Origin: Daphnia carinata | Lineage: Eukaryota | DNA length: 64,000 nucleotides | NCBI RefSeq assembly: GCF_022539665.2 | Contig: NC_081333.1 | Location: forward strand, 5,332,001 to 5,396,000 | Direction: 5' to 3' | Shown: piece after piece, positions 1 through 64,000 of the stretch | Layout: each line of letters opens with the position of its first letter | How positions within the stretch are numbered: position 1 is the first letter of the stretch | Translations under genes and position numbers: made by a program | Notes under the pieces: model-generated | Databases searched by the model: none | Told to the model about the DNA's origin: nothing | What the model saw: the letters and a program-made list of their open reading frames with translations, nothing else

Positions 1-194
1 CATACGCGACGACCGGAGGTGGACGACGCTGCGTCGCACATCCCGCAAGTAGCAGGACCCGTAAGCCAGGAAAGGATCGAAATACAAGCCATTCCGGCGG
101 AAAGCAGGCAGCGGAAGGTGGACGCCGTTAGCAGCGATCAGGGTCGCGAGTTCAGCGGACTATTGCGACGAATTCGCTCGCGACGCAAGAGACG

Positions 195-1536
195 GTGACG
201 GAAAACCAGGAAGGGGCGCGTCCAGTGTCAATGCAAGCGGAAGGCGCTGGTGACAGAAGAAGCACGGTTGGCGTGGAAGCCGACACCACTGGTATCACCG
301 AGAGATCGTCAAATGCTGATAGTGAGCAGTTGTCGAGAGAAGAACGCGACGCGGCGGAAGAGCGAAGAGCTGACTTTGGAAGAAGAAGCCTGCGCGAAGG
401 CCTACGACCTCGAGCGTCTAGCACGCCGCACGCAGCGGTGTTGGTCAGGCAAGAAAGAAGTGGACTTAGTGTCGGGGATTCACCAAGGCGACAGTCCATA
501 GCTCAGGAAGAGGAACTAGCTTGGGATCCTTTTCTGGCAGAGGAGGGGGACATGGCGGAAAGGCCGATCTTCCAGTATAAGGAGCTGGAGAAATTCCGCG
601 GCACGGCGAAGGAAAATGCTGTGGAGTGGATTGATCGATTTGAAAGGATCGGTCGCCACAACAGATGGACCAATAATGACTTGGCAAGAGTGATAGACGT
701 GTCGCTCGAGGGGAACGGCCTATAAATGGATTGTAGGCCTTGAGGCGCGGAACACGCGTCCGGAGCACTGGGAAGACCGAAGAGAGAGATTCGTGGCGGA
801 GCAAGGGCAGCCAGCGCGCGAGAGGCAAGTACCTGGACTCAAGTCGTTGTTTTTGAAGCAGTTTGTTGCGGTAAACTTGAAGCGACAAATGGGGAGGAAG
901 CTGCGGATGAGAGTCCAAGGGAAAGAAGAAGACATAACGGAGTATTACCACGACGTTATGGATTTGTGCCGTATCGTGCAACCGGATATGGCGAAAGAAG
1001 TTTGCATTGACCATCTGTTCAGGGGGTTAAGCCCAGCGCTTTACGAAAGGCTGTACGTGCTCGGAATAACGACCGGAGAGGAGTTTTTGGAAAAAGCAAG
1101 ACTCCATGCAGATGCTGTGAAAACGGCCAATGAAAGAGGCTATGAAGATGTGCGCCGGGAAAATGAGAAAGCTGCCATCGGGGGAGTAGGCTTTGACAAG
1201 ATGCAAGAGCTCCAGCGGCAGATACAGGAGCTGCGCGATGAGCTGGCCAAGGCGAGAGGGCCGTCGGGAAAGAAAAACATCGACGGTGAAAAAAATGAAA
1301 ATAACCGGAAGCCGAAGAAGAGGAACCCATTCCGATGTTATAATTGCGATGAAGAAGGACATATCGCAAGGAATTGTCCAAAGGAAAAGAAGCGAGACGG
1401 CACGCCAAAGCCTACAAAGCCTACGCAGCCGGAGGGGGTGAAGCCAAAAGCAGCCTGTGCTGTGATTGGCGGAGAGCAGAGCCAATCAAATGGAGCGGCC
1501 AATGGCGGCGATCAGCAGCCCACCGAAGAAAATTGA
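195..1536 (+). pseudogene. gag: Gypsy gag with an in-frame stop at 723-725
   Basis: Capsid-like EKFRGTAKENAVEWIDRFERI; zinc knuckle CYNCDEEGHIARNC. Confidence 0.9.
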
Positions 1537-4500
1537 TTGGTGGATGCCCCGTTGAAGCTTTAGTGGACACGGGAGCGGTAATTTCTGTAATTACGCCGTC
1601 ATTAACAAGCAAATTGAAGTTGAAAATTACCCCATGGGATGGACCCATGGTGGTGACAGCTGATGGACAACCGATGCAACCAAGTTGCCCTGGCGGTGAG
1701 AAATAAGAACACGTCGGTGGAAGAGGAAGCTGTCGTGCTGAAAACTTTTGGACCCGACTTCATCTTGGGAAGGAATTTGTTGAAGCTCTTTAAGGAATTG
1801 AAGATCTGCTTTAGCAGCCCTCCGACAGTGGAGCTTGGGGCGATCGACATTGGAGCAGCCGGAGGAGGAGATGCCTTAAGGAAAGTGACCGCAACAGTGC
1901 GTGTCACGGTGCCGAAAAGGAGTGCTGTGCCCGTAAAGGTGTCGATCCCGGAGGGAGGAAGTAAAGACGCAATTATGCTCCTCCGCCCGTCGAAGAAGCT
2001 TCTCGAGAAATGTGGCCTATCAGCGGGTCACGCTCTGATTGACTGCACCAAGTCGGATGCTGTGGTTCACGTGATGAACGTCGATCACACAGATCATGTA
2101 ATTGTGGAAGGGACATCGCTTGGGCAATTGGTGGCTGTCGACCAGAGCAGCGGTCTTCCGCTGGAAATGGAAGATGGACGTGCAGCCGGAAGAGGCAGTG
2201 AACGACCTGGAAAACGAGACCCGGCTATGTTCGAGGAATGTGTGGCGAAGACACTGACAGGAGAAGATCGCATAGACCTCATTTCGCTTTTGATGAGTTT
2301 TCAAGATGTGTTCGCTGAAGGCAGCGATTGTCTTGGACAGTGTACTGTCCTGGAGCATGCTATACCTGCGGGTGATGCGGCACCGATCAAGCAATTACCA
2401 AGGCGACGCGCCTGGCAGGAACGGGAACTCATTAAGGTGGAGGTAGACAAGATGTTGCGGCAGGGGGGTATTGAACCCGCGCAGAGCCCCTGGTCGTCGC
2501 CAATCGTCCGTGCGAAGAAGAAGGATGGAAAGTGGCGATTCTGCATTGCTTACAGACGTTTAAATGACGTAACGACGAAGAACGTCTATCCACTTCCACG
2601 CATCAACGATGCGTTATCGAAGCTGGAGGGAGCGACGCTTTTCAGTGTTGTAGACCTTCAGAGTGGGTACTGGCAGGTGCCAGTCGCTGAAGAGGACAAG
2701 CCGAAGACAGCGTTCGTGACGGCCGACGGTCTCTACCAATTCCGAGTAATGCCGTTTGGATTGTGTTCAGCACCGAGCACATTCCAGCGGCTCATGGATA
2801 TGGTATTGGCAGGGCTCAAGTGGACCGATTGCCTGGTATACATGAATGATGTAGTCATCTTCGGGAGGGATGCAAAGGAGCATCTGGAGAGGCTCGGAAA
2901 GGTCTTGTCGTGCTTCCGGAGGTCCAACTTAAAGCTGAAAATTGAAAAATGCGCCTTCGGAAATGAACGGGTGCGGATGTTGGACCACGTCGTGAGCCGA
3001 GCTGGGATTGAGCCGGATCCAGACCACTGCAAAGCAATCGAAAAGTTCCCTGGCCCAAACCTCAATGCTAGTGAAAAGGTAAAGAGGAAGTGGGTGAAGA
3101 GCTTTGTAGGCCTTTGCTCTTTCTACCGCAAGTTTGCGCCGAACTTTGCCAAGACGGCGTATCCACTCACGGCAATGGAGGGAAAAGGAATTTTCCGGTG
3201 GGGAGAGCCGGAGTGGAGTAGCTTTGCAGAATTGAAGGCGGTGCTGGTAAAGGCAGCTCGGCTGGCGCATCCAGATTATGCGAGGACTTTTGAGGTACAC
3301 CCGGACGCCTGTGACTACGGAATAGGCGCAGCGTTGATGCAATACAGGGATGGACACGCCATGCCCATTTGTTTTGCGAGCCGAGTGTTAAAAAAGTCAG
3401 AGAGGAACTATTCAATCACCGAAAAGGAGTGCCTGGCCATTGTATGGGCCATGAAGAAGTTTCGCCCATACATCTGGGGAACGAAGTTAGTGGTGAAGAC
3501 AGATCATCATGCCCTATGCTGGCTGATGACAAAACAGGAGCTGAGTGGCAGACTAGAACGATGGAGTTTGTCGTTGCAAGAGTACGACATAAGCATCTGC
3601 TACAAGAAGGGAAGTCTCCATGAAGATGCAGATGCCCTGTCGCGTTACCCAATACAAGAGGGAGTGGAGGAAGGGCACGCGACACCTATTCCAGTTGCGG
3701 CTATGGCGATGGACGTTCAGTCCTGGACTGACGGACAGGAGCTCAAAGCAGTGGAAGCGGATCAAGCAGGCGATGATCAGCAACACTTCCACGCGATACG
3801 GGAATTTCGTGCTGAAGGAAGGCCTGTTGTACCTGAGAACGATCAGTTTCGGACAAGAATTTGATCGGCTCTGCGTGCATCCAGAGAATAGGAATCACTA
3901 CCGTGGGTTCATCATGAACCTACGGCGGGGCACCTAGGACAAGCAAGAACTCTGGAGAGGGCTCGGCAGAGGTTTTACTGGCCGAAGATGGATAGAGCAG
4001 TTATCCGGTATGTCAAGGCATGCAAAAGTTGTCAGATACGGAAGCCGGATCATGGGAGGAAGAAGGGACTCATGGAGATTACACAAGTGGGAGGACCTTT
4101 CGAACGGATCGGGATAGATGTCCTTGGTCCATTCCCGCGATCAGGGAGCGGGAATACAAACGTGGTCGTTGCCATAGACTACCTTACTAAGTGGGTAGAA
4201 ACAAGGGCCGTACCGGATGCCACGGCACGGCAAATAGCAAAATTCTTCGTCGAGGACATTTTGTTGCGGCATGGATTTCCGCGGGAGGTGACGTCCGATC
4301 AAGGGAAGTGTTTCACGGCAGAAGTAACCCGTGAGGTGTTCACCCTTCTACGACTCTCACATCGGATGACGGTGCCTTACCACCAACAGGCCAATGGTCT
4401 CGTGGAGCGGCAAAACAAGACGCTGGCGACCATGGTGGCGATGTATGTGGATGAAAGTCATGAGGACTGGGACGAGTTCCTCGGCTTTGTCACGTTTGCC

Positions 4501-5169
4501 TACAACTCGGCGCGCCAAGAGAGCACCAATCATACACCATTCATGCTGGTGTATGTACGGGAAGCAGTGATTCCGACGGACCTGCTAGCGGCGACAGGCC
4601 CGAGTCAATCCAAGCTTGTTGATGCAGAGGATCTGATGAAGGCGATGGCGAGCTTGAGGGAGGACGTGAGGGATAGACTGGCCCTGGTGCAGCAGCGCCA
4701 GAAGACGCAGTACGATACCAGAGCCAGTGAGGCACCGGTATACGAACCTGGTAACCTGGTATTAGTCTTCCGGCCACAGAGGAAGAAAGGGCTAGCGGAA
4801 AAGTCACTGCACCAGTACGTGGGCCCATTCAAGGTGGTCAGGCAGATCACTGATTTAAACTATGAACTTCGAAAGCCTTCTGGGAAGAGGACCATTGTAG
4901 TCCATGTTTCGCAAATGAAGAAGTTTGTTGTAGAGTCCGATTTCGTGGTGGAAGTTGAGGCAGTGTCGCGTGATGACAATCCTGAAATAACCCCAGAGGA
5001 CGACACCGCAGCAGTGGCCGAGGAACCAGAGGCAACGATGGAACCTGAGGCGGCGGCGTGTGCTGGCACGAATCCTGAGAGATCGCTGGAAAGCGATACC
5101 GCGGAGGTGGTTAGTCAACCCAAGGCGAAAGGCGCAAGGGGAAGGCGAAACGCCGGCCACTGGAAGTAA
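1534..5169 (+). pseudogene. pol: Gypsy pol (PR-RT-RNase H-IN), frameshifted
   Basis: ALVDTGA protease; SPWSSP, DLQSGYWQ, MPFGL and YMND (YxDD mutated); HPDACDYGIGA and YSITEKECLA RNase H; GIDVLGPFP, TSDQG, NGLVER integrase; GPF tail. Confidence 0.95.
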
Positions 5170-5201
5170 TAGAGGAGGAAGATTGTAGTGAAGGTCTACA
5201 A

Positions 5202-7170
5202 GTGGAAGAGGAGCCAAGGCCTGGGTTTCAAGAGGGGGTGGAACCGCCTCCAGGTCGTCCGATCCGACAAAGATGTGCTCCAGGATGGATGAAGAACATG
5301 CTGCTTTTATCAGTGATCTGTACCATTGGACAGATGATCCAAGCGCATGAAATGAAAGGAAAGTTCGTGGTGACGGAAGGAGCGGTGTTTTATCCGGAGG
5401 GAACCCTAGCGCTAGGCCATCCTGAATGGATCGTCATTTATGATATACCAACCAAACAGGCGGAGCAGGTGATCAAGCGTGTCACAAACTGGGTGGACGA
5501 AATGCTTCGGGCATTTGACAAGGTCGCGACGGCAAATTTCCCAATGGAAGTAAAGCCATTCTTGGAGGGGCCTGCGTTCGATTTGGTGGAAATCAAGTCC
5601 AGAGAGGAGCGTCGACGGCAGGGAGTTGGAGAGAGCCCTGAAAGGCGATGGAACCAGGAGGAAGCGCGGGCTGTTCGACGCTGGAGGCAAATTACTTAGC
5701 TGGTTATTCGGGTCGGTGCATTCAAGGCTCGAATTTTTCGACAAGAAGGGCCTGGAAGTAGTGCATCTTCTTCAGGAGTAAGCAACACTCCTGAATGTCA
5801 CGTTGGGGCACCTGGCGGAACATGAGGCAGAGATTAACAACTTGATAGCGGCCTCGGGACAGATGCGCCGCGAACAAGCTCAGCTGAGAAAGGCTTTCAA
5901 CGAGAGCTAGACACACCTGGCGAGAGAATTGCTTTATCTCCAGAAAGTGGCAAGATCCATCGAGAAAGCTAATCGCGCACTGGACTGGACGGCGGAAGTC
6001 CTGCATGGATGGCAGACTGGGCTGGCGGACGCAGTAATAGGGAAGCTGTCACCCCTGATGTGCCCCGAACGTTCTGACTCAAGCGTTGGAGTCCGTTCGA
6101 CAGGCGTTACCCCAAGGACGGGGGCTGACACCGACCCTTCAAGGGGGTAATGGCTGGAGGGCCTACCAAGAGGCTAGGGTGGAGGCGGCACTGGCAAACG
6201 GCAACATTCGGTTGTTTATTCATTTACCAGTATTTGAATTTAATTATGCTTTGCAGATTTACAGTGTGTTCCCAATGCCAGTGGCCACCAGAAAAGGGGA
6301 ATCGATGTCCCACTCCTACGCTGGATTAGCTCCGTTCCTGGGAGTGTCGCCGGATCGCCAACTGTTTGTGGAATTCAACGCCGATGAAGCGCGAAAATGC
6401 GTGCCATTCATGGGCAGTGTGTGCCCTTTCCTGAAGCCCATTGACCGAAAAGGAAGGATGAAGAGCTGTACGGCGGCTGTGTTTCTACAGGAGCAGGGAG
6501 CCATTCAGAAGAACTGGCTGCTGGAAAGTAAAAAGTGGGCCGGCATAGATCTGTTCTATGTTGGAGGACGAAAGTGGGGCTACGCGGGGAAAGACAATGT
6601 GACTATAGTGCTCCAGTGCCCTGGTCAAAGAATCGGAGGAATAGGTTTGCCACAAGTTCTGCCAGCAGCGGGAGTGATAAAAATTCAAAGACTTTGTTCA
6701 GCAACCTCGGATGACTGGATTTTGCAAGCGAGCTTTCGGCAGATGTTGCCAATGAATGTCACAATCGTCATTGACGAAGAAGCGGCGGGATGGTGAGCAG
6801 CTTGCTGGTGCCGGTGATGGAGCAACCGCAACCGGTGGTAAAGAGCCCAATATTGGAGGAGTCACCAGCAGCGCTTCGCCCACCAACGCGGATAGACAGA
6901 GCGGGGGCGAGTTTGCATCTGAGAGCGGTCGAAAGCCTACACCGACAATGGGAAGAAGAGGAGAACGTCATGCGGTACCCATTTGAGTGGGTTATTGGAT
7001 TTCTGTTCCCAATGCCTCTGATTATTTATCTGATGTTTGAATATCGGAGGTTGATGAACCATGTCGATATCCTGTTATTGGCTCGCGCTACTGAAGTGCG
7101 AGAGCCCAAAAACGGGGACAAATCCGATTCTAGCACGGTGGCGGGAACCTCGTCACCGAACATGCAATAG
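5202..7170 (+). pseudogene. env: Envelope protein, baculovirus F / errantivirus type, fragmented
   Basis: Signal-like MLLLSVICTIGQ; furin site plus fusion peptide RRKR|GLFDAGGKLLSWLFG encoded at 5656-5712; Cys-rich ectodomain; C-terminal TM WVIGFLFPMPLIIYLMF. Confidence 0.85.
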
Positions 7171-7281
7171 CCTTATTAAATGTAGGCGCTTTGGCCAGCT
7201 GAATGTTGGCCAAACCAGTGGAAGTTAAATGTCTAGTTTTGTACCCTTTCCTTTATGGGGTTGTCAACATTTCAGGCTTTT

Positions 7282-7296
7282 AGGTAGGAAGGGGGA
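7282..7296 (+). promoter_or_regulatory. Polypurine tract
   Basis: AGGTAGGAAGGGGGA immediately before TGTA. Confidence 0.85.
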
Positions 7297-7574
7297 TGTA
7301 GCGCCAATGGACTTTATCGCCTATCGCGTGGCGATAGGTGATCCGCAAGTCAACCATTGGCTAGCATTTGTCGCTCTGACCGGATGTCGGGAGCTTTAAA
7401 ACCCCGACTCTGACAAGCCAGAGCAGTTCAGATCAGTTCAGTTAGCAGTCGCGTTAGTTGAAGTAGTTGAGTTGTTGTGCAGTAGTCGAACTGTAGCCTG
7501 TCGTCTAGTGTGTTTTGGTGTACTGTATCTTGTCTACGTGTCAATACAAGCCTTAACCCAGTGAAACTGTTACA
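7297..7574 (+). repeat. 3' LTR of the Gypsy element (~278 bp)
   Basis: TGTAGC...TGTTACA following the PPT; TTTAAAA and CAGTT repeats inside. The partner LTR is not in the window. Confidence 0.75.
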
Positions 7575-8549
7575 ATATATGCCTTCTCTCCCCTTTTATT
7601 TTTAATATTAACCTGAGCCACTAAGCTATGGTCGGATGTTTATTCAAATACCTCATCTTTTAAGGTAAAAGGCGAACTCGTCATCCTTTCGCCACCCTTC
7701 TATGCCGGAGTGCAAAAAGCATTTGCGGTGAGTGAGTGCCTACTACATAAAAGCAGCTGCCATAGCTATTTTCTCAGCTCAAAGGGTAGAAATTAAAAGA
7801 ATTCGCGCAATTTTTTAGATCCAATAATATAAACCAAAGGAACATGTGATATGACGGTAACTGTTACGCTCGTATCCGACTGTGATTAGGTTATAAATTT
7901 CACTTTCAGTTTCATAGTCATTTCAATGATGCTTAATCGATACCGTAGCGAACGGTGTCCCATCTAAGAAAATGCTTTTTAACAAACGTATTAAAGGCAC
8001 ATACAATATATCCAGTATAACTAGACGTAATCACCATGATAAATCAAAGACAAAGACTTCATATAGAATTTAACCAAAATAAAATTTACACAAAAATGAG
8101 GTGCGGCTAGAATGGGCGAAACATTGCATAGTCTGAGGTCCCGCTCTAGCAGTTTTTGAAATAGGCCTTCCCAAGTAGCCTATTGTCTATTTGAGCTGGA
8201 AACGGTAGCAGCAAAGCGTTGCACACTTCCTTTCGCTTGGGACAAACGGCTGATCTAACCCGTCCGTTAACGCCACTCGCATTCTCCTTTTGATCAGTAC
8301 AGATTAATTTCACGTGCGACCAAGTTTCGGCATATATCACAAGTGCGTAGCGTTTGCGAAAAAGCTGTCACGCCCACCGTGGCCGCAAAGGAAAGCCTAC
8401 AAAAGCACAGGCTTCAATTTATGTAACAAAAAATAATACTTATGTTCATGGTCTCCGCGAGCCGACTCGACCATTCGGGTTCACAGCGTTTGTCTGCCAG
8501 TCCTCGGGAATCTAGAACAATGGCCTTACCTGCAGCTCAAGGTGCCGTG

Positions 8550-10175
8550 CCACCTGAGCCTTGCGTTGTTACCGTTCCTAACCGGAACGATGGAGTCTTT
8601 GGCGAGTTAAAGCCTTTGGATGAACCACTGGTGATCCCCTTCGCAAGAGCGGAGGGACTTCACGCTGATGGGCATAGCGCCGAAGCTTATGAATTGATCA
8701 TACAATTTGCAACAGAACTATTACCAATCCACGCGATTTGGTGGTTTAGTTGCCTTCTGTCATCACAACGAATTGCAAGAAAAAGAAGACGAATCCTGCT
8801 TGTCATCAAATCAGCTGTTTGGCTTCAACAACCCTAGCCAAATGCGCATTTTTATGCAAAGTTTTGGTGGAAAATTGCGGCTATTACCATCTCGCCTTCA
8901 GGGGAGGAATGTTTGTATTGCCATTAGCACGGCCACCTGCTACCGTGAAACCATTAGTGAAGCTGAGCTCACCAAGAATCTGAGTTGGTTACACTAGATA
9001 CAGTTACGAGATGGCGTATTAGATCAAGAGGCGATGCTTTGTTGCCACTTTCACTTGCTACTTCTATCTTCGAAGCATTGGTCACTGCGTCAGAAGCACA
9101 GCAAGTTCGTGCTCCATTTTATTCTAACCATCGACTTCCAACCGATAAGAATTTTGCTTCGAACAGCCGTGTCTGCCCTAGGATTGAAGGAAACAATATC
9201 GTAATTAAAAATAGGTAAGATAATCAGCAATGTAATGCATAAAAATCAGGTAAATGTATCGGAAGCGGACCATCCTCTTCTTTGTGAAGGAACACGACGT
9301 CAACGGGGTGATCTCGCTGTCATGTTACTGGTTCATTACAAGGACGACCCAGACCCCACCTATGGGTCAAACATCATCTAGCACTCAACAGGTGCGTCAA
9401 CGTCATGAAGGCATTGAACCTGGAATGATTGCAGTTTCGCTTGACGTGAATTCACCTCCAAACGCGGCCTGCCCTTTCCAGCCTAATATGGTAGCCACTG
9501 CTTTGAATAAAGTACGTGGACAGAGTCCTTCTTGGGAAGAAGATTATGCTCAGTGGCAAGCAGGGAACGGTGTTCGACTGGAATCGAACACTGGAGAAAC
9601 GGCCAGTGGCAACGATGCTGCGATAAGCAATCGTCAAATGATGTACGCAGGTCGCACCCGAAGTCTAACTTATCGCTCTCAGTGACAACCGGGTCCTGGC
9701 TTGGATTCTGGCAGTTCAGGTTCAGAGAAATCATCGGGATCGAATGGTTTTGGATCTAGAGGTCCGCTGAATCAACTTCCCTCCCGAATTGCACAGGAGT
9801 GTCATCGTCTTTGTCTGAAGTCGCGATGGGTGGAGCAATTGGTTCATCGATTTCTTTAAATCATTTAGTCGGTCGTCAGCCTCAACAACAAGCATTAGTC
9901 CCTGAAATGGGTTACATATTAAATGAGGGAGTCTCTTTTTCGAGAAATAGTGGGGGCATGGGACCTTGTGGTGGGAAAATCAGTCGCTTTAAAAACAAGC
10001 GTCTGTATCCGTCGGTTCCGAACTAACCGTCTGAAGCGTCAGCCCATTTTATGTTTGAATTCGCTAAAGCAGTCCTTTTGTAAATCGGAGGAAATAGTAG
10101 GGCATCCCTCTTTACCCAGCCCATCAATTCGCAAAATCCACGTGATCCCATTAGGGCATTGTTGATGTGCGCGCT
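8550..10175 (+). pseudogene. ZSWIM8: Degraded partial copy of ZSWIM8 (Dora) E3-ligase adaptor gene
   Basis: Frameshifted peptides FARAEGLHADGH, STTLAKCAFLCKVL..YHLAFRGGMF..LARPPATVKPL, NVSEADHPLLCEGTRRQRGDLA, PN*PSEASAHFMFEFAK, GGNS and RALLMCA match ZSWIM8 motifs in order. Intron remnant at ~9190-9250. Confidence 0.85.
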
Positions 10176-12718
10176 CCTGTAGAATGCTGTTCAGACGGGC
10201 TAGCGCGATGCTTTTATTTTACTCCAAGGTACGCCGGTTATCCTTAAACGGAAACAAAACCTCGTACCGACCGGAATCATCCCTCTTGATGGTACTCTGG
10301 TACATCTCCAGGAAGCTCGTATCTTCTGATTCTTGGGCCGTTACTCCCATGTGTTCTAAACTCCAAAACTCTCTAAAGTCAATCACGGACCGTTTGTTGT
10401 TTGCCGGTGACGCTAGTGCCGAAACTGTGTAGTCTCTCCCAGGGATCCAAAGATTATCCACCCGAGCTTACTCGCAAAAGTAACCGAGTCGTCGGGCCCT
10501 TGTACCGTCGCATTGGTCAGAATATGCCAATAATAATCGCACCCGATTATTATGTCAAATTCCTCCTTGCTATCGCCTTGTTCTGTTCGGTCGTCAGCGA
10601 GTTTCTCTTCTCGCCGCGACAGCATCTCTACCACCGTTGAATGAACCTTCGGTGTTGCCTTTGCTAGAAAATCCATCTCTGTCGCCCTACTTCGTATCTC
10701 CTCACCCGCCTGGGTTATTAGTTAGACATCGTATGATTTTGTTGTCTCCGTCCGGGCTTGAGCCAGCCCGAACGTGTTTATCCTTAGCTCCTCGGCCTCC
10801 TCTTTTGCCTTGGCTGCCTTTCGCCCGAGCTCTCGTTTGATATACGATCTCTGGCTCCCAGAGTCGATCAACCCGAGAACCGGTATTTTGCTTCCCGACT
10901 TCTCTTGAATGAATGCTGTGAATGTTGGTAGGCCGTTGGACGTCTGCGCCACGTTTATGTTGGTGTCAATAGGGACAGATCTGCCGACGGTTCGTTGTCT
11001 GGATAAGCATAACGCATGGTTGTGATCCAGACTGTTGCAGTTTCTGCACGGCACCTTTGCCATGCAGTGTTCGGTTCTATGTGACCGGCGCAAGCATTTC
11101 AGGCACCGGTTGTCCCTTTCGCACATTTCTCGTCGGGCTTGAGCCGTATTCACCGTACACCGGTGACGAATATGGTTTTGTTGACAGAAGAAACATGAGG
11201 CTTGCCGAGAGGCTCTGTCTTGTGTCTCCGTTCTCGAGTAGCGTCGCCGCTGGCCTTCTCGACGTGTTCTCTTCCATTTCCCTCAGCCGAATTTCCGTAT
11301 CTAATTCCTTGAGGATCATATCCAGCGTTGGTTGATCCCAATCAAACCATTTCTCCCTCTAACACCTCGAGGTGGGTGACTGGGGTAGAGCTTTCAGGAG
11401 ATCGCCCGCAATATACGAGCCGTAGCTCCCCATATCGACCTTGAGGCTCGCTAAGGCAAGTTTGGTGTTGGTGAGTCCGTCGAACATGGCTTGTAGCTGC
11501 TCGATAGTGGCGGACTCGCCTAATCGGCTTGCTATGAGGCTTCTCAGCTCATTCATGTAATGTGGTCTTTAATTTTTCGGGGTCTCCAAAACGGGACTCC
11601 AACCTCTCCATCGCTGCTTGAAACTGGTTATCGTCGAAGTGGAGGTGAGTTATGAGTTCCGAAACTTTCCCCCTTCAAGCTTAGGCGTAAGTATTGAAAA
11701 AAGACCTCCGTTAGTCTAACATCGAGGTCGTAGGTTGCCCAAATGGCTCTCCATCCTTTCCATGCGGTTTTGTCTCCATTAAAGGTGGGCAACGGTAATG
11801 CAGTTCTCACTACCGACGACTACGCCTCGATCTTTTTATTTTTTCTCTAAGTCTCTTCATTTTCTTGCGGAATTTATCTTCTAAATCCCGATCCTTCGCT
11901 CTCTCTACGACCGTGGATACTTGCGCCAGGCTTTCGTTGAGGACGACTATTGCTGTCCACCTGGCTTCAGCTCTGTCCAAGTATTGCTCCCTGTTTTATT
12001 TGTCGGTATCCACTAAAGCGATGCTTTTCAATAGCTCCTTGCGGATAAACTCCCTGTCTTCCGAGAGCTCGACCCTGGAACCCCCGATAGTCTCGGCCCG
12101 TGAGGACGAGCGAAGCGGTTCTGACCGCCTGATCGGGCTATTCTCCTGCGCCGGCATGCTTTCTTCTCGTAGATCTCTGATCTCGTCCTTTGCTTGATTA
12201 ATGATGTTTTTAAGTTCTTCCTTGACGGTCTCCACGATCATCGGGATATGCTCCTCCCAAGAGCAGCTTTGTCTGGTCTGCTCCATTAATTCGGCCGCGG
12301 AGTTTAACGCTCCGTTACTACGCTCATTGATAGTGTTAATTAACTCTGTCAGAGATTCAATCCTTTATTCTACTTCTTGGTAGCCCTGAATCTTGTTTAC
12401 TAACTGTTCTTTACGGTTCTGTATCGGGGCTTCTAGCTCTCCGCGGGCTCTTTCCCCTATCTCCCCTTCTAACTTGTCTAATTTTGCCTGAATCTGATGA
12501 GATGCCGCGGCCTGGGCTACCATCATATCCCTCAGCCGTCGTATCTCGGTTTCGACATGGCTCAATCGTTGTTCATTGTGAGAGTCTTCCGAAGAGCCCG
12601 AGTTTCTGCTGGTCGAGCTGCCGTCGGTATTTTGGGTCGGCTCGGACCTGACTTGTCGAGGGAAAAAACGGGATAATGTTTTGCTTTGATGTGCTTTATT
12701 AACGAAGTCCAACAACAA
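10176..12718 (-). pseudogene. gag: Bel/Pao gag-protease, multiple frameshifts
   Basis: ORF pieces are collinear with ORF 52691..55621. Confidence 0.9.
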
Positions 12719-12730
12719 GTATATAAAGTT

Positions 12731-13445
12731 TCATGTCGAATACGGCGAGCGGAAAATTTCGTCTTCGTCTGGCGAAGACAAGAGCCCGGTTTTCGCTAAT
12801 TTCCAAGCGAGTTGCTTGTTGGCCTATTCTTCTTCCACAATCCGCTTGCACTTTCTGGGAGTGTTGGCGGAAGATTCGGATTCTTTCGGGGTTTCCTGGG
12901 GCCCCGTCGCCGGCTTTGGTACATGTTCAGCCGGGGGTTTGGTTGAGGTTGATGACTTCGTGGCGATAGCGAAGCAGTTCCTGGGTTCAAGGAATATTGG
13001 GGCCGAGGTCCTTGACCTTGTCAACGCCTGCTCCCTCCTCAAGATTTCCTCTTTGTCCCTCCGAGGACGGCTAGTCTCCAGGAGGTATCTTGCCCGACTT
13101 TCGGCTTCTCCGGTTGCCTTCTGAGACGCCGAAATAACCTCTGAGTGCAACTCCTTCACTTGCTTTAGGGCCGCTAGCTGAGCCCTCTCTTGTTCGTTCA
13201 GGTATTGGTCAGGCGTATCCAAAGCCATCTGGATAGGCCGGGCGTAGGGGCCGGATCTTCTTGTGTGCGGTCCTCCCCGGTCTCTGCTCCGGGAATGGCA
13301 CTGGGATTCGGAGCTTTCGAAACACCCTTTTGGAATTTTCCGCTCAAGTTCCTTCCACAACTGTACGAGCGGGTGTCGGCGTCGAGAGGGGACTAGAACC
13401 GTGCGAACACGGCGTGCTGGTGATGTGTCAGGAGACTATCCGACA
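12731..13445 (-). pseudogene. Bel/Pao accessory ORF0 homologue with internal stops
   Basis: SDSLL..HAVFARF, LWKELERKIPKG, GPYARP, DTPDQYLNEQERAQLAALK and KLAKTGLLSSPDEDEIFRSPYST* align with 51865..52565. Confidence 0.8.
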
Positions 13446-13543
13446 CTGTAATGAGAAAAAAATGTTTTGGGTTTTATTGTTATTAAGGATATATATATTT
13501 TTGTGTTGTGTGCTTGTTGTTTTTTTTTATTCTGGGTCGGCGC

Positions 13544-13561
13544 CTCCGGTTCGAAGGACCA
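13544..13561 (-). promoter_or_regulatory. Primer-binding site, tRNA-Tyr type
   Basis: TGGTCCTTCGAACCGGAG, 2 nt after the LTR end. Confidence 0.85.
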
Positions 13562-13563
13562 AA

Positions 13564-14577
13564 TGTGGAATATCCTCCACCGTCGGAGACTGCCGACTCA
13601 GGGTTGTGATTTGGCGGGAGGTCTGGTGAGGCCTAGCCCTTGTAAGGAGCCAGCGTATTTTTAGACGGAGTCTCGATTGGGAGTTAATTGTAGACGGAAG
13701 GTCACTTATGGGGAACACGACCGGGAAGTGGGGCAGGTTTATGGGCCGTTACACATTACAGCGCCAAAAAGAACCGTACCTAGGAAAAAATGATGCGTAA
13801 ATGGAACAGGAAAAAAATATAAAATTACTTGCAGATTTAGCAGAGGAGGTTCCGGGGGTGCTTGAGATCTTGATGCGACGCGGCTGCAGGCGGGAAGCAG
13901 GAGGCGGACGACAACGTGGGACGGCAGCGGGACAGCGATAACGGCGGACACTCAAAGACACAACAAGGCACACCAAAAAACACTAGAAAAGGGCTACCTT
14001 AAATGAAGAGAAGTGAGCCGCTTCGGTGAAAAAATGTGTGTGTATTATCCGGGCCTGAGTGGCCCTCATATACCCATACAAAAACCCACGGTTGACAGAT
14101 AAACATAATTAATGGAACATAAGTTTAAACGCTGGTCCAGAGGCCGCCTCTGATTCTTCTTTCTTCTGACCGCGGGATAACCCCTTCCCTCGACACTTCA
14201 ACCTTCCCCTTTCCGATGCTCGAAGGGATTTTCCTGCGGCTACCATCCTTCTTCCTGCCGCTGGTTTTTAATATTCGATTCCTTCTTTCGTCGCTAGAGA
14301 CTGTTCCATGTAGATGGGAAAGTCGTTAACATATTTCAATATCATAATATGGGTTCCCGGTCTTTCATTATTCAATCATGCGGTGCGGTGGTCTTAACCC
14401 CCGGCCACGCTTACCCCTTAGTCCGTCGTACGGTGGGTCTGTTTTAAGTCGCGGAACTCGGCTGGATTTGTCCGCCTGGAGCTTCCGTCTCTCCGTCCAC
14501 AGGGTTTTCACCCAAATCTTCTGTTATTGGCCCGGCCTGGACCCCTGACTGTGGGTCGGACGTCAGATTTTCCGACA
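13564..14577 (-). repeat. Bel/Pao 5' LTR (~1014 bp)
   Basis: Minus strand TGTCGGAAAATCTGACG...TTCCACA; both ends are homologous to the LTR at 50697-51790. Confidence 0.9.
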
Positions 14578-14810
14578 CCCTATACTCCAGAACAAAATGG
14601 AGTATCAGAAAGACTCAATAGAACGGTGTTCGAATCAGCAAGAAGTATGCTTCATTCTTCTTCCCTGCCGCTAGAGCTCTGGGCTGAAGCATCCTACTGT
14701 GCTGTCTATTTGCTTAACCGTGTGGCAACCCAAGTGGTCGAAGGAAGAACACCCTATGATGTATGGAAAGGTGTGAAGCCCAATGTTCCTTACATCAGAG
14801 TTTTTGGATC
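14578..14810 (+). mobile_element. Ty1/Copia integrase fragment (apparent target of the Bel/Pao insertion)
   Basis: PYTPEQNGVSERLNRTVFESARSML..LWAEA..IRVFGS. Confidence 0.9.
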
Positions 14811-16039
14811 TACTCTGAAAAACAGGCAGGCAGAGGCTTCCTTTAAATGACTCCCTTATTCTACCCTTTTTGACTGTCGTCTGCATGGTAGTCGGGTATA
14901 TAGTGTGACTGTCTTCCGTCTCTATGATCAGTTATAATAAAAGCTTCACCACGCTACACTAGTTGTTCTAACGTCTAATTCGTTAATTTCAACAATATAT
15001 ATTGACATAATAATAATTGTAATATAATTTTGTAACTTCCTTGAAGAGTTATAAAATTAAATGGTTATTTTGTGTGCATCTGTATATATATGTTTTTTCT
15101 GCCATAGTTTCGCTTCACTTTTTTATGTAATGTATAATTTGCCTATTTCTAAATACTAAAGAAAAATTAACTAGATTGGGACTGCAGTACAATTCCACCT
15201 ATTTTAACGAAGTCACAACGATGTTTATGATGTATCAATAATACAGCAGACGCTTTAGTCGCACGGTAAATATTTATGCTTAACATATTCAGTCATAACA
15301 GTTTTGTTTCAAATGGCAAATATACAAGACAGAGTCACAGTGTAAACAAGGCACGACATGTGGAACACTTGAAATATTTGGCCAAGTCAGATTGTTTTTT
15401 AGTATTTTTACAAGCCCAGTGACACCATTCCAGGCAACTGTCACAGACCACGACATTGGGTGTGGTTTTATTAATATACTTCTTACAGTCACCACATATG
15501 GGATGTTTTTCTTAAAATTCACTGTAAGGAAGTATTATATTAAAGATTATTTTTGTTGTAAAAAATAACATGTTTCACTGCTAACTTACTCAAGCTTATT
15601 GTGGCTATCCAGGCTTCCTCCGTAAATAATTTCTGAAATTTTGGAAGTTCTACTACTACGTCCTCTTCTGTGAGTGTGCTGCTAACCATTTCAGGCATAG
15701 GGTTGATGTCATGTTCTTCCATTAACTATTTTAGCACGAAGAATTTCAGCTCTCGCTTCCAATAACCCATGTCAAAAACACCATTTCGGTTCAAAGGTAT
15801 ATTAAACTATTTTTTATAGAAAATTACTTAACATGTCTTACCTCTAGATTTCTCAGTTGCTGATTTGATGGTGAATCTGGTAGGTGTAATTTTATAGTTA
15901 TCGAGTGTTTTTGTTTTCCTTGGTCGCCCGGTTTTTGGCTTGAAGTTTGGAAGCTTGAGTTCAGCCAACTCAACATCTCTGATTTTTCGCTTTTTCGCTT
16001 GATCGGTTGCTACAAGGTCAACTGGAGCTGGATCTAGTG

Positions 16040-16203
16040 CCACATGAGCAGTAGCAAAAATTTCAGCAGTCGCAGGAGTTTCAGCAGACGCAAGAATTTC
16101 TGTAGTAGAATGAATTTCAACAGACGCAGGAGTTTCAGAAGACGCGGGAATTTCAGCATAAGCGGGAATTTCAGCAGACGCAGGAGTTTCAGCAGACGCA
16201 GGA
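16040..16203 (-). repeat. 18-bp coding minisatellite (PASAET/PASAEI units, about 9 copies)
   Basis: Repeated TTTCAGCAGACGCAGGAG-like units inside ORF 15828..16376. Confidence 0.8.
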
Positions 16204-16514
16204 TTGTTCATGAATTTGTGGAAGAAATCATCATCTTCCATTTCGGTAATGACTTCCTGTAATAGTGAATCCGTCGAATCAACTATCAACGCAATTTGTT
16301 GGATCATTTTAGGATCTTCGTTTATCATAGGCAAAAAATCTGGAATAGGCTGATCATCTGAAATAAAATAGTACACTTAATTTAATTGTTTAAGTTTAAG
16401 GGTAGCCGGTGAAATAGGACTGAAAATTTCCAGTTTCGCCCATTAGTTAAATGGTTCACAAAATTTTTTTTTCTTATCCTATTTTAATATTAATTGCAGG
16501 AGAACATGAACTAT

Positions 16515-16658
16515 TGATTGAAAGGAAGCTTTGAGATCACTGATTTTATTGTCTGATTGAGCTTTACAGGAAAAGTCAGATAATAGGTAGGGCTACATTT
16601 ATGACATTGTTCGCCACCTATACTGGTGTACAGTAGCGCCACTTTGTTTTTCTAAACA
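16515..16658 (-). repeat. Copia 3' LTR (144 bp)
   Basis: About 10 substitutions and 1 indel versus the 5' LTR (hand count). Confidence 0.9.
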
Positions 16659-16674
16659 CCCCCTCAAAGTGAAG

Positions 16675-19600
16675 CTAAGATTTCCACTCAACAATATCCA
16701 AACCAAGTAATTTAGTGCAGACATTGTGCTTTGTTCCAAAGAGGACTTTGGTGAGAATGTCAGCTGCCATTTTTTCTGTAGGGGCGTATTTTGGCTGGAT
16801 CTTGTTGTGCTCGTATGCTTCACGGAAGAAGTGGTGCCTGGTGTCGATGTGCTTTGTTCTGGAATGATGGATAGGGTTCTTGGTACCAGCTAAGATGAAT
16901 GCGTAACCGGTGTAAGCGATGTCTGGTCTTGTAGAGACCGTCAAGTACATCAATGACCCGATCAGGTTCTGGTAGGGGTAGTCAACCGCTACGACGTCTG
17001 GTACGCTCGTCCTTTTCAGCTTTGAATTGCCGTCCATTGGGGTGTTCACCGGGTTGCAATCTTCCATATTAAACCGAGAGAGAATGTCCATGACGTATCT
17101 CCTTTGATGCATCATGATGGATCCATCCAGGCTTTGTTGGAATTCAATACCGAGACAGAAACTGATAGGCCCCATGTCTTTCATGCTGAAAACGCTCATT
17201 AGGGTCGCCTTGAGGCTCTGCAGCTCATGCTCGTTGTTGGATGCTGCGAAGATGTCGTCGACATAGACGGTCACCATTACGATGATCCCACTGTTGGATC
17301 GAATATAGAAACACGGGTCAGACTGGGTTGGCGCCAGGCCTAAGTTTTTCAGTTCAGCATCTAATTTTCTGAACCACTGACGTCCGGCTAGGCGGAGGCC
17401 GTAAATGGCTTTCAAGACGTGGCACGCCTTCCTACGGCCGCTTCGGATGGCGCTCAGCCACCGTTGAGCTGTATCTACTTGATACAGTACGCTAACGTTT
17501 TTGACGTCACCGCTCGTTATCGCGTTCAGCGCTCCCTCTATGCCTTCGGGTAAATCTAGGTAGAGCTCTTCCACACTGTTACCGTTTAGGTAGGCTGTGA
17601 CGACGTCCATCTGGTGGACGTTCAACTGTAGTTCTGCGGACAATGCCATTAATAGGCGAATTGAGGTAGCTCTCGCTACAGGCGCAAATGTGTCGATGAA
17701 GTCTGTGCCAGGTCGCTGAGCGTAGCCCTATGCGACCAGTCTAGCTTTCTTCCGTTCGACCTCGCCGTGTCGGTTAAGCTTAGTTTTCACCACGAATCGT
17801 GTGCCTATCGGCTTGCGATTCGGAGGGAGGTTTACGACGTCTCATGTTTGATTGGAGAGGTGCGCCAAATATTCGTCCATGATGGCGACTCTCCAACTAT
17901 CTGCTTGGTTGCTTCGCAGTGCTTCCGGAGGCGGAGGCTCTGGGGATCCAAGAAATCCGCTAAATTCGCTGCGTGTTCTCCTTCAATTTCGTCAGGTTCC
18001 ATAGGAACGGCGGGGTGCACATCCGTTAGATGGAACTGCTTCTTGGATCGTCCAGGTCTACCTGTTTTCAATAATTTGGGTCTTTCAGGTCCTCTTCTCA
18101 CGTTTGACGCGTCGATGTCGGGCGGTCTTTGCCCTAGGACGGTGATCGCGTCTTCTACGGTTGGAGGTTCTTCGTCGAAGCCCTCCCCTTGCTGGAAGAC
18201 TTCCCACTCGCTGACTTGCGAGTCACTTGAAAAGGGGTCATATTGGCTTTTATCACTGGTAGAGAAAGCGTTCAAGAACTTGACGTCTCGACTTTTGATT
18301 ATTTTTCCTTCCGATGTTGACCACAGGCGATAGGCCTTTGAGTCGTCGCAATATCCGACCAGGAAACATTCCTTTGATCGGCTTTCAAACTTGTCCCTCT
18401 TCGGATCCTTGTTGAGCGCAAGGGCTTTCATTTCGAAGGGCCTGTAGTGGATCAGGTTGGGACTTCTGCCCGTCCATAGTTTAAAGGGGCTATCTCCATT
18501 AACGGTGCGTGAGGGACATAGATTTCGCAGATAGCTTGCCTCACAGCCTCTACCCAGAAGCTCTGTCTGCAACATTAGACATCGTGCGGTTTCGATTAGA
18601 GTCCTGTTCTTCCTTTCGGATACGGCATTCTGTTCAAGCGTATTAGGGACTGTCAGGCGCCGCTTAATGCCGCTCGATTCAAGGAACTCGTTGAACTCCT
18701 TCGCTAGATACTCAGTACCGTTGTCCGTTTGAAGGTACTTGATCCTTTTGCCGGTGCTGTTTTCAGTTTGTGCCTTGAAGTTTTTGAAGGCGTCCAAGTT
18801 TTCAGACCGCTTATGTAAGAAGTAGACTTCGCACCAACGTGAGTAGTCGTCTATGAAAACCGCGAAGTATTTCGCACCGCCTTTTGAGGCCGTCCTCATC
18901 GGGCCGCAAATATCACTGTGGACAATGTCAAGGAGGTCAACACTGCGCTGTTGTGTTGACACTGGAAATGGTGATTCCACTTGTTTTCCTTTGATGCACG
19001 TCTCACAGATTTCCAGTTTTTCAGCCAATCCGGGGTTTACACATATATAGCCGTTCACGGCCATTCGCTTCAAGCTTGCTTCATTTAAGTGGCCAAGTCT
19101 CTCGTGCCACTTCGTGATGTTGGAGTTTTTGCTGGTTTCCGCGATGTTAGCCCTTTCGGAAATTTCATGCACGAAATAAAGGTCCCCTTCTCTCAGGGCA
19201 ACTGCCAGGATCTCACGATTTGGACTAAACACCTAAGCTGCGTCTCGACGGAAAATTATTTCGTTACCCTTGTCGGTAATTTTAGCCACTGATACCAGGT
19301 TGGTACGTAGCTCAGGTACCAGCAATGCCTGGAGAGGGTAGTCTCCCTTCCGTCGTTTCCGACGTTCAGCTTCACTCGAAGATCTCCCATTCCTCTAATC
19401 GTCGACGCTTGGTTGCTTGCCAGGTTGAGCGATATTGAGACGGTTTCGATTTTTTCAAATTTTTCGTCTGCAGCCGACATGTGCGATGTGGCGCCACTGT
19501 CTAGGCACCATTTATTTCGGCTGGATTTGCTATCCATGCTGATGAACGCGTACTCATCAGCGCGCGTCGCTTGGCGACCGTTGGCGTGGTGTGCAATGCT

Positions 19601-20350
19601 CCACGCGGGCAGTGCATTTGGTTTGGGCGCGCGGCACTTAGCGGCCTTTTGGCCGAATTTTTGGCAATGATGACATTGGTGTCTTGATGGTAACCGCTTT
19701 TTCTCCATCCTTTTTTCTCTTGAGGGGAGCGACCTTCTCGCAATAAGGGCGCCTTCAGAGCGGTCGGGGGTGCTGCTTTTGCGTGCCTCGGCTTTCGCGA
19801 GGACTTTCACTTTCAGAGCGTCCGGTTTTGGGAGGTCATCACGTGACTCGATAGCACATCAAACGTTTTCGAAGCTCGTCGGAAGGCTGTATAGCAGCAT
19901 GATTGCTAACAGGTCGTCGTTTATTTCGAGCTTCATTTCGTGAAGTTTGTCGACCGCATTAAAACACTGGTCGAGGTGCTGTCTGATGTCGTCACCTTTT
20001 TTTAGTCGGGACAGGGTCAACCGCTTCAACAGCGTCGCTTTCTTTGCTGGGCCTTGTGACTGGTAGATGGACTCCAGCTTCAACCACACCTTCCGTGACG
20101 TTTTGCACTCTTTTATATGCTTTAATTCAGATAGAGACATCTACAAAATTATGTCGGACTTCGCCTTTTGATCGTCAGATTCCCACTTTCTCACAGTGGC
20201 GGAGCTATCAGGTGAAGCAATAGGTTCCGGTTTTATGACCGAGCCGCCTGCATATTGCCACTCGTCTGTCTTGATAAGCAACGCTTGCATTTGTACCTTC
20301 CACGTGTCGATATTGTCTTTGCTAAATGGCTTAATGTGGTACTTTGCCAT
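16675..20350 (-). pseudogene. Copia gag-pol with stops, frameshifts and an RNase H deletion
   Basis: CHHCQKFGQKAAKC, WCLDSGAT, WHERLGH, HSDICGP, QTDNGTEY, QMDVVTAYLNG, VYVDDI, RTKHIDTRHHF. Confidence 0.93.
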
Positions 20351-20435
20351 TGTGACAGTGTAACTACACGCGCGGTATCAAACAGGAGACACAAAGGGTG
20401 AAAACGAGACTCACACAATAGTAGCGTAGACTGCC

Positions 20436-20449
20436 CTGGGCCCATAACC
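20436..20449 (-). promoter_or_regulatory. Copia PBS (internal tRNA-iMet fragment type)
   Basis: GGTTATGGGCCCAG directly after the LTR, as in Drosophila copia. Confidence 0.85.
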
Positions 20450-20934
20450 TGATGGAAAGGAAGCTTTGAGATCCCTGATTTTATTGTCTGATTAAGCTTT
20501 ACAGGAAAGTCGGATGATAGGTAGGGGTACATTTATGACATGGTTCGCCACCTATACTGGTGTACAGTAACACTGTCACCGATTTAATCGGTGGGGGTAG
20601 GACCCGGTAGAGGGCTTTCCCTTGTGTTTCCTTAACCCTTTTTTTTTGTTTCTTGGCGGCCCTAGTGGGTCGACACAAGTTAGTTCCTTTGTAAGTCCCT
20701 TTCAGGGCTGTTAGTTTTTTTGTATTCATCTGTGAGTCCTTTTCTGTCCCTCGTTTAGAGTCGACCATTCTCGTCGAAACTTCCCTTGGTTTGTTTTCAA
20801 TAAAGTACTGGAAACCTAGTTAGTCTCACTTGATTGTACAAGCAGGGAATTTAGGGCTTTAAAACTGACTCAAGTAAAGCTATTGCCATTCTCACGTGAG
20901 ATACGCAACAAGCACCACTTTGTATTTCTCAACA
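20450..20934 (-). repeat. Copia 5' LTR, split by a solo LTR
   Basis: 20450-20573 plus 20911-20934 reconstitute the 16515-16658 sequence. Confidence 0.9.
20574..20910. mobile_element. Solo LTR (337 bp) of an unidentified family
   Basis: TGTCAC...GCAACA termini, 5-bp TSD AACAC/AGCAC, internal AATAAA. Confidence 0.8.
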
Positions 20935-23900
20935 ACGATATTGTATTTAATAGAGTTCATTTAACAAAATACTATTAGACATCCTACAGAAATATTTATT
21001 ACTTATATTGCACTTTATATGGTCATAACCAACTTTTCCAATTGCACTAATGTTTTACTATTTTATACAACTATCTTTACATTATATACAGCTCTAAATG
21101 TTTTGTGAACCATTTAAGTATGAGTTAACGCCATCGGTTTTTTAAAAAGGGAAATGGATATAAACCGACGCTCCTGTACCGGTTTGGAGGCTCATCGTTC
21201 CTACTGGAACAAAGTAAATGAAATAGGACTAATGCCGAGGAAAAATAGGACTGTCCTAAAAGTTTTTAAAAGTCAGTCCTATTTCTCCCAGTCCTATTTC
21301 TTCGGTAGAAATCGGATTGGAAATTTTCAATCCTATTTCTCCAGTCCTATTTCGTTTCAGTCCTATTTCACCGCAAATCAGTTTAAGTTATAAAATTACA
21401 CTAGTTAACGTTTACCTTCAACTATAGTGATGAATTTATGGCTTCTTATTGCTTCGTGAAGCTGCTGCATTAAGCGAAGATATCCCTTAAACACAGGCAA
21501 AGGCAGTCTTATTGAAATTGACGTTTTATTGAAATTTCTCCTGGAAATCATCGGAGAACTAAAGTTTTCAGGTGAAGTGTTTTCGGGATAATCTTCCTAT
21601 AAAATAAGTAATTGTTATATTGATAAAGTTGACGATGATTCCATTCGAAATAATTTTAGCGCTTCGGTTGCTTCTTTAAGCCAGCGTTGATTGTATGCTT
21701 GCACAGGTAGTTCTTTTTTGTCTTGCAGGGCAACGAAAAGAATGTGACGACAGGGTAAACCACACCACGTTGAGAAGGTGCAGTCTCACTCGTTGAGTGT
21801 CTCGGAAACTTTATACGTATTGGAGCATGATGTAATTTGTACGCCTAATGTTCCTGTAATTAAGTTTGAGGTAACGTTTAATAAAAATTTATCTTTTTTT
21901 CACAATACCTTGTATGCAGTGTAGGATGTCTTTGGCAAATAGAGTTCCTCCTCAACAAGTCTTGCAGCATAAGACGTGAATATGTCAAACACTCTGCATA
22001 GGATGGGATGCGGCTTTTTCGTAGCGAACTTGATGCTACACGTCAACATTCTTTTATTCCGGTCATCAAGGCGGAGCAAAATATGTCTAGAAGAATTTGT
22101 ATGAGTTCCAGGAACATAACTTGTTGATGTTGTAAGTTTCTTTTTATTGTAGAATGGAATGTGACTTAAAAAAAAATATTTTAATGTTTCTTTTTACAGG
22201 AAAAATATTGTAATTATGTAGAAAAGGGTAATACCTTTCAAGGCGATTCGTAGTATTATTTGTCATACCGAAGACCGAAAGGCGGTAGCACATCGCCCAC
22301 ACCTCTGGTGTTTTGAACCAGTAAGTTGCAAAATAATCACCGAGTCCGTCGTGTTCTATTGAAGTAATTTCAAAAATTAGCATAAGATATTTAAGTAACA
22401 TTTCTAATTTTTCTTACCGATTTTGCAGAGCTCATACGATTTGTATATTAGGTCCATTTCAGAATGCAAATACACTGCGGCTCTGAATGATTCGTATATC
22501 TCCTCTCTTTGGCCCAGCAATAGATGCAAAAAAGACTGGTTGCGGATGGGAAGAGCTATTGAACAAATGCCAATTCGCGGCAATCCTTGTCGGTAATGAG
22601 AACTTTAGTTTTCAAAATTTCATTATGCTAAAAATTAAAACATTGAGTTTGTATTAGATACGTTTCAGGCGAACAAATTAACCAACAATACACACCAGTG
22701 AAGATCTTCAGGCCAGTTTGGATTGCTTCTGTAGTTTCTTCTTTAAGAAAGAAATGCGCAATCGGTTGCACAACACCATACTTGTACACCAAGAGGTTAG
22801 TGTAAAGGGGCATCTTCGTTTTGTTTAGCTTGTAGGTCCCATCCAATTGTAGAACTTCACCGTACTTTTTAAGCAGGTCCCGTTGTTCCTTTAACTGGAT
22901 ATAAATCATGCCGATGACGTAATCGTCGTTATGCACAACTTTTACCACGTTGTCAGGACCGTTGGCGTACGTGCTCAAAAGAGTATCATCGTTGATCCGC
23001 TCTTCTCAGGGTCCTTGTACAATAGTCCTTAAACAATAGAAGTAAGTTAATTAACTTTGGTAAATAGTAAAAAATGTCTAGCTTTACTACCTATGCACTT
23101 CTGCTTTATATTTTGAAGATCTTTTGAGGACAGGTGAGTTCCAAATTGAATTTGGAGCTGTTGTCGGATCCGTCCAGGGACGCCACCGGCTTCAAGAGTT
23201 TTTTCAGCATATACTAGTGCTTCTGGGGCAATGTTTCTAAATTAGAACAATAGAATTGATTTATTTTTGCTTCAATGCATTACGTGTTATAAGTTTTTAT
23301 TTACTTTCGCCTTTGATAACTCGAAATGCGTTCTTCGGAAACAGGATGTCCGCTGTGCTCCATGGGTGCCCTTTGAACACGATAACGAGAAAAAAAAATG
23401 TCGAAAATGACCCGAAAACCAAAGGGACACTCACAGGAATACACATTCTGGTTCGCACGGATACCCACTGACCTATCACAATGTTTACCCGAATCGCAGC
23501 ACACAATGTTAGCACTTCGTTACACATATTTTGGGTCAATTTTATTGGATCCGTTTTTCTTATTGTGGGATTCCACTGCTCGCCGTTCAGCGAAACGTAC
23601 AGGTGAGAATGAAACTTCCGTCAGTTACCTCATAACTGATTCAACAACATCCATACTTTCGAAAACCCGCCCAACATGGATGGAAGACAAAAGTTGAGCG
23701 GAAGAGATGGAATGCGAAGCCATTTCCGTAGGTAATAAAATGTAAGAATAAATTACGCAAGCCCAAGCGACACATATTTATATATGGAGTTTCCTCCTCC
23801 CTACGATTTTGTTTCTTTTGTCGGTGTTATTGTTTGAATTAAATTGATCCCAGAGGAGTAAGGAAATTTATCGGTAACATCACTTTTTTAAAACCACAGC

Positions 23901-24160
23901 GGTAAGCTTATCTCGTCATTACAAACAACATTAACCCAAAAAATGTATAAAATAAACTGTTAACAAGATTTCGGGAACTTTTGAACATTCGGGGGTAAAC
24001 TGTTTAAACATTTACTTGATCTCAGGGGAAGAAACCAAAATTCATCAGTAACAGATGAATTTCTAAAAGTCTAGAATATTTTAAATATAAATAGACGCAT
24101 TATTGTGTCATTTATTGCTATTTCAGAATATAGATATATATATATATCACATACCGACAT

Positions 24161-24360
24161 CAGGGGTATGCAATTTCATCAGACATTGCTATAGCCGTGG
24201 TCGGCGAATTTGCCATGTCGCCCCTGACGTAGTAGAATCCATGGTCATTAGCCAAGAACCAATGGGGGAGGAGCCACCATGTCCCCGCATATAGGCCTGA
24301 CATGGCAATAGCCATTTTGCATCTTACTGCCATGTCAGCCTGACATGGCAATAGATTTTT
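24161..24360. mobile_element. Possible orphan hAT-like transposon end
   Basis: CAGGGGTATGC start followed by about 6 GACATGGC/GCCATGTC motifs in both orientations. No partner TIR seen. Confidence 0.35.
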
Positions 24361-24714
24361 TTAAAACAATCAGAAACTGTCTGCAGACGCCATCTATTGG
24401 CAAATATCGTACCAATGATTGCGATAGAATTTTTATGGGAAAATGTCCCGGCATGTGGTGTTTTACCAATACATGAACCATTTAGTTTCTTATTAATATT
24501 TGTTGCCCTATATTGGAAAACTGTTTATTTTTTCTTATTGCTGATTATTTTACTGATTATTTGACTCCCTAGCCATGTTTGAACATTCATCCTTTTGAAG
24601 CAGCTAGGCATAGCTCTTTTCTTTGTTTAATGTCCTTTCAAATTGTTCTATGTCAAATTTTTAATAAAACCTAATTGAACTTAATGTGACTGTAGGCACT
24701 AAACTGAAATTCGA

Positions 24715-25001
24715 TGTTAAATTTTTGGGACGTCTTTGTTAGGGATGCGTCTACTTCGCCTGATGAGGAAGTGCTTCCCCAACCTCCTGGCATTACCCCG
24801 TAGTGATTGTCACCTGTGATAGTAGCGACCTCACCTGGCAAATGAAGCAGACAGGAAGTATACTGTAATCACTCTGAAAATACACAAGTCCAATTACTCA
24901 ATTCCGTCTAAACCTCGTCTTAGCCTCACGTCCCTGTACACGTGCAAAGCACAAGCTTACCACGCTTGGCGGAGACCCACGACCCCAAGGCCTCCGCAAC
25001 A
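24715..25001 (+). repeat. 5' LTR (287 bp)
   Basis: TG...CA followed after 3 nt by a TGG PBS. Confidence 0.7.
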
Positions 25002-25004
25002 ATT

Positions 25005-25022
25005 TGGTGCACCGACCGGGAA
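25005..25022 (+). promoter_or_regulatory. PBS, probably tRNA-Gly
   Basis: TGGTGCACCGACCGGGAA is nearly complementary to the tRNA-Gly(GCC) 3' end. Confidence 0.65.
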
Positions 25023-25552
25023 GCTTGACGCCTGCACGTAATCCCGTGAGGTAAACCTTATCCTTGTGTATCTACGGCATCTTCCCCGATACCGTAGTCA
25101 TTTTCACTCTAAAATAGAGCTCGAGAAATACCCCGTTCAGTCTCGATGCTTCAACAATGGCCACAGCAGTAGCCTCCGACGAAATCGTTATCAACAAAGA
25201 CCACGCCGACAATCCTCGATACGCCCTATCAGAAGCCGAAGATGACCAGTCCACCTCGTCCGAAGAAGAAGCCACGATGACAGCGGAAGAAGCAAAACTG
25301 CAGCTCAAAGTGCTGCGGCATGCGCGTGGGAGAGAGAAGAAGCGGATCAGCGACGCCATTAAAATCGTCGACGGATACTTGAGAAGTAAAGACTGTGATC
25401 TGCACAATTATCAAAAGGTCCTAGCGCAACGAGAAGTCATCCTAAACTACCTCGAAGCCTGCCAGAAAATCCATCGGACGTCAGAGTGCCTGGTTTTCTC
25501 CAAAATGATGCCGACAATTTCGAGGCCGTTCAAACTAAGGTCGAGAGTACTA

Positions 25553-26422
25553 CCCAGACAACAATTGTAAGCCAGAAGACATCCTAAATCCGCCCCACTA
25601 GGACAACCAGGACGGGACTGATATAGGCGCGCTAATAGATGTGCTTCAGCCACCGTTGTTGTCTAGGAAAGTCACAACATCTTTTTCTGACATCTTTAGT
25701 CCCACATTTGGTCAAATCCTGTGTTGCCAATTTTGACATACATGAAATTCAACGTAGAATGTTCAATTTTATTCTTTGCAACTCAAATAGTAAGTAAATT
25801 GATATGTAAATTCCATGAAATGAGGAAGTTAGAAAAATATATTTTATTTAGCATAAAAAATGCTCAAAACAAGCATTAGTTATGATAGAACTTTTATCTC
25901 AAATAATTCATTTTCTTAAAATATTTACAAATCATAATTAAGTTTCAAAATCTAAAAAAATTTTGCCTAATTTGTATAATTACTTTTGAAGGATCGAGGG
26001 TCTAACTTAATTTCGACTTTAACTTTATGTTTAAAATTTTTTTTTGTGGCCTGTTGTCGAAAAAAAACTTAAGTATTTTTTTATGTTTCTATTGTATTGC
26101 TTGAATATTGTGACATTTATAAGTATGTCCAGTGGAAAGAGCGGGCGAAAGTGATGCGGAAGACCTGAGTTCGATACCAGCCACAGACACATCTTTTAAA
26201 ATGATATCATTAAGCGGTCCAAAAGTGGTCCAGTTCACCGCCTAAACTCGTTGTGGACGACTGGTTAAAGACGCACACGGGCAGCGTTTCTGCCGGACAT
26301 CTAGATGTGCAGAAGGCAGCAAAAACACGTCAACTAAGAATTTCAACGCGTCTTATGTACGTCCTAGTGGTCCAGTGAGGACCGAAAATGGTTGTCTAAA
26401 GGGCAGCAGTGTGCTGTGTGGG
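25553..26422. mobile_element. Non-autonomous TIR element, CACTA/EnSpm-like (CCCAG end)
   Basis: Imperfect ~60-bp TIRs (CCCAGACAAC../CCCACACAGC..) with shared CCACTAGGAC; AT-rich interior interrupts gag. Confidence 0.6.
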
Positions 26423-27782
26423 GTGACAAGAATCGAAGAATATTTCGAACGTCGAGCTTCATTTGTTCAATCCTTTAGCTCCAAATCTCCAAGCCTACGA
26501 CACCATACTGGAATAACACAAGTGAACGTTATCACTCCAGCAGAAGCCGATTTAGCCGCCAAAGCAGTTGTAACGCCATACGAGCAGCACCGCGCAGACG
26601 ATGACGCCGTCTCCTCCGTCTCACAGGTTTCTACCCAATCCCAAATTGAACTACGTGTGCGTCTGCTAGAAAAACGAGAGGAACGCCGGCAGCATGAAGA
26701 AGCTCTAAAACAATCACAGCAGAGCGTCTTAGCTCAAACCCGTGAGCTAGCCCAAGCCCAAGCAAAGATCCAGCAGTTGAGCAACGAGTGGCAGACAAAC
26801 CAGCCACGTCAAGAGACCATGGAGCTTGAACGACAACGCCGCTACGAGCGTGAGCAAAAAGCATTGCCTGAAGAACACACAGCGGCAATGGAAAGAATGT
26901 TCGACCGCATCAAACTTTTGGAACAGACGAATAGGCAATCTGTGCTCAACTGGAGCGATCCCACTCCATCACCCGAAAAGACAAGCGCCGCCGTGCTTCC
27001 ACCTGAGAGTCTCCCCTTCAAAACATCAGATGGTCTGCGCCCACCCGAGATGCATAGGCAGAAGCCTGAGAAATGGTACAGTCACATGTCACTAACATCT
27101 AGCAACGACCGAAAGGTAGAGAGCATTCCGGACTTTTCGACGACCGATAAAATGGCCCTATTACGGCACTGCCTCGCTCCCACCGTCCGCAGATTCCTGG
27201 GAGACTGCCTTAACAGACCAGCGCTCTACGAAGAAGCACTGGAGCAACTAGAGCAACTGTTCGGCCATCCTCATGTACTCGCGGACTCGTACATCCGTAC
27301 CATCACTTCCCTTCCTGCCCTGAAAACTTCCCGAGACTACAAGTCTTTGCTAGAATTAAGTTCAACGTTAAGGGGCGCCGCAGCCTCCCTACGCACCATA
27401 AACTGCAGCGCCGCCCTCGGATCATCCGCATTGTTGTCTACCCTCATCGACAAACTTCCAGATGACATCAATGGGCAAGAAAATCGTTAAAGCATATCCA
27501 AAGAGGCTCACCCTCGAAGTCTTTCACTGCTGGCTGCACGATGTAGTCAAAGCTGAAATGGTCGTGAAACACCCGCTCTTTACTTCGGCAAGCAACGATC
27601 GAAAATCAGACAAGGGCCCTGGTCGGACGAAATATACTCACCCTGGCGTTTATACCACGGGGTGCCCGGTTGAAACGAGGGCCACTCTTTCTGAAAAGTT
27701 AGAAAAAACGGTTATGCACAGCGCAGCCGAAAATGCAGCGTCAAAAGGTCCCTGTGCGGTATGAAGGAGACCGCACACCTTA

Positions 27783-28074
27783 GGGCGCATTTTGGCGTCT
27801 ACTTTTAGTTCAACTTTTTTAGTGAACTTGTATTTTTGCGTCAACTGCCCGGTAGATGGTTCAACTAGGCGACCGTTTTGGCGACAACGCCAGTGGGTGG
27901 TTCAACTGAAACAGTTGAGCTTTTTCAACGGTGGTCCAGACCACCGTTGACCTTCAGTTGAATTGCAACTCCTCCCCTTGCTCAACGTTTTCTCAACTCT
28001 TCCGTTTTGGCGTCAACCTTGACGAAAAGTTGAACTAAAAAGGTTCAACAAAAGGTTGACGCCAAAATGCGCCC
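27783..28074. mobile_element. PIF/Harbinger (Tourist-like) MITE, 292 bp
   Basis: TIR GGGCGCATTTTGGCGTC, TTA TSD on both sides, internal TCAAC/GTTGA repeats. Confidence 0.88.
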
Positions 28075-28484
28075 TTAGACAAATGCGATGTATTCATTGC
28101 CATGTCCCTAAACGAGCGAGTGAATGTCGTCCGCGAGATCAAGTGCTGCCTTAGATAGGAAGCCACCGCAAGAACGCTAGGTATCCAGGGACCGAGGAAA
28201 TCATAATGAATCGGCACATTCCACGGAGAGGACCCGTCTTTTCGATCTCGCAAAGTATCGTTTCAAATAACCTCCAACGACCACTCCGCCACATTTGACG
28301 TCCCTTGAGCCTACACCGTTCCATCAATTCGACTCTCACGACATCAGTTCGACTGGCCAACTGTCAAGACAAAATGGCACCATCTGCAAGAGTAAGACCT
28401 TCCAGCTGTCCACCTATCAAAAGTAAGCGTACTGGTTGGTCGTAACGTGCGCGGAGCTCACGACATTCTCAACCAGCGACGTCG

Positions 28485-28957
28485 ATTCCTAGGGTTGGTG
28501 TTCAAGGCTTCTTTGACCGTCGTCAATTGCTCTGTCACGCTTTCTAGCTCCTTCGACAATCCCGTAACTTGCTGCTAATTCTTGTGGACGCTATTTTTTT
28601 GGGTCGAGAACCTTGCTGCTTCCATTTGTCTGCCACAGCCTTCTGCTGAAGTATTTTTTGTTGCAAGTACGCCATTGCAGCCCCTGCCGGTCCGAGGTCG
28701 AGGTCAGTTACGATTGTCCAAGCCGATTCACTGAAGGCGTTGTCTATGTGTTCTTTAAAAATTGTGTTTTCTCTCAGGATAAGAGCAGTGGTCGGCGGGG
28801 GGCTGAACATTGTAAGTAGGAACACCACGAATGGTACCAGACAAGTTAGATACCTTGCCGGTGGTCTCCTATTACGCACAGGCCTTTCAGATTGCTGAGC
28901 GTTGATCTGGATAGATGGTTGTGCCGCGCCGTCAGAGGTCGTTGGTGGTTCGGCCAT
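28485..28957 (-). pseudogene. env: env N-terminus, F-type, truncated
   Basis: Signal YLTCLVPFVVFLLTMFS, then ENTIFKEHIDNAFSESAWTIVTDLDL, similar to EGAVFYPEGTLALGHPEWIVIYDI at 5202+. Confidence 0.75.
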
Positions 28958-28974
28958 TGTGCCTTCGTCGTCTG

Positions 28975-31660
28975 CTACTGTTTGAGGGCTGAATTTTCTT
29001 GTCCTTTTTCAGCGACCTCCTCCGGATCAGTTGGGACTCTTTCTTGCGGTGGTTGCCAGTGATTGGGAGCTTCAAAAAATGGTTTCATGCGAATGACGTG
29101 CACTATATCCGTTTCCCTCGCCCGGTTGCCGATATTACTTCATAATTCACTGGCGTGGTTTTCTTCAAAACTTTGAAGGGTCCTTACCAACGATGCAGGA
29201 GCTTTTCGGATTTTCCCACTTTTCTAAATGGCTTATACACCAACACTAGATCTCCTGGTTGAAAGGATAGTTCGCGATGGCGTGAGTCGTACGTTTCTTT
29301 TTGTTTGCTTTTTACTTCTTGCATTCTGATGTTAACCGTTTCTCTGGCTGCCGATAATTCGGATAGTAGGCGATCAGTATAACTTATTGTGGAGCCACCT
29401 TCCGGCACAAGTGGATTTGGGTAGGCGCCGAGTTCCAGGTCAATCGGCAATTTCGGTTCACGTCCGTATAGTAGAAAAAATGGGGAGTATCCTGTGGACT
29501 CCTGTCTTGCTGTATTGTATGCAAAGCATACATATTGCATTGTCTCGTCCCAATCGCGCTGGTCAGAACTAACGTACATTGAGAGCATTGCTACTAACTT
29601 ATGATTCATTCTTTCCACAGCTCCGTTTGCCTGAGGATGATAACTGGACGTTGTCTTGTGATTGGTGTGTAGTTTTTTAACGACTGTTTGAGTTAACTCC
29701 GCGACAAAACATTTTCCTCGGTCGGTGATGATTCGTTCTGGCGCTCCATGGCGTAAAAAAACTTGATTAACGAAGAATTCGGCGACATCCTCTGCTTTTC
29801 CGGTTGGCATAGCTTTCAGCTCAACCCATTTAGTCAGGTAATCCACTGCCACAATTATCATTTTGTTACCCTTGTGAGACAGCGGGAATGGTCCTAGCAA
29901 GTCGATGCCTACTTTTTCGAAAGGTCTTTCCACCTTGATGCATTGTAGGAATCCCGGAGGTCTATCCGGTACTCCCTTCCTGCCTTGACAGCTCACGCAG
30001 CCCTGGACGTAACGCGTTATGTCAAGGGTCATCTTCGACCAGAAGAATCGACTGCAAATTTTTTGTAATTTTTTGTGAGCGACTGAGCCTTCGTCTCCGG
30101 CGATAAAAATGCTCGACTCCTCTGGGCCAATGGCTGCTACTAGGAAACATCGGTCATCTTCCATTTTTTCTGCTTCCTGAAGTGGGTTTCGGGAGAGGCA
30201 ATCAGCGTTGTCGTGCGAATTCCCACTACGATACACGATAGTTATATCGTATTCCTGAAGGGAAAGGCTCCAGCGTGCCAGCCATCCTGCGAGGCCTCGC
30301 CTACTCATCAGCCAACACAGTGGTTGATGATCAGTTACCACTTTCACTTGACATCCCCATACAAAACATCGAAACTTGGTAAGGCACCACACTAAAGCGA
30401 GACACTCTTTCTCTGTAATTGAATAGTTTGTTTCTGACTTTGATAGTAGACGGCTAGCGCATGCTACTGGTCTTTCGATTCCCTCGACGCGCTGAGCCAG
30501 TACACCTCCAATGCCGTAACCGCATGCGTCTGGTATAATTTCCATTGGTAGATCGTAGTTTGTATGGGCAAGCACCGGAGCTGACGTAAGCGCCTCTTTC
30601 AGATCGTTAAAACTTTTAGCCTAATCCATTCCCCAAATGAAAGGAGTTTCTTTCTTAGTTAACGACGTGAGTGGGCGTGCGATGGCCGCGAAATGCTGGA
30701 TGTGACGTCGATAATAAGAACATAATCCCAGGAAGCTTTGCACTCGTTTAACTTTGTTTGCCATCGAATGACCTAATGCTGGTGATGGAAAGTTCCTGAC
30801 CGCTTCCAACTTTTCGGGGTCTGGACCCACCCCTTCCTTGTTGACAACGTGCCCTAACACTTTTAAGGTATTCTCAGCAAACGAACACTTTGACCACTTT
30901 AGTTTTAATCCCGCTTTTCCAAGGCAATCCAGCACTAAACGGAGTCACTCCAAGTGTTGTTCAAACGTTGCTGAGTAGACGATGACGTCATCCAGGTAGA
31001 CCAAACACGTTGTCCATCGTAGTCCGGCCAAAATAATATCCATTGCCCGCTGAAATATGCCAGGAGCATCCGTTAATCCAAACGGGAGGGCACGGAACTG
31101 ATATAGCCCATCCGCAGTTATGAAGTCTGTTTTGGGTCTATCCTCGCTGGCGACTGGGACCTGATGGTATCCGGCTTGAAGATCCATACTGGAAAAAATG
31201 GTTGCTCCTTTCAGGCGGCTCAAAGTGTCGGCCATGCGCGGTAGAGGGTAAGAATCTTTGACGGTCACCGCATTAAATCTTCCGCTATTTCTACCGGTGG
31301 AAGAGAAATGGCTGCGAGCGGTAGATCGCCCATGGTGAGAAGATGTTTCTCCGTCTGGTAGTTAATTTGTATAGATCCAAATTGCTTGAGAAAATCATTT
31401 TTCATTAGAAGTTGCATTCCCGACATGATTATCGCTTGATTATCGCTTTTCCCTTTACAGATCTATTCTTGTGGGTCACTAAAATTTCTGCTGCTCCCTG
31501 AGGCATTACACGTGAACCGTTTGCCAAAATAATCCCTGAGCCATTCCACGGCTGTTGCACGAACTGAGTTTTCTTCAGTAGCTCCGGCGAGATGACTGTA
31601 ACTGCAGCACCCGCATCAATCACTGCTGTGGTACTCATTTGCCCGCAGAGGACAGGTTCT
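28975..31660 (-). pseudogene. pol: Gypsy pol with deletions
   Basis: VIDAGA, DLQAGYHQ, LPFGL, YLDD, PDACGYG, GIDLLGPFP, ITDRG, NGAVER. Confidence 0.92.
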
Positions 31661-32640
31661 TTGATTAAGTTGGTTCCATCAAAGTTTAACAGGTATTTTT
31701 CTTCCGGTACATTAGGAGCTTGAGTCGTCAGATTTAATGCCATGTTTCCTGTTGGAGTTGCCCCTGGTGTTGCCTCTCGTGACGGAGCCTTGTAATTTGG
31801 AGATTCTGGATTTTGAAAAAAGTACCGGGCGATGTGTCTGGCCTTCTTGCAATAGAAACAAGTCGGTATCCCGTCTGTAGTGCGTCCTCTCGGCTTGTAT
31901 GGTCTTTTTCCTTGATCGTTTCTCTCATTTGCCATTAACTTTTCACAGGTGTCCTGAATTAATTCATGCATCGACTTCATAAACTCTGCCTGCTGTTCCG
32001 GATAGACTACGTTAAAGTTTGGTAGTTGCTCCTGAGGCTTCTGTGGTTCAACTGACGCCTCCATCCTCTTGCTTCCGCCATGACTGATGCTTCAGTATAC
32101 GATTTTGCCAGCGATAAAAATTCTTCACATGTTTTTGGTTTCAACGGATAAACTTTTTTAAGAAGCGCTGGTTGAAGGCCCCGAAACAGGTGCTCCAATC
32201 GGTGAGCTTCTGACATATTTGGGTCGACCAATCGACAAAGGTTGAGGATTTCGTAGTAGTTCCTAATGGCTGGTTCATCCACTCCCGGCGTTCTACTTTT
32301 GAGTCTGGTCTCCTGGAAGAGGCCGTAGTTATCTGGCTGAAATTCCTTTAAGAACATTGAACGTAGTCCAGATGTTGGAGGGATGGCCTGATCTCCTCCG
32401 GCAGCCGGTTGTATTGTAGTGTCTTGCCATCATCTTGAGATGGGATCTTCAAATTTTTTGGCTTTGTCAACAACGGGAATTTCCCTCTTCAACGATGGAT
32501 TTGGGGAAGGCGAAGTATCTTCCGAAACGCTTGACAGCTCTTGAAGCGGATGTAATCGTCGGCTGGGATCTCTTGGGCAACTGGGTAGCCGTGGATTTTT
32601 CTTCTTCTGCATCGGCTAAATGCAGCACACACACTTCGTC
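31660..32640 (-). pseudogene. gag: Gypsy gag remnant
   Basis: YYEILNLCRLVDPNM..LEHLFRGL; decayed knuckle CFYCKKARHIARYF. Confidence 0.85.
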
Positions 32641-32983
32641 ACTCACAAGTAACGTGCTACGTCTCACCAATTGCCACTTAACCACAAAAAATTTCGCTAC
32701 TCACGGGTAACGGACTACGACTTGGCAATTTCCAAAAACGTCGCTACTCACGGGTAGCGAATTACGACTCAACGATTGCCACTTAACCCCAAAAAAACTT
32801 CGTTACTCACGGGTAACGAACTACCATTTACTCGAACTACGAAATACTCCCCTTCCAGCTGACGTATCCGCGTATCTTCCTAACTACTGGTTCTTTTACT
32901 GATTTTCTTTCCCACGGCCCTAGCTACAGGAGCGGGTGATTCATCTCTGTGAAGAGATAACTACACCCCCTTTTTACGCGCGT

Positions 32984-33557
32984 AGGAGATGGGACACGGA
33001 ATGGGGAAAGCTGCCATGACAGATTTCGGCACACCATCTAGCGGCTAATTCCATCCCTTTCTCATTAGCAGACGAATTCCCTGCAAGCAAGCACTGTTAC
33101 AGGCGGCTGATTTGAAATGGTCACGGAGAGTTAGACAATACGCCAGTTAATAACACAAAAGAAAGTTTCATGACTAAAAGTAAATTGTAACTACTATTGT
33201 AAAAACTTGCAAACTGAGGCTGGTATTTTGCAGGATAAAATTTGATAATTAGCTAACAAGTTCCCTGGAGACCATTCAATGGAAACTGGAATGGAAAGTA
33301 TTTGTAAGCCAAAAATTTCAGAAAATCGACCCCTTTTGATTCTTCGAGTTTTCAACGCCCTCCGAGTCACAGAACTTTCGTTGTGTGTTTTTATCTGGCG
33401 AAATGTCCGACTTTCCTTTCCCATATTCAAATTAGCCGCCTGTCACATTGGTTCCTTGCAGGGAATTCGTCTGCTAATGATGAATGGAGGGAATTAGCCG
33501 CTAGATGCTGCCCCAAAGGTGTCATGGCGGCTTTAACACGGTCGTGTCCCATCTCCT
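32984..33557. mobile_element. Unclassified MITE with ~135-bp imperfect TIRs
   Basis: AGGAGATGGGACACG...CGTGTCCCATCTCCT; inverted TCATTAGCAGACGAATTCCCTGCAAG and CATCTAGCGGCTAATTCC blocks. TSD unclear. Confidence 0.8.
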
Positions 33558-33759
33558 TATCTCTGCCCGCGACAATATCTATGCGTAATATTCTAGAGGA
33601 GGAAGGGTGCACACTTACGAATAATTCTCGATCATGTAAGAACTCAACGTCAAGCAACGTAATCGCGTAAAAAAATCAGAAATAAGGTCATTACATTAAT
33701 GAGTTTAGGTATTTGCATACATAGCAGGGAAGCTCACTCCCACGGATCGCTGCTATGGC

Positions 33760-34465
33760 CAAAGTTTTCTCTTCTTCTAGCACGTTATCCCATGCTGGGA
33801 TGAACCCTCGGTAACTCGGAGGCAGAGTGCATATGATCTTAGTAATTAGTTACGCTTCAGACACTGGTTGTCCCATACTGCTGAGCTGTTGAGCGAGATT
33901 CTCAATTGATGAAATATGGCTCATGTCATCATGACCTGCTTGAAATTTGTAGTGGTAAAATCTTTGTATTACCACATACTTGTTTTCAGCTGCGTTCTTC
34001 AGGTGTTGGGATGTTAATCTGACCCAAATTTCATTTGCAGTCTTACACCGAAGGAGAGTGTTCTGCAGGTTTGGATCGATGGTCGATAGAAGTAGCCGAC
34101 GTGCCACTACATCCTTTTTCTTCCACTTGCTGATCTCTGGGCCATTAGTTAATACAAGTTGGCCTGCTTCAGGGTCATCGGCATTTGTTATGAGTCGTAG
34201 TATCTTGAACAAACGAACAAAGAAAAAAAAAGGAACATAGGTCAGCTTGACCTGATAAGAATCATTTCTCTAACGATAAATCTTACCGTTGTTTGATAGT
34301 GTGAATATGTCTTACCTCATCTGGGATACGGCTTGATCTATCAACTATGGATAGCACATCGTATTCTTCCAGTGAGACAAATAGACCAAGTTTCCAAAGT
34401 GGAAAATTAGTTCCATTGAACTTAATGATGTGGCTCACGTCTCTTGATCCTGAGCAGTTAATTTT
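33760..34465 (-). pseudogene. gag: Copia gag with a phase-0 intron at 34204-34315
   Basis: Exon 1 RDVSHIIKFNGTNFPLWKLGL..RIPDE; exon 2 ILRL..WKKKDVVARRLLL..TANEIWVRL..TLPPSYRGF. The start codon is decayed. Confidence 0.85.
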
Positions 34466-34494
34466 TTTTCTTTAACGTGGCAGTTTCGAGGGAT

Positions 34495-34508
34495 CTGGGC
34501 CCATAACC
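34495..34508 (-). promoter_or_regulatory. Copia PBS
   Basis: GGTTATGGGCCCAG. Confidence 0.85.
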
Positions 34509-34777
34509 TGGTGTAAAAAAATGAATAAGTCGTCACGTGTTTCACTTTCTTCTTTGATACAGTTGTACTTGGATAGACTTAGAAGAACAAGGGTTCAATT
34601 CTTAGAGTGATCAAAAATTAAAGTGAGGTAGAACTTCTAGGCCCCCTTTCTTCTAGGTAGGGGTTAAACAGCAACTTCTCTTCTAACAGACAAAAATGGG
34701 TTCTGACACCCGAAGGGTTTGGCAATCTGTAAATATGTGAGTATGTTAGAGTATTGATTGTTTGCATAAACTTAACA
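34509..34777 (-). repeat. Copia LTR (269 bp)
   Basis: Minus strand TGTTAAG...ACACCA, preceded by PPT TTGAGAGGGAA. Confidence 0.85.
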
Positions 34778-34805
34778 TTCCCTCTCAACCAAGTAATCCT
34801 TTAAC

Positions 34806-36570
34806 TTAGATGGTAATGTTGAAAATTCCAAGTTGATTGCCTAGGCTTCTAAATAGAGAGCCAGGCAGTGGTTTAGTGAAAATATCTGCGACTTGCTTTT
34901 TAGTATCAATGTAGGCAATGTGGATTTTTCTTAATTCGACTTGGTCACGAATAAAGTGATGTCGGATGTCGATATGCTTTTTTCTTGAATGGAATACAGG
35001 ATTCCGTATCAGTTGAATTGTGCTTTGATTATCACAGTAGAGCGATATTGGATCTAGGTTTGCCAAGTTGATGTGTTGTAGCTGGTGTTGGAGCCACACT
35101 GCCTCTCTGGTAGTTTCGCTTGCTGCTACATACTCGGCTTCAGTGGTGGATAGGGTGGTGGAGGTCTGGCGCTTACTACTCCATGCTACTGGGACTCCAT
35201 TAAAAAAAGTACCCCTTTGTGGAGCGTCGACGGTCAAGATCCCTTCCATAGTCAGCATCCCTGTATCCTTTGAGTGGTTGATAGTTCGCACTGAAATGCA
35301 GACCGTGTCGGCGTGTGCCCGAAAGATAGGCAAGTATCCGTTTGACGGCTTCCCAGTGTGCTGGCCCTGGGTGGTGGCCCTGGGAAAATCCATCTGCACT
35401 TGATTGCTTTACGAGCCGGTGGAAGTGGTAATGTCCCAAGTGTCGCTTTTGTTTAGTGAATTGTATTCGTCAAGAATTGCTGGTTGCCACTTGTATGCCT
35501 CATCGCATAGCATTGCTTCTTTAAAATGTTATGGCTCCAGGGTCTCCAGTGCATCAATAGCTTTCATGCTTACCCAAACTTTAGGTTTGCGATCACGAAG
35601 TGGATATCGTCGGTTCTCACATGTGGGTAGACATTCAGGGTTTGAGTGAGTCTCGTCTTCGATATTGCGATCGACAGTTAGTTGTTCAGTTGGTTCGTTA
35701 TTTACAATTTCACTGGCACCTGACGGTGGCTGTGGAATTGCACTGGATTGCACTGTCGTTGAAGGTAATTTCACTGTTTGTTGCTCCTTTTCAACCATGC
35801 TTTTAGTTTGGTTGAGCTCATCGAAAATAATATTGCGGACAATTTGTACGGCTTGTGACTCTGGAATCAAAACTTGGTAACCCTTTCAGGTCACAGAGTA
35901 ACCGAGAAACACGACTTCACGTCCTTTTGAATCAGGCTTCCGTCTGTTTGCATCTGGTACTAGTATTAATGCTTTTGAACCAAAAATGCGAAGATAATAC
36001 ATGTTTGGTTTACCTCCAGTCCACATTTCATATGGCGTGACTTTGCACGTGCTGGATAGGGTCCGGATTAGCGCATAGACTGCAAATGCTACAGCTTCTG
36101 CACATAGACGGACTGGTAGATTCTTTGCATGTAGCGAACTTCGTGCTGGTTCCATCACCGTTCGGTTCTCTCTTTCTGCGACACCATTCTGCTCAGGGCA
36201 GTAAGGGACACTCGTTTCATGGCGGATACCCTTCGACAAAAGCCAATTTTTCAGTTCCAGACTTTTGTACTCTCCGCCGTTGTCTGACCGAAGGGTTCGA
36301 ACAGTTTTCCCTGTTTCGGTATGCAGCCTAGCAATGTAGAGTTTAAACTGGTCAGCAACTTCAGACATGTTTTTAAGAAAAATTACTACTCGCCAGCCAC
36401 TGCAGTTGTCTTTAAAGAGGACGTAGTATCGAGCACCACTGGGTGATGCCTCGTGCATTGGACCACATATATCAGAATAAATAAGCTCTCCCACTTGTTT
36501 TGCTCTTACTCGTCCGATATGGAATGGAAAGCGGTGCATTTTTCCGTACACACATCCTGTACAGATAGAG
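34806..36570 (-). pseudogene. pol: Copia integrase plus RT tail and RNase H; most of RT deleted
   Basis: YSDICGP, RSDNGGEY, QNGVAER; STTEAEY, CDNQST, KHIDIRHHF, ADIFTK. Confidence 0.92.
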
Positions 36571-37518
36571 CTTGAAGTACCTTGGTCTGGAATTCTGGAT
36601 TGTGGAAAATAAATGAAATTTAGTGCTTGAAATCATACTGTAAAGTGTACTTAAAAACACGTTCACAATTTTTTCATTCAAATTGGTTGAGTAGTTTAGT
36701 CATAAACACCTTTTTGGAAAATATAAAAATTAAACGAAAAAAAAATTAAGGGCGAAAAACCGGACATCCGCTGTACCACATTAGACATGGTCTTTAAAAT
36801 TTGCTGCATTGAAGATACACGTTTCGAAAAAATAGTGTGACGTTCGGATTTCATTAAGCGATTTATGTATGTATTAAAAATATCATAAACGGAATTTAAT
36901 TTAATCGAAATTTGTCAATGATTGACGGGGGGTGTGGAATAGGCAAAGTAGCTTGAAAAAAATGAAAATAGGAGGGGCTTGTTAAGTATCAAGTATTTAT
37001 TTACTATCGATTACCATTATCAGAAGGAGATAGCAAACAACCCTTTGAAACTTTCAGCTTTCAGCCTTTGTTTAGGATTCTCTTTCGTAACTAAGCAACC
37101 CAAGCCCCACCCCAAAATATCGTTTGCGTCTGATATCACCCCCAAAACTGCCCAGTATCTCCCAACGGAAGATCATTTGTTAAAACGTTTATAAATTTTA
37201 ATCACTTGTCCTAGAAATGAAAACAAACCGGGGAATTTAAAAGGGAAGAAATAGCTTTTTTTATTATTACCAAAACTGGTTCATGGTGGTTTTCGAGCGA
37301 TATGAAAAATTGTAGAAGCCAAAAAAATGAAAAAGTAGCTGTTTTTAATTTTTGTGATAACTTTACGAATACTTTTAGTATATTTTTTAAGATTAAGGCC
37401 TAAGTGTGGAATAGAATTTCCCGTCACACAGTATTTTTAAAATTTTATTTCATAAATACCCTACCGAGTTATTGCGGCTGTCCAATCTGATACGTGTCCA
37501 GTTTGGTCCGCTCTCCCC
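36571..37518. mobile_element. One end of a TA-TSD TIR element (copy of part of 61489-62723)
   Basis: Ends GTCCAGTTTGGTCCGCTCTCCCC-TA. Confidence 0.65.
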
Positions 37519-38970
37519 TACAGGATTAAAATTAAAAGAAAAGGACATAATTCCCTTGCAGAGAGTATATATAGTTGTTGTTCGAATCCGTCAAATTTTC
37601 TGTAGAACTTTTACATAAGTCATTCGGGTCACTAATTTTATTTCATTTTTTTCTTTCCATTTTAAAGGGTAGGACTGGTTTTGCAAGTATTTATGACAAA
37701 CGCGAAGCTACTGAAGCTGCACCTAGCCTGTTGGCATAGTTTTGTCTCAAAAATTCTTAAACCTAATCAAGTTTTTCTTACGACAACTCGTCGATGAAGC
37801 TCTCGATGAAAATCGTTGTCAAAACCAATGAAAAAGTTTCTGCTCTTACAAAGATTTTGTGTAAATTTTGCTTTTTAAAATTTCTTGCAAAATTTTCACA
37901 TACAAAAACGAATAAAACAGAAAAGAAGACCATTAAACCATCGCTGATATTTTTTATGACACCAAAACAAATACTAAACGTATTTTCTAGCCATCTAGTA
38001 GGCTACATGGAAAAAGAACAGAATCAGTGGCATACCTCTCACTAAGGAACATCGGAAGCAATAATCGGTACTCCCCGTAATTCCTGTGCAATAGATATGT
38101 AGTCCAACCAGATGGTTGGATACAAGCACAACTAAACATAATGAAACAGTTACTACAATTCCATACAAGCATCAAGTCAAAATTAAATCAAGTAAACATG
38201 TTTTAGTCATTAACGATTCTTAAATATCTAAGAGTCCCGAATTGGTTTCGCGGTGTCTTCAGGAATAGCCTAGGCTGATAACTATCCTGCTGTTAGTTAA
38301 TTATTTTCTCTTTAAATTGTCATTCAAACAACGTAGAATAATACATGACTTTCAATTTTGAATTGGATGTATTTTCCAAACGGTGGCATATTAGTTCCAA
38401 TATGTTATATTATCAGAATAAGCTTTCTTACCATCAGCAGCTAACACATCGCAGGAATCTAAAGTTCTGAAGTGCTGAAGCTTACTTTTATCCTGCTGTA
38501 GCTACACATTAATTTATCATCGTAGCTATCAAGACATAGACAAGAAAAGTGAACTTGGATGTACCGACCGCCGTTTTTTCTTACTCCTGAGGAGGTTGCC
38601 ATACATTGGCTGCTTCGCAGCTGTTGCGTCACACGCACGAATAACCTCTAATATTTTCAACCATGACATTAGAAATATTTCCCAGTTATTAAAAATTTCA
38701 GAGAAGAAACCATGACTGCAGTAGTTTCTCGCCATCATTGACGTATTAAGCATTTCGGGTTTATTTCTGTTTTCTGCGGAATGTGCCAAATAATGATTGT
38801 CCTAGTGTTGTTTGGTTATTATTTCACTTAAATTTTGTAGCAGCCGAGGGAGACCGTAAGACTTATAATTTTTAAACTGAGAAATTGTCGAACTTACGGT
38901 GCCATGTATTTCACTATGCAGCCGTAATCTGACTGAGACTAAAGGCGTCATGCTCGTCGTACGCGCGCAC

Positions 38971-39305
38971 CGGGAAACGTAAATATCCTATTCCACCTTA
39001 CTTGAGGAAATCGTCTTTTTTAATCACTTATACACCTCTCGTATATTAGTTGCAGCATGAGTGTCTCGGACACCCTCACATACCCTAATGCACTCGAATA
39101 TCGTATTTTTCCTTTACTTTTAGGCGTCCTCCTCGCGTCATCCTTAATACCATAAGCGCACAACGGGAAACGTAAATATCCTATTCCACCCTACTTGATG
39201 AAATCGACTTTTTTAAAGCAATTATACACTTCTCGTATATTAGTTGCAGCTTAGTATGTCGGACACCCTCACATACCCTAATCCACTCGAAGATCGTATT
39301 TTTCC
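38971..39305. repeat. Direct repeat, two ~142-bp copies (38971-39112 and 39164-39305)
   Basis: Shared CGGGAAACGTAAATATCCTATTCCACC...CGGACACCCTCACATACCCTAAT...ATCGTATTTTTCC. Confidence 0.85.
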
Positions 39306-40290
39306 ATGTTCTGGAAATGGCGGGTAGGTTTCAGTGGAATACATTATTACGGCCTTTGACGGCATTTCTGAATACGGATTCAGGAACTCCTGTGTAAAGG
39401 AAGTTTTCATCCCGTTCGACTTCTTCAATTAGATTGTAAGGAAGATAGGCACAATAATAATAAGTACCCGATGCAGTTTCTATTCGCCTATTACATGAAT
39501 ACTGTCTAACTGCGGGAGTTAATTATTCTATTAGCGCAATGAAACGACCGTAAGCTATCGGAGCTGTCTTTCGTTCGTCGCTTTCCGAGAAAGGCTGTAG
39601 AATGGGTTTCTTAGGTGATGAAACGGAATTCTTGACCGGTGGCGTGTTCTACTGCTTTTTCTAGAAGTAGGGGTTGCTGATTTTTACTATTCGAGCTTTT
39701 CCCCAGTTTGAAGAAAACTTTAAAGACTTTCAAGTACTTGGAATTAAAAAAACGGTTCTAGCCTCTAGATTATGAGAGAATATTTGGCATATCCAAGCAA
39801 ACATTTTACGATGTATAAGGAATATGAAGTATTTTAAAATTAATTTTCCTAAAAAAAGCTGTCGGACGACTGAAAATATGGAAATGCCAGTTTAAAAAAC
39901 AATGTTCAATCATATTTGTTTAATTTGTGATTCTATTTAATTCTTTTACCGAATAGATGGGAAAATTTATTTCACGAATGCAACAGATGCCGGATGTTAC
40001 TGACTCCCGTGCAAAGAGTCGTAACAAAGAAGAGAATGAGGGATGAGTGTTGATAAAGATGAAATGAAGATGACGATGATAAAACAAAAAGGGACTACTT
40101 TATTTCCGGACTTGGAAATAAAAGGGTGTGATGACACGCTTGATTGGGGAGACGGGAGCAAAACTGAAAAGACGAGACTAAGGCTAGACAACTTGTCTAG
40201 AAAACGAGACGGACGAGAAAAAGTGACTGTCTGGGTCAACTCTGAATTACTAACTACCCTTCCCGTGGAAAAGGGGTAAAAAAAAAAAAA

Positions 40291-43200
40291 TGGGCACATA
40301 ATACTAGGCAGGCCCGTGCCCCCTACAGCCCTGCCCGCGAGGGCAGCACCGTAGGTGACACCGGAAGGAGGTTTTTGAATATTGCAAACGTTTTTCAAAT
40401 ATCAAAGACTTAAAACAGAAGGGTTGAGATTTTATAGAATGCGATTTCGTTATTAAGCAAAGCCGAAAAAAATCGTGTGTCGCGCTAGTAACTTCTAGTA
40501 GAAAGCCTTGTCGCAGACTCGGGCCCATCTCTAATAGGAAGTAGGGAACAAAGGGAGAGATAGGGAACAGTACTTCCAGGCCTTAAAAATCAAGTACGCC
40601 TCTCCTCATTGCTGACAAACAGCAGACCAACCCTGTTAGAAGGCATGACAGAGTTTGCAGATGGGAGCTCAGGCTGAACCACCAACGGACACGGTAGTGC
40701 GTCCGCTCTGTCTGAAACTAACCAAAAACTGTACTACCAAATTAGGAAAACGCCCATACACTGTTCCTCACCCCATCCTCCCAACTATCCTACAGTACGA
40801 CAAGGGATACCACAACACCCACCCCGCGCCAGCAAGGTCGGGGGCCCATCGAATAAAGGAATCATACCAGCGTACCCAAGGCAGCCCAAAAACGAGCTAC
40901 TCACCACCAACAGCCAAGAGGCCTCTTCGCTCCGTTACCGACGATGAGTGGCCCGAGTTGGGCAGAGACGGCCCTAGGCGCCCACCACCCACTCTTCCAC
41001 CAGTCATCCTCAGGCTCAGTGATGGCAAAGCTATCTTCCGCCAAATGGGCATAGCAGCTCTGAAAGCCATAGTCCTAGATATAGAAAAGACAGTAGAGCC
41101 CCCCAAACAATCTGAATCCCCGCGCGGCGGAGATCTCTTCGTCTATCCAACAAACCTCACACAACAAGAGGCCCTTCTAGCCGTCACCCAAGCCTCAGGT
41201 AGACCGATCAGCGCCTAACTCCCATTATCAGCTACCGGAAAAAAGAGCTCATCCATAGAATCCCGACCTCCATTACCAACGAAAACATGCTGGAATCCCT
41301 GGGCCCCCAAGGTGTCACTAAAGCGGTGTGAGACACCAAAACCACCAATGGCCACACGGAACCAACGGAGACGGTACTACATACCTTCCAAAAACATCTC
41401 CCGCCGAGAATGACCATCATAGCACAAAGCTTCCCGGTACATACCTACTATCCGAGCCCATACAAATGCACCAACAGCACAATTACCTGCCAAAACTGCG
41501 GTTGAAGACACGATCCAACTGACATCTGCGACCCAAAATGCATTAACTGTGGCAGCACCAACCACCCATCACAGCCAAAATATGCCCAGGCTACATGGAA
41601 CTGGCCAGCCTCATCAAAGAAACAACAGATAAGGGGATCAGAGTAAAAGAAGCCCGCTACGGGATCAACACACGCAGCCTGCCCACCGAAAATACAGCAA
41701 CTGCCCCTGTCGCACTCCGGAGCTCCCCCAGTAGACACCTCTGAAACAATGAAATCCGAAATCCGCACCCTCCAAGAAGAGATTAAGGCATTAAACGCCA
41801 CCGCCATACACGACCTTAATGCCAAAATCGATCAAGTCTCCGCTAGCGTGGAAAAAAACAAACAAAAGGATCGACCAGTTTGAAGACATATTTGGGAAAC
41901 GGCTTGATAAGCTTGAATATCCACCAGTGACCCGTTTACCAGCGACCAAACCAATGGATGACCCAGGCAGTCAAGAGTCTGACTTCAGCGAGACTTCTAC
42001 AACCTCTAGGAAGATGCTGAAAACCCCATCACAAATCCTAGGCAGACTCGATTCCACCTCATCACAAAAACGTAATTAAGGCCAATACAAAAAAATACAA
42101 CAGATAATGACCGACCTCATTTGTATACATTGGACCGCGAGAGGTCTCACACGTTCCCGCTTGGAAGAGTTACGTAGTTTCCGTACCATAGAAAAACCAT
42201 TAATAGTACTCCTATGTGAAACCTTCTAGACAAATACATATGTAATCAAATTCCGCTCATACAAATAATCAATAAAAATCGCACAGATAGATCAGGCGGA
42301 CGGGTTGCAGTGCTGGTTCACCAATCCATCCCGTACTCCGAGCACAATATCATAAACACTACAAAAGTAGAAGCAGTAGGAATCTCCATACATACCATTG
42401 AACTTGGAACAGTCGACTTTATCTCAGCATACTGCCCCCACGGAGACTTCACAAAATAAGAACTCATCTCATTAGTTGATGCTGCCGAAGAGGCATATCT
42501 CAAATTAGTTGCGCGGTTAAATCAAACCATGGTGGAGGAGACTTCAACGGACACCACAGCTTATAGAGCCAACATCACGTCCCAACACAAGCGGGAACTC
42601 TATCTACGACACCCTAACAAAAAACCCCAACGTTACTCTCCTTACACCCCCCTCGCTGGGAATCTCCATCAACCTCTTCACAGGTCGAAACTCCACACTA
42701 CACCTTACCCTGATGCTCAGCTACGATCGCACAAAACTCATCAGTTTCTGCTGGGCCCTACCTGGGAAGCGACCATCTTCCCATAAAAACTACAACCAAG
42801 ATCTCGCACAGAATAGCTAACGCACCAAACCCTAAGTGGATTTTTAACGACAAACTCTGGGGCAAATGGAACATTGAACTTACGAGCTACCTCGCACTTA
42901 AAAACTTTACTGTAATAAAATGCCCATTCGAGTCATACAACACGTTCTTCGAGGCCCTGAAGGAAGCCAGCCACAAATTTTTCAAGAGGACCAACCCCAA
43001 AAACCGCATCTCACCGGAGACACCCAAACCATGGTGGGATTCCAAATACAACGAGAATGTCCGTACGGCAAGAAAGGTCCTCTCTGCATAAAGAATGGAT
43101 CTAATTTCAATCGACAAAATAGTAGAATGGCGCAGAGCTGAAGCCCTAAAAAGAAGGACCATCATCACTGCCAAACGTGGGAAAAGTTCGTCACAAACCT

Positions 43201-44080
43201 CAACCCCAAAAAAGGACAGAAAGCCATGTTGGCCTTCACTAAGATGATGACAGGTCGCAACTACACAGCGCCATCAGCAGCGCTCCGCACCAAGGACGGA
43301 CACATCACCACCGACCCCAAAGATAGACCAAATTTACTAATCGACTCCTTCCTAGAATCCCCACTCAGACGATCCTAATCCAGCCAACATATACAGAATA
43401 TCATAGCCGAAGCCCTATCAAGCAAAGAATACAGACTACTGAATACCCCCTTCACCATACAGGAAATCACCCATGCCCTATCTAGAACCAAAAGCAACGC
43501 AACAGGCACTGATACAAGATACAACAGAATGCTAGACAACCTATCCTCAGAGAACCGCGAATCCCTACGCCACATATTCAACATCCTCCTGGAAAATGGA
43601 GCCACACCCAATCACTGGGGAAAAGCCATCATAATCTCCAGAAGACCCATCATTCTATCGTCCCATATCCCTCACCTCCTGCTTAGGCAAGGTAATGGAG
43701 AGAACCATCACCAACCGGCTCACTCGTGTCACCTTGAGACTCACTCCAAAACGACACAAAAATCGGTTTCAGGAAGAGTCTGTCAACATACAGTCTTCAT
43801 CTACATCGCTAATGCATTCGACCGCACCGAAACGGAAGGGATACTCTGCAAACTCGCCAAATTCAAGGTTAAAGGCCCAATCGTCAACTGGATCCGTTCT
43901 CTCCTATCCGACAGACTAGCTCGTGTCAGAATAGGCACCGTACAGTCCGACCCGAGACAACTAACAATAGGTGTACCTCAAGGGGTAGTTCTGAGCATTA
44001 CCCTCTTCAACATAATGATGAGTGACCTCCCACTCCCCACAAACGGAATCAAAACACTACACTACGCCGATGATGTCACT
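40291..44080 (+). mobile_element. Non-LTR retrotransposon (LINE, APE-RT type), degraded and 3'-truncated; 5' boundary uncertain
   Basis: ORF1 remnants 40655-42079 with CQNCG..H..C and CINCG..H knuckles; ORF2 from 42107. Confidence 0.85.
42107..44080 (+). pseudogene. LINE ORF2 (apurinic endonuclease plus RT)
   Basis: HWTARGL, LCET, GGRVAVL, GGDFNGHH, GSDHLPI, PKPWW; AFDR, GVPQGVVLSITLFN, YADD. Confidence 0.88.
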
Positions 44081-44529
44081 GAGCATCTGGAAACTCCATG
44101 CAATTGGAAAAGTTAGTTATGCCCAAATAAAGTGCGAAAAAAGTAATAAATATTTCTGATTTTGCTTAAATAGTATTTTATTAAATGAACTATATTAAAT
44201 ACAATATATTTCATGTTCCCCTGCAATTTAAATTCAAATAGGATAAGAGGTAAATGTTTCGTGAGCCCTTTAAGTAATGAATTAACAGCATCGGTTTTGA
44301 AAAAAGGAAAATAGATACAAGCAGAGGCTCATAGTTTCTACTGGAATAACGGAAAAGGAATAGGAATATCACTCAGTAGAAATAGGACTAATACCGAGAA
44401 GAAATAGGACTAATGCCAAAGAGAAATAGGACTGTCCTTAAATATTTTAAAAGGCAGTCCTATTTCTCCTGTAGAAGTAGGACTGGAAATTTTCAGGCCT
44501 GTTTCTCCAGTCCTATTTCACCGCCAATC
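44081..44529. mobile_element. Right end of a Merlin-like element related to 16401-21379
   Basis: Homologous to ~21100-21379; AAATAGGACT repeats; ends CAGTCCTATTTCACCGCCAATC. Confidence 0.75.
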
Positions 44530-45208
44530 ATATGCATGCTCATGAATACCATGCACGGTTGAAATTAACCGAATAGATTTCGTTTTTAAGCTACAAGATG
44601 CAAAGCTAATTGCTACAGGATGAGAGAATCTTAGCTTAGGAGATTTACCTGGACCAAGGCAGTCACTGTAGCAACCACCAATATACTTTTTCAGGTAAGG
44701 ATGAGGCAACAGACCCTACAGCTTGGGCAACTGTGGACATGGCTTCGCACATCCGGATCAATCACACGTATTAAACTAAATCCATGACTCTTCGTATGAA
44801 GTCTGGATCCCTCACACGCTGTCAAATAATGGTTTCATAAGAAGAATAGCTTTGCTTATGCCACCACATGAGAGGGACATTGAATCACTGGATTGCTCAG
44901 TGATTTCCAAACTATAGGTTACAAATAGAAAAGGAATTATGCATTTGAAAACAGTTGTTTACAACAACAAATGAACCTTGAAAGCTGAGACTTCCAGAAA
45001 GCGATTCGTATGCTCTGGATCTTATAGGGTTGACTTTATCAACCTCAAAATGAAGCATGGAATCTGCCAGAGCATTGAGAGCATTGAGCTGCAGTTGAAA
45101 TCCTGCTTGGCTGTGGGAATTGATTACTTGTACTTGGAGGCTACTGATAGAGTTAAGCTATCCAACATTTCCCACGGTGAAATACCAGGTAGAGTAGTAT
45201 ACTGACAG

Positions 45209-46717
45209 CAGGGTTGGATTACCGCGTTAAAAAAAATACCGCGATAGTACCGCGGTAATGCGGTATTACCGCTACCGCTACCGCGGTATTTTTTCCAATG
45301 GTTACCGCTATCGTTACCGCTAGTAAAAAATACCAAAAATCGGTAACGGTGCTTTTAAGCCATCTAGCGATATGAATATTAATTTTCTGGTTTTTAGCAG
45401 ACTGCATTTCAAGTAAATATTTCTAAACGTTTTTTATTCCTATTTCCCTAGTTGTTCACAGGGTTTGAGGGACCTCGATTAATCAAATACGTCTAAATTT
45501 CGGACAAACGCTACTATGGTACCCATCACAAGTTGCATTCTCACTTTTGCAGGTTTATCTAGGCTAGTACTAGGAATGTTTTATGGCTGCTATTGCAGCA
45601 GTATTTAAAAATTTTTAAGTATTGCAGCCATCCATAGAATATTGTTAGAAATGGTGCTATTATCTGTGTGTACTTCAAGTTATTAAAAAGAGATAGAGGT
45701 TATGATAGTCTAGTTTATTTGAGCCTTATGTTTAATGAACTTTTTTCTATTCAAAATTGGTTATTTTGAATTTCCTACTAATGACAATTACATATCCGAA
45801 GTTGATTCAAGTATGGATATTGTCCCTGAACCATCTCTTGACATGTCCACCAACATTGGTGAGGTGAAAACTAGTTCTACACGTTCAAAAAAACAAAAGG
45901 GAAAAAAGGTGAGAAAATGAAACCTGAAACAAACCTTAAACCAACCAAATTAATACACATTATAAATCCAAGTTCAATTTTAGATGGCGAAAAACGTATC
46001 ATTCTCTATTCTGAAACGCTTATCAAATAAGTTGGACCAGGCAAGAGAAAGGGAACTTCGTATGATGAATGCCGTATTGGGCAGTGCAAAGTAAAGCCAA
46101 AGACACTATCAGCAGTAGACAATGTAAGAGGCAATATTACAAAACACCTTTCAATCAAACATAACAAAGAAAATTTTGAAAATTTCAATTTTCTATGCAA
46201 AGAAACTGACATTACCAAGTGAAACGAATTTCAAAGTGAAACGAAATAGTTCTTTCCTGAAAACACAAGGAACTGCAGCAACATGAAAAGAAACTCAAAC
46301 AGAACTATCGTAAAGTGGCAACCTACGAATTTTAGGTCTTAATTACATTACGAGACCGAAATTTAGATTTTTTTTGTGCATGCTATGCACTTGTCTTGGA
46401 GTCCAAACAAAACGATACTGTGAGAAGTGCGATAAGTGTTTCCTTCGAAAGAAAAAGATAAGGCTCAAAGGGAACCTGAATGAAGCACAATGGCTCTGCA
46501 ATTTGGTTGACTGGTTTTAAGGGCCAACAGTTCGTTATAGTAAAATCACATCAATGCAGAAGTGATTTTCATGAAGTTTGATAATATTATGGAAAAAAAA
46601 ATTTACCGCTACCGTTACCGTGAGTTACTTGGAAAAAAATTACCGCGATACTTTCTGCGAAATTGAGTAAAGCTACCGCGGTAGCGGTACTATTTAAAAG
46701 TACCGCTTCCAGCTCTG
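45209..46717 (+). mobile_element. hAT-like deletion derivative
   Basis: Termini CAGGGTTGGA and TCCAGCTCTG; dense TACCGC subterminal repeats at both ends; BED-finger remnant C..C..NITKHLSIKH at ~46065-46165. No matching 8-bp TSD. Confidence 0.7.
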
Positions 46718-47990
46718 GTCATTGGTTACAAACGATCGATGTGGAAATTATTAATTGTGTGCTCGAGAAAATTCGTCTGTACCAAGATGTGGAAGATAGC
46801 AATTTTTCCACGCCGATTGGTGTTGCTTCCTCATCAACAGGTTATTTGTCGCATAATCATTTAACATTGGTTTGGGACAAAACCTATACTCAACGATCTG
46901 AACCAAAAGCTCATCTCATCGAATCTGGAATTGGAAAATTAATACGAAAAACGGGAATGACAAAATATTTCGCCTTCAAGATGACAAAAAACAATTGGAT
47001 TTCCATTTGTCTTTTTAACCGCGTTGTATTCCCATTCAAAATTCCTTTTCAAAGAACTCTGATGCCTTTAATATTGTCGACCAATCAAAACTCATCGTTA
47101 CAACGGCGGCCATTATGGAAAATTTGTCGACAATAACATTGGCGGACCTCGCGCCACCTAGTGCTCAAAATTTGGACAATTCCGCTACTTTACAATATGT
47201 TCGTTATCAACTTACGGACCATGAAAATGAATTATCACGATTAATTCAAATCTTACAATGTGATTCAAGAAATGCTAAACATGTAAGAGCAATTATTGCG
47301 GCACAGTATAATGGTTGGTTAGCTGCTTCACATCTAGATTTACCCAAGTGCACAAAATTACAAGCCTTTGGAAAAACCGCCCTTGTCATCTCTTTCAAAC
47401 CTTTAAATGTGACCTTCGAAACCGTCATAACATCTTGCGGACCGCAACCAAAATTTAAAAATTATACAATTAACCTGGACGTTTGGGAACTCGTTAAATA
47501 TTCGCCGTGTTATTGGACCAATGGATTCGTTAACTTCAATGACATTCCTTATACGTTTCGCAATAACACTTGGAAGCGCGTGAACGCAAGTATCGTATTA
47601 CCGGTACAAACTCTTGCACATTCTTTTCGGTATGAAGATGTGAAATATTTTTACTACGAACATAAAAGTAACCCTGCGTATAGTGAAACTATTATGGACC
47701 ATATGACTATAATGGCTGATATTGCTGCAGCTATGAATGAACATTCGCCGAGTGAGTTTTCAGCCAATAATCGACCAAGCGTCACCAACGTTTTGTTATC
47801 AGCATCTGGAGTGACTACTTATACTAGCTGGTGGGAAACTATTAAAAATTATTTCTTCATTGGTGTACTCTGCCTCCTGAGTCTACTTTTCTTACGCATC
47901 TGTTATGGCTGTGGATTTTTCGGACTCATCAGCAAGTTATGCTGTCATCTAGTTCAAGAACCAGAACCGGATTTCGCTCATGAAGTCTGA
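46718..47990 (+). pseudogene. env: Viral glycoprotein-like env (class III, gB/chuvirus G-like), C-terminal part
   Basis: Central-helix-like SATLQYVRYQLTDHENELSRLIQILQC, Cys pattern, many N-x-S/T sequons, TM FFIGVLCLLSLLFL and Cys-rich tail; followed by PPT and LTR. Confidence 0.65.
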
Positions 47991-48023
47991 TTACGGGACG
48001 TAATCTCGCACCGCCGGGAGTGG

Positions 48024-48841
48024 TGTAACGAAGTCATCAAAATACAACTTTTAATCATATTTTATCTTCGTTGTTTGTTTTCTTTACATAAAAATTATAT
48101 ATTATGTTTGTTATTCATTATGTTTAAAGTATATATTATAAATATAATAATTCAAGCGTCATTGACATTTCCTTGAATTCCATTTTTATATTATACTTAC
48201 ATCCTACTTGTCGCTGATTGGACATGTTCCATAAGTAGGGCATCGCGCCATACATTTCCGTGAATGCGAAATGTCGGACGCGTGCGACGTTCTGCACTTA
48301 TTTCCGGAGTCATCTGTCGGAAATGCTATGTCCCCCTCAATCATGTAAACCTATAAAAAGATGCCTTTTTCGTCCCTAAAATCCAGTTCAGTTCAGTTTT
48401 TCAGTTCTCTCTCGTTCTTGTTCCTGCTCTTGTTCCAGTTCCAGTCCTAGTTCTTATCCTAGTGCTATTTTATCTACAAGTGCTGTTGAATTCATCAAAT
48501 CTAGAGAGTTCAATTTATATCTTATTCAATAACTATTGTGAGTGCTTCTCATCGCTTCTTGTGCGACCGACAAGCCCTGTTTTCTTTATTCTTCTCGTAC
48601 AACATTTGACATCTCTATTCCATCTTCGCCACGGCGGTGACGGTAAGACTAAATTCGCATAACTCCATTTTGTATTTCTGTGTCCCATTTATGCCTTATA
48701 ACTGTGTATTCCTTTGTTATTCATTTATCCTATTAAAATAAAATATATTCGACATTGTGGTAACGCCTCCCGAGTTCATTTTTATTACTATTTGTCTTAA
48801 CAACGTAAAATTATTCATCTCCACAGAAGAACTGCTTTACA
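48024..48841 (+). repeat. 3' LTR (~818 bp)
   Basis: Purine tract GGGAGTGG then TGTAAC...TTTACA; TATAAAA at ~48352; CAGTT repeats. Confidence 0.75.
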
Positions 48842-50072
48842 GTATCATGAAACGGCGAGCTCTTATTCTACATAAGATGCTTGAAAGTAAGCTATTAGAA
48901 AAGCTGTTTTCCAACTTCATTGCTTTCAATTTATGAATTTATTGGCCTCATAAAATTTCATTATTGCTAGATATTGTTCAGCGTTTTGACAGCAACGTCC
49001 TCGCACCCTTTTTACCACCCAAATATGAATATGCTGTATCCGTAAGGTTGTCAGAGCTCCAAATTCGCCTTTACCTTTATTATCTGAAAAATCACACTAA
49101 AGGAGGGTGTATCCAGCCCTACGGAAATCAAGGTGAAAGTACTGGATTGTTCAGCGACTTTCAGCAGCTTGGCCGAATTTGGACTCATCCAAAGGCTTTG
49201 CTTTTAGCGCGTAACCGTCCGGATTCAAGGAGCACAATTCGACATGCCGTATCAAAAATTCCCACAGGTGGCGAAGGAAAAGCAAAAAAAAATGTCAAGA
49301 ACGACGATGACGACGATTACCTCATGAGGACCGAGGAACCGATATTCGGTAAATATCTTGATTTTCACTTTCTCCCTATTAAAAACCTCCTCCTTTGACG
49401 CATGCTTTGAAAACAAAAACACCGAAAATAGGCGAGGATGCTGAATGCAAGACTCGGTTGACCAAGATTTAACGCCGTTTAGCAGCCCTTGGTGGTCAGA
49501 CTTAATCTCAGAAAACGAAATTAACAACATAGAATATAGTGGTAAAATTTGTTTTGCTGATGGATATTCTTCGGGAGTACGAGCTAATAGGCGATAAATT
49601 ATTGGTCTTCAGCCAGTCGCTCACAAGCCTAGATCTGATTGAAGAGTTTTTTGCAATTGAAAATTCTAAAAAATCAGTTCAGAAGCACTAACAACACCGA
49701 TCAGGCAAGTGTTATATTTTACCAACCACGATGTTTGCGGTTATAATTTCTATTTGTAGAAGATTGTTCGTGGCACGTGGAATATTAATACCGATTATTA
49801 TCGACTGGATGGCTCCACGTCTTCCGAACAGCGTCTTAAATGGTGCTGAGCGTTCCGGTAACGGCCAGTTATCGTTACCGGTTGTAATTCGAGAGCGTAA
49901 GGACTCTTCTCGTCTTGACGACAACCTATTGGCTGGAGTCGCAGTTCGAAAGAAAAAGTGGGTTGGTGGGTACCAAGCACACGATTCTTTACTTCAAAAT
50001 CGCCCTGAAGAATATCTCGAAGATAGTGAGCTGCAAGTCATATGGAAAATATTGCAAATAGAAAAAGAATAA
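48842..50072 (+). pseudogene. ATRX: ATRX-like SNF2 helicase fragment, intron-retaining and internally deleted
   Basis: MKRRALILHKML, intron, VQRFD..FLPPKYEY..LFSDFQQLGRIWTHP; YSGKICLLMDIL..GDKLLVFSQSLTSLDLIE; GYQAHDSLL. The helicase-C core between these is missing. Confidence 0.85.
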
Positions 50073-50696
50073 GAAACTTCATTGACGCTTGCGAGCTCGC
50101 AAACAACTCTGTGATGAAGTTGGTTTTTTAGAACCTGAGTAGAGTGTAAGTGATCGCTGCCATATTTCGTATTTCCTTATTGTTTCTGCGTGGAACGCAC
50201 CAATAATGTAGTTCTGTTGAATTTCGTTTTTCTTTTTTGTTAAATTCTAAATAGATTTTTGTTTCCATCCAGTTCTAATCCAGCGGGTAATATAACATTT
50301 CGTTTGTGTAATTAGTTTCTACGAAACTTAAGTACAACTTAAGGGAACTATTGTATTCTAGAAAAAGCACGAGTTCTAAGCCATGAAAGTACCAAACAAA
50401 TATGTAGCGTACATCATATCATATAGTTCATTGGAATTTAAAAACGACTGGTGGGCGGGTGTCAAATGAGCTAGTTTATTTGAACACCTGTTAACGCACC
50501 TGAGTAAGCGCCCCAGAACCCTATCGACCCGAAATTCGTTTTTGTCATTGCAGGCTTTAACGTGTACGACACTTTGTGTTTAATGGTATTGCGTTGGAAT
50601 TGTGGCAGTTGGAATTAGTACAATTTTATTGTCGCTTGTTTTGGTACTCATCAAAATGAAGTGTTGTTACATTTTTCTTTTAATAGTGGTAGTGGG

Positions 50697-51790
50697 TGTC
50701 AGAAAATCTGACGGCCGATCCACAGTCAGCCGGTCGATCTGAGACCGGGAAAGAAAACACAGGACCGAAGAACGAAGGGACAGAAACCCTAGGCGGAGAA
50801 ATCCAGCCGAGGTCCGCAGACTACAAAGACACGCCGTTAGACGAACGAGACAGTAAACTTGGCCGGAGGAAAAGACCGATACGCCGTTTATTGAAACCGG
50901 GGGATCCGGACTATGATATCCAAATAACCGAACGTGTTTTACCTATATATGAAGAGGAGATCTGGCGAGAAAGAATCGAACCACCTACTAGGGACTCAAA
51001 CGGAAGAAATAGGGATAACTGCCGCCAGAAGTAACCTTGGAACATCGGGAAGGGGAGATAGAGATATCACAGGAAGAGATCATCCCGCGGTTTGAAGAAT
51101 GAAGAGTTAGCGGCGACCTCTGGTCCAACGTTGAAATCAATGTTCTAAAGTGATAAATTATCTGTCAACAGCGCGTGTTGTAGAGGTATAAAGAGGGGCC
51201 GAATAGGCCAAGAAAATACACTCACATTTCGAACACCAAGGAGGTCTATTGGTAATTATTGCTCCCACTTACTTGTTTCTTGTCGCGCTTGTTGTTTGCT
51301 GCCTGCCATCGTCTTTGCCGTTCGTCGCTTGCTGCCTGGTTGCCGCCCTTCGTCTCCACCAGCCGCCGATTCGTCGCTCGCGCCACTTACCGCCGCCGGT
51401 CACCGCTCGCTGATTGCTCGCTGTCTCAACGATCTTCGTTGCCAGCACCCGCCGCCGAGCCGTAGTCCGCGCCATTCCACTCTGACGTCCAACTTCGCCG
51501 CTACATCTCTTCTTCCAACAGTAAGTCCTTGCTAATACTTTACCTTTGTTACCCTTGATTAATATAGGTGTGGAACTGACCTTGCTGCCGGGTGTCCAGC
51601 CAGGAGAAGCCCGCTTGCCACGATAGTACCCCTAGACGGGCCGTACTATCCTTCTTTTCTACCGGCGATTCTGATACGAATCTACCGTCAACATACGCTG
51701 GCCCCTATAACGGGCTAGGCCAATCAATTTGTTCTTTCTCACTATCATTTCTCTGAGTCGGCAGTCTCCGACGGTGGAAGAAATTCCACA
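50697..51790 (+). repeat. 5' LTR (1094 bp)
   Basis: TGTCAG...TCCACA; TATAAA at ~51187. Confidence 0.97.
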
Positions 51791-51792
51791 TT

Positions 51793-51810
51793 TGGTCCTT
51801 CGAACCGGAG
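51793..51810 (+). promoter_or_regulatory. PBS, tRNA-Tyr type
   Basis: TGGTCCTTCGAACCGGAG. Confidence 0.9.
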
Positions 51811-51864
51811 TCCGCGACCCAAAAAAAAAACGACAAACAAACACCCCTATTTTTTCCATTACAG

Positions 51865-52565
51865 TGTCTGACAACCTCCTGTTGCAGCACCAAACAGCGG
51901 TCTTCGCCCGCTTCCAGTTTCTCTTGGACACCGATACCCGCAGCTACGAGCTCTGGAAGGAGCTGGAGAAAACCATCCCTAGAGGGGTATTCCGGAAGCT
52001 CCGCATCCCAGAGCCCTTTCCTGAGCAGAAATCAGGGGGAAAATCGACCGAGAAAAAGACCCGCATCACCCCGTACAGCCGGCCCGCACCTCTCTGTACC
52101 ATCGAGACCCCAGACCAATACCTCGACGCACAGGAGCGAGCCCAGCTAGCCGCGTTACAAGCCGTCCGGGACTCCAGCCCCGAGGTGATATCCGGGGCCC
52201 AGAAAGCCCGTGAAAACGCTGAGAAGCGGAGACAATTGCTGCTAGAAACCAGCCGCCTCCGCCGAGACAAGGAGAGCATTAGACGCAGAGAAGAAGCACT
52301 CGCCCAAGCTCGGAGTCTCACACCGGTGATAACCCCCGAGGCCCAGCCCGGACCTTCTCGACCATCCACTGCAACCGTACCAACCGCCGCCCCGGAGACT
52401 CCAAAACGCTCCAAGCACCGTACGCCCACTACCCCCCGGAAACTGCGAAAATTTGTCCAAGAGGAGAAAGTGGACAAACACCTAGCCCGAAAATTCGCCC
52501 GCACCGGGATCATCTCTGCTTCCGACGAGGAGGAAATCCTGAAGTCACCCCCTTTCTCCGCCTGA
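51865..52565 (+). CDS. Accessory ORF0 (233 aa, unknown function); predicted start codon formed by the splice 51520^51865
   Basis: Uninterrupted frame with no genomic ATG, conserved in the diverged element at 12731-13445. Confidence 0.72.
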
Positions 52566-52690
52566 AGAAAATAATAATAATAATAATATAATAATAATAA
52601 ATTAATTAATTAATTATATATATATATAAAAAAAAAAAACACACAAACTCTGTTCCTGTTGAGAAATATATAGTTAAAGCGCACCAATAC

Positions 52691-55600
52691 TTGAGTCAAA
52701 TGTCCGTACGCCAGGTTAGACCCGCACGACCGGCTGAAACCTCCACTTCATCCGATGATTCTCCGAGTGAACAACGGTTAAGCCAGGTGGAGACCGAAAT
52801 CCGCCGTATGAAAGAGATGTGGGCCACTCAAGCCGCGACGAACCGCCAAACCCAAAACAACATAGAAGAATTAGGTCGGACCGTACAAAAGAAAGCCGAC
52901 GAAGATGACCTAGAAACACTCACCGAAAGAGTCCATCAGTTAGAACAAAAATTACTCGAGTATAACGAGTTCGAGAAAAAACTAGAAACGATCACAGGCC
53001 TGATAGACGCCATAAACATCAGAAGCAACGACCCGTTACAGTCAGCGGCCGAAATCATAGACCGGGCCAATCAAGCTACCTCGTGGGAAATTCACATTCC
53101 GAGGATAGTGGACAGCCTTAAAGAAGACATCAAGGAGATCATCAACCAAGCAAAAGAAAGCCTCAGAGAAATACGGGACGACGATAGTCTCCCCGACCTG
53201 GAGCCCAGCCCGTTCCGCCCGGCCGAACCCCTTCGTGCTTCATCAAGAGCCGATAACAATAACGGGAGTGCCAAGTCAGAACTTCTAGAAGACCGAGACC
53301 TCATTCTTAAGGAACTTCGAGAAAGCATCGGACTAATGGACGCCGACCGGGTCAACCGAGAAAAATACCTCGACATCGCCGAAGCACGATGGCTTGCCAT
53401 CATCGCCATCCACGAGAAGCTAGCTCTGGTCTCTACAACTAAGGATAGAGCGAAAGACCGCCAAATAGAGGACAACTTCCGCGAAAAAATGAGGAGGATG
53501 CGGGAAAGAAACAAGAAATTCGAAACCCAGCCATCAGTTGCAACAAGAGCCGCGCTACCTCTACCCATCTTCAGCGGAGAAATCACCGCCTGGAAGGGAT
53601 GGAGAACCATCTGGGCAACATATGACCTAGACCCCCGGTTATCAGAGGTAGAAAAATTCCAATACCTCCGCCTCAGCCTGAAAGGGAAAGCCGCCGAACT
53701 CGTCGCCCATCTACCCTTCGACGACAATCAATACCGGGCAGCAATGGAGAGATTAGAATCTCGCTTTGGGGACCCCGAGAAGCTCAAGACCCACTATATC
53801 AACGAGCTACGACTCCTCGTTGCAACACGGCTGGGAGAATCCGCAACAACCGAGCAGCTCCAATCACTACTCGACGGACTTAACAACGCCAAACTAGCGC
53901 TGATAAGCCTCAAAATAGACATGGAGAGTTACGGAGCTTATATATCGGGAGATGTCCTGAAAACCCTACCACGATCACTCACCTCTAGATGGCTTAGGGA
54001 AAAGTGGTCCGACAGAGAAGAACCCTCGCTGGACATGATCCTAAAGGAACTCAGCCTGGAAATCCGATTACGAGAAAGAGAAGAAACTACGGCTAGACGG
54101 CCAGAACCACCGGCCCTTCCACGGGGGGAGACCCAGGATCGATCCACCCGTACATCCTGCTTCTTCTGCCAGCAAAATCACACTCATCACCGGTGTACCA
54201 TGAACACCCCACAGGCCCGACGAGACATGTGCGAGCGAGATAACCGCTGCTTTAAATGCCTAGGACGTTCACACCGGACAGAACACTGCATGGCACGAGT
54301 ACCATGCAGAAACTGCAACAGCCTGGATCACAGCCCGGCGCTATGCTTGGTCAGACAAAGACCCGCTAATAATCCGTTCAGAAACCAATCACCCCAACGA
54401 TCGACCGGGAGAACGGTCACGATTGACACCAACATCAACATGGCCCAAACATCAACAAGCCTTCCCACCTTCACGGCCTATATTAAGGGAAGAGAGGGGG
54501 ACAATATACCTGTCTTAGGACTGATTGACTCCGGCAGTCAACGAACCTTCATCAAACGCGGTATTTCCAGAAGAGCAGACCGCACGAATGAAGAGACCGA
54601 GGAGATTAGAATCAATACCTTCGGGCTAACCCAGGCCCGCATGGAAATAACGACATCCTGCGACATCTGGTTGGTCTCCCAGACGGGCGACGAGTTAAAA
54701 CTACGGGCAACCGAAATGGAGTTTCTCGCTAAAGCCACCCCGAGGATTCCCTCCACGGTGGCGCAACTAGTGTCTCAGCGGCGAGAAAGACTCGCCGATA
54801 ACAGGGAAAATCTAGACGACAGCAAGAAGGAGTTCGACATCATCATCGGGTGTGACCATTATTGGCGCATCCTGACCCACGAAACGCTGCAAGGATCCGA
54901 TGAATCGGTAGCCTGTGCCAGCAAACTTGGATGGATTATCTTCGGAGCTCCCAGCGAGGCTATCCACGTATCCACACTAACGGCGCCGACTAACAGCAGC
55001 AGATCCGTCATAGACTTCAAGGAATTTTGGAGCCTAGAGCATATGGGGGTAACGGCACAAGAAGCCGATGAACCCGGATTCTTAGAGGCCTATCAACGCT
55101 CCATTAAACGCGACGAAGACGGCCGATGTGAAATCCTCTTCCCGTTTAAAGACAACAGAAAAACCATGGAGACTAATAAAGGAGTGGCGCTGGCACGTCT
55201 CAACTGCCTGTTACACCGGATGAAGGGAGACGATCGCCGAGCATACCACGAGATCTTCCAACAATACATTGAGAGAGGATACATTGAAGAAGTGGACGGG
55301 ACATACACCGGCATCTGCACCTACTTACCACACAGACCGGTCATCAAACAAGAGGCCACATCAACCAAAATTAGGCCTGTGTTTGACGGTTCAGCACACC
55401 TTCAAGGTAGACCCAGCCTCAACGACTTGCTCGAAACAGGGCCCAATTTAAACCCAGAATTACTAGCGGTCCTGCTCCGATTTCGGCGATACAAGATCTC
55501 CTGGATGGCCGACATCACCCAGGCCTTCCTGCAGATCGGAATCCAGAAAGAACACGCCCAGATAGTTCGGTTTATTTGGGTCAGAAACCCCGACGACAAC

Positions 55601-58588
55601 CCGGTACAGCTAGTAGAGTAACGGTGGAAACGAGTGCCCTTTGGACTATCAAGCAGCCCATTCATCCTACGAGCCGTGATCCTAAAGTGTTTAGAAGAAA
55701 ATGGCCAAGACTTCCCAAACCTGGTCAAGCAGCTACGAGAACAAGTCTACGTAGACGACTGGCTGGGAGGGGCCGACAATGTCCCACAAGCGGCACAACT
55801 CATCTCTCAAGCACGAAAATTATTCACCGCGGCGAAAATGGAATTACGCAAGTGGACGACCAACAGTCTCGAATTGAGAGACGAACTACAGGACTTAGAC
55901 TTTCAGAACGAACCGATAAACATGGGCCAAGACCCCAGCGATACCATCAAGGCCCTTGGGGTAGCATGGGACCCCTCAACCGACACCTTTCGGTTTAACG
56001 CCCAGAGGATACTGGAAGAAGCCAACAAGCTAGACAAGCGACCGTCCAAGCGGAGATTATTCAGCCTAGCCTTAAAGGTCTTCGACCCCATGGGGTTAAT
56101 CTCCCCAGTAACCGTTATAGCAAAGGTTATTATGCAGAAGATATGGATCGAGAAAACTGGATGGGACGAGCCCGTACCAGCCAAAATCATGCCGCATTGG
56201 GAGACCTTCATTAAAGGGCTATCCGACTTGACCGACACGAAAATAGATAGATGAATCGGACCAGAAATCCAAAACCTTCATCTGTTTTGCGACGCCAGCG
56301 ACGACGCATACAGCGTCGCGGCATATCTTCAAAACGGAAACCAGACAAGACTTCTCTGCAGCAAGACAAGGATTGCACCAGATCCCAAGAAATCTGTATC
56401 GACCCCCAGATTGGAGCTACTGAGCAACGTACTCGCAGCCCGGCTTGGCCGATACATCGAGACCGCGTTCGCAACGGACCTCCAGAAAACCTTATGGGCC
56501 GACTCCTCGATCGCCTATTGGTGGATTAAAGGAGAATCGGGCCGTTGGAAACAATTTGTACACAACCGAGTCGCAGAGATTCGGGCAAACATCCCCGCCG
56601 ACGCAGTAAGACACTGCCCAGGGTTACAAAATCCCGCCGACATCGCATCACGGGGAGCTTCAGTCAGTACCCTCAACCACATGGAAGAATGGGGGGTTGG
56701 CCCGTCGTGGTTGAGCGATAGCAGCCGTTGGCCGACCGGTCCGACCGCCCCTGACTTGAAAGGAACTGTAGAAATTAGTAAAGAAGAAAAAACAATAAAA
56801 GAAATAACAATAGGTACGGTAGTCACCGAAGGACGATGGTACGAGCATCATAGTCGCCTGCGTTCCATCATACGGATTTGGGCGACGGTCCGAAGAGCGG
56901 CTAGCCGGTTTCAAGGAGGATCCAGCCCGGACACGTCAATGCCAGCCGTCGCCTTTGGAAGAGTCTTCCCAATGCTCACGGTGGAAGAAATAGAAGCCGC
57001 GGAGATAGACTTGTGGAGGGACGCTCAAACCAACGCTTACCCCGAAGTCATTAAAGCGCTAAAACAGGGTCAACCTCCCCGGCACGAGAAGCTACGAAAA
57101 CTTGGCCTCCTCTGGGACGAGAAATCCCGAGTGATCAGATGTGTCGGCCGCCACCAAAATTGGCTCAGCTACAACAACAAAACCGCGGTAATACTCATAC
57201 CGGAGGACCATTACCTGACGAAGAAAATCATAGAGCAGACACACGAGAGACTCCAACACACCGGAGTCAGCACAACGATGGTCGAGATAAGACGCACGTT
57301 CTGGATACCACTCCTAAGACAGACGGTCAAAAGGGAACTTCGCCGATGCGTCCGATGCCAGAAGCTGGACGCCCGAGCCTTTAATGAAATCCCGGGCCCA
57401 CTGCCGTTAGACCGACTACAAATGTCTAACCCGTTCGAAGTAACGGGAGTCGATTTTGCCGGACCATTCCCCCTTACGACGGGGCAAGTAAACACCGAGG
57501 ATAAGGGGTACATCTGCTTGTTCACCTGTGCGGTGACTCGGGCCGTTCATTTGGAAGCCACCACCGGACAAGACACAACTACATTCATTCACGCACTAAG
57601 AAGATTTTTTGCGAGGCGTGAAGTGCCGAAAGTAATGTACTCAGACAACGCCAGCGCCTTCACCCAAGCGGCTCGATACTTGAGGGCCTCATATAGAAGT
57701 GAACGTGTGTATAACACGCTTCTGGACCTCAAGGTAAAATGGAGATTTTCCCCAAGCTTAACTCCATGGTGGGGCAGCTTTTGGGAACGAATGGTACAAA
57801 CAGTGAAAAGACTGTTGTACAAAACATTCGGCAATGAGAGGCTATCGTACGACGTGTTTCAAACAGTACTAACGGAGATTGAAAACACCATCAACCTCAG
57901 ACCATTAACATACGTCTCATAGGACGACGACGAACCGTTAACACCGATGCAACTGATATCCGGACACCGACAACGTCAAAAACACCCAGTCGACGAAGAA
58001 GAAAGGGAATACTCGGACCGCACCGTAGTAACGCGGCGAGAAAGAAAACGAAGGAAGCTACTAGGAATCTGGTGGGAGAACTTTTACAAAGAATACGTAG
58101 CAGACTTAGAAAGATTCCACTGCCCGTCGCCAAACAACACAAAAACAGTGGAAATTGGACAGGTAGTCCTTGTTCATGACGACAACTGTAAACGGTCAAA
58201 ATGGAAGACAGGCCGAGTAGCCAAGATCTACCCCAGCTCCGACGGCAAGATCAGACGGGTGGCGGTATTAATTGCCGATAAAATGAAGGGAGTCGGCTCG
58301 ACACCGATCTACCGGGACATGAAAAATCTATTCCCTCTCGAACTCCACGCGGGGCAGATAGATGACGGCCCATCCAACACAGCACCCTTCCCGCCAGACA
58401 GAAACCCGCCGTCAGACTCTGACTCGGACTCTGAGTTGGACGATGGTCCAACGGGGGGAGTGTCAGAAAATCTGACGGCCGATCCACAGTCAGCCGGTCG
58501 ATCTGAGTCCGGGAAAGAAAACACAGGACCGAAGAACGAAGGGACAGAAACCCTAGGCGGAGAAATCCAGCCGAGGTCCGCAGACTAA
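52691..58588 (+). pseudogene. Bel/Pao gag-pol with stops at 55619 and 57920 and a lesion near 56250
   Basis: LPLPIFSGE; three knuckles; LIDSGSQ; ADITQAFLQI; YVDD; LHLFCDAS; HH..CC; GVDFAGP; SDNA; WERMV; DUF5641-like tail. Confidence 0.96.
58451..58460 (+). promoter_or_regulatory. Polypurine tract
   Basis: ACGGGGGGAG abutting the 3' LTR. Confidence 0.9.
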
Positions 58589-59568
58589 AAAGACACGCCG
58601 TTAGACGAACGAGACAGTAAACTTGGCCGGAGGAAAAGACCGATACGCCGTTTATTGAAACCGGGGGATCCGGACTATGATATCCAAATAACCGAACGTG
58701 TTTTACCTATATATGAAGAGGAGATCTGGCGAGAAAGAATCGAACCACCTACTAGGGACTCAAACGGAAGAAATAGGGATAACTGCCGCCAGAAGTAACC
58801 TTGGAACATCGGGAAGGGGAGATAGAGATATCACAGGAAGAGATCATCCCGCGGTTTGAAGAATGAAGAGTTAGCGGCGACCTCTGGTCCAACGTTGAAA
58901 TCAATGTTCTAAAGTGATAAATTATCTGTCAATAGCGCGTGTTGTAGAGGTATAAAGAGGGGCCGAATAGGCCAAGAAAATACACTCACATTTCGAACAC
59001 CAAGGAGGTCTATTGGTAATTATTGCTCCCACTTACTTGTTTCTTGTCGCGCTTGTTGTTTGCTGCCTGCCATCGTCTTTGCCGTTCGCCGTTCGCCGTT
59101 CGTCGCTTCCTGCCTGGTTGCCGCCCTTCGTCTCCACCAGCCGCCGATTCGTCGCTCGCGCCACTTACCGCCGCCGGTCACCGCTCGCTGATTGCTCGCT
59201 GTCTCAACGCTCTTCGTTGCCAGCACCCGCCGCCGAGCCGTAGTCCGCGCCATTCCACTCTGACGTCCAACTTCGCCGCTACATCTCTTCTTCCAACAGT
59301 AAGTCCTTGCTAATACTTTACCTTTGTTACCCTTGATTAATATAGGTGTGGAACTGACCTTGCTGCCGGGTGTCCAGCCAGGAGAAGCCCGCTTGCCACG
59401 ATAGGACCCCTAGACGGGCCGTACTATCCTTCTTCTCTACCGGCGATTCTGATACGAATCTACCGTCAACATACGCTGGCCCCTATAACGGGCTAGGCCA
59501 ATCAATTTGTTCTTTCTCACTATCATTTCTCTGAGTCGGCAGTCTCCGACGGTGGAAGAAATTCCACA
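58461..59568 (+). repeat. 3' LTR (1108 bp)
   Basis: About 7 substitutions and a 14-bp (GCCGTTC)x2 indel versus the 5' LTR (hand count). Confidence 0.97.
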
Positions 59569-59965
59569 GTGGGTACCACGGTCGCTTCCTCCGAATTCAA
59601 GCCAAATCCTGATGTAGACGAGCGTTGGGAACGTTTCAAGGTAAACATCCCTTCCACCTGCCTCTCCTAAGATATACTTCTTTGGTGTCGAACTTTTGGC
59701 CGAATGCTTATTCGTTTCAGGTAAAATTTCGAAAAACGTATGCTAGTGATGCTGAAGAACTGAAAAGACGGGAAATTTGGGAGAGGAATATCGGCAACAT
59801 CGACAAACACAATGAAGAGTACAAGGAAGGCAAACATTCCTACAAGCTGGCAGAGAACAAATACGCTGACATGGTATAAACTAATATAAATCAGATGTAC
59901 AGTATGTTACTACCCCTCTTTAAAAAAAATGCCCCCTATCAACGTATAGCTAGTTAGCAACGTTA

Positions 59966-62661
59966 GCATTTCCATATTTTCGTCTTCCGACAGCTTTTTT
60001 TGGAAAATTAATTTTAAAATACTTCATATTCCTTATACATCGTAAAATGTTTGCTTGGATATGCCAAATATTCTCTCATAATCTAGAGGCTAGAACCGTT
60101 TTTTTTAATTCCAAGTACTTGAAAGTCTTTAAAGTTTTCTTCAAACTGGGGAAAAGCTCGAATAGTAAAAATCAGCAACCCCTAGTTCTAGACAAAGCAG
60201 TAGAACACGCCACCGGTCAAGAATTCCGTTTCATCACCTAAGAAACCCATTCTACAGCCTTTCTCGGAAAGCGACGAACGAAAGACAGCTCCGATAGCTT
60301 ACGGTCGTTTCATTGCGCTAATAGAATAATTAACTCCCGCAGTTAGACAGTATTCATGTAATAGGCGAATAGAAACTGCATCGGGTACTTATTATTATTG
60401 TGCCTATCTTCCTTACAATCTAATTGAAGAAGTCGAACGGGATGAAAACTTCCTTTACACAGGAGTTCCCTAATCCGTATTCAGAAATGCCGTCACAGGC
60501 CGTAATAATGTATTCCACTGAAACCGCTAGCTTCAGCACTTCAGAACTTTAGATTCCTGCGATGTGTTAGCTGCTGATGGTAAGAAAGCTTATTCTGATA
60601 ATATAACATATTGGAACTAATATGCCACCGTTTGGAAAATACATCCAATTCAAAATTGAAAGTCATGTATTATTCTACGTTGTTTGAATGAAAATTTAAA
60701 GAGGAAATAATTAACTAACAGCAGGATAGTTATCAGCCTAGGCTATTCCTGAAGACACCGCGAAACCAATTCGGGACTCTTAGATATTTAAGAATCGTTA
60801 ATGACTAAAACATGTTTACTTGATTTAATTTTGACTTGATGCTTGTATGGAATTGTAGTAACTGTTTCATTATGTTTAGTTGTGCTTGTATCTAGATGGT
60901 TGGACTACATATCTATTGCACAGGAATTACGGGGAGTACCGATTATTGCTTCCGAAGTTCCTTAGTGAGAGGTATGCCACTGATTCTGTTCTTTTTCCAT
61001 GTAGCCTACTAGATGGCTAGAAAATACGTTTAGTATTTGTTTTGGTTTCATAAAAAATATCAGCGATGGTTTAATGGTCTTCTTTTCTGTTTTATTCGTT
61101 TTTGTATGTGAAAATTTTGCAAGAAATTTTAAAAAGCAAAATTTACACAAAATCTTTGTAAGAGCAGAAACTTTTTCATTGGTTTTGACAACGATTTTCA
61201 TCGAGAGCTACATCGACGAGTTGTCGTAAGAAAAACTTGATTAGGTTTAAGAATTTTTGAGACAAAACTATGCCAACAGGCTAGGTGCAGCTTCAGTAGC
61301 TTCGCGTTTGTCATAAATACTTGCAAAACCAGTCCTACCCTTTAAAATGGAAAGAAAAAAATGAAATAAAATTAGTGACCCGAATGACTTATGTAAAAGT
61401 TCTACAGAAAATTTGACGGATTCGAACAGCAACTATATTTACTCTCTGCAAGGGAATTATGTCCTTTTCTTTTAATTTTAATCCTGTAGGGGAGAGCGGA
61501 CCAAACTGGACACGTACCAGATTGGACAGCCGCAATAACTCGGTAGGGTATTTATGAAATAAAATTTTAAAAATACTGTGTGACGGGAAATTCTATTCCA
61601 CACTTAGGCCTTAATCTTAAAAAATATAATAAAAGTATTCGTAAAGTTATCACAAAAATTAAAAACAGCTACTTTTTCATTTTTTTGGCTTCTACAATTT
61701 TTCATATCGCTCGAAAACCACCATGAACCAGTTTTGGTAATAATAAAAAAAGCTATTTCTTCCCTTTTAAATTCCCCGGTTTGTTTTCATTTCTAGGACA
61801 AGTGATTAAAATTTATAAACGTTTTAACAAATGATCTTCCGTTGGGAGATACTGGGCAGTTTTGGGGGTGATATCAGACGCAAACGATATTTTGGGGTGG
61901 GGCTTGGGTTGCTTAGTTACGAAAGAGAATCCTAAACAAAGGCTGAAAGCTGAAAGTTTCAAAGGGTTGTTTGCTATCTCCTTCTGATAATGGTAATCGA
62001 TAGTAAATAAATACTTGATACTTAACAAGCCCCTCCTATTTTCATTTTTTTCAAGCTACTTTGCCTATTCCACACCCCCCGTCAATCATTGACAAATTTC
62101 GATTAAATTAAATTCCGTTTATGATATTTTTAATACATACATAAATCGCTTAATGAAATCCGAACGTCACACTATTTTTTCGAAACGTGTATCTTCAATG
62201 CAGCAAATTTTAAAGACCATGTCTAATGTGGTACAGCGGATGTCCGGTTTTTCGCCCTTAATTTTTTTTTCGTTTAATTTTTATATTTTCCAAAAAGGTG
62301 TTTATGACTAAACTACTCAACCAATTTGAATGAAAAAATTGTGAACGTGTTTTTAAGTACACTTTACACTATGATTTCAAGCACTAAATTTCATTTATTT
62401 TCCACAATCCAGAATTCCAGACCAAGGTACTTCAAGCTCTATCTGTACAGGATGTGTGTACGGAAAAATGCACCGCTTTCCATTCCATATCGGACGAGTA
62501 AGAGCAAAACAAGTGGGAGAGCTTATTTATTCTGATATATGTGGTCCAATGCACGAGGCATCACCCAGTGGTGCTCGATACTACGTCCTCTTTAAAGACG
62601 ACTGCAGTGGCTGGCGAGTAGTATTTTTTCTTAAAAACAAGTCTGAAGTTGCTGACCAGTT
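59966..62661. repeat. Right arm of the inverted duplication
   Basis: Reverse complement of 39887-39327 joined to 38482-36346. Confidence 0.93.
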
Positions 62662-62723
62662 ACTTCAGTATACGAAATAAAGTCCAAAAATTTTTTTTTG
62701 TCCAGTTTGGGTCCGTTCTCCCC
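61489..62723. mobile_element. TA-flanked TIR element (Tc1/mariner-pogo-like, non-autonomous) containing a Copia integrase fragment (~62440-62661)
   Basis: TA-GGGGAGAGCGGACCAAACTGGAC ... GTCCAGTTTGGGTCCGTTCTCCCC-TA. Confidence 0.7.
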
Positions 62724-64000
62724 TAAGAGGGTTGACCATGTCCTTTTTGAACAGGTTTTCGAAACACTCTGTGGTAATAATATCGACAATAAAATAATTT
62801 AAAAAAACGGCGGACAAATTAGAAAATTTTTTAAGAAATTAAAAAGGAAATGAGGAATGACTTGGTTTTAAAACAGTGTACGGCACCGAAATACCAAGAC
62901 TAGCTTGCATTGGAACGCTCCCATGTTATAAATAAAACTGTTCATGCTTAATATGAATACGATACTTACCTCTGGTAATAAGGCACATATAGCGAACTTG
63001 GTCATTGATGAGAGCTATTCCAACGTTCGTCGTCAGGACTACAACAAAAAACAAATGGCAATTTTATCAATGAGGAAAAATAACATACAACTTTAGATAT
63101 ACTTCACAACAGGATTTCTACAGGGTGGCAAAATAAGTGAACAACAATCAAATCCCCCTAGAAAATACTATTAGTACTTGTTTTGGTGTCATAAGAAATG
63201 TCAGCTTCAACTATCCTAGGTTTATATACCAGTTGCTTCAGTATTAATTTCAATGTGAAAAAGGCGAGTTTCACGAAAATCACCGTCTGGTTAGCATCCA
63301 CGATTTCCCCTTAATCACTGTAACTTTTCAATGATTAACTCAAACATGTGAGCCACAGTAAGTTGTTCTAGTGACTCTTAGGCTTCTTGAATTATGAAAA
63401 TATTTAAATTGAATTCAAAGAGGCAAATAGCCTCTTAATAATCAAAGGTTGAAGTAAAAGCAGAAAAATAAAATCCAAATCAGATGATTAAAATGACATG
63501 TGCCTACGTTCTTTTGTCGGTCAAGACATGTTAATTGTGGAACTCCATCGGGAGATTTTTTACGCCTATTTCATCAAATTTATCTTTGGACACAATGTCA
63601 GGTTTTCTTTTAAAGAGTCTTGAGGCTGTTTCTTTCCCTGTTCGTTTTTGAAGGGCTCATTATTTCATGTTTTCAAGAGGTCTAAGTCGTATTATTCCCA
63701 GCCAAGTTTATCGTTTTAGGAAAAGAAAAAAGAAATTTAGACTCTCGATTTCCCGCTGAAACTAGAATCGTGTTTAAAAACGCTACCTAGCAGTCTAATA
63801 TTTTAAAAAAATAAATAAAAAAATATGCGCCACCTAACGAGGTAGGTCACTTGTGGAATGCCTCGCCATGGACGACGAGAAGGGATAGAAAATAACAAAG
63901 ATGCATGTCTCTTACATTCCACCTTGCCACTGTTAGGAAACAACACGAGGAAAAGATGGGAATCCCGTTCTCCTTTTTTGTCTTCATGTTTGTGATTTAT

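What the first reader, a model, noticed from the sequence alone, without database searches (positions are those of the whole stretch)
34204..34315. Canonical spliceosomal intron inside a Copia gag
Seen on the minus strand: ..CCA GAT GAG|GTAAGA..GCTGAC..TTCCTTTTTTTTTCTTTGTTCGTTTGTTCAAG|ATA CTA CGA. The intron is 112 nt, not a multiple of 3, and contains an in-frame TAA. Removal joins the two gag halves in phase 0. The other Copia here (20141-20350) is uninterrupted in the equivalent region. Known: introns are normally purged by reverse transcription; exceptions such as Ogre need unspliced genomic RNA. Inference: the whole polyprotein would need spliced mRNA while unspliced RNA is packaged, so host splicing could act as an on/off switch.
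Basis: partly seen in the sequence, partly recalled or inferred. Interest (0 to 1): 0.8.

Follow-up and report, generated by a model that had tools for sequence, protein, structure and literature searches.

The report
Water-flea retrotransposons that keep gag introns
The intron in this dead jumping gene sits at the same spot in dozens of distant relatives, most of which cannot be read into protein with it in place, so these elements would make their proteins from spliced RNA but copy themselves from unspliced RNA, the reverse of the known Copia splicing arrangement.

Summary
The 112-nt GT-AG, phase-0 segment is real, but this copy is dead: no start codon, an internal stop, RT deleted. The finding is a clade trait. 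A metagenome DNA scan gave 103 matches; of 55 with both gag halves, 47 carry a GT-AG intron, all phase 0, 30 at the window's exact codon, and 8 are contiguous. Intron lengths run 57-1,407 nt, exon 1 is under purifying selection, 12 of 16 long intron-bearing loci have an open frame of over 1,100 codons behind the gag intron(s), and the unspliced frame is blocked in 42 of 47 cases. Eighteen loci have a second gag intron, which the window lacks. Intron-less elements are nested among intron-bearing ones, consistent with precise loss by reverse transcription. Named relatives are Daphnia gene models. Splicing itself was not seen: no RNA run was listed. The on/off-switch idea is untested. Known Copia splicing makes Gag-only RNA; here splicing would be needed for all protein. 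I found no description in the papers searched. Earlier scan notes report gag introns in a different class (Ngaro), on other DNA.

The parts
35436..36566 (-). Integrase and linker of the upstream, 5'-truncated Copia unit (contains stops)
   Evidence: rve and SH3 Pfam hits; 42% identity to the long ORF of relative L159
34809..35458 (-). Start of RT, a large deletion (equivalent to L159 residues 914-1181), then RNase H in two frames
   Evidence: tblastn map; translation
34778..34790 (-). Polypurine tract
   Evidence: purine-rich stretch directly before the LTR's TG
34509..34777 (-). Single LTR, 269 nt, TG..CA, between the upstream pol and the downstream gag
   Evidence: no second copy in the window
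34495..34508 (-). Primer-binding site; the same 14-mer precedes the other Copia at 20449. Its reading as a half-tRNA-iMet site of copia type is recalled, not tested
34316..34462 (-). gag exon 1 (49 codons; no ATG at the position where relatives start)
   Evidence: 72-78% identity to Daphnia models P0003, P0004, P0008
34204..34315 (-). gag intron 1, site A (35 codons after the conserved F), phase 0, 112 nt
34281..34286 (-). Second donor-like GTAAGA inside the intron, out of frame with the acceptor
   Evidence: the D. magna model P0004 extends 10 codons into its intron
33742..34203 (-). gag exon 2; in-frame stop at 33852-33850; homology ends near 33742
   Evidence: PF14223
33935..33936 (-). Empty site of the second, phase-1 gag intron that close relatives carry

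Best explanation
The segment is one instance of an intron-like GT-AG sequence kept at fixed codons inside gag across a clade of Ty1/copia retrotransposons, likely of Daphnia, whose single Gag-Pol frame would be translated from spliced mRNA while unspliced RNA would be packaged and reverse-transcribed. Shown: position, phase, splice signals, blocked unspliced frame, open downstream polyprotein, conserved exon 1, extra introns, nested intron-less relatives. Inferred: that the host spliceosome removes it; that unspliced RNA is the usual template for reverse transcription (otherwise the intron would be gone after one cycle); that intron-less elements arose when a spliced RNA was copied instead. 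My preferred reason for persistence, inferred and untested: the early stop takes unspliced RNA off ribosomes and so sorts transcripts into a message pool and a genome pool, with the intron also free to hold family-specific cis signals.
For: 47 of 55 loci with both gag halves have a GT-AG intron; with phase left free all 47 and the window came out phase 0, at codon F+35 (30 loci and the window), F+37/39 (5) or F+27/28 (12). In 940 shuffles of the intron sequences only 14 gave the same donor, 2 the same pair, 352 of 722 pairs were phase 0, and the mean signal score was -4.6 against 5.1. 18 of 23 loci without a scored exon 2 still have their best donor at these codons. Exon 1 pN 0.00-0.24 against pS 0.06-1.20 in 21 pairs I chose from the tree. 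12 of 16 long intron-bearing loci have an open frame of 1,117-1,546 codons behind the last gag intron; read unspliced, 14 of 15 long ones stop within 33-124 codons. Raw ORFs of the window's own family read into the intron and stop (P0032 cluster, 13+3+3 contigs). L141 (open 1,403 codons, no intron) and L175 sit beside intron-bearing elements with 100/99 and 100/100 support and keep the same codon count across the site.
Against: No junction read or cDNA was seen. No two-LTR copy with a target-site duplication was found: L104 has two LTRs 97% alike but unmatched flanks, and most contigs look like collapsed assemblies. Intron 1 is open in frame in 5 of 47 cases, and L164 has a 1,395-codon unspliced frame, so splicing is not obligatory everywhere. 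Eight loci are contiguous; the tree does not resolve whether L123, L124, L130 and L170 lost the intron or never had it. No shared structure or motif was found across introns. The scan pattern favours short leaders and one PBS, so the 47-of-55 share is not a genome-wide rate.
Confidence: 0.85

Rival explanations
1. Splicing is real and is a regulated switch: the host (for example its piRNA pathway or tissue-specific splicing factors) sets the spliced-to-unspliced ratio and so turns the element on or off. This adds to the best explanation rather than replacing it.
For: Splicing would gate all protein in 42 of 47 cases; the window's intron has a second, out-of-frame donor and a weak AAG acceptor.
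Against: No expression data. Signals across the set are ordinary host-like ones (A at +3 in 45 of 47; CAG 32, TAG 14). Intact intron-less relatives exist (L141).
Confidence: 0.25
2. The introns persist passively: particles capture RNA before it is spliced, as suggested for Penelope-like elements, so introns are gained and lost without benefit to the element.
For: Five different gag positions are occupied (sites A, B, two second-intron sites, a further one in L126), lengths vary 25-fold, interiors are not alike between families, and losses recur.
Against: All introns seen lie in the first 160 or so codons and none in the long pol frames of the 12 open loci; site A survives between families only 30-50% identical in protein; none of 6 covered loci lacking intron 1 has a second intron, while 17 of 35 with intron 1 (window included) lack it.
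Confidence: 0.3
3. The segment is not spliced; protein starts at an internal AUG after it, and exon 1 is an upstream ORF.
For: An in-frame Met follows within 0-59 codons of the acceptor in most loci; no RNA evidence excludes it.
Against: Exon 1 encodes the conserved N-terminal Copia gag motif under purifying selection; phase and codon position are fixed; both ends carry splice signals far above shuffles; intron-less relatives have exon 1 and exon 2 in one frame with the same spacing.
Confidence: 0.05
4. A secondary insertion unique to this copy, or a domesticated host gene that gained introns.
For: The window copy is dead, and no second copy could be read from its own genome.
Against: The same site is occupied in 30 other loci, which have a PBS after an LTR-like CA end and run into complete pol frames; no duplication or terminal repeat flanks the segment and it has no other copy in the window.
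Confidence: 0.02

Closest known systems
Spliced Ty1/copia elements: Drosophila copia, barley BARE1 (PMC3735527), Arabidopsis EVADE and relatives (PMC5580714); passages read
   Same: Single gag-pol frame; host spliceosome acts on element RNA; spliced and unspliced pools have different jobs.
   Different: There the intron lies at or after the end of gag, splicing is optional and yields Gag-only RNA, and the unspliced RNA is the Gag-Pol message. Here the intron lies about 40-50 codons into gag and blocks the unspliced frame, so splicing would be needed for Gag and Pol alike.
Ogre (Ty3/gypsy, legumes); seen only through PMC3735527 and PMC12786077 passages; the primary paper was not held
   Same: An intron is kept in genomic copies and spliced from transcripts.
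   Different: Other superfamily; described as splicing between ORFs, not inside gag; no series of gains and precise losses described in what I read.
Penelope-like elements (PMC8557442; passages read)
   Same: Retroelements that retain introns after retrotransposition; the paper calls the significance unknown.
   Different: Non-LTR elements with another copying mechanism; here retention occurs in an LTR element that is expected to copy itself in cytoplasmic particles.
CoDpu (PMC3587641) and CoBran (PMC11889832) Copia clades; Daphnia pulex survey PMC2996953; passages read
   Same: Daphnia or branchiopod Copia elements of about 5 kb with short LTRs.
   Different: None of the three texts mentions splicing (0 hits each); 'intron' occurs 0, 0 and 5 times, the 5 concerning introners and references. 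Whether this clade is CoDpu or CoBran was not tested.
Cer1/CERV of C. elegans (PMC10309623; abstract read)
   Same: An LTR element that must export unspliced RNA while also making spliced mRNA.
   Different: In Cer1 unspliced RNA is the Gag and Pol message and splicing makes an accessory export protein; no accessory ORF was looked for or seen here.

Membership tests
Ty1/copia LTR retrotransposon | Copia-type gag and domain order gag, protease, integrase, RT, RNase H | tested here: met
   PF14223, rve, SH3; long loci align end to end with a 1,309-residue clade polyprotein; integrase precedes RT and RNase H in the window
Ty1/copia LTR retrotransposon | LTR with TG..CA ends, PBS after it and polypurine tract before it | tested here: met
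   only one LTR in the window; two LTRs in L104
Ty1/copia LTR retrotransposon | Target-site duplication around an intron-bearing two-LTR copy | tested here: inconclusive
   one testable locus, L104, flanks do not match; it may be a mosaic assembly
Major (U2) spliceosomal intron | GT-AG ends, donor consensus, pyrimidine tract, frame restored | tested here: met
Major (U2) spliceosomal intron | Removal from RNA | not testable with these tools
   no run listed, so no reads could be laid
copia/BARE1/EVADE-type spliced Copia | Intron at or after the gag end; spliced RNA codes Gag only; unspliced RNA codes Gag-Pol | tested here: not met
   intron is early in gag and unspliced frame is blocked in 42 of 47
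CoDpu / CoBran clade | RT phylogeny with the published reference elements | not tested
   no reference sequences were obtained; the supplement of PMC2996953 could not be read
Introner or MITE insertion | Repeated similar sequence, terminal repeats, target duplication | tested here: not met
   no second copy in the window; interiors 43-70% alike between diverged neighbours and lengths 57-1,407

The most novel reading that the evidence does not exclude
A whole animal Copia clade has inverted the usual logic of LTR retroelements: its genomic RNA is untranslatable by design, every protein comes from spliced mRNA, and the particle selects unspliced RNA in trans well enough that introns have survived, and new ones have been gained at five gag positions, through a long radiation, with dated natural intron-loss controls inside single families.
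Probability: 0.6. Interest if true: 0.88.

Novelty: new variant of a known kind. Interest (0 to 1): 0.78.

Why it matters
An intron placed in an LTR retrotransposon is normally lost in one cycle; that was the classic proof of the RNA intermediate (PMC12786077, passage read). A clade that keeps frame-blocking introns inside gag must separate message from genome and pick the unspliced RNA, which makes an old question (how an element chooses between translating and packaging its RNA) testable with public Daphnia RNA data. Close pairs with and without the intron (L141 is 96% identical to an intron-signature family) are natural controls for intron loss by reverse transcription. In practice, annotation that expects one uninterrupted ORF will call these elements broken or truncate their Gag.

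Tried and rejected
No genome is held for this window, so copies in its own genome could not be counted. The one run search listed none; this is no evidence on expression. Protein-seeded scans found nothing in viral contigs or metagenome contigs; a PBS scan of viral contigs gave 99 loci, none with a Copia hit. I looked for a shared packaging or dimerisation signal in 43 non-redundant introns: no 6-mer exceeded the family-wise null (best z 6.3, null maximum up to 7.6), longest palindromes were only slightly above shuffles (6 of 200 as high), mean folding z was -0.67 over 40 introns, the window's -0.93. CACATGT, chosen after looking, occurs in 9 of 43 (null mean 3.2, maximum 11 in 200): a weak lead only. 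The Atlas search returned generic Copia gag clusters and no taxon information. The first acceptor called for L126 was wrong; corrected to a 91-nt phase-0 intron followed by a further break, and L126 was left out of later counts of 47 that include the window. The 100% terminal matches of 42-127 nt on several contigs may be assembly overlaps and were not used as ages. PMC6673714, PMC12810828 and PMC13148404 (passages) were irrelevant.

Full report
The observation. On the minus strand, 34315 to 34204 is 112 nt, starts GTAAGA, ends TTCAAG, holds a branch-like GCTGAC and a pyrimidine tract, and has in-frame stops at its positions 31 and 52. It is the only GT..AG placement among 25 shifts of a 112-nt gap, and the only one of 127,776 112-nt windows with a GTRAG start, an AG end and a 75% pyrimidine tract. 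The 3' half is Copia gag (PF14223). The other Copia in the window is contiguous but only 21% identical.

The copy. Read on the minus strand the locus is: integrase (36566-35436), a largely deleted RT and RNase H, polypurine tract, one 269-nt LTR (34777-34509), PBS, then gag, which has no ATG where relatives start, a stop at 33852-33850 and ends near 33742. Pol before the LTR and gag after it fits the junction of two tandem units sharing an LTR (inference). The D. pulex model P0003 matches both the gag and the linker behind the integrase, so the two parts are one family. This copy makes no protein, spliced or not.

The family. Protein searches gave nine relatives at 63-82% identity to exon 2. 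Models from D. pulex and D. sinensis join the exons at the window's junction; a D. magna model runs 10 codons into its intron with a peptide like the window's. Gene models are predictions, not evidence of splicing. More telling are raw ORFs: the P0032 cluster (3 proteins on 13, 3 and 3 contigs) reads exon 1, enters the intron with Val and stops in or beyond it. Others read into a second insertion further down gag that the window lacks, and the P0001 and P0002 clusters are contiguous at both sites; whether those come from DNA or RNA is unknown. Of 20 representative proteins looked up, 5 carry an organism name and all 5 are Daphnia, which is the basis for calling the host likely Daphnia.

The clade. 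A profile search (1,320 hits, best 150 listed) showed many relatives at 30-53% identity with in-frame Val..Gln insertions, or ORFs that begin in an unrelated peptide ending in Gln, at the same place. To see DNA I scanned metagenome contigs with the PBS plus the first gag motif: 103 matches on 102 loci. Twenty-five were dropped for lacking an exon-1 profile score of 20 or being too short; 23 had no scored exon 2; 55 had both halves. Of these 47 carry a GT-AG intron and 8 are contiguous. Lengths are 57-1,407 nt, median 81. Shuffling the introns gave the same donor in 14 of 940 trials and a mean score of -4.6 against 5.1. Eighteen of the 23 partial loci have their best donor at the same codons. 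The loci are related and some are near-duplicates, so these are not independent draws.

More introns. Of 56 sequences examined (window included), 14 did not cover the second region, 1 (L126) has a break at a further site, 23 are contiguous and 18 have a second intron of 61-91 nt: 11 in phase 1, all with site A, and 7 in phase 2 four codons earlier, all with site B.

The elements look functional. Twelve of 16 intron-bearing loci with 3.5 kb or more downstream have one open frame of 1,117-1,546 codons behind the last gag intron; 4 are broken. Read without splicing, 14 of 15 intron-bearing loci with 4.3 kb or more stop within 33-124 codons; L164 stays open. Over all, intron 1 shifts or stops the frame in 42 of 47. 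Exon 1 shows pN of 0.00-0.24 against pS of 0.06-1.20 in 21 hand-picked neighbour pairs (uncorrected, often saturated), much like exon 2, so it is translated in frame with the rest. Against: the only two-LTR locus, L104 (97% identity), has no target-site duplication.

Losses. A gag tree (56 rows, 92 columns; L126 and short loci left out) puts all 37 intron-bearing rows, six intron-less loci and five proteins in one clade (98/98) with an unresolved base; the window pairs with intron-less P0001 and then with L159 and L169, which have both introns. A longer tree (23 rows, 659 columns) places intron-less L141 beside L104 (100/99) and L175 beside L132 (100/100). L141 has an open 1,403-codon frame and is 96% identical to P0042, P0184 and P0185, of which the two inspected begin in intron-like peptide at the acceptor. 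Codon counts across the site match intron-bearing neighbours. I ran no test of monophyly and the root is by midpoint, so 'loss' rests on nesting. The window's missing second intron is most simply one more such loss.

Mechanism. Shown: the architecture above. Inferred from it and from how LTR elements replicate (established knowledge): spliced RNA would be the message for Gag-Pol; unspliced RNA would be the usual template, since copying spliced RNA deletes the intron for good; intron-less elements record the exceptions. Why the intron persists is open. I favour sorting of RNA into translated and packaged pools; passive retention and a regulated switch remain possible. I found no shared motif or fold in the introns.

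Literature. Nine searches found no description of introns inside Daphnia or other animal Copia gag. Passages of PMC3735527 and PMC5580714 describe Copia splicing that yields Gag-only RNA; PMC3735527 (2013) calls BARE1 the only case besides copia itself. PMC2996953 and PMC3587641 have no occurrence of 'intron' or 'splic'; PMC11889832 none of 'splic'. Earlier scan notes describe gag introns in Ngaro-type elements of fungi and animals; I did not check them, and they concern another class.

Verdict. Real, clade-wide, and a new variant of spliced LTR retrotransposons with the usual logic reversed; RNA confirmation is the missing step. Interest 0.78.

Noticed in passing
L143, L144, L158 (intron 1, 343-354 nt): These introns are filled with short imperfect repeats, 5-13 per intron, each holding the palindrome ACATGT; CACATGT or its reverse occurs in 9 of 14 introns longer than 140 nt. 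It has the form of an E-box (recalled); chosen after looking, so a weak lead for an enhancer or dimerisation site.
   Followed up: partly
window 36346-38482 and 60529-62661; 39327-39887 and 59966-60525: Inverted duplication at 98-99% identity that includes the first 220 nt of this Copia's integrase fragment.
   Followed up: no
window 50696-59574: BEL/Pao element with 98% identical 1.1-kb terminal repeats and long frames of 1,003 and 555 codons; an older relative lies inverted near 10178-14580.
   Followed up: no
window 32984-33557: Inverted repeat arms of about 190 nt at 80% identity just beyond the point where gag ends; possibly a small DNA transposon.
   Followed up: no
protein P0003 (D. pulex model): The model leaves gag at the second-intron site and resumes in the linker behind the integrase: a model artefact, an internal deletion, or a long splice like that of Drosophila copia.
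   Followed up: no
L126: Site-B intron of 91 nt plus a further break about 18 codons after the conserved W, a possible fifth intron position.
   Followed up: partly
window about 59720-59880, + strand: Short frame resembling a cathepsin propeptide fragment (resemblance recalled, not searched).
   Followed up: no
window 16032-16211, 32629-32839: An 18-nt tandem repeat and a 47-59-nt repeat array.
   Followed up: no

What the first reader, a model, noticed from the sequence alone, without database searches (positions are those of the whole stretch)
51520..52565. Bel/Pao accessory ORF0 whose ATG is created by a conserved LTR-to-leader splice that removes the PBS
Seen: a 701-nt open frame lies between the PBS and gag and has no ATG. 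The LTR holds a consensus donor, CCAACA|GTAAGT (51520/51521). The leader holds an acceptor, TTTTTTCCATTACAG|TGTCT (51864/51865). Joining them gives CAAC-ATG-TCT-GAC, in frame and in a good arthropod initiation context. The diverged minus-strand relative has the same geometry: GCAA|GTAATT (13829/13828) and TTTTCTCATTACAG|TGTCG (13446/13445) give ATG-TCG-GAT, although the intervening sequences differ over much of their length. Known: Bel/Pao elements normally have one gag-pol ORF, and spliced subgenomic RNAs are typical of 3' env genes. Inference: a PBS-less RNA that cannot be reverse-transcribed expresses an accessory protein, as in complex retroviruses.
Basis: partly seen in the sequence, partly recalled or inferred. 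Interest (0 to 1): 0.9.

Follow-up and report, generated by a model that had tools for sequence, protein, structure and literature searches.

The report
Splice-made start codon, hidden transposon gene
A jumping gene of the Bel/Pao kind, with relatives in water fleas, carries a conserved extra protein gene that has no start codon in the DNA; a splice likely creates one while cutting out the primer site needed for copying, so one RNA would make either this likely regulatory protein or the copying machinery.

Summary
A young Bel/Pao element (50697-59568) has a 232-codon frame between the PBS and gag. There is no ATG in any frame from 51141 to 52699, and a donor (51520/51521) and an acceptor (51864/51865) sit where stated. 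ORF0 is a real gene: identity to the decayed second copy is 65/76/36% by codon position, and 48 related proteins were retrieved. All named ones are from Daphnia magna or D. sinensis, and the family is depleted of internal Met. The splice is supported only indirectly. In 30 of 32 relatives with an intact N-end the start column holds M, V or L, the residues of NTG codons. Public Daphnia gene models join LTR-derived text to Met exactly where other models read through Ser-Asn, which implies an A|GT donor. No RNA run was listed, so the junction itself is unseen. New details: a 47/49-nt T-rich segment ending TAG|GT follows the donor in both copies, and AATAAA follows ORF0. The protein has no known family or fold; a Rev/CERV-like nuclear regulator is my best guess. 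Each part has precedent in other retroelement families; nine paper searches found none in Bel/Pao.

The parts
50697..51790 (+). 5' LTR of element A (TG...CA, 1094 bp), preceded by target-site duplication GTGGG (50692-50696)
   Evidence: 7 substitutions and one 14-nt indel against the 3' LTR
51187..51229 (+). TATA box (51187-51192) and initiator-like sequence (about 51215-51229); inferred transcription start near 51222
   Evidence: sequence; conserved in copy B; the same stretch is translated as ...LYKG...NLTF in Daphnia models P0036 and P0040; start site not mapped
51518..51526 (+). 5' splice donor ACA|GTAAGT; the exon's last base A would be the A of the ATG
   Evidence: best of 35 GT sites; base composition switches from C-rich to T-rich at this point
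51521..51569 (+). 47-nt T-rich segment ending in TAG|GT: candidate mini-intron, recursive splice site or alternative donor
   Evidence: 43% T against 23-24% in the flanks; 49-nt equivalent in copy B; chance about 2% per copy
51793..51809 (+). primer-binding site (tRNA-Tyr type by recall), inside the predicted intron 51521-51864
   Evidence: identical in copy B; the same motif sits at 121 metagenome loci
51850..51864 (+). polypyrimidine tract and 3' splice acceptor; GTG at 51864-51866 is in frame with ORF0
51865..52565 (+). ORF0: 232 codons after the junction codon; three-helix N-domain, PY-type basic motif, 63-residue helix, P/S/T-rich linker, conserved C-terminal helix and acidic-SP tail
52596..52601 (+). 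AATAAA in the ORF0-gag spacer, candidate poly(A) signal of a short ORF0 mRNA
   Evidence: also present in copy B (12700); expected by chance in A (87% of shuffles), less so in B (7.5%)
52700..58588 (+). gag-pol in one frame (DUF1759, RT, Peptidase_A17, Integrase_H2C2, rve, DUF5641) with premature stops at 55619, 56252 and 57920
58453..59568 (+). polypurine tract (58453-58460) and 3' LTR (58461-59568), followed by GTGGG
13564..14577 (-). 5' LTR of decayed relative B, with donor at 13829/13828 and TAG|GT at 13780/13779
12731..13561 (-). copy B: PBS (13561-13545), acceptor (13446/13445) and broken ORF0 (13445-12731, about 44% amino-acid identity to A)
10177..12600 (-). copy B gag and start of pol, frameshifted; no match to the later pol segments

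Best explanation
ORF0 is a conserved accessory gene of a Bel/Pao lineage with relatives in Daphnia; it has no ATG in the DNA, and its start codon is likely made by a splice from an A|GT donor in the LTR to the AG|TG acceptor after the PBS. SHOWN: the frame, the splice-like signals in both copies, an ATG-free leader up to gag, purifying selection, and a protein family with M, V or L at the junction column. INFERRED: the element's RNA works as a two-state switch. Unspliced, it keeps the PBS and has no AUG for about 1.48 kb, so a scanning ribosome passes through ORF0 to the gag AUG; this would explain why ORF0 avoids Met and out-of-frame ATG. Spliced (intron 51521-51864, 344 nt, cut in one step or in two through the TAG|GT site at 51567/51568), it gains an AUG, makes ORF0, cannot be primed for reverse transcription, and may end at the AATAAA after the stop. 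GUESSED (about 0.35 given the splice): the protein is a nuclear regulator of the Rev/CERV kind that lets the unspliced RNA leave the nucleus despite its splice signals. A transcription or anti-silencing factor is the main alternative.
For: (1) Codon-position identity of A vs B is 144/222, 169/221 and 80/220. (2) 23 relatives came from the 1.84-billion-protein search, 20 and 1 from profile searches; 48 proteins in all with cluster members. Homology starts at the junction column. (3) Of 48 proteins, 32 have an informative N-end: M 16, V 13, L 1, Q 1, W 1. M and V forms are interspersed on the tree, including identical sequences (P0004 M / P0031 V; P0015 V / P0021 L / P0033 M). (4) NCBI model P0035 has ...HFTATK then Met-Ser-Asp, while P0040 and P0017 carry the same LTR-derived text followed by Ser-Asn-Thr. 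A Ser codon beginning with the exon's A is AGY, giving a GTAAY or GCAAY donor. P0036 reaches Met 63 codons after the initiator text against 61 in P0040, and its near-identical relative P0037 reads through ...LFLFLIA-Val. P0040 itself begins at this Met. 8 of 17 informative NCBI models have Met. (5) Internal Met is 7 of 2788 residues in 12 chosen relatives against 33 of 1958 in A's gag-pol (Fisher p about 1e-7; the rows are related, so p is optimistic). (6) In 56 control loci with the same PBS motif, the first ATG lies 16-437 nt after the PBS, against 907 in A. (7) For the function guess: pI 10.0, no hydrophobic segment, an R/K-x-PY-x-R motif in 37 of 48 proteins and an acidic-L-x-SP tail in 20 of 48, and a long helix.
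Against: No RNA, ribosome or peptide evidence was obtained. The gene models may be ab initio predictions and their DNA was not seen, so a genomic ATG in some copies cannot be excluded: the P0007/P0026 subfamily shows only M (4 of 4 rows), and P0001, P0005 and P0038 have no read-through text to compare. The 7 Logan M-forms are ambiguous, because prokaryotic gene callers write a GTG start as M (recalled). P0017 uses a different junction, 36 codons further on. In copy B the best-scoring donor would give G|TG, not A|TG. Out-of-frame ATG avoidance in ORF0 alone is not significant when the protein is held fixed (12% of recodings have none). Two of 32 relatives (Q, W) do not fit NTG. No sequence or fold match supports the Rev-like function.
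Confidence: 0.75

Rival explanations
1. ORF0 is translated from the unspliced RNA by leaky initiation at the in-frame GUG (51864-51866, A at -3); most ribosomes scan on to gag, and the donor has another job.
For: The GTG is in frame in A and B and is implied by 13 V-forms. An ATG-free leader and Met depletion are expected under this model too. MDG1 sORFs upstream of gag are expressed without splicing.
Against: It does not explain the polypyrimidine tract conserved just upstream, the eukaryotic models that join LTR text to Met at an A|GT point, or the intron-like composition after the donor in both copies.
Confidence: 0.12
2. The LTR donor mainly blocks premature polyadenylation (as in foamy viruses) or removes only the 47-nt mini-intron, or the TAG|GT site is the donor in use and gives a G|TG junction, that is a PBS-less gag mRNA. 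ORF0 then gets its start elsewhere or rarely.
For: The conserved 47/49-nt cassette ending TAG|GT. TAG|GTACGG is B's top donor. AATATA at 51561 is the only poly(A)-like hexamer found downstream of the initiator region in A's LTR. Foamy-virus precedent.
Against: Removing only the mini-intron would leave A|GT again, so a second step still gives A|TG. Both LTRs and both copies retain the segment. Met, not Val, dominates the spliced-looking NCBI models (8 M against 2 V and 1 L, my reading). This rival can coexist with the best explanation.
Confidence: 0.08
3. ORF0 is not a separate protein but an N-terminal part of Gag, joined by a further splice, a frameshift or read-through.
For: Three gene models run from ORF0 into gag-like text (P0038, P0042, P0048). 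CERV shares exons with Gag.
Against: The three fusions use different break points. Many full-length relatives end at the conserved ...SP-x-SA tail. The gag frame of A is closed until 52610 and gag has its own ATG. The search of longer proteins gave 1 hit among 7985 candidates, a composite model (weak evidence by the tool's own note).
Confidence: 0.05

Closest known systems
Springer-subclade errantivirus env (Senti et al., bioRxiv 10.1101/2023.08.03.551782; passages)
   Same: Splicing completes the start codon: env is joined to an AU dinucleotide.
   Different: Metaviridae; a 3' env gene; AU|G, not A|UG; in Springer the donor lies 43 nt downstream of the LTR (PMC13097621, passages). Here the gene is 5' of gag, the donor is in the LTR, and the protein has no signal or membrane segment.
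MDG1-group sORF1/sORF2 (Voichek et al., bioRxiv 10.1101/2025.03.14.642691; passages)
   Same: Accessory ORFs upstream of gag. sORF1 is nuclear and has a short transcript ending at an internal poly(A) site.
   Different: Metaviridae; about 110 and 70 aa; no evidence of splicing; sORF2 is a membrane protein. I did not compare the sequences directly.
Cer1 CERV (Sun et al. 2023, PMC10309623; abstract and passages)
   Same: A novel protein from a spliced mRNA of an invertebrate LTR element; nuclear, needs phosphorylation at one serine, and is needed to export unspliced RNA. This is the model for my function guess.
   Different: Gypsy/Ty3; 517 aa; five exons, three in the gag frame, with the unique ORF downstream of pol. 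ORF0's function is untested.
Foamy-virus major splice donor (Schrom et al. 2013, PMC3694450; passages)
   Same: The donor is inside the LTR (R region), so it lies upstream of the PBS.
   Different: A retrovirus; the donor suppresses 5' polyadenylation and is needed for gag, pol and env expression. No splice-made start codon in the passages seen.
Belpaoviridae as defined by ICTV (PMC8742986; whole text)
   Same: LTR size, genome size, PPT, gag-pol in one frame, domain order.
   Different: [quoted passage not shown]

Membership tests
Bel/Pao (Belpaoviridae) | LTRs of 0.2-1.2 kb, genome 4.2-10 kb, PPT before the 3' LTR | tested here: met
   LTRs 1094 and 1108 bp, element 8872 bp, PPT 58453-58460, 5-bp TSD
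Bel/Pao (Belpaoviridae) | Gag and Pol domains in the order RT, RNase H region, integrase, with Pao-type Pfam families | tested here: met
   DUF1759, RVT_1 (below its cut-off), Peptidase_A17, Integrase_H2C2, rve, DUF5641 in that order
Bel/Pao (Belpaoviridae) | PBS complementary to tRNA-Arg or tRNA-Gly (ICTV profile) | tested here: inconclusive
   A PBS follows the LTR; by recall it matches tRNA-Tyr; no tRNA sequence was on hand (one search found none). 12 of the 121 loci with this motif show similarity to A's Gag.
Bel/Pao (Belpaoviridae) | RT phylogeny within the family | not tested
   No reference RT set was fetched
env / env-like ORF3 | Position 3' of pol; signal peptide and membrane anchor | tested here: not met
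   ORF0 is 5' of gag; highest 19-residue hydropathy mean is 0.64
MDG1 sORF2 / FAST-like | About 70-115 aa with one transmembrane helix | tested here: not met
   233 aa, no hydrophobic segment
Rev/Rex/CERV-like export regulators (functional class) | Made from a spliced RNA | tested here: inconclusive
   Indirect support from gene models; no reads
Rev/Rex/CERV-like export regulators (functional class) | Nuclear, binds or co-localises with unspliced RNA, needed for its export | not testable with these tools
   Only suggestive features: basic, PY-type motif, long helix, SP tail
Rev/Rex/CERV-like export regulators (functional class) | Sequence or fold homology to a known member | tested here: not met
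   No Pfam family shared by more than 1 of 34 members; no Foldseek match at E<=0.001 in PDB or BFVD. CERV itself was not compared directly.

The most novel reading that the evidence does not exclude
A 'complex' Bel/Pao lineage, the first I could find, in which one splice decides the fate of the RNA. The splice builds the only AUG of a new family of Rev-like regulators and removes the primer site. The 47/49-nt cassette with its AG|GT end acts as a recursive splice site and as an alternative donor, so donor choice (A|TG or G|TG) toggles between regulator mRNA and PBS-less gag-pol mRNA. The regulator's coding sequence has been purged of AUG so that it can double as the scanned leader of gag.
Probability: 0.25. 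Interest if true: 0.88.

Novelty: new variant of a known kind. Interest (0 to 1): 0.72.

Why it matters
Bel/Pao elements are described as gag-pol(-env) elements whose replication is poorly understood. A conserved accessory gene of a new protein family, with a splice-made start, would show that complex-retrovirus-style regulation arose in this family too. ORF finders and ATG-based annotation miss such genes, so others may be hidden in long LTR-element leaders. It is directly testable: Daphnia magna has relatives of this element and public RNA data, and one junction search would settle the main claim.

Tried and rejected
No whole genome is held for the window, so no further family copies could be aligned. 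The sequencing-run search for 51200-53200 listed no RNA holder; this is no evidence either way, and no reads could be laid. Searches for ORF0 loci found no confirmed relative: viral contigs, 5 and 49 pattern matches; metagenome contigs, 104 matches. The PBS scan of viral contigs gave 19 loci, taken as likely chance and not analysed. The PBS scan of metagenomes (121 loci, 28 of 64 parts scanned) held no ORF0 relative and served only as a control; 56 of the 80 loci with long flanks had 2 kb or more downstream and were counted, and many are copies from one assembly. Pfam, PDB sequence search, Foldseek (full model and N-domain) and the ESM Atlas gave no usable match. The single PDB sequence hit, dystrobrevin at E 9e-5, covers only the long helix and is read as a coiled-coil match. 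Atlas top hits of 0.84-0.90 are unnamed clusters and weak by the tool's own calibration. The wide VIA-align search did not complete. Rfam found nothing in 50600-52800. MAFFT's pairing of the A donor with B's TAG|GT site was rejected after the 47/49-nt cassette was seen. The AATAAA in A's spacer alone is not evidence (87% by chance). Logan M-starts were not counted as proof of splicing. I could not confirm that locus prefix OUZ56 belongs to the RNA-seq-guided gene set of PMC10570034 (0 occurrences), so RNA support of those models is unknown.

Full report
THE ELEMENT. Window 50697-59568 is a Bel/Pao LTR retrotransposon (copy A). Its LTRs are 1094 and 1108 bp and differ by 7 substitutions and one 14-nt indel. 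It has a 5-bp target duplication GTGGG and a polypurine tract. Pfam finds DUF1759, a weak RVT_1, Peptidase_A17, Integrase_H2C2, rve and DUF5641 in one frame from 52700, broken by stops at 55619, 56252 and 57920. A decayed relative (copy B) lies on the minus strand from 14577 to about 10177, with Gag-Pol segments at 47-65% identity. No genome is held for the window. All named relatives of ORF0 are from Daphnia magna or D. sinensis, so the host is probably a water flea (inference).

OBSERVATION. The donor, acceptor, PBS and 701-nt frame are as described in both copies. There is no ATG in any frame between 51140 and the gag ATG at 52700, the longest such gap in the window. From the inferred start of transcription to gag, 0 ATG are seen against 13.9 expected (0 of 2000 shuffles); ORF0 alone has 0 against 4.4 (0.3%); the first 701 nt of gag show no depletion. 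With the protein held fixed, out-of-frame ATG avoidance alone is not significant (12%). Copy B has 1 ATG in its leader and 2 in its broken ORF0. As a control I took loci that carry the same PBS motif: 121 were found, 80 had long flanks and 56 had at least 2 kb downstream. In these 56 the first ATG lies 16-437 nt after the PBS, against 907 in A. Many are copies from one assembly and a few may be chance matches. An ATG-free leader is normal for these elements; what is unusual here is its length and the gene inside it.

ORF0 IS A GENE. A and B agree at 144/222, 169/221 and 80/220 of first, second and third codon positions. The exhaustive search gave 23 relatives, 4 of them at E<=1e-30; profile searches gave 20 of similar length and 1 longer. 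Two groups plus one outlier appear on a tree of the N-domain. Many full-length members end at the same acidic-L-x-SP tail. Internal Met is rare: 7 of 2788 residues in 12 hand-picked, related representatives against 33 of 1958 in A's gag-pol. In three gene models ORF0 text runs into Bel/Pao gag-like text (P0038, P0042, P0048), which ties the Daphnia relatives to the same kind of element; their break points differ, so I read them as model artefacts and not as a fusion.

EVIDENCE FOR THE SPLICE. A phase-1 junction onto ...AG|TG can only give M, V or L. Of 48 proteins, 16 lack the N-end; of the other 32, 16 have M, 13 V, 1 L, 1 Q and 1 W at that column. Many V-forms are preceded by Phe/Leu/Ser-rich text, as expected from reading through a polypyrimidine tract. 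M and V occur in identical sequences, so they do not mark separate lineages. The most direct case: NCBI model P0035 runs ...PDPRSLHFTATK into Met-Ser-Asp-Asn, while P0040 and P0017 hold the same text followed by Ser-Asn-Thr-Leu. That text is LTR-derived: upstream of it P0036 and P0040 read (LY)KG...N(T/N)LTF, which matches the translation of A's TATA and initiator region. If Met is A|TG, the read-through Ser is A|GY and Asn is AAY, so the donor is GTAAY or GCAAY, as in B (Ser-Asn) and close to A (Ser-Lys). P0036 reaches Met at nearly the same distance from the initiator text (63 against 61 codons), while its near-identical relative P0037 reads through to Val. P0040 starts at this Met. P0017 joins 36 codons further on, again where P0040 has Ser. 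Among 17 informative NCBI models, 8 have Met, 6 Val (4 look like read-through, 2 like junctions), 1 Leu, 1 Gln and 1 Trp; ordinary donors end in G about 80% of the time and in A about 10% (recalled). Limits: these are gene models, related to each other, whose DNA and RNA support I could not see. The D. magna LRV0_1 gene set used RNA-seq junctions for training (PMC10570034, passages), but I could not tie the locus prefix to that paper. Logan M-forms may be GTG starts. No sequencing run was listed for the window.

SPLICE-SITE ANATOMY. A's donor is the best of 35 GT sites and its acceptor tops a pyrimidine score; an A|GT donor this good arises in 1.2% of shuffles for A and 4.8% for B (recalled matrix). 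In B a second site, TAG|GTACGG, scores higher and would give G|TG. Both copies share a cassette: donor, 47 or 49 nt of T-rich sequence (43% and 55% T against 21-30% in the flanks), then TAG|GT (about 2% by chance in each copy). This fixes which donors are homologous. Removing this short segment would leave A|GT again, so two-step splicing yields the same ATG; using TAG|GT as donor would yield a PBS-less RNA whose first AUG is gag's. AATAAA follows the ORF0 stop in both copies, which is trivial in A's AT-rich spacer and less so in B.

THE PROTEIN. AlphaFold2 on 34 sequences gives three short helices (2-44), a linker, a confident 63-residue helix (88-150), a disordered part and a late helix (199-212); mean pLDDT 74, pTM 0.36. 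The N-domain alone gives the same three helices. No Pfam family, solved structure or viral fold matches, and the ESM Atlas offers only weak unnamed clusters. The protein is basic (pI 10.0) with no membrane segment. An R/K-x-PY-x-R motif, which resembles a PY-type nuclear import signal (recalled), is in 37 of 48 proteins. A nuclear regulator is the simplest reading. An element whose genome carries strong splice signals must export unspliced RNA, and the Cer1 element solves this with CERV, a novel protein from a spliced mRNA (PMC10309623, abstract and passages). I therefore favour a Rev/CERV-like role at about 0.35, with a transcription or anti-silencing role close behind. This step is a guess by analogy.

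MECHANISM AND RIVALS. Best model (0.75): unspliced RNA keeps the PBS and is scanned through an AUG-free 1.48-kb leader to gag; spliced RNA gains the AUG, loses the PBS and makes ORF0. Rivals: GUG initiation on unspliced RNA (0.12); the donor serving polyadenylation control, or only the short or G|TG splices (0.08); ORF0 as part of Gag (0.05).

WHAT IS KNOWN. The ICTV profile lists gag, pol and env only (PMC8742986, whole text). The D. pulex survey (PMC2996953) and the metazoan BEL/Pao survey (PMC3118150) have no occurrence of 'splic' and, in the passages seen, no 5' extra ORF; their supplements were not read. Precedents in other families: splice-completed AUG of springer env, MDG1 sORF1 and sORF2 upstream of gag without splicing, the foamy-virus donor in R, and CERV. 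Passages of PMC13524379, PMC7828637, PMC13097621 and PMC5408684 added only Springer's donor position and 3' extra ORFs. Nine full-text searches listed no paper on a 5' accessory ORF or a splice-made start in Bel/Pao. The library lacks most subscription journals, and Repbase and GyDB could not be searched, so this is not proof of absence. Earlier findings of this scan hold nothing on this family; one unchecked note reports a similar design in a chromovirus.

VERDICT. The feature is real, the extra gene is well supported, the splice-made ATG is likely but unseen in RNA, and the function is a guess. New variant of a known kind; interest 0.72.

Noticed in passing
window 51521-51569 and 13828-13778 (-): Both donors are followed 47 or 49 nt later by TAG|GT across a T-rich segment; candidate mini-intron, recursive site or alternative donor.
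   Followed up: partly
window 52596 and 12700 (-): AATAAA in the ORF0-gag spacer of both copies; in B it is followed by a T-rich tract. The longest Logan contigs of P0004 and P0025 (1103 and 1148 nt) are about the size a short spliced ORF0 mRNA would have, but contig ends do not show RNA ends.
   Followed up: partly
window 51754-51809 and 13601-13545 (-): The last 37 nt of the LTR and the PBS are far better conserved between A and B than the rest of the LTR; likely signals for priming, integration or packaging.
   Followed up: no
window 24990-27490 (+): A second, unrelated Bel/Pao-like remnant (weak DUF1759 match at 26246-27490), apparently interrupted by an AT-rich insertion; no ORF0 similarity by tblastn.
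   Followed up: partly
window 697-5169 (+), 16675-19232 (-), 29184-30620 (-): Gypsy-type gag and pol, a Copia-type integrase and RT, and a further Gypsy-type RNase H and integrase: the window is a nest of LTR elements.
   Followed up: no
window 36346-39856 and 59995-62661: About 2.7 kb of 99% identical sequence in inverted orientation, 20-23 kb apart; probably two young copies of another element.
   Followed up: no
proteins P0001-P0048: Many neighbouring D. magna locus tags on one 10.1-Mb contig (OUZ56_029379 to 029859) encode ORF0 relatives, which suggests a cluster of these elements; ORF0 pieces are annotated there as host 'hypothetical proteins'.
   Followed up: no
earlier finding e1-9795892, another genome: An unchecked AI note describes a chromovirus-type element with an ATG-free leader, a 233-codon orphan frame and a 49-base intron across the LTR end that would create its start codon; if real, the same design in another family.
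   Followed up: no
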